Positions 1 through 64,000 of a stretch of DNA of 64,000 nucleotides are shown here, one piece after another. Positions within the stretch are counted from its first letter, which is position 1; each line of letters opens with the position of its first letter. A model generated the notes under the pieces. The model was not told where the DNA came from. It saw nothing but the letters and a program-made list of their open reading frames with translations, and ran no database searches. The position numbers were made by a program, and so were the translations under genes. Source of the DNA: Gracilinanus agilis (lineage: Eukaryota); the NCBI RefSeq assembly GCF_016433145.1, contig NC_058130.1:140685372-140749371 (forward strand), given 5' to 3'.

Positions 1-640
1 GGGGAGGGGAGGGGACGAGGGGGGTAAGGGTGGGACTAACGGGAGGGGAGGGGACGGAAGAGAAGGGGTGGGCCGGTGAAGAAGGACGCCGGAAGAACCA
101 GGAGCTGGGGGAGGGGGAGGGGCGGGGGGGAAAGGCTGCACTGTGAGCTGATTCTGCGCACGAGCACTAGGGGGCGGGGCTGGCTAGAGAGCGCACCAAG
201 AAAAGAGAGCGGGCTAGGCCCGAGGCAGCTGGGCTCGTCAGTGCGCACGAGGAGCGGTAGTCTTGGAACGAAGCATAGCTGCGGAAGAGTGGGGCTCAGG
301 ACTTCAGCTGAGCCCGCCAAGAAAGGAAGATGGGAAGATGAGACTACTGAAGAGACAGACGTATGCGTCTCGTGCGTGCGCTAGAGAAGGGGCGGGGACT
401 AGGCGGAACCGGAGGCGAAAGAGGTGGAGCTGGGGGAAAAAACAGGGGTGCGTGCCTGGAAGGAATAGGATTGGTCAACAAGGAGAGTGTCTGCGCGTGC
501 GCAGGCCGCCTTGCCAAAGGGAAGAGAATCCCGTTTCCCCAACCCCTTTCCCCACTCTGGCTCAGGGTGTTTTATTCCTCTAGGGGTCCAGAAGACTGTT
601 ACAGTTTTGGAGAAGCCCCCAGTACCCAGGAGGAGCCTGG
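1..640. promoter_or_regulatory. CpG-island promoter of the plus-strand HhH gene, probably bidirectional
   Basis: CpG-rich. Contains GC boxes (ggggcgggg near 172 and 389), ETS/GABP-like ccggaag (~90), NRF1-like tgcgcgtgcgca (~492-503), reverse CCAAT (attgg ~470) and G-tract runs at 1-130. Lies directly upstream of the ATG at 645. Confidence 0.75.
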
Positions 641-644
641 AGCC

Positions 645-2256
645 ATGGGCCCGGACGGGAGCCTCTATGACTGTGACAACCCCCAAATCTGGAAGGCCGT
701 GCTGGGCTGCTACAAAGAGGCGGTCAGAGCCAAAGAGGGCAAGTCCCGGAAACTTGTTGCTTTGGATGCATGGTGAGCCAGGCCAGCTGCCACCAGAGCC
801 TGCACCTCATTCTTAATTCCTCAAGGGTCCTGGACGAGGTGGGAGGCGAGGGGAGAGGGGAGGAGGCTGGGGCATTTCTCTGGCTCTGAAAGAAAAAGCA
901 GTCCTTACAAATACCCAAGTGTCAGTCCCTGCCCTCAACTCTACAATATTCTAGAAGAAACATACCCTGTGCTTAGCACAATGCTTGGTATATAGCAGGC
1001 TTTTGATAAATTGCCACTTTGGCTGACACATAGCTGGGAAAGGAAGTGATCCTGGGAGTCCCAGAGATATCAAGTGGAGCGGTGAGGCAATCCCAAAGCC
1101 AGATGTGGAAGGACATGTGGATAGGGTGTTAAGTGTGTTTGTTAGTAGTAGCAAGGCAAATGGCAGGATCCTGGGGAGGCCTTGTTATCCTGATAGGTAG
1201 CTGAAAATGATGTGCAGCGTAATCCGAGGCCAGCTATTCATAGTGGATCTGTTAAATTTGCTCTGGTCTACCAACCAGGACGACTCAGCCCCAGAATAGA
1301 GTTCCAAAGCAGAACAAATTTCCCCAAAGAGAGTGGGATAAGAGTGGAAAGAAGAGAAGGGGAGCAAGCTTCAGGGAAAGTGGCAAGATGTCCTCCCAAG
1401 CCTTGTCCCTGGTTTTTTGGTGGGCAGCTAGACGAGATTTGAGGTCTAGTTGCATCTCTTCACTTCTCCCTGAGAACCTGGACCCTAGGAGTATCCATTT
1501 CCAGTATTCAAAGAGGCCCTGGTATCTAGGGGATATATCCTAATCTCTAAAGGGTCCAAGACACAGGAACTCCATCTGTAATTGTATCTAGCATCTTGCT
1601 GTAAAGCAATTTAGTGCTGTACCCTGAGATCCAAGGGCTAGACTTTGGAAAGTGCTGTCCCAAAGGATCAGTGATCTTCACTGATCCCTCCCTATCACCA
1701 CTACACACACATATCCCTTGCTTTGTAAGTGGACACCTGTTTCAGGTATCAGGAGGAGCTGCCAGAATCTATAAGAGAGAGAAAAGAGAAATACTTAACT
1801 CGAGATGAATTGGTGAAGCTGATGGACTGGAAGCTGACGGTAAGCTCTTTCCCTATCTAATTGAGATTGCATCTGTGGAGATGGGCACAAATTCAGATAG
1901 AAAAGGTGCAGAAGAAACTCTTAGGGTCATTCAGACCAGTGACCTGATATGGTCCTCTCTACTATCCTATCATGGCCTTTCTCCAATTTCCAAAACTCTT
2001 CCTTCCCCCCAAATTAAATTACTTTATTTTATCTAGCTCTGCCTCTTTTGCTCCTTCTCTCTTTCCCTCTCTTCCCTCCCCCCTTTCCTTCTTCTCCCCT
2101 CCCCTCCCTCTCTATATATGAAAATGATGTGCAGCATAATCTGAGGCCAGCCAGTCATAATGGGTCAATTAATTTTGCACCAGCCTACCAACCAGGACAA
2201 CTCAACCCCAGAATGGAGTTCTAAAGCTGAATGAATTTCCCCAGAGAGTAGGGGTA

Positions 2257-2298
<42 letters not shown>

Positions 2299-4457
2299 AT
2301 ATTCTTGCATATACATAAATACACATGCACACAGTTACTTGTCTCCTTCAATGGAATTTAAACTCCTTGAATACTGTAACTGTTTCATTTGTACCCAAAG
2401 TGCCTAGGAAAGCAGGCACTTAATATTTGCTTGTTTATGTTCACTGATAGGTTACTGTATCAACTTTTCTCCCCTAGAAAGTTAGAAGTGGAATACTATT
2501 ATTTGAGAGATTTTAGAGATTATGGCCCAACCTCTTCATTTCATAGAGGCAGAAACAAACCCAGAAAGGGGAAATGGCATCCAAAGTTAGATTAGTGCCA
2601 GATTTACAATTGGTTTCAGGTCTTCCAATTTCCACCCTAGTGAAGTCAATCCCCAGGATTTGTTCCCAGCCAAGAGCTCCGTTTCATTCAATGACTTGGA
2701 GATTTTTAAAACCTATGTTTGTGTCCCTATGTTTCTAAGACTTTGGAGTTTGTTGTTTTTTTTTTAACCCTTACCTTCCATCTTAGAATCAATACTGAGT
2801 ATTGGTTCCAAGGCATAAGAGTGGCAAGTGCTAAGCATTTGGAGTTAAGTGACTTGCCCAGGGTCACAAAGGAAGTGTCCGTGGCCAGATTTGAACCTAG
2901 GACCTCCCACCTCTAGGGTTGGCTCTCCACCCATGGAGCTACTTAGCTGCCCCTGGATTTCTGTTTGAAGTTGGGAGTAAGGGTTGCATTCTGAAAACTG
3001 AGAAGTAGAGAGGTATTTCTACTGAAAAAAGACCTGGGTTTCTAAGGAAAAGAGATTAGAGCATGTAATTGGTCTAGAATGTGCAGTCAGAAGACCTGGT
3101 CATGAACCCCAATCTGACAGTTGTTAGCTGGGTGACGGCTCTTGGGATTTCTTGTTCTGACCATGTGCTCCTCCTTCTGCCCCTATCATCCCCCCACATA
3201 CTCAGAGGGGCCAGTTCAGACCACGACTGCAGAAGTTGGTGGCCACTAATCCGGAGGAGCTGGTAAAGCAGTGCACCGCTGCAGCGTTCTCTCTGCTGCC
3301 CAACGTGGAAGCTGCCATCACAGAGCTGAACCAGCTTAAGGCCGTGGGACCTGCCACTGCCTCTGGTGAGAGAGGAAGAGGAGGAGTAGAGCTGACAGTG
3401 TGATACTTTGTAACTTCCTCCTTAGAGCTGAGCCCTGGGGCTCCTGGGTTAAGGGAAGTCTTAGGGTGTCATATCTGACATCCTGGCATCTGCCTCTCCT
3501 GCTCAAGCCAGGAGGCTTCAGCTCAGTGGATACAAGTGGGACCTAAACTGACTGATACAGATCAAGCAAGGGCACTTGTCCCTCCTGCTCTCCCGGAGGC
3601 TGAGGAATGTCCCCTCCCTCTCCAGCTGCCTCAGGAGACCAGAATCTGACCATTTTAATCAGTTCAGTTTGGCATTTTTCTAACCTATGGCCAAATTCAA
3701 CCTGATGCTACTAAGAGACTTCTTCTGTTGGAGCAGATCCACCCAGCAGAAGAGATGACTTAGAGGTTATGGGGAACTTGCTTAAAATACTAGGGGATAT
3801 TCAGGCCCTAGGTTCCATGGAAGGGATGGATGAGCCTAGACTGGAGGATCCCTTGCTTTCTCTTTGCCCAATCATGATCATGTTTGTTCCCTTCCCTCAG
3901 CAATCCTGACAGCAGGTGCCCCAGAGACCACAGCATTCATGGCAGATGAGGCCATGGCTGCTGTCCCTGACCTCCCAGTGCTACAATACACTATCAAACA
4001 TTATATCCTCTACCTGGACAAGATCCGGGCCTGTGCTAGGAGACTGAACCAAGGTAAGAGCTAACTGCTGGAAGTATGTATATACCACAGTAGTCTAGGC
4101 CTGGGACAGGCTGACCAAATGTCTGCTCCCAGAAGGTTGGGGAATGACTAGGCCTAAATGTAGTGGGTTACGGAGTCTCAGGCCTTTGGGCTGGGAGACC
4201 CTCAGCAGAAATGCTTGGTTGGTTTAAATAGGCCCCAGAGTTGCACATTCATCTTCCCTTCTCCTTGGGCTTTTCTCATAGTTGATGCTTCATCAGAGTG
4301 GACTCCTCACCAAGTAGAGATGTGCCTCTGGACCTGGACTGTGGCCCAAAGACTGTGTCCCACAGTCCTGCCCCACATTTCTTGGAAAGCCCCCAAAGTC
4401 AGGGAAGGTGCTGAAGATGTCAGACCCTCCAAGAAACGAAAGGCTAGTATTCACTGA
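645..4457 (+). CDS. Uncharacterized 236-aa HhH-GPD DNA-glycosylase-fold-like protein (resembles my recollection of zebrafish zgc:112496)
   Basis: Exons 645-772, 1746-1839, 3206-3365, 3901-4053, 4282-4457. All introns are GT-AG, phases are consistent, total 711 nt, ATG in gccATGg Kozak context. Protein: MGPDGSLYDCDNPQIWKAVLGCYKEAVRAKEGKSRKLVALDAWYQEELPESIRERKEKYLTRDELVKLMDWKLTRGQFRPRLQKLVATNPEELVKQCTAAAFSLLPNVEAAITELNQLKAVGPATASAILTAGAPETTAFMADEAMAAVPDLPVLQYTIKHYILYLDKIRACARRLNQVDASSEWTPHQVEMCLWTWTVAQRLCPTVLPHISWKAPKVREGAEDVRPSKKRKASIH. The gene model is firm; the function is inferred. Confidence 0.88.
1203..2254 (+). repeat. Diverged ~135-bp direct repeat (1203-1337 and 2120-2254) flanking exon 2 of the HhH gene
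   Basis: The two copies align nearly gap-free, about 80-85% identical by eye. Confidence 0.85.
2260..2297. repeat. (TG)n microsatellite
   Basis: About 19 perfect units. Confidence 0.95.
2754..2953 (-). mobile_element. Marsupial tRNA/CORE SINE (SINE1_Mdo-like)
   Basis: Reverse complement of ggggcagct..gctcagtgg..gaggtcctaggttcaaat..gtgaccctgggcaagtcactt..aagggtt(A)n. Confidence 0.85.
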
Positions 4458-4569
4458 TCCTGGACATCTATATGCTGCACCCACAGAGAAATGCCTCAAG
4501 CCACAGTCTGAAGCCAGACATCCTCTACTCCTACCTATGGGGCTCAGGGCAGAGTTGCCACCGACACCC

Positions 4570-4575
4570 ATTAAA
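4570..4575 (+). terminator. Candidate poly(A) signal ATTAAA of the HhH gene
   Basis: ATTAAA about 113 nt after the stop codon. Confidence 0.4.
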
Positions 4576-4724
4576 GTGCCTACTGTCCTGACCTCATCTG
4601 ATTCTCTCCCAGGCAGGCATTGAGCTTGGAGTTAGAAAGATGGAATGTGTGGCTTCAATTCCACCACTAAATTCCCCTTGGGAAAGTCACTTGAATAATG
4701 TGTGGGGTTCTTTTTACACATACA

Positions 4725-4915
4725 CACACAATTTTCTATCTTAGAATTGGCACTAGGTATTGGCTTCAAGTCAGAAGGCTGATAAGGCAGTTGAAGTTAA
4801 GTGACTTGCTCGAGAGTTAAGTGACACAGCCAGGAAGAGTCTGAGGCCACATTTAAACCCAAGACCTCTCATCTCAAAGCCTGCCACTATCCACTGAACC
4901 ATTTAGCTGCCCCTG
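4725..4915 (-). mobile_element. Marsupial SINE between the convergent HhH and RHBDL1 3' ends
   Basis: Same consensus, more diverged. Confidence 0.75.
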
Positions 4916-5536
4916 ATCTGTGCAGTTTAATAATATCTCCCTGTTGTGTGGAGTTCCATAGACCAAGGCTCCCAGTGCTTTGTTTTCTCTTTTCCTGTAC
5001 CTGGTATAGAGGGATATGGAGAATTTAATAGTATTAACTGCGTAGAGCAATGATTTTCAGAGAGAAATCAGAAGGAACTTAGTTTTCCAGAGACAAAACA
5101 CCTGCTCCTGGAGCCTTCCTGAATTTAGCAATGAGAAGACTATGGGTGCTTAGAAGTTGGTGGGACCCAACTTTAATCCTTCTTGTGGGATTTCAGGGAA
5201 TGAATGGGGTGGGCCCTAGTGGCTCAGCAGCTCGTAGCTAACCACTCTGGAAGGAGGTGTAAACAGCTTCCTAATTGCATTCACACATGAGCCTAAATTA
5301 GGATGTGTGAGGAGGGAAGTCTTAACAGGCCTGAAAAGTTGTTGGGAAAGACCAGAAGCTGAAAATACCAGGAGGAGATCCCAGGGGATTTGCCTTGGCC
5401 TCCATCCCAGCAGCAGGGCTTCTGGAGGAGAGGAAGAAGGGACAGAGAAGGTCACTTGAGCAGTGTTGGGGGGCAGGCCTGGAGCTGAGAGTGGCGTTCC
5501 ACTTTGAGACTGCTTGGCCAGCTGCTGTGTAAAATA

Positions 5537-5542
5537 TTTATT
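5537..5542 (-). terminator. Candidate poly(A) signal AATAAA of RHBDL1
   Basis: tttatt on the plus strand, about 700 nt downstream of the RHBDL1 stop. Confidence 0.55.
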
Positions 5543-6240
5543 CATACTCCAAAAAGGCTCAGACAGCAAATCCATCAAACTGGCTCTTTGCTCTGGAGGC
5601 TATGAGGCCTCTATTCTCCTCCCCTGGATACTCTCCTCTGGATACTACTCCTGACTTCCATCAGGCACATCCCCCTCCCCACCTTCCATGGGGCAGCCTC
5701 AAACCATGGCTTCCTTAGTGCTAGGAAGTCTTGGAAGAGGATTTAGATCCAGGACCAGTGTAAAGTTTGAGAGGCCCTGAATTCAGTAGCTTTTAGGGCC
5801 ACGGAGCTGAAGTCCCTGTGGCAACTGGGGAGAGTTAGAGAGAAAAGAGCCAGCTGAGGGAAACTGGTGGTGAGGGAGCAGGGGAGCCCCTGCCCTTCCC
5901 AGGCAGGTGAGCACAGGGGTTAGGAGTGGGAGAAGCAGCTTTAAAACATACATTCAGTAGAGAGTGGACATGCAGGCCCACACCTGGAGGTCCTGCCAAG
6001 GGGGGGCTGTGCCCTGACTAGCCTGCACACAAAGTCACATGCACGCACCTGCATGCCCAGCCCAGCCCAGAATCCAGTGGGAAGTTGGCACCTTATGTAG
6101 TTCTTGTTACCAGAGAACCAGGCTTGGGCACTAGACCCACCTCAGTCAGGTTCACGTCGATAGGGAGAAATAACAACCGCATCCTGGCTGCCTGGCAGAT
6201 GGTGGCACCAGAGTGGCAGTGTTGGCACTTTCAAAGGGTT

Positions 6241-9200
6241 CTAGGGGGGAGGCAGGACCTGTGCCCCCAGCAGGTCATAGGCGAAGATGTTCCAGAAGAT
6301 GGCAAAAAGGAGGAAGGTGGCATAGGAAAGCAGCACCACCCACCAGCCACACTGGTCCTGCAGGTTCTCTTCATAGCTTCGGAGGATGGTCAGACCCATG
6401 CTGATGCCCACGACGGCGCCCGCCAGATGGGCCATGAAGCTGGGCTGAGGGCCTGAGGCAGGCAGGGGCGGGGAGAAACGGAGCCAGACAGCTCGGCCCA
6501 CCTCTGAGCTCACTGTGTTGGGGGGGGGGAGCAAGATGTGAGGATGAAGGAACCCCTGGGGCAGCCCCCAGCCTGGCAGGGCCCGCTCACACCTCGGGAC
6601 ATGGTGGGTGCCCTCGGAGACTCCTAATGTGGTCATCTAGTGAGGAGTGATGCTCCAGGGGGCAGTGCCTGTCTGTGGCCAGACCTTCCTCCCTGCTAGT
6701 CATTCACTGTTCCTCCTTTATCTGCTGCAGTTGGGGGACAGAGGAACCCTATGGACCAGGCTCAGAACCTGTGAAGGGATGGGGGCTTCCTCAGGGCAGG
6801 GGAATGCTGTCCTGACCCCAGTTCAGCCCTCCCCACTCCCTTCCTCCTATCCACACCCCTGGGGCTGGCCAGTACTCACTGCACACCAGGGCCAGCACCA
6901 TCCTTAGCAGTTTGTATGGGCAGCGCATTCCGGCCCAGTTCTAAGAAGAAGGAGCATCTGGTCAGGGTTTGAACCCACTCTAATGACTCAGGCCATAGTG
7001 TCAGTGGGGATGCAGCTGGCCAGATTTTTCAAAACCCTCAGTGCCTCTTCCCCTCCAGCCCATGGCAGAACCTCTTCTTACCATAACAACATTGGCCAAG
7101 TGGGCAGAACAGAGGGCATAGACGCCGCCTGAGCCCCCTACCACAGGGGCCCGCATATCCGTGATGGAGACTGTCAGAGAGCCTGGGGGAGGAAGGGAAA
7201 GGAATGGGATGTCGAGCTGTCCCAGCAAGATGCCTCAGGAGAGAGTGGCTTCCCACTCCCCACCTCACCTGCCAGCACACCAGCCAAGTAGAGGAAGCCT
7301 ATCCGAAGCACCCCATGCACCATTTCCAGGGGCACGCCGATCATGAGCTGCAGGAGAGCATTGAAGCCCAGCTGTTCCAACCTGGACGGGGGAATAGGAC
7401 ACTGGTCAAAGCAACAGGACACTGACAGAGCATCTACCACAAAGTCCTGGAGCATAGGGAAGGCAGAACACCTCAATGATGTCACAGCATCACTACCGCC
7501 TTATTGAAAACCCACATCTGCCCAAAGCCCTGTACTCCAATGTGGGAGATCCCTTCCCTGCTCTCTAAAAGCAAAGGGAGGAAGGACTGCTCCAAAAGGG
7601 AATACTAGGTTCTAACTCCAGCTCTGCCAGGCACTAGTTTGAGGAATAGCCCTGGGGAGTCCCTTTTCCTCTTTTTCTGGGCCTCTGTCTCCAAGTGGCT
7701 GGGAAACAAGCTTCATCCCTACCTGGCCTGCTTTATGTGCTCTAGAAAAGGAGGTACGAACTTAAGAGACTATTTCCTCAGAGTCCCATAGCTCTTGGGG
7801 GAAACTTTGGACACGTTTCTTTCTGTCAAAAGCCCTTCCGTTTACCTGCATGAGATTGAAGCTGATCCCCTCTTACCCGACATGCATGAACATGTAAGTG
7901 AGAAATCGCCAGGCACGGGCACGGTGGCCAGGGTGGTACACCAGAGGACTCTTCATATACTCAGGGTGGTAGGTCTGCAACACCCACTTGTTCAGCCGAG
8001 CCCCATAACACAAGAACACAATGATCTGGGAAGGACACTTTATCTCAGTCTGAACCCCTGAGGCAGTAAACAAGGAAATCATTTTAGGGCTGAGAGTGGG
8101 GTGTCTGAGGCTACTACCTGTGTGAGTGTGACAGTAGCCATGAAGACAGGGGGTGGGCAGGTTCGGTGCTGGTAGAAGTACCATCGGCGGTCCATCTCAC
8201 AAGGAAGGATCTCATAAGCCACATAGCGCACAAAACGCTTGTAGAAACCAAGGCCTGGTTCATCTAGCAGCCCATCCCGGGGCAGGGCACGCTGCCCATT
8301 GGTGATGGCCCGCTTGAAGCTACTGGAGCGTTTGCTGCTGATCTACCAGGGAAAAACAGAAAAGGGCCCCTGATATCCAGCTTAGAAACCAGTGCCAGAA
8401 ACCTTGGGGACACAAGGACCACTTGAGAGAGGGAGTGAACTATTTTGGGGACCAAATTTCCAGGTAATTTGCCACCATTTTTGCTTTTCGTTCAAGATTA
8501 TGATTAATTGAATTATCTACCATGTACAGCACTTTTTTTTAAATCCATACCTTCTGCCTTAGAATCAATACTGTGTATCAGTTCTAACACAGAAGAGTGG
8601 GAGTTAAATGACTTGCCCAGGGTCACACAGCTGGGAAGTATCTTGAGGCCAAATTTGAACCCAGGACCTCCCATTTCTAGGCCTGGCTCTCAATCCACTG
8701 AGCTGCCCTCCCCCAACACTTTCCACCTTGGGCCCACATGCTTACTGTCAAAGACAATGAATAAACACTTGGACTTAAGCCCTCAAGGGAGATAAGGGAA
8801 ACCATCATCACCCAGCACTACTCCTAGACTCAGAGGAATGAAGGATTTAGATCTGGGAAGAATGATGGAGATTTTCTAGTCCAACCCATCCATCCTAAAG
8901 ATGAGGAGACCAGAGAAAATAAGTGACTGATCCCAACCACACAGTAAAAGTAGGATCTGAAATGATGGCCATTGACTCCAGAGCCAATATGCTTTCCAAA
9001 TCTTCTGCTGCCTGTTTCCTGTGCCAAAATTCCACCAATCATCTCTTTCAGACTGACCCTTGATGTGAATTATGCCCATTTTCCCCAGGTAGAGTGATAA
9101 CATGACTACAATAAGGTGGTCTCCCTAAATACCCCTCTACTAACACCCTAGAAGCAAGATCCAGGGGACCAATGGGAGCAGAGGTCACAGGCCTGAGGCC

Positions 9201-10910
9201 CCTGTCACTGACCAGGTCTACCAGCTCCTGGTAGCAGATCTGTCCTTGGTCATTGCTCTGGGCCAATGCCACCAGCATATCCAGTTTGGCAGGGTCCAGT
9301 GGCAGCTCATGGCTGTGCACCAGGCCAGTGAAGCTCTCGACACCAATGAAGCCAGTGTTGTCTGGGTCCAGCTGCTGTAGATAGAAAAGCCCAGGAAAGA
9401 GGAGGAAAGTTGAGGCCCAAAACAAGGAAGCTGGGGTCAAGACCAGCATTTTTCAGACCTACCCACCTTCATGTACACATCAAAGAAAGCTCTGGGATGG
9501 CAGGACTGAGATGAGATGGGATGGGGAGAAATCTATCTCAGACCCCGGACATCTTATTTTTCTGAATCTAGTAACCCATGAATAGTGAGAACTGATTTTC
9601 CATGCCAAGGGCAGAGGACCTCCTGACCCTCCTGGGGCCTGGCTTTCCTGGGCTTCTTCCTTTTCTCAAGTCTCAGGTGACCTCCACTTGTGTTCCCACT
9701 GGCAATTCAAAGGCCCTCATTCTCTGATCTTGCCCCAGGCATCGAAGGGAAGTGCCACAGGAACCTGTCCTATGCTGCCTTGTTTATTGTCTCTATTGGT
9801 CAGAGCAGGGAGAAGGAAGCCGCAGGTCCATGGGCCTCTTGTGCAGGCTAGTTGTTTTATGATTGCTAAGAAACAACTATGTTAAATTCCTGAATTGAAG
9901 GAGCCTGCAGCTCTACCCTTTCTTTTTAGGGAGGCGACTGTCTTCCCATTTCTGAATGTTCTCAAATTAGGAAGCTGCTAATACATTTGCTAGACAACTA
10001 TATCTGTTGCCCGACAATCCACTATTGTCAGGAACGCTTGCTGAGGTCTAACCTGTATCTTCATGCTATTTTAGGTCAGAAAACAGTTGGATACAACTTT
10101 CTGCCCCTATAAATCTTGTTTAGACTCACACTGATATTGAGTCCCCCACGTCTTCCATCCTAAGGCCAGACAATCCTTAGGGGGCAGAACAGCTAGACAG
10201 GTGATACAAGGTGGAAACAGAAAGCAGGGATGGAAGAGAAGGGCCCTTTGCTCCTGGCTCCCCAACCACACCATCACTGACTCTGGCTCTGACAGGCCAT
10301 CAGACCCGCAATCCAGCATTCCCTGGTCTGGGAGGGGAATTCCATCTTTCCCCTAATTCTCAGCCCCAGGGGTGTCCCCCGCCCCTGGCACGTCAGTGAG
10401 GGAGCTGAGCTCACAGGTCCGCGGGGGGCCTTGGAGGTCAGGGTGTCCTAGGGGTGGGGCAAGGGGGTGTCCTGTCGGAAAGGAGACAGGCACAGGGGTG
10501 TGGCAAACTGTGGCTCAGCCAGCCCGCCCCCCCCTACCCCGGCCGATCTGGTTCCCTGGGGAATCCCGCCCCAAGGAGGACTTGCACCCTGGTCTGGAGC
10601 GGACAGCGCACGGCTCCCGGAATCCCTGGGAAGGGAAGGAGAGCAGCCCTAACGGGGAGATGGCGAGACGCACCTTCAGGCGCCCGCCCAGCCGTTTGGT
10701 GCAATTCTCTGGTCCGCCAAGTTCTAGCCCCTGGCCGCAGCTGCAGGCAGTACATACGTCTTTCTGCATGCATGTGGAGGGTGCGGGGATGGGGGAGATG
10801 GGGAGTGCGATCTGTGCGGGAAGCCCAGCCCAGCCCAATCTGGCCCCGGCCAGCGCCCGCGCCCTCCGCACCTGCTCTTGGATGAGCTGCAGCAGGGAGC
10901 TCCTGTCCAT
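6241..10910 (-). CDS. RHBDL1: Rhomboid-related intramembrane serine protease 1, 373 aa
   Basis: Exons (5'->3') 10910-10872, 9374-9213, 8342-8118, 8025-7877, 7381-7269, 7182-7082, 6940-6880, 6512-6241; total 1122 nt, all GT-AG. Starts [17 protein letters not shown] and contains [10 protein letters not shown], catalytic GGSGG and AHLAG, ending [10 protein letters not shown]. Confidence 0.96.
8533..8710 (-). mobile_element. Marsupial SINE
   Basis: Same consensus. Confidence 0.85.
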
Positions 10911-11200
10911 AGAGCTGCCCGGGCGGGGGGGCGGCTGCTCCGCGGACCCGGCGCTGCAGCCCCGGCCCCGGCCCCAGGCCCAGCCCCAGCTCCGTTCTGC
11001 TCTTCGCTCCGGCCACCGCCACCGCCACCGCCGCACTCCCGCCCCGGCCCCCGCTAGTGCCGCCGCTGCCGCACACAGGGGCCAGCGCGTCACGGAGCCA
11101 CCACTCCCCTTCCCCCTCCCTCTCCTCTCCTGGACACACACACAGGCGCGCGCGCACACACGTACGTCCCACCCTTCCCTCCTCTCCCTTCACCGCTCAC
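10400..11200 (-). promoter_or_regulatory. CpG island over RHBDL1 exon 1 and promoter
   Basis: Very GC- and CpG-rich, with ccg/gcc repeats around the RHBDL1 ATG at 10910. Confidence 0.7.
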
Positions 11201-14200
11201 TCACAGAGCCACACAGCCTAGTCCTCTCCCGCTTTTCGACACACACAGATACACACAGACAGACTGACACACACACACCCCTCTATCCAAAGGTGCAAAC
11301 ACCCCAAGCTCCGCCCCTCTCCTGTCTTCCCTCCATATGCTCCTCCCTCAGACGCGACCCCCACTCCCCCACCCCCACACACACTGTGGAGAGATGGAGA
11401 CTCCCAAGTCCCTAGGATCTTACGCTGCAAAGGCCGTTACGGGACCAAGTTAGCCCTCTCCCTTCCCATCCAACCGAATTTACCGAGCACCTGCCATGTA
11501 AAGGGCATCGGGTTAAACCCAATAGGGGAAAACCGAGGGCCAGCCGCTGTTCCCTTCCCCAGGGGTGCCCCCATTAGAGCGGGCTTGGTCAGAGCCGTCT
11601 CTGGGGCTCCCATAGGGCTGGGGGCCCCATTTTCTGTCACAGCTCCATGGAGTTTCTCTCATTCATCACCCTGTTGTCACATGCCTACAACATCTCTCTT
11701 ATTGGTCTGAATAAAGTCTGTATTCCCCCACCCAACCCCAAATCTAGCTGGTACAAAGTCTGAGAGGAGGCTCTTAGTAAGACCATCTGGGGAATCAGCC
11801 CCAACAAGAGTGAGCGCAAGGGTGCCACGGTGCACACCGTCCCTACCTTCATGGAATTTCTGTTCTCCTGGAGAGGACACAACATGTCATCAGACAATCT
11901 GAGGAAGGAAAGAGCGTCAACAACTCAGTGGACCAGTGAAAACTATGGTAGAAATGACTTAAGATCTTTCTTAGAATGTAAAGAAAGGATAAAAAAAACA
12001 AAACAAAAAGCCTATAGCAACTATTCCCCAGATTGCACATTTGTGTATAGATAAATATCATCTGAGGAGCAACAGCCTGGAAAGATGGCCTGAAGGGAAC
12101 CCAGCTTTGAATGCTGTTTCTGACAGGACTCTGGGCTCACCTCTCACCTGTCAAATGGCCATAATGGCACCTAGTTATCTGTCTATTGTAACAAGGATCA
12201 AATGAGCTGATTATTTATGCAAAGGAGAGCACCCTCTTAAGGGCTATGTGTTAACTGGCATTCTATTTTATATAGAGATTTTTACCAGATTTACCGGAAA
12301 TTTTTATCTTTCAAAGATCTAAGTTCCGGGGCACAACCCATCTTCATTCCAACTAACATGGTAACCGCTTGGACAGTTACATATGTGTACCAAATTTCAT
12401 GTGCTTATAATCATAAAGTGTACTATAAAACCTCACATGAATAGACCCAACATTTATTCAGCATACATTTATTAAATATGCAATTTGTGCAAATCTTTTT
12501 GGGTGGAGGGAGGTGAAAAGGAGATGGCAACAGATCCCCTCACTGTCATCTGACATGTCCCTGAGGAAACAGTGCAGATGGGCATGCTCAGTGGGACAGG
12601 ATGGAGAGGGGCCTGGTGGCTGCCTAATTGCAGTACTGCCCTTTGTAACAAGCCAAGGAACAGACACATCCTTCTCCTCCACCCCGTCTACCTCCTGTAT
12701 TTATCACCAGAGCAACTGATTATTGAGCATCTGCTAGGTGCAGGGCTCGGTGCTTGGGAAGATTGGTTAGGGCCTACCTTGGAAAGCCTTATGATCAGTC
12801 TATTGGAGGAGATGGTAATCTATGCCTCCCTTCCCCAATCTATACTCTATTCATCCTTCAAAATAAAATTCCTACCAGAAAACCTTTCCCAACTATTCCT
12901 GCCCATAGTGGACTCCTTAATGACCTCCTGAAGCTCTTCTGATCAGTATGGTCCAGAATCAACATGCATTAGATCACTCTCCTCAAATAGGGACTGAGTC
13001 CCTCTGAGGGGTCTTACCTTTCTTCTGCCTCCTCCAGTGTCCTAAGCAAAGGTTTCTTGGAACATCTATGGCTAGTTTCTCATCCTGGGAATCTGCTCTG
13101 TGCAACAGGGTTCTTCTGCTTGGTCCCCCTTCCTCAGCCCAGAAAGCTTAAAAAAAAAAATCTACCCCTCTCCCCTTTCCCCAAAACACATACTCAAGCC
13201 ACATGCACATGTGTTCCATGTGAATCTCACAGATGGTGAAAAGGGGAAGGGAGGAGGGGGCTACTCCACAGGATACACGCCAGAAGTTTGCCAAAGAAAA
13301 CAACAGCAAATAGCGGATTTTTCAGTTTTGAAGCTGCAGCTGTCACCACCGAGGGGGACCTGCTCAGAAATAATGAGACACAAGCAATGACTGGTAAACC
13401 AAGTCTCCATGTCTGTCCCAGAATCCTGATTCTGACTCCAGGGGTGGTGGACAGTTTCATTTTTTAGGAGAAAGTGTGAAATTGGGTTCCTGGAACACAA
13501 TATAGCATTAATGAGGAAGCTGGACAAGCATCAGGTAGAAACTAAGCTGCCTGTGTAGCCCTACCTAACCTGGAAATGGGGTCTTTTTCTGATCAGTATG
13601 GGGGCAGCCTTCAAGGCATTCCTTTGCCCACCAAGCCCAGATTATGTCCCCTAGAGAGCACAGCTCTTGAATTCCTACACCAGGAAGAGGACCGGGATGG
13701 GAGAGGCCACCCTTGTCTCTTGGGGAGGGGGGGCAGGGCACAGTGGCCAGAAATAGACTTGTCCTTTGAGGATCCAGTCCCAAACTCACATGCTAACCCA
13801 CCAGAATCTGTGCAACTGAGAGGATACCAGGGGAGAGAAATCTGGCCCCAGTGGACTTGGCCTTATGACTGTTGTGACAGAGGCTGTTGGGTTACCATAG
13901 CAACCCCCTCAGAGGGCCATTCGGAAATCCATAACCTCCTGTCGGGGAGCTGAAAAGGAGCAATTACTCCTGGCAGTTAATGCCCCTAGAGGATGCTGGA
14001 AGGTTAGAAATAGCAAGCTGGTCTGTTCAGAAATAGGCCTAAGGAACGAGGTTGCTCAGAGCTCAGAGCAGGAGCATTAAGCTGAGTGGTTTTTCTCCCC
14101 AAACCTCCCTGGTAGGACACAAGGGGGTGGGGGGTGAGGGGGAAACAGCAGAGAGGCTGAAACAGTTTGCCAGATCTGGGCCACACTGAGAGATGTTCCT

Positions 14201-14808
14201 TACACTAGCTTATGGAAGAAAAATCAACACAAACCCCTCATCCGGGCCTTTTACTTTCACAGATTGCACTTTTCTTACAACTTGACATACTCTCACAAAT
14301 GATCAGACCTTATGAGGTAAAGGCCATTAACTAGGTCAACTGACCCCTAGAGATGTGCTGTGACTTGCTAAAGGTCACACATCAATGACCTGGACACATT
14401 TAGAACCCGAGTGTCCTAACTCCCAAACCAGTCTAGACCTCCTAGGTTGCAAGACTGTGTTGTTTCACAAGGGCACTGAGTGGCAGGTGAGTTCATATCA
14501 CCTAGTGCTCACCATCAGTGACAATGGTCAGTTGATAGCAGAAACCAGCATTAGTAGATTCTAACCATTGGGTGTAAGATGCAAAAGGGAAGTCAACAGG
14601 GCCTCAAAGTCAAGCGTTAGGTTGGAGATGGAGAGGTCATTATATATTTAAGTCAGAAAATACTGATGACAATGGTGGGTTTCTCCTCCCTTCAGTTGTG
14701 TGGTCTTGTTTCCTTTGGAGGTCTAGGCAGCCAATTTTACAACAGTCTTTACAATAGCCGATTCATATTGGTGGATCAAACCCAGTCTTGGTGTGCACAA
14801 ACACTTAT

Positions 14809-14814
14809 TTTATT
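14809..14814 (-). terminator. Candidate RHOT2 poly(A) signal (3' UTR about 2.7 kb)
   Basis: AATAAA on the minus strand downstream of the RHOT2 stop; usage not established. Confidence 0.3.
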
Positions 14815-17488
14815 GAAAAGTGTTTATCCCATCATAAAATCATATGGCTTTGGACAATGAACATGATACTCAAACACAAAAAAGCAGGTGAAAAGTGGCA
14901 TTTCTTGGGGTTCCAACCCAGACTTTTCCTCCTGGGCTAGACAGGAACAGCCTTGTCAGTAGGATGCTGGTCCAAATGATGTTAGAGCAGCATGGAGAGC
15001 AGGTCAGTAATAAAAGGAGATATCCTGGGATGAGGATCTTGGCTAGAATCATCAAAGCCATGTTGAAGCTAAGAGAATCCAGTTACCCAGACTCTACCAG
15101 TGAAGGCTAGTGACCAGCAGGGTCTCCTGACAGCAAGTATCAATTTTTCCCACTCCCAGGAAAAGCCCGTTATAACTATGAAAACACCAATTCTTCTCAT
15201 ATATTATTCTAGACTGGGACACTGGTTCTCAAGAGGAATCTGTTCCCAAACTGGGAATCAGGACACAGGGAACCAGAAGTCCACTCCCCACTCCTCAAAC
15301 CCATGAGGTAGGGCCTTTTCCTGTTCCCTTCAACACTGAAAGCCACATCCCAAAGAAAAAATGGACACTCAACCCAAGTTGGTTCTCTTCTTGGACACAA
15401 TGCAGCTTTGGTCCTGTATTTTCTATTGTTGAATTAATCCCTACCAAAATGGCCCTCAGCCTCAAGGACAAATGTTGAGGGGCTATTTATTTAGAAGATG
15501 AAGATGGCCAAAATTTCTCTCATCCAGCCCTCTGACCACCAAGTCCTGCCTTATAAGCCCCACAGGCTCCCTCAATGACATTACAAAGCAAAGCTACAAA
15601 GGGCCAAACCCAGGACAAAGATCCTAGCTGGTAGATGGTGGATCAATACCAATAACTCTCTTCTGGCTATATCCTTGTGCCTCTGCTTATAATCTAGGGG
15701 CTGGAGAAGTTTGAGAGATTGTTGTAAGGAAATGCTGTATCCCTTTTCTTCAGCTCATAAAGGAACATCACAGCTCTGTCGGCCTCATATGGCAAATATC
15801 TATTATAAATACATGAAGCCTCTCCTTTAAAGTAAACTAAACAATTAACACGGACCCTTGATGTCAGTGTACCAAGCATACACCACTGCTCCAGATATAT
15901 AGAACCAGGCTATGGTTCTAAAATAGATCCTATTTTGAAAATAGATTACTGCATAAAAAGGTAGTTTACATAACACTATTGCAATAGCACAACGTAAACT
16001 GCCCTACCCTGAGTATACTTGAAAGGTCCAAGTGCTTGCTCCTTGCTTAATTGGTTGCCTTTCTAACCCTGCCTCCGACTCACGGTCAGATGAGTGCCAG
16101 CAGGGAAGGGATGGGCAACAGACACAGATGCGATGGGGCAATCATTCCTAGTGGAGGATGTCAAGAAATATGTATTTATAAAAAAAGATAGAGGGAGAGA
16201 AAATTGAAACAGGGAGAGAAGAGAGAGGCATGTCAAGAGGATTCCAGCCCACGCTAAGATTGAGGATGAAGAGACATGTTTTAGGCTGACACAAAAAGAC
16301 ATTTTTCAAAGCATGAGGTCTTAGTCATAGAAAAGATAGAATTTCCAGTTTAAATGGGAAACAAAATGACTTTTTTTTTTCATGCCCTAACGTGTATGCA
16401 TACTGAAGTGGTGAACACGGGATGATTATTTCATTAGTCCAAAATCTGGGTCACTCATGGTGGAAAAATCCTTAATGGCCTCCTTTGCTCCAGGGGCTAT
16501 CTCCTGATTCTGTCCTAATTCCCAGAGCCATGAGCTTCAGCCTGCTTTTGAGCTTAGGAAACCTTAGAGCCCCAAGCCTGATGAGGAAGGGAAGGAGAAG
16601 ATGACCCAGAGATGGAGATTGCCTAAGGAGAATTCCAGTTTGAATCCATAAGCCTCCTAGCCTCCCAACTAAGGATCTTTTGGAATTCAGTTCTATAATG
16701 CCAGCACGGCACAAACTCTCAGAACACAGCAAAGTATGTGACACTTTATACCCAAAGGCATGAGGCTGAGAGAAGGAAGCTGGAGATTTGGGAACATCTA
16801 AGCGGGCCCGGGAAAGAGAAGAGATGTGGCCCAGAACATTGCTAGAGATTCCAATTTGGGAATCAGCATGTCAGATGAGTAAGTGTGAACTGGGGTACAG
16901 TTTATGCCTAATGGAAGGAGACCGAACGGCTGAGAACCCCAAAGACTGTATTTCTACAGTCTCCCTGGGTGCCAAATCTCCCCATTGTAATCCTAGGTTA
17001 AAGGTTGGGATCAGGAGGAAATATCTTCCGGTTGACCACTGTGGGGTTCTGCTGGGGTTTTGCTGGTTCCCCTCCCCTCAGGTATGCCACCCTAAAATCA
17101 AGCAGGGAAGGCAGAGAGGTCCCACCAATGTCTGAAGCCAGTCCCAAGCCTCCCTTCCAGACAGATAGAGGTAGGTGCCTTCTTTAGGAGACTGAGCCTG
17201 AAAACTTTAAAAATTCTAAACAAGCTATGATCTTGGAGGTCCCTCTGCTTCCTCAGCCCCTCCGAAGGGCCCTGAGATTGGGAACACAGAGTTTAGAGGA
17301 CTTAGTGAGATGGGAAGAGTGCATCGTGAAATGCCAGTTGAGGCTATAATATAATGGGCTCTGAGGCAGAGGCAGGGAGAAATCATCAGGGAGTGCTCCT
17401 CCAGTGCGTGGGTAACCCTGATCTGTCCTGGCAGGATGAAGAGAAGCCAACTGCAGCATCAGTGTCTGGTGGGACCCAGACCTTCCCC

Positions 17489-32963
<15,475 letters not shown>

Positions 32964-33289
32964 GGTCCCAGCCGAGACTGCGGCTGCCTCTCTGCCGGCC
33001 GCTGGCTCCCCTCAGCCCGTACTTCCGGCTTAAGCTTCTGCTCGGCCCGCCGAGAGGCACCAGAGAGCGTCGGGGAGTCGGAGGCCTAGAGCGGCGCGAG
33101 ACAGCCGCCGTACGATTGCTGTGCGCCCCCTGTGCTCTGCAGCGGGCACTGCACCCAGCCCTCCAGCGCTGGCCTTCCCGGAGGATAACGTACCTACCAG
33201 GCCGCCCCCAATCCCACTGTGTTCTCCTCTCCACGCGGTCGCCGTGAATGTCCAAGTAGGCCTCAGAAATGAAGCGGGTGGGAACTGAT

Positions 33290-34131
33290 TTTATTGAAAA
33301 AGCATCTTTTAAATGGCCAAAAAACAGAGAACGCAGGACTTTTCCGTTAGGACAGCGGGATGACACTAGCTAGCTGCTTGGCCATGGGGATTGGCTGCTG
33401 TTGATTCACTTTCAGCCCTGTTCTAGGCTGTGATCCCATTTGGGTTTTCTTGGCAAACATTCTGGAGTAGTTTGCCATGTCTTTCTCCTGCTCATTTTAC
33501 AGATGAGGAAACAGGCAAACCCGCTAAGTGACTTGTCCAGGGTCAGCAGCTAGTGTCTGAGGCCAGATTGGAGGAAGATGAGTCTTCCTGACTCCAGACC
33601 TGGCATTCTCTCCATTGTGCCACCTAGCTGCCATGGGGAAGATCATTTCAAATCAAAAGACATGCCCCTGCTAGGTGACTGCCTGGGACTTTACCCAGAA
33701 ACCTGACAGGCACATGGAGGGAGCTACATGGGGATTGCTGGGGATAGCAGGCTTGACAATGGACCAGCACACCTTCCTAGTAGGGAGCACCTAACTTCTC
33801 AGCCTTGTGATTTCATATGTAAGTCAGGGAACATGGAAGGGAGAGGAGAAAGGGAGCAAGAAGCTGAGGTTCTGAGTAATTAGGGAGAGGTCCTCACTAT
33901 AACCACTGGCTCCTCCTAGTTAGCCCTGGATCTTATCCCAGAGGGTTGGAGTAAAAACATTTACTCCTCCTCCTTAGAATGGGTCAGGTGAGCAAGTGCT
34001 AAGGCCCTAATCTCCAGGAAGAGAAAGAACAGTCTGGACCTGAGAAAAGAACACAGTCGCCTAAATTCTCCAGCAAGGTGCTGACTCAACAACTGAGGCT
34101 TACAGCCAGACTGCAAACATCCGATTTTATT
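33290..34131 (-). terminator. Candidate WDR90 poly(A) signals (AATAAA at 34126-34131 and 33290-33295)
   Basis: Two minus-strand AATAAA hexamers between the WDR90 stop and the RHOT2 promoter. Confidence 0.4.
33395..33632 (-). mobile_element. MAR1-like CORE-SINE (RTE-type tail)
   Basis: CORE motif ttttacagatgaggaaac..aagtgacttg.ccagggtca plus gggttttcttggcaaa..ctggagtagtttgccat tail. Confidence 0.65.
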
Positions 34132-34805
34132 TCAAAACTGTACAAGTGTAGAAACATTTAAAAAAAAAAACAAACCCTAGAGATAAAAGGGCAGCAAGTA
34201 TTTTACACATTTCCATAGCACTCAAATCAACAGCTTTGGCCCATTTGATTTGTAAAAATTGCTTCTTGGCTCAGCATCAAGTCTTGCATGCCAACCCACA
34301 GTTTAAGACCTTGAAAATGGATCTTTTGGTAAAAATATATATTGAAACCCACATACATACATATAAACACATAGGCCCACTTAACACAGGCCCTAAATAA
34401 AGGCACATGGCAATAAGTTGGGCTGCCCTGTTATCAGAGCATGTTTTCCTTTGGGGGCAGTTTTTCAGGGGAGATAGATCATTGAAAATGATTGGGGGAG
34501 GGGCTAGAACTTCAGGCTCTGGAACAGGAATGTCCTAGGGCAGGAATGGGCCAATACCACTGTGTACCTGACTAGTAGATATGGCTTTTACCCTGGCAAG
34601 GAAAGTGGTCCAGCCTCCTCACCTTACACACTAGGTTTAATCAAACAGGTTTATGAAGAGTCAGTTTTCAGGCCCTGCCTGCAGCTGACTTGCTTCAGCC
34701 TAGAAGGATTTTTTAAAAAGAGCTACGTGATTTATGGAACAAATGTGGACTGAGCCACAGTAGGGTCAGCAAACTGGATGGAAGAGTCCCCTGGGGTTCG
34801 GAAGT

Positions 34806-37800
34806 CTATCTGGCTATCTGAGGTCTTAGAGGGATGTCTTTGGCTTTTCTGGATGCTGCTGCTTCTGGGCCCAGCACCTCCCACACAAGAATTTCATTGT
34901 AGGCTGCTGTGAAGAGCAGTTTGCCAGATGGTGTGAATCTGCAGAGGTGGACAGTATCATTGTGCCCCACAAAGTCTTGCTCAGTCTTCGACATGCAGTC
35001 AATGAGTCTCAGCAATCGCTCTGGGGGGACATAAGGGTGCAGAACTGGGTCTCAAGACTCTTGCCTTGGGAGCTGTGCTATCATTACCTTACAGTGGCCT
35101 CAGAAAACAGCAAAGGAAGGGCACTCAAACTGCATTATTATCACAATTCAGTGGCTTAAAGATTGTTTTTCTAATCTCTGAGTCTGAAGCTGAGGAGTAA
35201 TCTAGCCAGTCTCCTTCCTTCCATTATTTTGATGCAGAGGCCTTCAGAAGCAAGTATTTTAGGGGGCAGCTGGGTAGCTCAGTGAATTGAGAGCCAGGCC
35301 TAGAGACAGGAGGTCCTAGGTTCAGATCTAGTCTCAGACACTTCCTAAATGTGTGACCCTGGGCAAGTCACTTAACCCCCATTGCCTAGCCCTTACACTC
35401 TTCTGCCTTGGAACCAATACATAGCATTGATTCTAAGATGGAAGGTAAAGGTTTAAAAAAAAATGTTGCAAGCATTTCATCATGGAAAGCCTGGCAGTGG
35501 ATATGATAATTTTCTCATCTGTACTTCTCTTATCAACTCACTATCCCCCTTTCCATAGAGACCCTTCCAAATCTTTTCATCCCTTTTCAAAACTCCCATG
35601 GGTCTCCTTCCCCCGTCCTCTTAGCAGAGAACTTTGTCTCCTATTTTACAGAAATAAGTGAGGCTATTTACTATGAGCTTCCTTTCTTCCTTACCATTTA
35701 TCACTAAGGTAACTTCTGGGATCTCTTCCATCACTTGTTTTTTTAAACCCTTACCTTCTGTCTTAGAATCAATACTAAGTATTAGTTCCTAGACAGAAGA
35801 GTGGGAAGGGCTAGGCAATGGAGGTTAAGTGACTTGCCCAGGATCACATAGCTAGGAAGTGTCTAAGGCCAGATCTGAACCCAGGACCACTTGTCTCCAG
35901 GCCTGGCTCTCTACCCACTGAGCTATATAACTGCCCCATCTCTTTCACACTTGTTTCATATAATGAATTGGTCTTACTCCTTACCAAGGCTAACCCTTCT
36001 ACTTGTTCAAGAGTTTCCAGTCCATCCTGTCTCCCTCAAAAGATTGCTCCCTCTTCTATCCTCATTTTCTCATTTACTTCTATCTCACTCTCTACTAGCT
36101 CACTTCCCAATGCCTACAAACATGCAGATTTCCAGATTTCAAGAACAGGTTCAGGACAGAGACCTCTTTTCCTCTCCCTGCTTGGCAGCTGTGGAAGAAC
36201 TTACCACAGTAGCCAATAGCTATGAGGGGTGATCCTGGGGACACATCGAGGGAAGTTGAGAAGTAAGACAAAGGGATCTTCTCTACAACCTGCAGACAGA
36301 AGGAGAGGGTGACACTAGGTTGGGCCAATAGGCAGCAGAGCAGTTGCTGTACTGATGCCACCAAGAGGGAGGATCAGGGTACTGAGGAGTGCCTTTTTGT
36401 TCAGTACCGCTGGCTCCAGAGTCTCTGCTGTGTTTGGGCATGTACCATGAAAAGCCCAAATTCTAGGAACTTAAAGCCTGAGGTAAGAAATGGTATCTTA
36501 TTTCACCCTCTTGGCCTGCTTCATGATTTTCAAACCCACCTACCCCAGACCAAGGTGCTGTGGGACATGAAGGCTATGATCTATTTCATGCTATTCCCCA
36601 AATGGATCTGTGGCTCAAAGTTCATGTATATACCTGTTTCTGATGGAAGTTATAGAAGAGGACTTCCTCTTTCAACCCAAAGCCTACATAAACCAGCATG
36701 TTGCTGTTCCAAGGGCAGAAGGCGGCTAGAGAAGGAGGCAAATTCGTAGGTGTCTACAGGGAAAAATCAAGAATGAGAGAACTCAGGAGAGATCAGTGAG
36801 GTCCCAAAGAAAACAACCAGGCTGGACAAACACTCTCTTACCTTTGGACTGGTGGGTGCTGGAAAGCTCAGCCAATCGACAAGCTCACATTTGTCTCTGA
36901 GCCATTCCGAAGCCCAGACACTAACTCTCCGGTCTGCGCTGACAGCCAGCCACAGCTCTCCTCCTTCCAAACCAAAGTCATAGTACTAGAGTGAAGGGAA
37001 GAGACACCTGTTACATGCCCTCAAGAGTTAGAAATGGGATACACTGAGGCTTTTCCATGGGTTAAGCCTCCACCTCCCTGTCACTAATGTTTTTTTTTTT
37101 AATCTATTTAAAACATTTTTATGTTCAGTTCCAAATTCTCTCCCTCCATCCTGGCCCTCCCTTATCTACTGAAAAGACAAAAAATACAATAACCACTATT
37201 CAGATGAAGTTGTCCAAAATATTGGCCATATTGTCAGTTATAGCTCACCAGGCTGATGTGAGGCTCCATTTTTCAGGAGGCTCTGCATCAGAGTAGGCAT
37301 CAGTGGCTAAACTCAACATCTATTGACCATTATTACCAGACCATACCTCTTTACTTTTGCTCTGGATCACAGTGATAGGAGAGCCTTGATGGTCCTTCAG
37401 CACCTGTATAGTAATTCCTGTCCTAGAGCTGCTCACAGCCACAATTCCATCTTTGTCTCCAGAAATAATGGTCTGACCTGCAAGTCCGAAATGATAGAAA
37501 GACTATAGTTCTCACACCATGGTGGCCCTGGATAGGAGCAGGAGGCGTGCCCAAACTAAAGCAGAAAACTAGATTGCCAGAAAGCAGACATAAAGAAACA
37601 AATTCTTTTGTGAGGAATGGAAACAAATGTTTACCTACAAAAATGAATAGTTGTACTAGTGGCATCCTGGTGGGTAAAAATACCTGGCAATGGCGGATTT
37701 AAACCTTGATGATCCCTGGTTAGGTATGTACTAGTTGGGATTCCTTTCATATATGCATTAGGCTAGATGGCCCCTGAGGTTTCTTTCAATTCACAAGTTC

Positions 37801-40800
37801 TGTAGTAATTCTGTAACTCCATTCTAGTTCCCTTTTCAACACTTGGGGAAAACTATCAGCTCCCTCTTCTCCCTTTCTGCCTTACTCTCCTTTCTTTTCT
37901 GATTTTGGCTTGAATCTGGCATCTCTGGGTAGGGCTTTATCTGCTGGTCATTCCTAGCTTGTCCAGTTCTATGGAGGCTAGATTACTTAGAGCACTGTCC
38001 ATGGTCCTTAAAGGCCATCACAGAACATAGAATTTTAAAACCTAAAAGAATCTACACACATTGTAACTTGTTGGAATGTATTTGACTGGAGATATTGGGA
38101 CTTGTATAGATGTTATAGGAAAAACCATTAGCTTTTATACAGTGTAGGATATGTTTAAAAAAATCTTTTATAGTTATTGTATTTTTGCTTACATCTTTTA
38201 CATGCTTAAATCTTTTATAGTTATTGTATTTTTGCTTGCATCTATGTGTCTTCACACAGATTCATGCCATTTACCATGCTCTCCTCTACTCTCATACTTA
38301 CAAACTATGACAAGTAAGAGAAACTGAGGACTGGAAAGAACTAAAAGAGGAGAAAGGGCAATGTATGTGAAACTAAGAGAAGAGTTGAGTTAATATGAGA
38401 GCCAAGAAGAAGATTAAAGTAGAATCAGAGGTCAGAAAATAAGATTTAGGTGATAACTGAGGTTAAGCAAGGACTAAAAATGTTCATATTGTATTACCAC
38501 GGACTGCAGACAAATGCATACCCCCAGAACAAGAAACTAGGAAAGAGCTGCATGTAATCTCATGTAAAAGGAGTAGTGATCTGAAAGGTGGAAAGGTTTG
38601 ACCCTTTTTAAAAAAGTGATTGAATTTGTAGCTAGAATAGACTTATTTGATTTTTATTGAAATTAATTATAAAAGTTTCATTTATTATTTTTAAAGTAAA
38701 TTTTTTAGTTGATATGACCATAATAGGGTATACCTCAGATAAGTGTGATGGTTGGGGAATGCAATGTTCTTGTTAAATGATGGTTAATTCTTCTATACCC
38801 TGACACTGCTTATGTTACTCTCCTAAAGCTCTAGTGATCTATAGCTTCAGAAAACTTTATTATTTTATTATCTAGAAAGTAGATCAAAGTATGACACACA
38901 CATTAGAAACCTGTTTTAACTTAGGGAGAAAAAGTTTCTTATAACTTTCACTAAAAAATAAGCCCAGAAAAAAAAATGAAACCTCCTAAAAACTGACATG
39001 GGTATTAAGTTGACAACTTCATAAACTCATGAGTTATAATAGCTATTTTTTTTTTAAAACCCTTGTACTTTCGGTGTATTGTCTCATAGGTGGAAGAGTG
39101 GTAAGGGTGGGCAATGGGGGTCATGTGACCTGCCCAGGGTCACACAGCTGGGAAGTGGCTGAGGCCGGGTTTGAACCTAGGACCTCCTGTCTCTAGGCCT
39201 GACTCTCACTCCACTGAGCTACCCAGCTGCCCCATTATAATAGTTATTTACAAAAATAGTTCAATGAAAAAAATCAAACTAGAAAACTAGAGATATCACT
39301 ATAAAACAGAGTGACAATTGTAAAATACTACTTATTAGGCAAAAGTATGAATATAAGACACTATAGCAGAAAGTGTGCTGGTCAGAGAATCTTGCTAGAG
39401 TGAAAATGATGGGAAACTTGGAAATCCATCTGAGAATGTATGGTAGGAAAAGAAACTGGGCATAATATGACATTCACCTTACATTTCCAAAGAGTAGATT
39501 TAAAAGATCTCTGAAAAGGAACAGGTGAAATCTCATCACTTAAAATTCTTCACAGGGAAAGGGGCAGCGAGGTGACTTAGTGGATAGAGAGCCAGAACTG
39601 CAGATGGGAGATCCTAGGTTCAAAGCTGATTTCAGACACTTCCTAGCTGTGTGATTTTGGACAAGTCACTTAACCCCAAATGCCTAATCCTTACTGTGCT
39701 TCTGCCTTAGAACTGATACCAAAGGGGGCAGCTGGATAGCTCAGTGGATTGAGAGTCAGGCCTAGAGATGGGAGGTCCTAGGTTCAAATCCAGCCTCAGA
39801 CACTTCCCAGCTGTGTGACCCTGGGCAAGTCACTTGATCCCCATTGCCCACCCTTGCCACTCTTCCACCTAAGGAGCCAACACATAGAAGTTAAGGGTTT
39901 AAAAAACAAAAAAAAAAAAATAGAATATATTAAAAAAAAAAAAAGAACTGATACCAAAGATAAGAGTTTAAAAGTAGAAAAGGAAGAAAAAGAAAATGAA
40001 CCAGATTAAATTTTGATGGAGAAATTCAGAAAAAGCCACAATGAATTCTTTGTCCAGCCCAGTTTAGTACAGGGAGACAGATAAGGAGGTCTGTGAATGC
40101 TGGGGACAGGGGTTGGACCAAAAGCACCCAGTAGATGGAGCCCATGTACACTCCAGTGCCCCAAAAGAGGCTGTGTACTAGGGCAAGAAGTCCCAGACTG
40201 GTCACCCCAAGACCCATAGAGGAGTACCACCATGGTAACAGGTACCAATTGGCAGCTTTGTTGCCCACCACCCAGTTCTGGATCACAAAAAAGGAGGCCT
40301 GTGCAGGATGATATAGAGAAGCCCTTAATGAAGTATGAAGAAAGGAAAACTCAGGTAAGCAAGTAGTAACAGTTTGGCTCAGACCAAAAGTCTGAGACTC
40401 AGAATGGGAGTCTTACTTCTAGCATCTAGCCTAGCCTGCAAAAAAATAACCAAGGCACTATTCCTAGACTAAAGGAGAGCCTATAATTTTACCACTCTGA
40501 ATAAATAGTTTTCCAGTGATCGACAGGGGGGCAGAGTCTAGCAGAAGTCTTCTCTTGCAGAGACTAAAACATAGGTCAGGACCTAATAAAGGTCAGATCA
40601 GGTGGCTCAAAATCAGCCTTTGCCCTGGATCAGACCATGCTGGGAGCAATGAAAGTTTGCAGGTTCCCCCACTGTCCCTGAGATACTGAAATACATAATA
40701 GCCCAAGAAAACAGCAGTGGGAGCTGCCCAGACCTATCCTCCAGAAATGTGGCAGAGTGAAGCCCTAAACATAAGGCAAAAAAGGGCAGTAAATGAAGGA

Positions 40801-43800
40801 CAATACAACAGATAGCTCCAATGTTAGAACTTGTTTGGTGTTGTCTCTAAGTAAAAACTGAGAAAACAACAAAAAAAAAAAATGCCAAGAAGAATTGTGC
40901 TCTTTCCTAATGTCTTTTTTTTTTAAACCCTTATCTTCCATCTTAGAATCAATACTGTGTCTTGGTTCTAAGGCAGAAGAGTGGTAAGGGCTAGGCAATG
41001 GGGGGTTAAATGACTTGCCCAAGGTCACACAACTAAGTGTCTGAGGTCAAATTTGAACCCAGGACCTCCTGTCTCTAGGTCTGGTTCTCTAACCAATAAG
41101 CCACCTACCTGTTCCCCCCAGAGCCTTTTTGAATGAACAGGTGCAAGCTACTATTCAACTTTTCCTATTTTAATTAGATTTCTTGTAGCCCTTTTACTTT
41201 ATTATGAAGAAAAGATGTAATGGCTTATTTTATGGACATTTTTTTATCTGAAAGCAGAAAAACTTTTGCTTTAGTTATAAAGAAAGGAATACAGGATAAA
41301 TTATTTGGTTTGATTTTTCTTTCATTATACTCAGCTTCTGAACATCTAACTGTTTTCAGTTGTCTACATAAAATGCTTCTTTAAAAAAGTCTGAAGTCAG
41401 GATATAGGATGAAGAATAGGCAAACCAAAAAAAGAATCCCATTAGCATGAGGTATTATGGTAGCAAGATTGCTCAAGAAATAAAGGCAGAACACAAGAAT
41501 GACTCTAAGACATCTACAAGCAGTGCTCCAAAGAAAAACACAGGTTGGACTTAAACTCAACTAAAATTCCTTGAAAGATGAAGCAAGGGTTAAAAAAAGG
41601 TCAAAAATATTTTTTAAATGTAATGAGAATAGGGGCAGCTGGGTAGCTCAGTGGAGTGAGAGTCAGGCCTAGAGACAGGAGGTCCTAGGTTCAAACCCAG
41701 CCTCAGCCACTTCCCAGCTGTGTGACCCTTGGCAAGTCACTTGACCCCCATTGCCCACCCTTACCACTCTTCCACCTATGAGACAATACACCGAAATTAA
41801 GGGTTTAAAAAAAAAAGCAAAAAAACAAAAACAAAAAATGTAATGAGAATACTTGAGGACAAAATTGGAAAAGAAATTGGAGTAATGAAAGAAAGAATTT
41901 GAAAGGGAATTAACAGGTTAGCATAAGAGGTACAAAATCTTGCTCAAGCCACAAACTCCCTGAAAATTAGAATGGATCAAATAGAAGCTAAGGACTCCTT
42001 AAAATAAGAAATTGTAAACCAAGTCAAAGATTGAAAAAAAAAAAAAACAGAAAAAATAGAGGGTATCTCAAAGCAAAAACAACCAATCTAGAAAATAGAG
42101 GAAAAAAAATTTTTTTTAGAATAATTAGATTAGGGGGCAGCTGGATAGCTCAGTGGATTGAGAGCCAGGCCTAGAGACAGGAGTTATAGGTTCAAATCTG
42201 GCCTCAGACACTTCCCAGCTATGTAACTCTGGGCAAGTCACTTAACCCCCATCTAGCCCTTACTGCTCTTTTGCCTTGGAACCAATATACAATATTGATT
42301 CCAAGATAGAAGGTAAGGGTTTAAAAAAAATAATAATTGGATTATTTAAATACAATGATTAGTAAAAGAGCTTAGATATCCTATTTTAAGAAATCTTAAA
42401 AGAAAATTGCCCAGATCTCTTGGAAGTAGAGGGCAAAATGGCAACAGAAAGAATCCACCACTTGCTTCCTGAAAGAAACCCTTAAATGAAAACTACTAGG
42501 AACATCTAGAGCTTCCAAGTCAAAGAAAAAATACTGCAAAGTAGCCAGAAAGAAGAAATTCAAGCAATACTAAGGTGCCATAGTCAGGATCACATACTAT
42601 TTAGCAGCCACCATCATAAAGGAGCAGAGACCTTGGAATACAAAATTCTAGGTCAAGGATATAGGCTTACAATCAAGAATAAAAACCAGCAAAATTGAGT
42701 ATAATTAAACAGGGGAACAAACTGATATTTAATGAAATAGATGACTTCCAGAGATCATTGATGAAAATATCAGAACTACATAAAAACTCAAGTTCCAAAA
42801 GAGGAGTCAAGAGAAATATAAAAAGGCAAATCTGAAAGAACACCAACCATAAGGGTCTAAACAAGGTTAAACTTCCATTTTGATAATGGGAGATGATGTA
42901 TATGTCCCCTATGAACCAAATTTTCATCAAGAGTCAAAGAAGGCGTTTAATTGGCTGAAGGCCTAGGATTGTTTCAGTTATACCTTGATGATCTTAAGAA
43001 AAGAATGGAAAGAGAGGGAAGAAGAATACACTGTGGGGAAAGAGAAAGGAAAGTTAGGGGAAAGTATCTCACACAGAATGCACAAGTAGAAATCTAAACA
43101 AAGAAGGAGGAAGGGGGTGGGGTGGGGAACAGCTCACAATGAATCTCATTCTCAACTGAACTGGCCAATGGAGGGAACATACATATATTTTCCTTCCTTA
43201 TAGAGAGGACAGATTGAAGGATTAATCCGTAAGAAAAAACAATTCTTCCAAAAAAATTCATAGCTCTTTTTGAGGTGACAAAGAATGGGAATCTGAGAGA
43301 GTGCCCATAAACTGGGGAATGGATAAACAAATGATGATATATAAATGTGATGTAACACTATTGTGTTGAACTCTTATCTCTGTAATAACTAACCAGGATC
43401 TCAGAGGACTAACAATGAAACAACCTATCTATCTCCTGAAAGAGATGAAGTGCTCAGAATGAAGAATGAGACAAATATTTTTTGGATGTGGCCAAAGGGA
43501 AATTTGTTTTCATTATTGATTATTTGATTGATTGTTTCGATACATATTTGTAATGAGTTTTGTTTTTCTTGTGTTCTCAATTGGAAGTGGGAAGAGGGTG
43601 AGAAGATAGAGCTTAGCTGATTATAATAAAATGTTAAAGTTTATCCACATTGGTTTATTTATGGTTTTATTTTGGGGTTTTGGTTTTAGATGAATATTTT
43701 CTTACAACAGTAAGAAGTAAATTTAAAAAAAAGAATATACAAGTTAACAATTTTCTACACCAAAGGCGAAATAAGTACTGACAGTTCTGAAAAAATGTAT

Positions 43801-46800
43801 AAATAACTCCTATTTACCTAGTGCAGCAATGGAGAACCTATGACATGGGTGCCAAAGATGGTACACAAAGTGCTCTCTGTGGGCACTGGATCTCCCTCCC
43901 CATCCCTCAGGCAAAGCTGCTCCCCTCCCCCTCTCCCTCATGCCAGATGGCATTTTTCCCATCCCCCGCCCCAGCAGTCCAATGGAAGCACACAGGGGAT
44001 AAGGTGGGCAGCTCACAGGTGGCAGAGCTGGAAAGCTCAGGCCACTCCCCTCCCTCTCTCTACACTGGCTGAGGACATTCCTCACTTCACCCAACCGACC
44101 AATGGGAGCACTTCCTAAACTGTGTGGGATGGGGGGGAGGGGCATGGCAGGCAGTCTGAGGAATGGGGTGGGGACAGGGTCCAGCACTCTGTCTCTAAAA
44201 GGTTCACCATCACTGACCTAGTGTTCTATAGCTTACATAATACCACCAAGTGAGGCAGAAGGGGCATGTACTGGACCTTCCCTCTGACAAAAGAAGAAAG
44301 TGAGGCTGAGGCAGGCTGTGTGACTTGCCCAAGACTATCCAGATAATAGGTGATAAGAACAGAGATGAAGCCAAGATCACCTGGCTGTGATTCCAGGGCC
44401 GCTTTGACTCTGCCATATTTACACACACTTGGAGAGGTGAGCTCTGCATCAGCAGCCCCAGAGCCCTTCCCCACCCCCATCACAACCACTAGGGACAACA
44501 GGGAAAGCTGCCACTCAGTTCTGGCAGCCTGAGGGCTCTCATGAGCTTGCTGCCACCTGGGGTTGGACAGAAGTCCCACAGAAATCATGGGTTTCCAGTC
44601 TCTGATTCCCAAAGAAAACATGGGTGGCAACCCTTGCCTTTATCCCCCAAAGCTGGACCTCACCATCCACAGAGAAGGAGATGGCCGTCACTGGTACAGG
44701 GTGAGGGTGTATCTTCAGCTCCATCTCTGTCTGGGAAATGCTGAATACACGGATCGTGCCATCACTGTAGCCAGCCACCACTCGCTGGTGGTCAGTTCTG
44801 CCACTACTGGATGATGGATTCCAGGCCAGACACAAGCAACTCTAAGAGAAAGGGAAAGACATGGACAAGCTGCCCTGAGCTATCACTTCCCTCACTATGC
44901 AAACTCTGCTTCTGTTAATGCAGTCTAAGCTGCAGAGCTAGCTCTTCTGACCACCACATCACACTGTTTCACCTCACTTCTACAAAGAAGGCAAGGGGTT
45001 ATAATTTGCCAAACATGAAGAGATTCTCTGGTCTCTTTGCCATGTAAACTACTTTCTAGTAATCTTTCCCATTTTTACCTGTAGAGATAATCTTTCAGAA
45101 GTATATACACTTATAGTTACTCCTGTTAAATTTCATCGTTAGCTTCAACCCACCACTCCTCCCCCTATTTCAATCCCTTTAGGGAATCAATCTACTTGGG
45201 CTCCTGAAGAACAGAGAGATGAAGGGCCTCAGCTCCCCTTTCCCTTAAAAGGGCAGATGTGGGGCACAGAAAAAGCTCAGGAAGCACAATCCAGCCCAGG
45301 GCTCTAGTACCCTGGGATGAGGGATAGCCCCCAATAACCTTACTGACCCCTCAGACCCAAGGAGAAGAATGTTCCATGTGACTGGACATCACTTGGCTCT
45401 GTCCTCAGAATACCTGATTTAGCACCTGGAACTGCACCACCAGCTCCATGCTGGTCAAGGACCAGACCCGCACACTGCCATCCTCACCACAAGTGGCACA
45501 GTGGGACTCCTTGGGACTAAAGGTCACTTCATTCACCTGCAAGAGAAGGGAAGATAAATGCTAGCCTGGCTTAAGTGAGTCCTTTCTTTCACCCACCAGA
45601 GGGAAATTCAGGGCTACCACCAAAGATGAGATTGTTGTCATTCCAACAGGTAACTCATTATTCCTTGCTGTATTCCCTCCCTACCCACCATGCCCCATAC
45701 CTTTTAACAGCTTTGAGGCTAGTCAATCAATCACATTGAGGACACTATATCAGTAACCAAAGTGATAATAGCATTTTAATAGACACAGTACAAATACAGA
45801 TAAAATATAGCCTTTGATGATGAATGAGATATTTTTAAAGCATCCGAAGCTCCTCAAAGAAGTAAAGATGGATAAATTGCCCCAATCTGGCAACTTTCCC
45901 TTTGGAAAGCTTTTTTCCTGCAGTTCCAAAATGATGTAAAACCCCAATTTCCCAAGTTTCATGTCCCCTACATTTGAACAAAACATGATCAGACAGCATC
46001 CCAATACAGAATAAATCTATATGTAATCAGGTTGTGGGAAAGGCCATCTCATGCACTCTTGGCTGATCTGACATTAGCCATACACTAGTTTCTCTGCTGA
46101 CATGACCCATTAAGCCTACACAAGCACTCCCAGAGTACTGAGGTCTGACTGCTTCTGACTATTTACCTTGTTTTTGTGGCCACTGATCAGGCGGATATTG
46201 GTTTTCTCAGCCCAGTTGATATACCACAGGGTGCCTGCAGTTGTGCCCACAATGCCCATATCCATGCTATCATCAAAGCTGGCACTGACCACAGCACCAT
46301 CCAGAACCATCTCTTGCTCCATAAAGACAGAGCTGGACCTGAGGAACAACAAGAAGACTGGAAATTTGAAATTAGCAGGGGAAAAAAAAGGAATTGGGTA
46401 TGATAATGGGAAAAATGAAAGCAAGTAGTCTGAAGAGACTAAAGGAAATTATATTGGATATACTTCATACAGAGGTCGGATCAGTCAATGTCTCACTCAA
46501 AAAGTTTTAGTACGAAGCTCAATTTTCCTAACCTGGCATTCAAGGACCATATCCCTCCCCATTCCCACCCACTATGGACACTTCCCCTCTATTACTTAAT
46601 GCTTTGGCTACACTAGTTACTGACTACCTCCCTGCACATCCATCTTCCATGTACTCCAACTTGTGCCTTTGCTCCTGGTCCCTTTTAGGCCAGAATGTCC
46701 ACCCTTCCTATCTCTGCCTGCCAACATGCTAGTTCTCTCATTTGTCAGGAGCTGGCAGTGCTGCAGTATCCAAAGGAGTACTTTGTGCAGAGGAAGTATA

Positions 46801-49800
46801 GTTATTCTATACTCAAATCTTCACAAGCCTCTTAGGTCAGCATGTACCACATGGGTGGTATTTGGTCACTTTTTAGGTTGAGAGGCTAGCCAGGAAATGG
46901 AAGGATCATAAGAGTGTTTTGAGTCTAGGGAGCCTGGAGAGAGGAAGAGAATTACCAAGTGTTTAGAGAGTAGTACAGGAGTGATCAATGATGAGAGGAA
47001 ACAGTAAGAGACTAGAGAGTTGATTCAGGTCAGTGCTTAAAGGGCAGAGGCTCTGCCTTACCATATTTTTGTGTGTGTAATGAACTCCTTTGTCTTCTGG
47101 TGAAGCCTAAAGACCCTCTCTCAGAATCATGTGCATAAAATTAAATACTGAGGATTAGAAATATTATTAAAACAAGTTAACAGACCCTGGATCAAGAACC
47201 TCCGCTACAGGAACCACACACAAAGGGCCAAAAAACTATGCACACCCTTTGCCCCAGCAATATCACTACTGGTCTATATCTCAAAGAGATCAGAAGTAGG
47301 AAAAAGGACCTACCTATACCAAAATGTTTTCAGCAGCTCTTTTTGTAGTGGCAAAGAATTGGAAACTGAGGAGTTGTTTATCACTTGGGAAGTGGATGAA
47401 CAAGTTGTAGTATATGGTTGTAATGGAATACTATTGTGCCATAGGAAATGATGAACAGGAGTTCAGAAAAACCTAGAAAGACTTATATGAACTGATGTAA
47501 AGTGAAGTGAGCTGAACCAGGAGAGCAATGAATATGGTAACAGAAATATCATATGATGATCAACTGTGAAAAACCAAACCATTATCAGCAATGCAAGTTC
47601 TCAAAATATCCACAAGGGACCCAAGATGAAAAATGCTATCCATAGCCAAAGAAGGAACTATTGGAGTCTGATTACAGATCAAAGCATTCCATCTTCCACT
47701 TTATTTCCTTCATGAGTTTTTATTGTACATGTGATACATCTCTTCTATTAGGACATAAACAATATGAAATATATATTGCTAAAAGCACTGTAATAACCTG
47801 TGTCAGACTATTAACTACCTCAAAGAGGAAGGAAAGAGAGGGAGAGAGAAAATCTGAATCTTAAAACATCAGAAAACAATTCTCAAAAAATTGTTTCTAC
47901 ATGTAATTGAAAAAAAAAAAGTTAAAAAAAAAAAAAAGAACCTCTGCTACAGAAGAATGAATGGGTCCATGGTAATTCCAGCCAATGTATGAAGGAGAGT
48001 TAGAGGTGGCAGATATGAGTTGGAGAAAGAGGATATGAAGGTGTAGTAAGGCCAGCAGATGGGCCTTTAATAAGTTGTATCCTAGGGCTTTCCAGCCCAA
48101 TGCAGTCTCAAAGTAGATACCCTCCTCTAAATACCCTATATATCCTAGGGATGGGAAGTCCTGGGTTCAAATCTGTCCCCTGACACTTTCTAGCTGTGTG
48201 ACCCTGGGCAAGTCACTTAATCCCCATTGCCTAGCTCTTACCAGTCTTCTGCTTTGGAACCAATTCTAAGATGGCAGTGCAATATTGAGAAGCTATCAAA
48301 TCAGACAGTGGTTCAGTGGGTGGAGTACCAGGTCAGGAGTTGAGGTCAGATCTGACCTCAGACACTTACTAGCTATGTGACCCTGGATAAGTCATTTAAC
48401 TACTGCTTGCCTCAAGTTTCCTCAACTGTAAAATGAGGATAACAGCACCTTCCTCACAGGATTGTCATGAAGATCAAATGAGAAAATGTTTGTGAAGTAC
48501 TCAATATAGCACTTGGCACATATTAAGAGCCTTATCAATGTTCGCTATTATTATGATGATAATCTCATGCAATGTATGTTAATCGTGATATTACAAGATC
48601 TATTTTGGGAAGAGATTGACCATGTCAGGGGAGAGATACAGCACAGGAGTACGAGGTTCTTATGACAGTGAGAAGATACATTAAAGGATCAGCTGAAAAA
48701 CCACCTCTCCTCCATGAAGCTTTCCCTGATAACCTTGCTACAAAATAACCTCTCCTACAGCTGATATCTAAGCACTTTAGATTCTGTTTATGTAGTTACA
48801 ATATTCTAATTTGGTTTACTTTTATCTCTTTAGATATCTACTCACCATTACTAAAGTGTAAAATTCTCTAGGGCAGGAAGCATGCTTATTTATCTTTGTA
48901 TCTTCCAGCATCTAGCACAGCAAATTAAACAAAGTAGATGCTTACAAAATGTCTATGAAAGGAATTCTATTCCAAAGTATGGAACATAATGCAGAGAAGA
49001 GGACTAAGGCAGTTCCCTTAGCCAGCTAACCAGGCTTTAGTGATTGCCCTGGCTATGGCCACTTTGTGTACATGGATTTGTAGGGTTTCCAGGAAGTGGA
49101 GTTTGCTAGAACTGATGCAAAGCAGCTGCCTTTCAAAATACACTTGAATTTATGAGTGGGGGGGTCTTCTCCTAGGACAGTGATGACAAACCTTTTAAAG
49201 ACCACGTGCTGTGCCACCCCACCACCACCTTACCCCAGCCAGGGGAGGTTGAAAGGGAGAGGAGTGGCCTCAGCACCCTGCAGAGAGGCCTCTGCATGCC
49301 ATCTTGGCCCTAGGAAGTTCTATTGAAAAGGCTATCCTGAAGACTCTTTTAATTCCTAAATCCATAATTTATAGGTATACCTGCTGTACCTATTTTTGCT
49401 GCCTATAGAATGTAAGCTCCTAGAGGGAAAGCACTGTTTCATTTTTTTCTTGTATCCCTAGCGGAGTGCCTAGCACATAGTAGATACTTCAGTAAAGACT
49501 TGTAGATTGATCTGCTCTTCCAGAAGCAGAAATCAAAAGGATGAATATTCCCCAAAGCACCATCATTTTCTTTAAATCTACAATCACCAGAGTTAAAACA
49601 AAGAAACAGTCCTATACTCTTCATTGTTCTATTCTCTACTCTTCCCTCTTACCCTCTCAAAAAAATGATATGCTTTTCCTTAATTTGAATCCTATCACTA
49701 TAGTCCAATGGACTGCCTGGTCCCCTGGTTCCCACTCCCAAATATATCCTTCTATTTGCCAGGTCCCTATCAAAGGCTTGGATACAGAGGCTCCTTCCAC

Positions 49801-52800
49801 TCAAAGGCAAGGAATGGTGGGAGAATGGGAAGGGATCTTGATCCTGTCTCTAGATACTGAAGGTGAGACAATGTTATGCTCTCATACTATTTTTTAAAAA
49901 GAGCTACTATATGATAATACATACATAACCTAGATCAAATCACCTGTCAGCACCAAGAGGGAGAAGGGAAGGGAGGAAAATAAGTTTGCCATATAACTTG
50001 GGAAAATGTGTTAAGATGTTATTACTCTTCTTTTGGGCAAAAATAAAAAGATCTATTATAAATATTTTTTTGTAAATGGGGTTTATTTTCCTTTTTCTTT
50101 GCTCTCTTTGAAGCACAGGCTAGTCAAAAGCTAGGTCAAACTATTTAGTTATTATGGGGGCTGGAATAAGTCACAGTTCCAACACAGCATTAGTGTGCCA
50201 GTTTCCCAAAGCCCCTCAAACAAGTGTTATTTTCCTTTTTGGCATCTTTGCCAATTTGATAGGTGTGAAATGAAAAGTGTTGCTTTATTTGCATTTCTCT
50301 CATTAAAGCAATTTTTCACTGATTCTAATTTATGAGAAAAAGAATTCTCCAAGAATTAAATGGTTGAAGGATACAAACAGGTAGTTTAAAAAAAAATGAA
50401 ATCTATGAAATGAGATATCACCAACGTTGGCTCTGACAGTGTCTTTTCCAGTTCTACAACACTGGTTCTAGACTTAGAAACATAAGCAGACAATTATTCT
50501 TAGAGATGAGACATGATTTAATAGCCCTTCTCTACTAAAGAAGTAACACTAAATACTCTAGGAACTAAAGTGACAGTACAGTGTTTAGATCATTCTTATA
50601 TAGTAGACAACCTGAAGACAGAGTCTCAAGCTCTGAAATCGACAAATCAACTTCTCTTCCCCAGGAAGAAGCAGCTGGTAATGAGTATCTAGCTCTTAAC
50701 ATAGTGCCTGGCATGTAGTGATTAGTAAATAGTTACTGAATGAATGAATGAATGAATGAATGAATGAATGAATGAATGAATGAATATCCTGTGTGCCTGT
50801 CTCACCTTGCCCCAGAACCTTTCAGCCTCAGCTCTTGCACTGCTCCCACTGCCCAGAGGCGGATCCGTTTAGTATTACTGCCACTTATCAGCCGGTTTCC
50901 AGAACACAACAGCACACCTAGAACACGAGGAAAAAATGAATTAGTTTGCCTCAACTTGGGTCTTGAACTAGCCAAAGTACCATAAAATATCACTGTTAAA
51001 AGGGATGTCAGGATAAAGACTGGGAGGCTGGGGAGGATATAGAATAGAATATATCACAGTATATTTTTGGTGGAGCTGTAAACTGGCACAACTATTTTGG
51101 AAAGTAATTTAGAATTATTCAAATAAAGTGCCTAAAGTGTCCATACCCTTTGGACAACATGAAGATATTCCACTATTGGAGGTATAATGAAAGCCACTGA
51201 TAAGAAAAAAAAAGTCCCCATCTACTCCAAAATATTTATAACATTTTTTTTTTGTGATAGCAAAGAATTAGAAACAAAGTAGATGTCTATGAATTTTGGT
51301 GCCTAAATGTACAATGGACTATTACTGTGCTATAAGAAGTTATAAGTTTGGTAAATACAGAGAAGCATGAAAAGATGTATATAAACAGATGCAGAGTGAA
51401 GAAAGCAGAGCCAAGAAAAAAAATACACAATAACTACAACAATATAAATTGAAAGAATACCACCATACCAAAAAATCAAAAGTAAATGTAACAAAAATTA
51501 TAAAGATCAAATGGGACTCGAAGACACAGTCTACCCTTTCATAGAGGTGTGAGGTCTACAAGTGTTATACATTGCACATGTTTTGGGACTTTTTCAATGT
51601 GTTAATCATTTATGTTGATTTTCTTTCTTATTTAAAAAATACTCTTTGCTGTATGGGATGGCTCTCTGGGAAGGGGAGGTAAAAATTTACTAAAGATAAT
51701 TAAGATGATGGAAGAATCAGAAGACATAGAAAAAAAAAACCTATTTTTTAAAACTCTTACTTTCTATTTTAGAATTAATACTGTGTATTGGTCCCAAGGC
51801 AGAAGTATGGTAAGGACTTGGCAAGGGGGGTTAAGTGACTTGCCCAGGGTCCTACAGCAAGGAAGTGTCTGAGGTCAAATCTGAACCCAGATCTTTAGGT
51901 CCAAATCTCTATTCTTTGAACCACCTAGTCATCCATAAAAAAATTACTTTTAAAAAAAAGACAATATTAGAGTCTTTGTGCTGTGTTTTTTGCATTTTAT
52001 TTCACAACTTTTAGGCTATTTTTCATTTTACCTTTGTATCAGTAGAACCTAACAAAATGCTTTGCATGTAAGCATGTGTTTAATACACACTTGTTGAATT
52101 AAATTGAATGTGAGAGTTTGAAGGAACCTTGGGAATGACCTCTGGTAACTTTCTGGATTTGGCTATTCAGTCCCTATCCTGGAAGGCAGCCGCCCATGGA
52201 GATGCAACTCAGAAACTATCCTTGCATGGACTACAGCCATAGCTACTGAAGACCCAGAAAAGTTCTAGTCATCAAAGTCCTTGTCACCATTAAATGGCTC
52301 AACAGAAATAGGTGTGATTCAGGGCAAGCTAGATGGCTCAGTGGATAAAGAGCCAGGCCTGGAGACTGAGGTCCTAGGTTCAGATCTGACCTCAGACACT
52401 TCCTAGTTGTGTGACCCTGGGCAAGTCACTTAACCCCAAATGCCTAGTCCTTACCACTCTTCTGTCTTAAATTTAGTATTGATTCTAAAACAAAAGGTAA
52501 GGGGGTGGGGAAAGAATGACATAAGGATGGATGGAATGATGGAAGGAAGGAAGGAAGGAAGAGGGAAGGGGGGGGAGGGAGAGAAGGAGAGAGAGAAGGG
52601 AGAGAAGATGGTTCTATCAGTGGAAATGATACCAATCAGCTGCTTTACCAAAACCATACCCTCTGGGCCATAGAATCTTTCTGTTGAACTTGCTGCTAAA
52701 ACCTTCCACAGGTGGTGTTTCCTCCACAGATTGAGTTCCTTGAGAAGTGCTCCTACCAGTCTACTTTATTCAGTAGATTACATGCTTGGCATATAGTAAG

Positions 52801-55800
52801 CATTTCACAAATGCTTCTTTCATTACATTCATTTACTCAGAAACAAGGTCCATTTAATATCTGTAATGATCCCAGAATCAACTGAACAGAGTGGGAACTT
52901 TTCTTGTTCCCTATGGAATCATAACTAGATCAAAGCAGGTTTTGCAAAGGTATCTACTCACCAATCTCACCCTCATCAGCCTCCCAGGTCATAAAACATC
53001 GGGAGGTCCTTATGTCCCAGACGCAGATCTGACCAGTGTTGGTGCCACTGTAGAGTAAGGGAACGACACTGTAGCAAATTGATGTCAGTTCCACTGGTCC
53101 TATTTCATGAGGGACAGGAATTCTGTGGACCTGACACAAAGAAACATCAATTGATGTTATGGATTTTCGATGAGGTTTTATTGTAGGCATTTTATCAGAG
53201 AAGATGAATGCTGGTATTCACAACAAACCAGAAGAAATCAGGGGCAAACACCCCTCTATAATCAACCTGTAACCACAGGTTGTCCTCTGAATATCATAAG
53301 GTTGCCCTGAGTGAGCTCTCCCTGCCCTGTCAGAAAAGAAGGGGATAAAAGATTCAGAGATACCTGGAGGTTGATGTCAGCTCCCCGCTGCTTCATGAGC
53401 CAGAAGGTAATAGCTCCCTGGCCCACACAGGCAATTTCATTAGCACTGAAGGGGTTAAATGCCACATCATGAACTGGATCCATGAAACGGGTGGAAGACA
53501 TCAGTTCATAGGTGATGGCATTCCAGAGAGCAATGGTGCGGTCACTGTAATCCCCTGAAAGTCAGACATGTGTTAGACATTAAAGTCTCCAGTATATAAA
53601 CTCTTTGATGGAAGACAATGTTTTTTGGTTTGTTTTTGTAAACCTGGAGCCAATATGGTGACATGGTCAGAATGCACAGAGTAAACATTTAATAAATGCT
53701 TGTTGAATTGGGCTGGATGGTATCTAGAAGTTTTTAGTTTCCAAAAGATGGGCATTAAGTCATACTGTTTAGCATTAAAAGAACCTGTAACTCAAAGGAA
53801 GAACACATTTTAGGGGAGGCCCTCCCACAAATACAATTTTTTCTCAGCCCACCCTTACCCTTTAAGAGATAATCAAGGAATGAAAGCAACCTTTTTTGAT
53901 CATTTCTAAGGATATAACTTTGTATTTGCCTTGGCCAAATGACGAAAGGCAAACAGTTGGGTTTGAACTCCAAATTCCCATGCTACTAACCCAAAGAGAT
54001 GAAAAGATGATTATCATGGGAGTATGCCATAGCTTGCACCTCAGTTTCATGATGAAACAGAACCTTTTGGCAAGTGCCCCCTGGCACATCCCAAATTCGG
54101 ATTTGACAACGAGAGCTCTCATCCCCCCGGCCAGAGGCAGAGGCAAGGATCTAGAAGAGACAAAAAAACAAAAAAGTTGTCACAGCAATGATTTGATAGA
54201 CCAAAATCTTCTTTGTCCAAGAAGTTTCAGACTTCAAAAGGTATAATGCCAGGCCACAAATACAGACACACACACAAACACAAACACAAACACAAACACA
54301 TACACTCTCTCTCTTGAATTCATATTGTTATATATGTTCATGGGAATACAAAAGTAATAGAGATTTTAACCCAAAATTACTCTATAAATGGATAATGGCA
54401 CCAATTCCATTATCTCTAATTAGTCCAAATGAATAGTCCAAAAATACTATCTGCAAAAAAAACCCTAAAATACCTTGCTAGTTGGAAGCAAAATTTACTG
54501 ATTTGAGATTTGCCTCCTCATCCTCTCTCTGGTAAATGTACTCATTAGGAACAAAATAAATGTGATGGATAGGAAAGAAAAACAAAGGCCCAGGATAATA
54601 ACATTTACATAAATAAGAGTAGAAGATGTACAATGAAAAAGGAAAGTGTACAGTTGACTGACCTGAAAGAATTCTAATTCTAACCCTATCCTTTCATGGT
54701 GTCCAACCAATTTCCCTACAGTACCTAGGTAGAGATATAGGCCTCTGGTGGGAAAAAGAGGTTGTATGTAGCCTGAAACCTAAATCAGAACTTTCTACAG
54801 GCTAAATTTTATAGAAACTGGATCTCTCAGATAGGCTGAGAATGGGGTGGTAGTTTCCACAAACATAAGTGTATAAACAATCTCTTGCAAGAAGGGAGCT
54901 GATCTTTAATCAAATAATCAATAAATATTTATTAAGGCCTTAATATGTGCCACGCACTGTGCTAAATGTTGAGGCTACAAGTAAAAAAGATTTTTCTTTG
55001 AAATGAACTTAAATTTTAATGAGACAATGAGCACATATGAAAATGTGTAAAACAAATATAAAATTAATAAATTCAATTATGGAAATATGTGTGTGGGAAT
55101 ACACACACACACATACACACACACACACTCAAAGTTGGGAGGATAAGGAAAGGCTTCATTCGGTAGATGGTGATTGAGTTGCTTCTTAAAGAAGGGGATT
55201 CTTAGATAAGGAGGGAGGCTATTTCAGGAAGATGAGAGATGGCAGGTCATGAGTGAAGAAAAGAAAGGTCAGTTTGGCTGAGCTAGAGTACTGGAAGGTG
55301 GTACAACAAAGTTGGAAAGATAGTCAGGCCAGGTTGTATAGGGCTCTAAAAGCTAGACAGAAGGGTTTATATTTTATCCTAGAGATAGCTGGAAGGTGGT
55401 TGATTAGGTCATAATTGCACTTAGGGAAAATTACTTTGGCAGCAGTGAGTAGGAAGGATTGAAGTAGGGAGACATATGAAGCAAGAAGACCAATTAGAAA
55501 GCTATTGCAGTAACCTAGATAACAGATGATGAGGGCTTAACTAAAGCAAAGCTATGTAAATGGAAAGAAGGGATCAAATGTGAGAAATGTTGGCAATTGA
55601 TTCAATTTACAAACCTGAGATACCAGAAGGATGATGGTTCCTTTGACAGAAATAGGGAAGTTTAGAAGAAAAGAGGGTTTAGAAGGAAAGATAATGAGTT
55701 GCTTTAGACATATTGAATTTAAGATATTCAATTTGAAGTGGTAAAATTGGCAACTAATGATCTGGGACTCAAATACAGATGAGAGATAAGGGCTAACTAA

Positions 55801-58800
55801 ACAGAAATGAGTCATTATGGAGATAACATAAACAAATTTTATATAGCTCTTGAAGGTTTTCAAAGCATTTTATGAAGATTATCTTATTTTATCCTCACAA
55901 TTCTGGAGGGAGGTGCTATTATCATCCCTATTTTTACAAATGAGGAAACTGAATCAGACAGGATTAAGTGACTTGCCTAGAGTCACATAGCTAGTAAGTG
56001 TGAGACTGTATTTGAACTTAGATGTTCCTGACTCTAGCTCTAGCACTCTAACCACCAATCCTCTTTGTTGCTTTATAAATGCAGAAATTATTATTGGGGA
56101 TGTAGACACTAAACTCTAGCCCAACTATCAATAATATGGAATTAGGTCTTAATCAATGATACATGTAAAACCCAGTGGAATTGTGCGTCAGCTAAGGAGG
56201 GTTAAGGGGGTTTAGGGGAGAGGGAAAGAACATGAACATGTAACTATGGGAAAATATTCAAAATTAAAATTAAAAATAAACAAACAAATAAATGCATAAA
56301 TTCCTCAAGAGTGGGGATTGTGCATCGGCTATGGGGGGTGGGGAGGTCAGGGGAGGGTGAAGGGGAAAGTAAGAACATGAATCATGTAACCATGGATAAC
56401 TTTTCTAAAAAATAAAAATTATCTAAAAAAAAGAGAGTGGGGAGTATTTCATATTTTTATCTTTGGATCCCTAGTACTTAGCATAATGTTTGGCATATAG
56501 TAGATGCTTATTAAATGTTTGCAGATCAATAGAGTACTCATATCAAAATCCCAAATCCAGTCCCACCTGAGATTTTCTTTATCCATAAATAATATATAGG
56601 CTGCCTCTTCATGTGTTGTATCTACAAACCTCACCTCACCTACCCTCATACTCCAATAGAATGTAAGCTGCTTGGAACAGGCACTATATTATTTTTAAAT
56701 CTTTGTGTCTCTAGTGAACTAAATAAATGTCTAAGTCTGTTGAATTCACAAGCCTGATTAGGTCCTTGTTCCATCTATTTACCTAAAAATGAAAATAGTT
56801 CACAATTATTAATCACTTTATAATTCACAAAAAAAAAAAAACCTTCCCATAACCATCCTGTGATATAGGCAATGAAAATACTATTATCTCTGTTTTACAG
56901 ATGAGGAAATTGAGATAGAGGTTAAATAACTTGTCCATAGTCATGTAGCTAGTTAGTGACAGGGCTTGAACCTTATGACTCCAAACCCTGTGTTCTTTCC
57001 AATGACACAGTGACCCTCAAGCGAGACCTGGCCTCTTCTATTTGGTTAGCCATAATGCTTCCTCTGGAGAAGACTGGGCTACAAGTGCTGTCCTTCTTCC
57101 TATTTGTAATTATTTCTGGTCTTTCTGACCACAGGGAAGGAAGAATCACATCCTGAGTCTTCTCCAGAGGCCATAAGGCAACTGGTATGTGAGAAATCTA
57201 GACTTAGATGAGAACAGGGATCAAGCTTTCTCTGGGTAGTGTGTAAACGGAATTAGCTCCAGCCCATCCATGGTCAAAACTCTACTATCAGAGATAATGT
57301 CATTCCCACCTCCCTTAGTGGGGAGAGGAGATCAGTTACCCACACGTGACAATAAGTAACAAATCAAGAACAAGGGACTGCCCTTTGGGCAGTCCAAATC
57401 AGTGTAGAGGCTGCCATTTGTCCACTTGAATTAGAGGTAGACCCACAGGAAGTAACCAACACACTTGAAGAGATAGTACCTTACCTCACTTGGCTTATAT
57501 TTAAACAAATATCAGGTAAGTCTAGTATTTGACTTTGAGGACTCAAGTTGGGGTTGTTTCACTGAAGAACATTTGCAGGGTACCTAAGTGGCTCAGTGGA
57601 TAGAATGCCAGGCTGGAAGACAGGAGGTCCTGGGTTCAAATTTGACCTTAGACACTTAAGATACTTAGTATCAATGCTAAGATAGAAGGTAAGTATTTTG
57701 AGAGGAAAAAAAAAAAAGAACATTTGTAGACTCTCAAATATCGGTACCCGGGCATCGTGCCTGACAGCTAAAGTAGAAATTTCTTCTGGGTGGCCCAGCC
57801 AGTGTTGCTGGTAGCCTGAGTGCAGGTCTTCCACTACAATCACACATCCACAGGTATAGGCAAAAAAGCCTGTATGGAGAGGCAGAAAAGTAGGAAATCA
57901 TTACTAGTGAGGACAGTAATTAAGTTAAAAGGAAATGGCTCCCTCTCTACCTTAAATTTAATATTAAACAATTTCTTAAAGATATATAACAGCTCAGTCT
58001 TGTCAAATCCATAGTATCCCCCAGCAATTACAAAATGATCATCAAATAATTATACTTATGCAAAGTTATATAGTTGGTAAAACTCTTTCTTTATCTCATG
58101 TCAGCCTCACAACCACAAGGTTGGTCCTATTACCCCCTTCACCATTATTTCCATTTTACAGATGAGGAAAAAAAACACACTAATAAGAGAAATGAAAATA
58201 AAAATAACTCAGAGGTTTCATTTCATACCCCAAAAATTGGTAAAAGTGAGAAAATTCAATGTTGGAGGCCCTGTGGAGAAAGAGGTAAAGCTCTCCTAAC
58301 AGTTTACATCAATACACTGTTGGCAGAGCTGTGAATTGGCCTAACCATTCAATTTGGAATTATGCTAAAAATGTGACTAAAAGATCCATAAGATCCATAC
58401 CCTTTGACCCAAAGATCCCTGCCAGGCATATACCTAAGTGGGCCAAAGAGAGAAAGGTCTCATGTACACTGGAATATTCATAGCAGCACTTTTTTTTTTT
58501 TAAACCCTTAACCTCTGTGTATTGGCTCATAGGTGGAAGAGTGGCAAGGGTGGGCAATGAGGGTCAAGTGACTTGCCCAGGGTCACACAGCTGGGAAGTG
58601 TCTGAGGCCAGATTTGAACCTAGGACCTCCCGTCTCTAGGCCTGACTCTCAATCCACTGAGCTATTTTTTGCAGTAGTAAAGAACTGGAAACAAAATGGG
58701 TACCAATCCATTGGGGAATGACTGAATAAAACAAAATATGGGATTGTAATGGAATATTGCTGTGCCAAAACAAATGATGACTATGAGCAGAATTTGGAGA

Positions 58801-61800
58801 AATATACCAAGATTTAAATGAACTGATGAAGAGTAATCAGAACCAATGACTAAAAATACATAAATGGAAAAAAGCCCCAAACCCCAAAATGGAATGCTAG
58901 TTAATTCTAATAGCCAAGCCTGATCCTTGAGAAGAGATGGGAAAAAAAAAAAATGAACCTTCTGCCCTTTGGAAAGGTAGGGGTCTATGGGCATGGAACA
59001 TTAAATACTATAAATATATTGGACTGCTGGCTGGCTCACTTAGAAGGGGAGGAAGGAAGAATACATAGAGAAATGAAGATGGCATAAAAAGATAATAATA
59101 AAATGTTTTTTTTAAATTCAGAAAACAATGTATTGAAGAAGGAACATTAGGTCCATGCAGTCACAGAGGTTTCAAAAACTCTGACCTATTTAAGTAATAA
59201 AAAATCCCAGGCTGTGACAATACTAGATTATATTGGGAAAGCTGCTTCCAATGCATTAATTCTTCAACAGATACCAGTTAGTACTCTAGAGTCTCTTAAC
59301 AGCAAACTGAGTTCAGGAAAGAGTCCCAGATTATACTTGTGATATCTTTCCTAACACCAGGCCCATTTTTTTCCAGGCTGCTCTCTACCTGTATCAGGTC
59401 TCCAGACCATGTTCCCCCGGCCATTTCCATTATAACCCACAACAGCTTTCAACCTCAAATACTCATGATTGTTTTTTGGGAAGGAGATTTTCTGAAAGAC
59501 AACAAACATCACATTTAGAAGACACAGTATATACAAGACCTACTTGTATTTCAGGCAAATGCATGCACAAATGCAGGCGCACATGCACACACACACACAC
59601 ACTCACACCCCTCTTCCTTGTTAGCATACACATAAACTCATGCACAATTCAACATATACTTATTAAGCTCCCTACTATGTGGACTTTGTGCTATATATTA
59701 GGGAGGTGCAGAGGTAAAATTAAGAAATTAAGAAAAAAATTTAAATTCCTGTCTCAGACACTTCCTAAGCTATGTAAGACCAAGAGCCCTTACAACAGCT
59801 CTTCTGCTTTGGAATCAAAAATTAGTATAGAGTCTAAGACAAAAGCTAAGGGTTTCAAAAAAAAAAAAGACAATTCCTGCTCCCAAAGACTTTACAGTCT
59901 AATAAACACAATTTATAGTCTAATAAATCACAATTAATACAACTAGAAAAAATGGCATGTAAAAAGATTCAAAGAGAGAGATTGCTTCTATCTGGGGGGA
60001 ACAAGGAAAGACATCAGAATTAGGTGCCTTCTATATCCCAGTAGTACATTTCACCATTTCATAATATAATCACTTAATTTATGTTTGTCAGATGAATTAA
60101 TAGATAGAGTTGGGATAAGGAAGAGTTCATTCCAGGTGTGGGGTATGGTAAAGTAAAGGCTCAAAGGAAAAGAGGGAATGACAAAATCAAGAAGCAATGA
60201 GTAGCAGCCTTCCTCTTGATAGAGAAATGGAGGAACCAAAGATGTGGAACCATTGTTATATGCTATCCAGCATGGCTGACATGTCCACAAATTTTGCCTG
60301 TTTTTGTTTATTGAAAGAAAAGGTTTTATTTGGGGTGTGGAGAGGACTATATATCAGAAAATAATTTAAAACAAAAGGCAAGTATTTTTTAAAATACTTT
60401 TTAAAAGATTAAAACAGTAAAAAGCCCAGTTTGGCTAGAATATGAAGTTCATGAAGGAATTAATGTGAGATAAAGTTTTAAAAGTAAGTTAGAAGCAAGT
60501 GGTAAAAGGTCTAGAAGGACAGCTTATGAAGCACAGACTGTACCTCAGTATGATAAGGGAAATCTCTGAAAGTTTTTGAGCAAAGAGGGACACAACTAAC
60601 TTTGTTCATTAGGAAGATTAAATGGAATGGCTAGGTATGAAAGCCAGATTGGAGGAGGGATAAAACTAAAAGACCAGCCAGGAGACCATGGTCATAGGCT
60701 ATAGAGAAGTGACAAAGACTAGAGGGATTGTGGAAGTGGAAAGGAAGTAGAATGAAAAGGATTTGATGACTAAATGGATATGGGGGTGAGGGAAATGGAA
60801 ACACAGATGACCTGAATGTGAGGACACAATGATAGGGTTTTGGGAGGAAGAGAGTTAGGACAGGAATCAGGAAATTCAGTTCAATTAATAACTTATTCTG
60901 TGACCCTAGCTGATCATTTAATGTCCTGAGTCCCTCAGGTTACTCTTACCTTGGGAAGAGTAGACGCTTTATATCGAGCAATAAAATGTCTGTAGGAATC
61001 AGGGCGAACATGGTTCTGGGGTTCCACAATCTTGCCATTGCCAGTATCTACCAAAAGATAAATAGTAGATACAGGATCAAAGTCTGCCCTTTCTCTCTTA
61101 GTCTCTCTAGCCCTTCCAAAGGAAAATAACTTTTAAATGGAAAGTTTCTTTTTGGCTCTTCACTTAGAAAACATGAAAGTTGGTACTAAGGACCCATAAA
61201 ATCACTAACAGTGACATTGGAGTGGTCTATATCAGTAGTAGCAAACTCAAATAGAAACAGATTTCTGTGGGCAATAGCTAACAGACTTTAAAAATCACAA
61301 ATTAGCATTATCTATGCTGTGCTGTACTTTTATTTATTTTATTAAACATTTCCAAATTACATTTTAATCTAGTTTCACTGGCACTTGGGAGTTTTGCAGG
61401 CACAAAAGCTTGATATCTTCAATCTATATGGTGGTAATGTGCACCACGGTGCCCAAAAGGAAAACAAAGTAAGCAAAAAGACCAGGACAATAATGGTAAC
61501 TCACTATTCTATAGCATTTTTGATTGATTAGATTATCCCCATTTTATAAGCAAAGAAACTGAGGCTCAGAGAGTCTGTATTTGCCTTTAGTCACACAGCT
61601 AGTAAGTAATACACCTGACATTTGAATAGGTCTTCTGACTCCAAACCCAGTGCTCTTCCCACTATACCATGATGCTTCTCATATGACAGATAAATTCATA
61701 CATTAGATAATGAATCCCAAATAATCAAAAGCTGACTTTTGCCAACCATGACAATGTTTTGGAGTTATTCCATCACTGAATAGCAAGATCCCCTAAAGAC

Positions 61801-63177
61801 TAGAAGAAAAATGCTAAACTACCCATTGAGGGGCAAAAGGTAAATCTGAACACCACTGACCTAATTTGGTCTTCCCAGGGCCACTTGTATCCTCATCTAT
61901 TTTCTTTTCAATATATGGATCAGAAGTTTTGTGAGTCATTCCCAAGATATGGTCTTTTAAACAGGTACCTTCATCATCAGACTCTGAAAAAACATCTGTA
62001 AAAGAAGAGATCAAATAAAAGCAGGAGACCATTACACACACATGTGCAAACCATAGGTAGTGTCTAGAACAGCTGTGGAAATTACCACCACCACATTTAT
62101 CACAAATATTTGAAAATGGAGAAGGAAAATGAATGCTATACAATCAGATCACAATCTCCTTTTGGAGAAACTTTTAAAAAAATATTTCCTATATAGCTTT
62201 TGTCCTAGGAACATGAGCACTCAGTTGCCTTTTTATATTTTGGGGAAAAAATGAACAATGCAGCTACCATTTGAAGAATGAATCTTTAAGTAGAAACCAT
62301 AAGCTTTCCCCTCCCTAGAAGACCACAACTATCTTCACCATGCTTTTTCCCAGGGGGCATAGCGCTAATATCCAGATGAGGTGGGGAGGCCAGAGATGGC
62401 ATAGGTATTAACTGACGAGGTATCCCATTGGTTATAGAGGCTGCATCTCTAGTCTTCTCAGTTTTTGGTCCTGGGAACAGAAAAGGCCACAGATCACATA
62501 GATCATGGAGATGTCAAAGGCACCAACAGAACGAGCCCCACTCCCACCCTCCTAGACACTATGTTCCTGGCTCTAATATTGTAAAAATGTACTTTTCTTT
62601 TTATAGTCTTTCTTAGAATGTTGACAAATAGAGCTAAATAGAGAAAAGGGAAAGTTCAGGATATTCAGTTATAAAGCTGGGGAGGGAAGGCTAATAAAGG
62701 ATTGGCCTGGTTTGTAGGGTATAAATATGCCCTCTGTGTAGGCATCCTACTAAGACACAGAAGAGTTACCTATTCCAGAGAATTACCATTTCAAATTTAT
62801 CTTGTAGCACTAATAAAAAACTAGCACCTAACAGTAGGATTGCACAAAGGATAGACAGTTGGATTCGAAATGAAGATGACCTGAGTCAAGACCTGCCTCT
62901 GGCCTTATGATCATGGGCAAGGAATTCAACTGTGCCTCAGTTTCCTCATCTATACAATTTAGAGATAGGGAGCTTGGTGATCTATAAGGCCCCTTCTGGC
63001 TCTAAAACTATGACCTTTGATTTCTGGCCAAAGAGACAAATTCCACTGACGATATTTGTCAATATATAGGCAAATATATTCTTCCCTTCTTTCAACATGG
63101 TCTAGACTCTAGACTAGGTTAAGGGGAACAACTCACCAGTATCAAGAGAGGGAGAAGATTCTATAGACCAATGGACA
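34806..63177 (-). CDS. WDR90: WD repeat-containing protein 90, C-terminal part (5' end outside the window)
   Basis: Exons 63177-63137, 62470-62339, 61995-61861, 61047-60950, 59491-59389, 57869-57748, 54150-53991, 53554-53364, 53130-52962, 50917-50806, 46338-46167, 45536-45414, 44841-44664, 37477-37347, 36985-36842, 36753-36634, 36289-36205, 35020-34806. Phases are consistent and introns are GT-AG. Contains LRLKAVVGYNGNGRGNMVWRPDTG and FVGHNDTVHLCRFTPSGKLLFTAAYNEILVWEV. The first four (linker) exons rest mainly on splice and phase evidence. Confidence 0.9.
35263..35463 (+). mobile_element. Marsupial SINE
   Basis: Same consensus. Confidence 0.88.
35741..35937 (-). mobile_element. Marsupial SINE
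   Basis: Same consensus, inverted relative to 35263-35463. Confidence 0.88.
39047..39233 (-). mobile_element. Young SINE1_Mdo-type copy
   Basis: Short-tail subtype; TSD ttataatag(c/t)ta. Confidence 0.88.
39563..39975 (+). mobile_element. Older SINE with a younger SINE (39724-39943) inserted in its tail
   Basis: 15-bp TSD agaactgataccaaa at 39709-39723 and 39944-39958. Confidence 0.88.
40917..41115 (-). mobile_element. Marsupial SINE
   Basis: Same consensus. Confidence 0.85.
41632..41835 (+). mobile_element. Young SINE inserted in the HAL1-like element
   Basis: 16-bp TSD aaatgtaatgagaata. Confidence 0.9.
42133..42330 (+). mobile_element. SINE inserted in the HAL1-like element
   Basis: TSD aataatt(a/g)gatta. 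Confidence 0.88.
43824..44215. mobile_element. Non-autonomous hAT MITE, family A
   Basis: TIRs cagcaatggagaacct and aggttcaccatcactg; perfect 8-bp TSD acctagtg. Confidence 0.88.
47200..47925 (+). mobile_element. Old L1 3' fragment
   Basis: ccctttgccccagcaatatcactact..aaatgttttcagcagctcttttgtagtggcaaagaattggaaac, ending in an A-rich tail. Confidence 0.8.
48150..48480 (+). mobile_element. Partial SINE followed by a MIR-type CORE-SINE
   Basis: gtcctgggttcaaatct..gggcaagtcactt, then cagtttcctcaactgtaaaatgagg. Confidence 0.7.
49178..49307. mobile_element. Truncated hAT MITE, family A
   Basis: One TIR (cagtgatgacaaacct) plus matching subterminal sequence; the other TIR is missing. Flanked by tcctagga/ccctagga. 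Confidence 0.6.
50737..50785. repeat. (TGAA)n microsatellite, probably an expanded L2 tail
   Basis: About 12 units following an L2-like 3' end (gtgcctggcatgtagt..). Confidence 0.9.
51020..51720 (+). mobile_element. Old L1 3' fragment
   Basis: L1 ORF2-end and 3' UTR-like sequence (ggtggagctgtaaactggcacaactattttggaaag..). Confidence 0.7.
51745..51930 (-). mobile_element. Marsupial SINE
   Basis: Same consensus. Confidence 0.8.
52320..52505 (+). mobile_element. Marsupial SINE
   Basis: Same consensus. Confidence 0.82.
56090..56435 (+). mobile_element. Two adjacent short L1 3' stubs
   Basis: Each ends in catgaa(t)catgtaac..A-rich tail; TSDs taaatgca(g/t)aaatt and agagtgggga. Confidence 0.75.
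57575..57712 (+). mobile_element. Internally deleted SINE
   Basis: SINE head joined to tail without the CORE middle; TSD-like aagaacatttg. Confidence 0.7.
58200..59110 (+). mobile_element. Old L1 3' fragment interrupted by a SINE
   Basis: tttcataccccaaaaattgg..ccatacccttgacccaaagatcc..gcagtagtaaagaactggaaac. Confidence 0.75.
58490..58662 (-). mobile_element. Young SINE inserted in an L1 fragment
   Basis: SINE1_Mdo-like consensus. Confidence 0.85.
61233..61421. mobile_element. Older AT-rich hAT MITE, family C
   Basis: Degenerate TIRs, TSD gtctatat/atctatat; a related copy lies at ~27660-27835. Confidence 0.55.
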
Positions 63178-63219
63178 CTGAAAAGGTAATGAAAGAAAGG
63201 ATGTCATTACAAAGTAACT

Positions 63220-64000
63220 CAATGGACGAGCTAACATAATAACAATGACCATTCTACCCAAATTAATTCACCTATTTAGTGACATACCTATCAAACTACC
63301 AAAAAACTTTTTTACTGAATTAGAAAAAACTATAACAAAGTTCATTTGGAATAACAAAAGATCAAGAATATCAAGGGAAATAATGAAAAAAAAAAATGTG
63401 AAGGAAGGTAGCCTAGCAGTGCCAGATATTAAACTATACTCTAAAGCAGCGGTCATTAAAACGATATGGTACTGGCTAAGAGACAGAAGGGAGGATCAGT
63501 GGAATAGACTTGGGGTAAATGACCCCAGCAAGACAGTATATAATAAACCCAAAGAGCCCAACTTTGGGGACAAAAATCCACTATTTGACAAAAACTGTTG
63601 GGAAATTTGGAAAACAATATGGGAGAGACTAGGTTTAGATCAACATCTCACACCCTACACCAAGATAAATTCAGAATGGGTGAATGACTTGAATATAAAG
63701 AGGGAAACTATAAATCAGGGGCCAGCAACTATGGCTCTCGAGCCATATCTGGCTCCACCTCTGGACCAGCCAGTCAGGGCAGAGCCCCAGGATGTGCCCC
63801 AGGGGGCCCTTCAGCCCCCGCCCCAAATTCCAGCGCCTTCTGCCTCCATCCTCCTCCTTCCTCAGGCGTTTATGGCTCTCACGGCCAAAAAGGTTGCCAA
63901 CTGTTGCTATAAATAAGTTAAGTGAACACAGAATAGTATACCTGTCAGATCTCTGGGAAAGGAAAGATTTTAAAACCAAGTAAGAGTTAGAGAAAATTAC
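63220..64000 (+). mobile_element. 5'-truncated marsupial L1, ORF2 C-terminal region; continues off the window
   Basis: Translation MTILPKLIHLFSDIPIKLPKNFFTELEKTITKFIWNNKRSRI..LAVPDIKLYSKAAVIKTIWYW..FDKNCWEIW..LTPYTKINSEW is typical of L1 ORF2. Confidence 0.95.
63716..63906. mobile_element. Non-autonomous hAT MITE, family B, nested in L1 ORF2
   Basis: TIRs caggggccagcaac and gttgccaactgttg; perfect 8-bp TSD ctataaat; L1 ORF2 resumes on the other side. Confidence 0.9.

Follow-up and report, generated by a model that had tools for sequence, protein, structure and literature searches.

The 64,000-nt window of Gracilinanus agilis DNA analyzed here carries near its left end, on the plus strand, a five-exon gene (645–4457) whose spliced 711-nt reading frame comprises 236 codons and a TGA stop (Table 1). 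The frame as read from the sequence runs through all 236 codons without a stop or frameshift, and each of the four introns begins with GT and ends with AG, with pyrimidine-rich acceptors. An initial annotation of this DNA had proposed a complete five-exon, 236-aa gene with canonical splice sites and a strong Kozak ATG, and both points hold exactly (4/4 introns GT-AG; GCCATGG at the start of exon 1). An intronic SINE-like repeat includes positions 2839–2877.

Table 1. Features of the gene at the left end of the window and of its convergent neighbor (positions are those of the window).
Feature	Position	Strand	Comment
CpG island with presumed promoter and 5′ leader	1–644		Recognized by GC content and CpG o/e; putative promoter role
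Upstream exon of RefSeq models	338–424	+	ATG at 338; alternative donors after 361 or 424, joined to 585
Coding exon 1	645–772	+	128 nt; conserved ATG in the context GCCATGG
Coding exon 2	1746–1839	+	94 nt; first part of the WKLxRGxFRPRL motif at its end (1828–1839)
Coding exon 3	3206–3365	+	160 nt; remainder of WKLxRGxFRPRL (3206–3229); helix-hairpin-helix (HhH) from 3308
Coding exon 4	3901–4053	+	153 nt; end of HhH (to 3908), Gly/Pro loop, Asp143-Glu144 (GAT GAG, 3945–3950)
Coding exon 5	4282–4457	+	176 nt including TGA; disordered tail with KKRK (4431–4442), candidate nuclear localization signal
ATTAAA	4570–4575	+	Candidate polyadenylation signal, 113 nt past the stop; putative function
RHBDL1 (rhomboid), convergent neighbor	about 6241–10910	−	PF01694 in the called gene; EF-hand pair in the ORF at 9048–9449

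The gene is already annotated in RefSeq as LOC123230937, the 236-aa product being 100% identical to residues 50–285 and 29–264 of two isoforms of that G. agilis locus. Its Monodelphis and hedgehog orthologues are named "STUB1-DT" or "Long intergenic non-protein coding RNA 2867" in NCBI and UniProt. As a gene discovery the present work therefore adds nothing, given that a RefSeq entry exists and that public names already tie the gene to human STUB1-DT. The earlier description of the gene as uncharacterized and unstudied stands only in part, as it is already in RefSeq and its arthropod relatives are named for Drosophila Amun.

To the right, the minus-strand rhomboid gene confirms the convergence with RHBDL1 that had been proposed. 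To the left, where the initial annotation had placed it, is STUB1, recognized by its TPR and U-box domains and likewise on the minus strand; its coding sequence starts approximately 5 kb outside the window. The order STUB1(−)/gene(+)/RHBDL1(−) is shared by G. agilis, Monodelphis, Petaurus, Macrotis, horse, cow, two bats, and macaque. The gene thus occupies the slot between STUB1 and RHBDL1 that had been equated with human STUB1-DT, an assignment that agrees with the names of the Monodelphis and hedgehog orthologues. The distance between the coding starts of STUB1 and of the gene is approximately 5.3 kb in G. agilis vs. 0.3–0.9 kb elsewhere. A tight bidirectional promoter with STUB1 was considered for G. 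agilis and rejected because of this gap, and a promoter common to the two genes is accordingly doubtful in this species.

Over positions 1–600, CpG o/e is 0.75–0.80 and GC content 0.58–0.64, compared with a CpG o/e of 0.16 in the introns. The CpG island upstream of the gene is therefore genuine, and of the earlier claim that the gene has its own CpG promoter the island stands, while promoter activity is presumed from it. RefSeq places the start of translation within this region: the N-terminal peptides of its models map to 338–424, 338–361, and 585–659, and extend the protein by 28 or 49 residues. A start at 338 was rejected, as the extension is missing in Monodelphis, koala, reindeer, horse, and all other orthologues compared. 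The exon at 338–424 is probably 5′ leader rather than coding sequence, its extra residues being non-conserved.

Membership in a known family is clear from protein comparisons. In BLASTP searches the 236-aa product matched a fish protein at 54% identity over residues 7–232 (E 1.6e-86), a reindeer protein at 52% over residues 1–232, and a tick "protein amun" at 47% over 211 residues (E 4e-59), while the Monodelphis orthologue matched many proteins named zgc:112496 (E 1e-66 to 1e-77). Exon 3 as the sole query recovered 176 relatives at E ≤ 0.001. Identity to the G. agilis product is 79–93% for eight further marsupial proteins of equal length (93% for Monodelphis), 54–57% for eutherian proteins, and 50–57% for fish proteins. 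These end-to-end alignments are far above chance, and the family they delimit ranges from sharks to mammals and includes invertebrates, fungi, and plants. A likeness to zgc:112496 of fish and fungi had been proposed, together with a suggestion to run BLASTP against vertebrates; the searches returned full-length orthologues across vertebrates, and fungal members are present. All family-invariant residues (L48, G122, A124, T125, A126, F140, and E144) and the WKLxRGxFRPRL motif are found in the G. agilis protein.

Such conservation bears on whether the opossum frame codes for protein at all. Four RNA runs placed zero reads on 2960–4690, and the corresponding slot is annotated as a lncRNA in human, judging from gene names, so that the frame could be read as a chance or decaying one in a non-coding divergent transcript of the human kind. 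(Repeats within the first half of the gene stretch are the probable source of the 6–8% word share of those four runs.) Against this stand the 236 unbroken codons with every family-invariant residue in place, the identity to eight marsupial proteins of equal length and to eutherian proteins, and a macaque copy, described below, that illustrates what real decay of the same gene looks like. We regard a chance or decaying frame as very improbable.

Loss of the gene in eutherians generally, with retention in marsupials and lower vertebrates, had also been proposed, and the Monodelphis, horse, and langur proteins, used as queries, did fail to retrieve any protein from human, mouse, carnivores, or lagomorphs. 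This proposal fails on several counts. Intact five-exon copies lie in the STUB1/RHBDL1 slot of horse, cow, Hipposideros, and Pteropus, where the lengths of the first four coding exons (128/94/160/153 nt) are identical to those of opossum, and pairwise dN/dS among these eutherians is 0.18–0.41. Full-length proteins of 230–232 aa are found in manatee, beaver, hippopotamus, pig, warthog, shrew, and whales, and a bat Logan contig, spliced and transcript-like, carries an unbroken 232-codon ORF beside a spliced STUB1 ORF. Eutherian-wide loss is thus scarcely credible. The other half of the claim, that an ancestral vertebrate gene has been kept in marsupials, is well founded, as intact, conserved, full-length orthologues occur across vertebrates. 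On these comparisons the gene is ancestral and is retained by marsupials, monotremes, reptiles, amphibians, fishes, and many eutherian orders.

Primates are a different matter. The rhesus macaque copy sits between STUB1 and RHBDL1 and is a decayed pseudogene: its ATG has become ATA, the donor of exon 2 has changed from GT to GC, and exons 1–5 carry indels of net −3, −5, +5, −2, and −1 nt, respectively. In both the orangutan and macaque predictions GV(G/D)PPQ replaces GVGPATASA, and the orangutan prediction thus appears to share one lesion with macaque. Because the macaque copy has decayed at the orthologous slot, and given the orangutan lesion, a unitary pseudogene is likely in the human lineage as well. 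Sequence comparison accordingly suggests that the gene has decayed in catarrhine primates and that what is left of it there is the annotated lncRNA STUB1-DT. Decay is probable in elephants also, and loss may extend over murid rodents, carnivores, elephants, and birds. In sum, many placentals have an intact gene, but that of Old World monkeys and apes is disrupted, and the searches of mouse protein sets did not return it; the human lncRNA STUB1-DT would gain a concrete origin in a decayed coding gene.

The AlphaFold (AF2) model of the 236-aa product has a mean pLDDT of 91.9 and a pTM of 0.86, with pLDDT of 60–68 in the tail. When the model was compared with 48,161 chains using VIA-align, a method independent of Foldseek, the Thermotoga Tm1821 Ogg (3n0u) ranked first (Z 10.5) and the 20 HhH-GPD-fold proteins that came next scored Z 5.3–7.3; unrelated folds came after this set, at Z 4.7 or less. 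In a separate VIA-align comparison, MjOgg of M. jannaschii (3knt) and SsOgg of S. solfataricus (3fhg) scored Z 10.4 and 9.7. The Ogg2 alignments cover 158–168 residues, i.e., the whole domain, at an identity of only 12–15%. Foldseek matches to solved glycosylases were weak (E 0.06, TM 0.41–0.46), and because Foldseek alone gives only E-values of 0.04–0.06, the fold assignment rests on VIA-align. The predicted protein is all-helical and two-lobed, with an HhH-GPD DNA-glycosylase fold that in the model comparisons is nearest to Ogg2. The glycosylase likeness claimed at the outset is thereby upheld, the top 21 of the 48,161 chains all having that fold.

Sequence profiles detect this relationship only faintly. 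Searches of PDB sequences with the single protein (phmmer) and with a 96-sequence profile gave nothing significant and no Ogg at E ≤ 10, and the Pfam HhH-GPD profile PF00730 did not match the G. agilis protein or four orthologues at E ≤ 1. The Pfam HHH profile scored 16.2 bits in G. agilis (cut-off 24), 24.1 bits in horse, and 26.8 bits in Danio; among single exons, only exon 3 gave a weak HHH match. The sole domain-length Pfam match was to PF21790, a putative OGG-like family of bacteria and archaea (E 0.0048; residues 65–194 vs. profile positions 61–200 of 201), but at 17 bits vs. a cut-off of 27 membership is not established. Structural-atlas neighbors with PF21790 reached TM 0.65/0.85 to a close relative. 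Structural neighbors also included OGG-like domains fused to restriction-type nucleases.

Residue conservation was counted in an alignment of 96 diverse family members. G122, A124, T125, A126, F140, and E144 are invariant, as is the G-P-A-T-A hairpin, and the positions of the WKLxRGxFRPRL motif are kept in 89–95 of the 96 sequences. D143 is kept in 92, being replaced by Glu in three and by His in one. It lies at the first turn of a helix (143–147), past the G133-A-P135 loop and 19 residues after A124. In HhH glycosylases the lysine position and the catalytic Asp are approximately 18–20 residues apart (K249/D268 in hOGG1, K120/D138 in EndoIII). D143 may therefore correspond to the catalytic Asp, a correspondence drawn from spacing and helix position rather than from superposing individual residues on the structure of a solved enzyme. 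The lyase-lysine position itself, which we take to be marked by the motif GxG-x-K-x-A, is Ala124 in 96/96 sequences. Membership in Ogg2 was considered and rejected, the catalytic lysine being missing and a sequence-level match lacking. In the C-terminal KKRK, K229 is kept in 87/96 sequences, K/R230 in 91/96, and K/R232 in 89/96, which fits a candidate nuclear localization signal.

These features can be combined into a tentative mechanism. The protein would enter the nucleus by means of its KKRK tail, the invariant hairpin L-K-G/A-V-G-P-A-T-A-S-A would grip the DNA backbone, and a flipped-out or damaged nucleotide would be offered to a cleft lined by the WKLxRGxFRPRL and F-M-x-D-E motifs. As the lyase lysine is an invariant Ala, Ogg-type lyase action would be precluded. 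The protein might then act as a monofunctional glycosylase using Asp143/Glu144, to which we give somewhat less than even odds. It might instead recognize lesions, abasic sites, or modified bases without cleaving and act as a nuclear regulator, as reported for Drosophila Amun, to which we give slightly lower odds.

A wholly non-enzymatic role, in which the glycosylase fold serves a nuclear DNA-binding regulator as a lesion- or DNA-binding module, as in Amun or the inactive Mag2 of S. pombe, is likewise a possibility that we consider well short of even. In its favor, Amun is described as acting on transcription in the nucleus, within the Notch pathway, and as carrying a glycosylase domain; the structural matches include Mag2 (Z 7.2), a glycosylase homologue that does not cleave; and the lyase lysine is missing, A124 being invariant. 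Against it, monofunctional glycosylases such as MutY and AlkA also lack that lysine, and from fungi to mammals a near-invariant Asp-Glu pair stands where the catalytic Asp would be expected, which DNA binding alone would hardly account for. A different substrate has also to be weighed. Hydrolysis of nucleotides or nucleosides, or action on hypermodified bases comparable to that of DUF2419/QNG1 (queuine salvage) or the phage 5-PmdU transferases, which have this fold too, would be in keeping with structural matches to DUF2419 (Z 5.8–5.9) and a phage 5-PmdU glycinyltransferase (Z 5.3), with a feature search of exon 3 that touched a 5-hmdU kinase helical domain (score 0.71), and with the restriction-type nuclease fusions among the structural neighbors. 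These matches are weaker than those to Ogg2 (Z 10.4–10.5), and an invariant HhH hairpin together with a nuclear signal speaks for DNA; we judge a different substrate improbable.

Taken as one account, the identity of the gene as LOC123230937, its status as the marsupial zgc:112496/Amun orthologue, the Ogg2-like fold, and decay in catarrhines have in our estimate a probability of about 80%. The fuller biochemical proposal is of another order: that the Ogg2-like fold belongs to an ancient eukaryotic DNA glycosylase, or to a protein that reads abasic sites or modified bases, which has an Asp-Glu pair but not the lyase lysine and was lost in catarrhines including humans, is put forward from the model as tentative and, in full, unlikely. 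If it is true, a base-excision or DNA-surveillance activity gone from catarrhines persists in marsupials, ungulates, bats, sirenians, and most other vertebrates, and the pattern of loss would explain how the family escaped the study of mammalian DNA repair. A glycosylase-fold protein conserved from fungi to mammals is in either case one without a known biochemical activity. In the literature on zgc:112496 the sole mention found was in PMC4140902, which tabulates it among repair genes for their expression; none was found for LINC02867, and STUB1-DT appeared in one expression list only.

Several known systems invite comparison. Zebrafish zgc:112496 (ENSDARG00000004274), LOC123230937, and Monodelphis XP_007499289 belong to the same family, LOC123230937 being the very gene analyzed here; relative to the zgc:112496 orthologues, its sole difference is the non-conserved N-terminal extension of RefSeq from the ATG at 338. 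Human STUB1-DT (LINC02867) has the position and orientation of the opossum gene with respect to STUB1 and RHBDL1, and is annotated as non-coding, unlike the opossum gene. Drosophila Amun (CG2446), a nuclear protein described as controlling transcription in the Notch pathway and as containing a glycosylase domain, is linked to the family, putatively, through the database names of tick and snake proteins, the snake orthologue carrying the name CG2446 in UniProt. The tick "amun" proteins (301–426 aa) and insect-like structural matches (263–659 aa) are mostly longer than the G. agilis protein and have extra regions, and Amun's reported role, in Notch-dependent cell fate, is regulatory and not one of repair. 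The Ogg2 8-oxoguanine DNA glycosylase/AP lyases are of similar size (about 205 aa) and appear to share with the G. agilis protein the succession of HhH, Gly/Pro loop, and acidic residue; a WKLxRGxFRPRL motif and a basic tail set the G. agilis family apart from Ogg2.

Read across window 1-5400, the five exons of the gene join to 711 nt (236 codons and a TGA), and every intron is bounded by GT...AG. The initial annotation had this anatomy exactly right, from the five exons, 236-aa product, and intron boundaries to the GCCATGG start context and the CpG island, where CpG o/e is 0.75-0.80 vs 0.16 in the introns of the gene. The observation was correct, yet the gene was already known to annotation as the protein-coding G. 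agilis LOC123230937, with the window product identical to residues 50-285 of XP_044513064 and residues 29-264 of XP_044513065. The two RefSeq models add an upstream exon, and the resulting N-terminal extension (28 or 49 residues) was absent from every other species compared. Because of this absence, the conserved ATG at 645 appears more likely to be the start than the ATG at 338, and the 338-585 region resembles a spliced 5′ leader that was taken for coding sequence. Two pairs of dispersed repeats sit in introns 1 and 2 and the downstream flank: the copies at 1202-1331 and 2119-2248 are 84% identical across 130 nt, and those at 2776-2955 and 4734-4915 are SINE-like pieces at 72-80% identity. 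Intron 2 also holds a (GT)n microsatellite at 2259-2297.

Features of the gene and its flanks in window coordinates, of the bat Logan contig (L005), and of the rhesus macaque locus (L006, lesions from alignment with horse exons)
Feature	Position	Strand	Detail
CpG island	1-600	.	GC 0.58-0.64, CpG o/e 0.75-0.80
RefSeq upstream exon	ATG at 338	+	alternative donors after 361 or 424; one acceptor before 585 (RefSeq models)
Coding exon 1	645-772	+	128 nt; start context GCCATGG
Coding exon 2	1746-1839	+	94 nt
Coding exon 3	3206-3365	+	160 nt; HhH-coding end
Coding exon 4	3901-4053	+	153 nt
Coding exon 5	4282-4457	+	176 nt; ends TGA
KKRK tail motif	4431-4442	+	conserved as K-K/R-x-K/R
ATTAAA	113 nt 3′ of stop	+	sequence read
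Rhomboid gene (RHBDL1), right flank	about 6241-10910	-	G. agilis assembly
Spliced STUB1 ORF	L005:2-736	-	SRR22936477
Spliced glycosylase-like ORF	L005:1032-1730	+	SRR22936477
Macaque lesion	start codon		ATG to ATA
Macaque lesions	exon 1		deletions of 2 and 1 nt
Macaque lesions	exon 2		deletions of 1 and 4 nt
Macaque lesion	exon 2 donor		GT to GC
Macaque lesion	exon 3, HhH-coding end		5-nt insertion
Macaque lesion	exon 4		2-nt deletion
Macaque lesion	exon 5		1-nt deletion

STUB1 had been predicted to lie just left of the window, and this was borne out by a minus-strand gene with TPR/CHIP_TPR_N/U-box domains on that flank of the G. agilis assembly. Its coding start, at about -4970 in GCA_016433145.1 (i.e., ~5 kb left of the window), is ~5.3 kb from the RefSeq start of the gene. 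The same gene order was found in Monodelphis, Petaurus, and Macrotis, where STUB1 lies 0.5-0.9 kb away, and in horse, Hipposideros, Pteropus, and cow, where the distance is 0.33-0.5 kb. A bidirectional promoter common to the two genes is plausible in species with gaps of 0.33-0.9 kb, and less so in G. agilis. The wide G. agilis gap could be due to an insertion or to a first exon missing from the STUB1 model. Adjoining the 5′ end of RHBDL1, window 10372-11415 is very GC-rich, and long ORFs overlap there on the two strands; it most likely represents the CpG island of RHBDL1 rather than additional genes. Close to the window's right edge, a 223-aa ORF (63245-63916, plus strand) resembled part of a LINE reverse-transcriptase region, and had no Pfam match at E <= 0.001.

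Exon 3 alone (53 aa) retrieved 176 relatives at E <= 0.001 from 1.84 billion representatives, many of them ~240 aa long and alignable end to end with the spliced product. A fish protein (P0003) was 54% identical to that product over residues 7-232 (E 1.6e-86), and a reindeer protein (P0048) was 52% identical over residues 1-232. Cluster look-up placed RefSeq proteins of Sarcophilus, Phascolarctos, Monodelphis, and G. agilis nearest. With the Monodelphis protein as query, full-length orthologues were found in eight marsupials (79-89% identity), platypus, echidna, turtles, lizards, snakes, tuatara, crocodilians, amphibians, sharks, rays, many bony fishes (where they are named zgc:112496), and eutherians. 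With the horse protein as query, eutherian proteins of 230-232 aa and 75-84% identity were found in hippopotamus, warthog, pig, cattle, musk deer, reindeer, Hipposideros, Rhinolophus, Pteropus, manatee, dugong, beaver, and shrew, along with longer predicted proteins in whales. Relatives outside vertebrates occur in oyster, crinoid, annelid, coral, sea urchin, tick, choanoflagellate, Mortierella and Calcarisporiella fungi, and one plant. No bird, carnivore, lagomorph, mouse, rat, or human protein was among the matches from the protein sets searched; the bird, carnivore, lagomorph, mouse, and rat absences may reflect more lineage-specific losses or assembly gaps.

It had been proposed that the gene was lost in the human lineage or in eutherians generally. 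When the horse, cow, and two bat proteins were mapped onto their own loci with exact splicing, each gene had five exons, of 128/94/160/153/164 nt, compared with 128/94/160/153/176 in opossum. A Logan contig of SRR22936477 holds the 232-codon ORF complete and intron-free, encoding a protein that clusters with Rhinolophus sinicus, and on its other strand, 296 nt away, a spliced STUB1 ORF. This contig is a transcript-like sequence, and its head-to-head ORFs suggest that a single promoter gives rise to divergent transcripts that overlap or abut. Pairwise dN/dS was 0.18-0.41 among horse, cow, and three bats, and 0.11-0.29 against opossum, where dS is saturated. By these sequence measures the eutherian copies are functional genes. 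General eutherian loss is therefore refuted by the intact exons, the transcript-like contig, and the dN/dS among eutherians. Predictions from elephants (P0318, Loxodonta; P0112, Elephas) lack RGRFRPRL, have an altered HhH (G-A-A-T-A), and carry His at D143. These look degraded, unlike the manatee and dugong proteins, which look intact, and decay may have occurred independently within Afrotheria.

In primates, the sole entries were aberrant predictions from Pygathrix, Macaca, and Pongo, in which the HhH core is destroyed. The rhesus macaque locus occupies the same slot between STUB1 and RHBDL1 and retains roughly 73-82% nucleotide identity to the horse exons, with lesions in every exon. Where intact proteins have GVGPATASA, GVGPPQ is predicted for orangutan and GVDPPQ for macaque, a pattern that fits one insertion common to both and older than the Old World monkey/ape split. 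Given common ancestry, the same insertion would be expected in the human copy. The initial interpretation holds for family, fold, and probable fate in the human lineage, and fails for eutherians as a whole, given the intact horse, cow, and bat copies.

NCBI lists the Monodelphis orthologue as "uncharacterized protein STUB1-DT," UniProt lists it as "Long intergenic non-protein coding RNA 2867," and the hedgehog orthologue is also called "STUB1-DT"; public annotation therefore already connects the gene with the human lncRNA. Tick homologues, one of them 47% identical to the opossum protein, bear the name "protein amun," and a snake orthologue is named CG2446, which is Amun. A preprint that cites Shalaby et al. 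(2009) presents Amun as a Notch-pathway regulator of transcription that is nuclear and contains a glycosylase domain. A table of zebrafish repair gene expression lists zgc:112496 (PMC4140902), the only paper found to mention that gene, and STUB1-DT was found only in one list of differentially expressed genes.

Pfam matches to OGG-like PF21790 (E 0.0048, residues 65-194) and HHH (16 bits) were sub-threshold, orthologues attain the HHH cut-off, and PDB sequence searches, with the protein and with a 96-sequence profile, gave nothing significant. The AlphaFold model, for which 96 diverse sequences were aligned (pLDDT 91.9, pTM 0.86), consists of eleven helices followed by a tail that is disordered from about residue 205. 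Foldseek placed archaeal Ogg enzymes at the top with weak E-values (0.04-0.06), and VIA-align gave Z 10.4 for MjOgg and 9.7 for SsOgg. A Foldseek-independent search of 48,161 chains ranked Thermotoga Ogg first (Z 10.5), followed by 20 matches all of HhH-GPD fold (Z 5.3-7.3), including EndoIII, MutY, OGG1, MagIII, Mag1, NTHL1, AlkA, AGOG, DUF2419, and phage 5-PmdU transferase; unrelated folds appeared only at Z 4.7 or less. On the predicted model, assignment to the HhH-GPD fold is sound, with Ogg2 as nearest subfamily. Among the structural neighbours of a close relative are bacterial proteins in which an OGG-like domain with this fold is joined to restriction-type modules (PLD/NgoFVII, NucS_C, NmeDI_C, McrB AAA), and stand-alone Gemmatimonadota proteins of about 196 aa (TM 0.80/0.94). 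These occurrences hint that sensing of modified DNA bases may be a widespread use of the fold.

Across the 96-sequence alignment G122, A124, T125, A126, F140, and E144 are invariant, D143 and P135 are each present in 92, and the motif W71-K-L-x-R-G-x-F-R-P-R-L82 is kept in 89-95. By motif alignment, Ala124, found in 96/96, falls at the position of the Schiff-base lysine of Ogg/EndoIII-type enzymes (GxG-x-K), and a lyase mechanism is therefore excluded. The KKRK tail motif fits a candidate classical nuclear signal. The protein may act as a glycosylase or as a non-cleaving DNA reader. In the predicted model D143 lies 19 residues past A124, in the first turn of the helix following the Gly/Pro loop. 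The lysine and catalytic Asp are K249/D268 in hOGG1 and K120/D138 in EndoIII, and the spacing of D143 matches both. By spacing and helix position, D143 is a candidate for the catalytic Asp, which would give the protein the outline of a monofunctional HhH-GPD enzyme.

Follow-up and report, generated by a model that had tools for sequence, protein, structure and literature searches.

A five-exon opossum gene encodes an Amun orthologue with a predicted Ogg2-like HhH-GPD domain and a basic tail, a putative nuclear monofunctional glycosylase

Introduction

Does the gene lying between STUB1 and RHBDL1 in the opossum Gracilinanus agilis encode a DNA glycosylase devoid of lyase activity, a protein that only binds DNA, or an enzyme with another substrate? 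The question arises from a stretch of 64,000 nucleotides of the genome of this species (the window), in which a sequence-only reading had assigned positions 3330-4457 to a nuclear lyase-less glycosylase or DNA-binding protein of the HhH-GPD type. Here, we examine the structure of the gene, the family to which its product belongs, the predicted fold and the residues of the putative active site.

Results

The flagged stretch corresponds to the 3' two-thirds of the G. agilis gene LOC123230937. As the extent of the feature, 3330-4457 does reach the stop codon, but it covers the gene only from late exon 3 onward, the start lying at 645. Predicted five-exon GT-AG splicing on the + strand yields an open reading frame of 711 nt coding for 236 amino acids, with the following elements:

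645-772, + strand: exon 1, which opens with the ATG (645-647), holds codons 1-42 and two bases of the next codon, and ends at a GT donor; N-terminal helices
1746-1839, + strand: exon 2, 94 nt with AG/GT boundaries; YQEELP...LMDWKLT, including Trp71-Lys72
3206-3365, + strand: exon 3, 160 nt; RGQFRPRL, HhH helix 1, the hairpin LKAVG and the start of helix 2 (GPATAS)
3901-4053, + strand: exon 4, 153 nt; remainder of HhH helix 2, the Gly/Pro loop (G133 and P135), FMADE and the invariant Tyr157
4282-4457, + strand: exon 5, 176 nt with the stop TGA at 4455-4457; final core helix WTPHQVEMCLW and tail 208-236
4570-4575, + strand: ATTAAA, a candidate polyadenylation signal found by pattern search, the sole such hexamer between the stop codon and the 3' end of the RHBDL1-like gene

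The spliced protein is 100% identical to a part (P0152:29-264) of the RefSeq 'uncharacterized protein LOC123230937' of G. agilis, and exon 1 likewise counts 128 nt in opossum and koala. An ATG further upstream, at 339, is an alternative candidate start. LOC123230937 is oriented head-to-head with STUB1 and tail-to-tail with RHBDL1, in an order (STUB1, the gene, Rhomboid) that is common to opossum and koala; exons similar to RHBDL1, RHOT2 and WDR90 are found downstream, inside the window. The RHBDL1-like gene is convergent with the glycosylase-like gene. Judged from its sequence, LOC123230937 is an intact, already annotated, five-exon opossum gene.

Sequence similarities identify its product as the marsupial orthologue of Drosophila Amun (CG2446), zebrafish zgc:112496 and opossum 'STUB1-DT'. 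A tick Amun is 47% identical over 211 aa (E 6e-61), the fish zgc:112496 proteins share 50-59% identity with the Gracilinanus protein, and exon 3 alone matches 176 library proteins at E<=1e-3; the same family holds many insect proteins named 'Amun'. The link to D. melanogaster Amun itself is made through NCBI/UniRef names and the tick and insect proteins, since the fly sequence lies outside the listed matches. Family members share with the Gracilinanus protein the elements WKLxRGKFRPRL, LK[AG]VGPATASA, FM[AS]DE and YT together with a basic tail. Arthropod Amun proteins exceed the 236-aa marsupial form in length (about 300-510 aa), their tails being extended. Bacterial relatives count ~196-200 aa and end without the C-terminal tail. 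Their gene neighbourhoods differ, two Gemmatimonadaceae loci having a ChaN-type haem-binding protein and one Chloroflexota locus a divergent MgsA/RarA; not being conserved, they give no functional hint. Drosophila Amun was reportedly described by Shalaby et al. (2009, Genetics 182:1061) as nuclear and as carrying a putative DNA glycosylase domain. As that proposal made the same inference as the one examined here, the opossum protein is a member of an already known, though little-studied, family.

The names STUB1-DT and LINC02867 borne by the opossum orthologue raise the question of whether the open reading frame is what remains of a gene in decay, no longer functional in Gracilinanus, as the lncRNA name of the human locus suggests. 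The loss, in some eutherian models, of the putative catalytic Asp described below goes in the same direction. Against this, the reading frame is intact, the splice sites are canonical, exon sizes are identical across three marsupials, and seven other marsupials have 236-aa orthologues that are 79-93% identical. Moreover, dN/dS among marsupials ranges from 0.15 to 0.33 with an excess of third-position changes, a pattern indicating that the gene is under purifying selection. On the basis of dN/dS and gene structure, we rejected the pseudogene explanation, to which we attach next to no probability.

An AlphaFold (AF2) model of the exact protein (pLDDT 90.3) displays a two-domain helical HhH-GPD fold, in agreement with what had been proposed from the sequence. 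The core domain (residues 1-207) is compact and the model contains no beta-sheet domain. The best structural matches found with VIA-align are the Ogg2 enzymes MjaOgg (3knt, Z 10.5), TmOgg (3n0u, Z 10.4) and SsoOgg (3fhg, Z 9.2), aligned over 161-167 residues with 12-16% identity. The resemblance to Ogg2 is that of a compact two-lobe HhH-GPD protein of ~200 aa lacking the A-domain of OGG1, and the aligned part represents 161-167 of the 205-209 residues of 3knt and 3n0u. When 48,161 chains were searched without bias, the top 21 all belong to the HhH-GPD superfamily (Z from 10.4 down to 5.4) and other folds first appear at Z 4.7; a Foldseek-seeded list comprises 156 chains with Z>=5. A model of the fish orthologue gave the same structural result, Foldseek alone reaching only E 0.12. 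Because a Z of about 10 is under the level deemed safe for all-helical proteins in the note accompanying the alignment tool, the fold assignment relies on a uniform hit list combined with the HhH motif.

Pfam HhH-GPD (PF00730) matches neither the Gracilinanus protein at E<=10 nor 28 relatives at E<=1, and Pfam OGG (PF21790) gives over residues 65-194 a sub-threshold score of 17 bits for a cut-off of 27. A profile search of PDB sequences returned only local HhH matches (ComEA, MutYX), searches of Pfam and PDB sequences with single exons returned nothing useful, and a word search with exon 3 yielded no candidate within its length range. HhH-GPD membership is structural, carried by the predicted model and not by a curated sequence model.

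Monofunctional HhH-GPD glycosylases are also structural matches of the model (Z 6.2-7.3), with no significant sequence-profile match past the HhH. Compared with MutY, the Gracilinanus protein has neither the Fe-S cluster nor the MutY C-terminal domain and, compared with AlkA, it is devoid of the N-terminal sheet domain. The absence of a 4Fe-4S motif, already noted from the sequence, was confirmed by a regular-expression search of the 236 aa for C-x6-C-x2-C-x5-C; the six cysteines (10, 22, 97, 172, 193 and 204) are scattered and not conserved.

The same hit list contains enzymes that do not excise damaged DNA bases: the queuosine-salvage glycosidase QNG1 (DUF2419; 7u07, Z 6.1; 7ugk, Z 5.9) and the phage 5-PmdU glycinyltransferase PUGT (8z2m, Z 5.5). 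Both share the HhH-GPD-type fold, and QNG1 exemplifies its use on nucleotides. Damaged DNA might similarly not be the substrate of the Amun family, whose members could be N-glycosidases of nucleotides, nucleosides or RNA, comparable to QNG1, or base modifiers like the phage enzyme; the determinants by which Ogg2 recognizes its lesion are missing from the family, and no repair phenotype is known. However, DNA glycosylases score higher (Z 10.4-10.5), QNG1 is much larger (322-339 aa) and a weaker match in spite of belonging to the same superfamily fold, and Amun-family proteins retain a textbook HhH hairpin of the canonical DNA-binding type, the eukaryotic members having in addition a nuclear-type basic tail. 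We consider a substrate of this kind to be quite unlikely.

The hairpin itself, LKAVGPATASAIL, occupies residues 118-130 and straddles the junction of exons 3 and 4 (codons 3335-3365 and 3901-3908):

3335-3365, + strand: first part of the HhH motif, L118-KAVGPATAS plus the first base of the A128 codon, with Ala124 at the position of Lys120 of Endo III

Both the position of this segment and its nature as an HhH hairpin could be verified. Pfam HHH matches 20 of 28 relatives (best E 4.8e-6); for the Gracilinanus protein the match (E 0.0093) falls below the cut-off, and exon 3 alone gives E 0.055. A family profile aligned by hhalign to residues 109-128 of E. coli Endo III is confident over the 20 HhH columns only, the registers obtained outside the HhH with relaxed local and global modes being unreliable. 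In the AF2 model, the HhH helices span residues 108-115 and 123-133, and G122 of the hairpin LK[AG]VGPATAS is invariant.

Within these confident columns, hhalign places Ala124 (codon 3353-3355) opposite the catalytic Lys120 of E. coli Endo III, as the sequence-only reading had it, and this Ala is invariant in every relative seen, including the bacterial ones. Ogg2 enzymes have a catalytic Lys in HhH helix 2 as part of an Asp-Lys dyad, which in the Amun family is replaced by the invariant Ala; the monofunctional MutY, AlkA, MagIII and Mag1 likewise have a residue other than Lys at the Endo III K120 position and an Asp ~18-20 residues further on. Could a bifunctional glycosylase/lyase have recruited its lysine from elsewhere? 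Two candidates are conserved. Trp71-Lys72 is invariant in alignment A2 and in all 26 bacterial relatives, and Lys72 is found in 183 of 191 sequences of a wide alignment, three of the remaining ones having gaps; position 119 is K or R in all relatives, bacterial ones included. Yet the nucleophile of all characterised HhH-GPD lyases stands at the HhH helix-2 position (general mechanism, PMC3397491), which is here an Ala, and makes a displaced lysine very improbable.

The second element of the putative active site is an Asp in exon 4:

3945-3950, + strand: the two codons for Asp143, the putative catalytic residue, and for the invariant Glu144 next to it, where the predicted helix 143-147 begins

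FMAD corresponds to residues 140-143 and the codon of Asp143 to 3945-3947; in the spliced protein, Asp143 does lie 19 residues past Ala124, a spacing that is 18 in bacterial relatives. Of 191 relatives, 184 have an Asp at this position, the only exceptions being elephant (His) and reindeer (Glu), and 189 have a Glu at position 144. The conservation on which the proposed role of Asp143 depended is therefore observed, the Asp-Glu pair being kept in distant bacterial relatives. In the AF2 model, Asp143 begins helix 143-147 after the Gly/Pro loop formed by G133 and P135, and an Asp following such a loop is common to Ogg2 and the Gracilinanus protein. At the sequence level, hhalign gave no correspondence between Asp143 and Asp138 of Endo III, its confidence being limited to the HhH. 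Asp143 is a putative equivalent of the HhH-GPD catalytic Asp by its spacing and helix N-cap position only.

A retained Asp also bears on the possibility that the protein is a non-catalytic binder of DNA, or of abasic or distorted sites, and serves as a chromatin or transcription cofactor, in the manner of S. pombe Mag2. The matches include Mag1 and Mag2 structures (3s6i, Z 7.3; 4b22, Z 7.0) and the lyase Lys is absent from the family. The fly orthologue is known solely for modifying Notch signalling and sensory-organ development, and it was reportedly recovered with DNA-protein complexes. Nevertheless, Mag2-type binders have lost the Asp, whereas Asp143-Glu144 is retained from bacteria to vertebrates. 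As the bacterial relatives have no tail at all, an enzyme is favoured over a eukaryotic transcription cofactor, and we regard a purely non-catalytic role as unlikely.

The C-terminal tail follows the core:

4422-4442, + strand: RPSKKRK, a monopartite NLS-like basic cluster (residues 226-232) in the disordered tail

The protein had been described as ending in RPSKKRK. The cluster is indeed present, but not at the very end: since the sequence terminates in RPSKKRKASIH, it is four residues short of the C-terminus. The model predicts disorder for the tail (residues 208-236, pLDDT 51-58), and the pattern K[KR]x[KR] occurs in 184 of 196 eukaryotic tails (94%) compared with 19% of shuffled tails. These features suggest that the protein is probably nuclear.

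Discussion

The initial proposal of a nuclear lyase-less glycosylase or DNA binder finds support in silico in the predicted fold, Asp143, Ala124 and the basic tail. That the Gracilinanus protein, as an Amun orthologue with an Ogg2-like HhH-GPD domain and a basic tail, is a putative nuclear monofunctional glycosylase is a reading for which we see about even chances. In such an enzyme, the KKRK cluster of the tail would direct nuclear import, and the hairpin LKAVG with the helix GPATASAIL would grip the DNA backbone, the base flipping into the cleft that separates the two helical lobes. Asp143, with the aid of Glu144 at the helix N-cap past the Gly/Pro loop, may then hydrolyse the N-glycosidic bond. 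Since Ala124 occupies the position of the Schiff-base lysine, no AP-lyase step would follow.

The resemblance to Ogg2 probably does not extend to substrate recognition. In Ogg2, a strictly conserved Lys as the last residue reads the N7-H of 8-oxoG and accounts for the discrimination between 8-oxoG and G (PMC3397491). This C-terminal Lys is absent here, the Gracilinanus core running on into a 29-residue disordered tail that ends in ...KASIH. The literature that we searched contained no relevant work on STUB1-DT, LINC02867, zgc 112496 or Amun with base excision repair, and no enzymatic activity reported for any Amun-family member. To our knowledge, the amun phenotypes are only developmental (Notch modifier, bristles), none being in repair. 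We tentatively consider a more specific scenario, possible though doubtful, in which the Amun family would form a separate and ancient Ogg2-like branch with members in Gemmatimonadota-type bacteria, fungi, plants and animals. Its lysine-less Asp-Glu site would excise a nuclear DNA base, possibly a regulatory one, and the gene would be lost or decaying in several placental lineages, including one whose locus is called a lncRNA. Under this scenario, a base that is regulatory rather than damaged would explain the developmental phenotypes of the fly.

To conclude, the gene is already annotated, the reading as a nuclear putative glycosylase pre-exists for fly Amun, and no new kind of system is described. 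This work adds a high-confidence model that sets the Amun family beside the Ogg2 enzymes, the conservation from bacteria to vertebrates of the Asp-Glu pair and of the Ala at the lyase position, and the observation that the family lacks the determinants by which Ogg2 reads 8-oxoG. Were a substrate to be found, animals would be credited with a further base-excision (or base-editing) activity, perhaps overlooked because the human locus carries the name of a non-coding RNA.

A constrained five-exon gene and its orthologues

The window consists of vertebrate-type DNA that is CpG-poor outside islands and contains SINE-like elements, and it holds no long prokaryotic-style ORFs. Five exons, read from positions 1-4700 and spliced by script, sum to 711 nt, i.e. 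236 codons plus TGA:

645-772, plus strand: exon 1, canonical border
1746-1839, plus strand: exon 2, canonical AG/GT borders
3206-3365, plus strand: exon 3, canonical AG/GT borders
3901-4053, plus strand: exon 4, canonical AG/GT borders
4282-4457, plus strand: exon 5, canonical border, ending in TGA

The span 3330-4457 singled out by the sequence-only reading does contain the elements described there, but covers only the part from the end of exon 3 to the stop. A script comparison found 100% identity between the window protein and parts of two RefSeq models, residues 29-264 in XP_044513065 and residues 50-285 in XP_044513064. Cluster look-up lists both for Gracilinanus agilis as 'uncharacterized protein LOC123230937', and the gene thus has an annotation already. 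Both models carry an added N-terminal extension from an upstream ATG at 339, the start of RefSeq isoforms X1 (285 aa) and X2 (264 aa), which splice into sequence immediately 5' of the conserved ATG at 645. Since the orthologues of opossum (93% identical), koala (90%) and most other marsupials are 236 aa long and begin at the downstream Met (the same start as the window protein in the first two), this extension (339-647) is probably a 5'-UTR artefact.

Introns 1 and 2 share a repeat of ~135 bp, probably a dispersed marsupial element, at 1201-1335 and 2118-2255; the two copies are oriented alike and both start with 'gaaaatgatgtgcagc'. A (GT)n microsatellite follows the second copy at 2262-2300, and 2839-2877 in intron 2 is SINE-like. 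At 63218-63913 (plus strand), a LINE-1 ORF2-like open frame of 232 codons (…KLPKNFFTELEKTITKFIWNNK…) is a retrotransposon fragment.

In opossum and koala, a divergent TPR/U-box gene (STUB1/CHIP) flanks the gene on one side and a convergent Rhomboid gene on the other. Downstream in the window, the exons found are on the opposite strand:

6244-11000, minus strand: RHBDL1-like exons (rhomboid, EF-hand)
19000-33000, minus strand: RHOT2-like exons (Miro GTPase)
44500-57900, minus strand: WDR90-like exons (WD repeat)

Their order agrees with a STUB1-RHBDL1-RHOT2-WDR90 block, and CpG-rich islands occur near 10000-11500 and 32000-33400. Exon sizes (128/94/160/153/176) are the same across three marsupials, among which pairwise dN/dS (NG86) is 0.15-0.33 and differences are in excess at third positions; judged from sequence, these features together mark a constrained coding gene in marsupials. 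The same dN/dS values and identical exon sizes make a decaying ORF scarcely credible.

Pfam and PDB searches with single exons were uninformative and a length-restricted word search with exon 3 gave no match, so an exhaustive search was run with exon 3 alone, which returned 176 matches at E<=1e-3. Orthologues returned by a full-length word search come from monotremes, reptiles, amphibians, sharks and bony fish (zgc:112496); bats and horses have them too, one of their UniRef entries being named 'HhH-GPD domain-containing protein'. The family is labelled 'CG2446' on a snake transcript and 'Amun' or 'protein amun' in ticks and many insects (tick Amun: 47% identity over 211 residues, E 6e-61); further members occur in corals, crinoids, molluscs, annelids, fungi and a liverwort.

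The opossum orthologue is named 'uncharacterized protein STUB1-DT' at NCBI and 'Long intergenic non-protein coding RNA 2867' (LINC02867) in UniProt. Among placentals, the putative catalytic Asp is replaced by His in elephant models (P0112, P0161-P0164) and by Glu in reindeer (P0048, P0158), and an orangutan model of 435 aa (P0056), named 'translation initiation factor IF-2-like', holds an exon-3-like segment. Taken together, the Asp changes, the orangutan model and these names suggest lineage-specific gene decay in placentals. Bats and horses (P0213, P0214, P0229, P0238, P0248) keep the Asp, as FMSDE.

Predicted fold

No Pfam or NCBIfam family reached its cut-off: on the exact window protein, PF21790 ('OGG-like') matched residues 65-194 at 17 bits (cut-off 27), and the HHH model scored 16.2 bits (cut-off 24). 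HHH was matched by 20 of 28 relatives (best E 4.8e-6), and PF00730 (HhH-GPD) by neither these 28 nor the window protein. An AlphaFold2 model was built from A2, a family alignment of 67 sequences with the exact window protein first (pLDDT 90.3, pTM 0.85); a fish orthologue was modelled with equal confidence. The core (1-207) is predicted to be all-helical and the tail (208-236) disordered, with HhH helices at 108-115 and 123-133 and a short helix beginning exactly at Asp143.

Foldseek alone placed nearly only HhH-GPD glycosylases at the top, yet at E>=0.12. With VIA-align against 48,161 representative chains, where Z below ~13 can be generic among helical proteins, T. maritima Ogg (3n0u) came first (Z 10.4, 167 residues, rmsd 4.2). 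The next 20 (Z 7.3-5.4) all belong to the HhH-GPD superfamily (Mag1, Endo III, MutY, OGG1, MagIII, NTHL1, AlkA, MutYX, QNG1/DUF2419, MUTYH, AGOG, MIG and phage PUGT), so that the fold foreseen by the sequence-only reading fills ranks 1-21. Unrelated folds appeared only from Z 4.7 down, a pattern repeated in a second search. Re-alignment of the Foldseek list gave 156 chains at Z>=5, including M. jannaschii Ogg (3knt, Z 10.5) and S. solfataricus Ogg (3fhg, Z 9.2). Because the match list is uniform, covers the whole domain and is joined by an independent sequence motif, an HhH-GPD fold is supported for the modelled protein. An enzyme acting on a non-DNA or non-damage substrate, likened to QNG1 or phage PUGT, seems quite unlikely.

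Putative active-site motif

The hairpin LKAVGPATASAIL is present at residues 118-130, split by intron 3. In a comparison of the family profile with E. coli Endo III, hhalign pairs residues 113-132 with Endo III 109-128, the alignment past the HhH being unreliable, and places Ala124 on the lyase residue Lys120. FMAD stands at 140-143, Asp143 being codon 3945-3947, and the Ala124-Asp143 spacing is 19 residues against 18 for Endo III K120-D138. The six Cys are scattered and the Fe-S loop motif is absent. Each of these elements stands at the residue number given by the sequence-only reading. A lyase using a Lys other than the HhH-position one appears very unlikely.

An alignment of 191 sequences was limited to proteins carrying G[PA]AT[AS], which makes its hairpin columns partly circular. 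At position 143 it has Asp in 184 sequences, His in five elephant sequences and Glu in two from reindeer; Glu144 is kept in 189/191 and Tyr157 in 190/191, and W71, K72, R75, G76, R79, P80 and L82 are near-invariant. A2, not motif-filtered beyond the original exon-3 matches, has W71, K72, G76, R79, P80, L82, L118, G122-A126 and D143 invariant.

When bacterial and archaeal genomes were scanned, 26 clear relatives turned up (L004-L029; 34-41% identity over residues ~3-196) from Gemmatimonadota, Chloroflexota, Rhodothermales and Steroidobacteraceae MAGs, two complete chromosomes included. Examples are:

L008, 2998-3588: bacterial relative
L005, 2962-3564: bacterial relative
L014: bacterial relative
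L024: bacterial relative

Clearly delimited ORFs are ~196-200 aa long, end 7-15 residues past the core and lack the basic tail. They retain WKMxRGVWR, LKGVGPATAS and the Asp-Glu pair, as 'FFDE' where the window protein has 'FMADE', and their loop is one residue shorter, giving the Endo III spacing of 18. A C-terminal GGK motif is conserved, and neighbouring genes are not. Outside these relatives the family is eukaryotic. The match in L030 (OZ219972.1, 'Stappiaceae MAG chromosome 21'), 52% identical, stretches over 1039 bases with intron-like interruptions, so that this entry is probably a eukaryotic sequence assigned to a bacterial MAG.

In these alignments, the Asp (with Glu) and the Ala extend through the whole family, which would suit a lyase-less catalytic centre more than an inactive binding module; a non-catalytic DNA binder or cofactor is accordingly considered unlikely. 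Ogg2 combines a catalytic Lys with a strictly conserved last-residue Lys reading N7-H of 8-oxoG (PMC3397491), whereas the window protein has neither determinant.

Basic tail and proposed function

The nuclear-signal-like RPSKKRK is found at 226-232, although it is not the very C-terminus as had been stated, ASIH coming after it. Among eukaryotic members, 184 of 196 carry K[KR]x[KR] in the tail, versus 19% of shuffled tails; Lys plus Arg account for a fraction of 0.23 of tail and 0.13 of core residues. Fly Amun is described, with reference to the 2009 work by Shalaby and colleagues, as a nuclear regulator that carries a glycosylase domain. The literature searched reports no biochemical activity for any family member.

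The fold, the family-wide Asp/Glu and Ala and the basic tail lend computational support to the earlier view of a nuclear, lyase-less glycosylase or DNA binder. Our best reading, to which we give about an even chance, is a putative nuclear, monofunctional, Ogg2-like HhH-GPD enzyme of unassigned substrate. The same hypothesis is already attached to the family from fly genetics.
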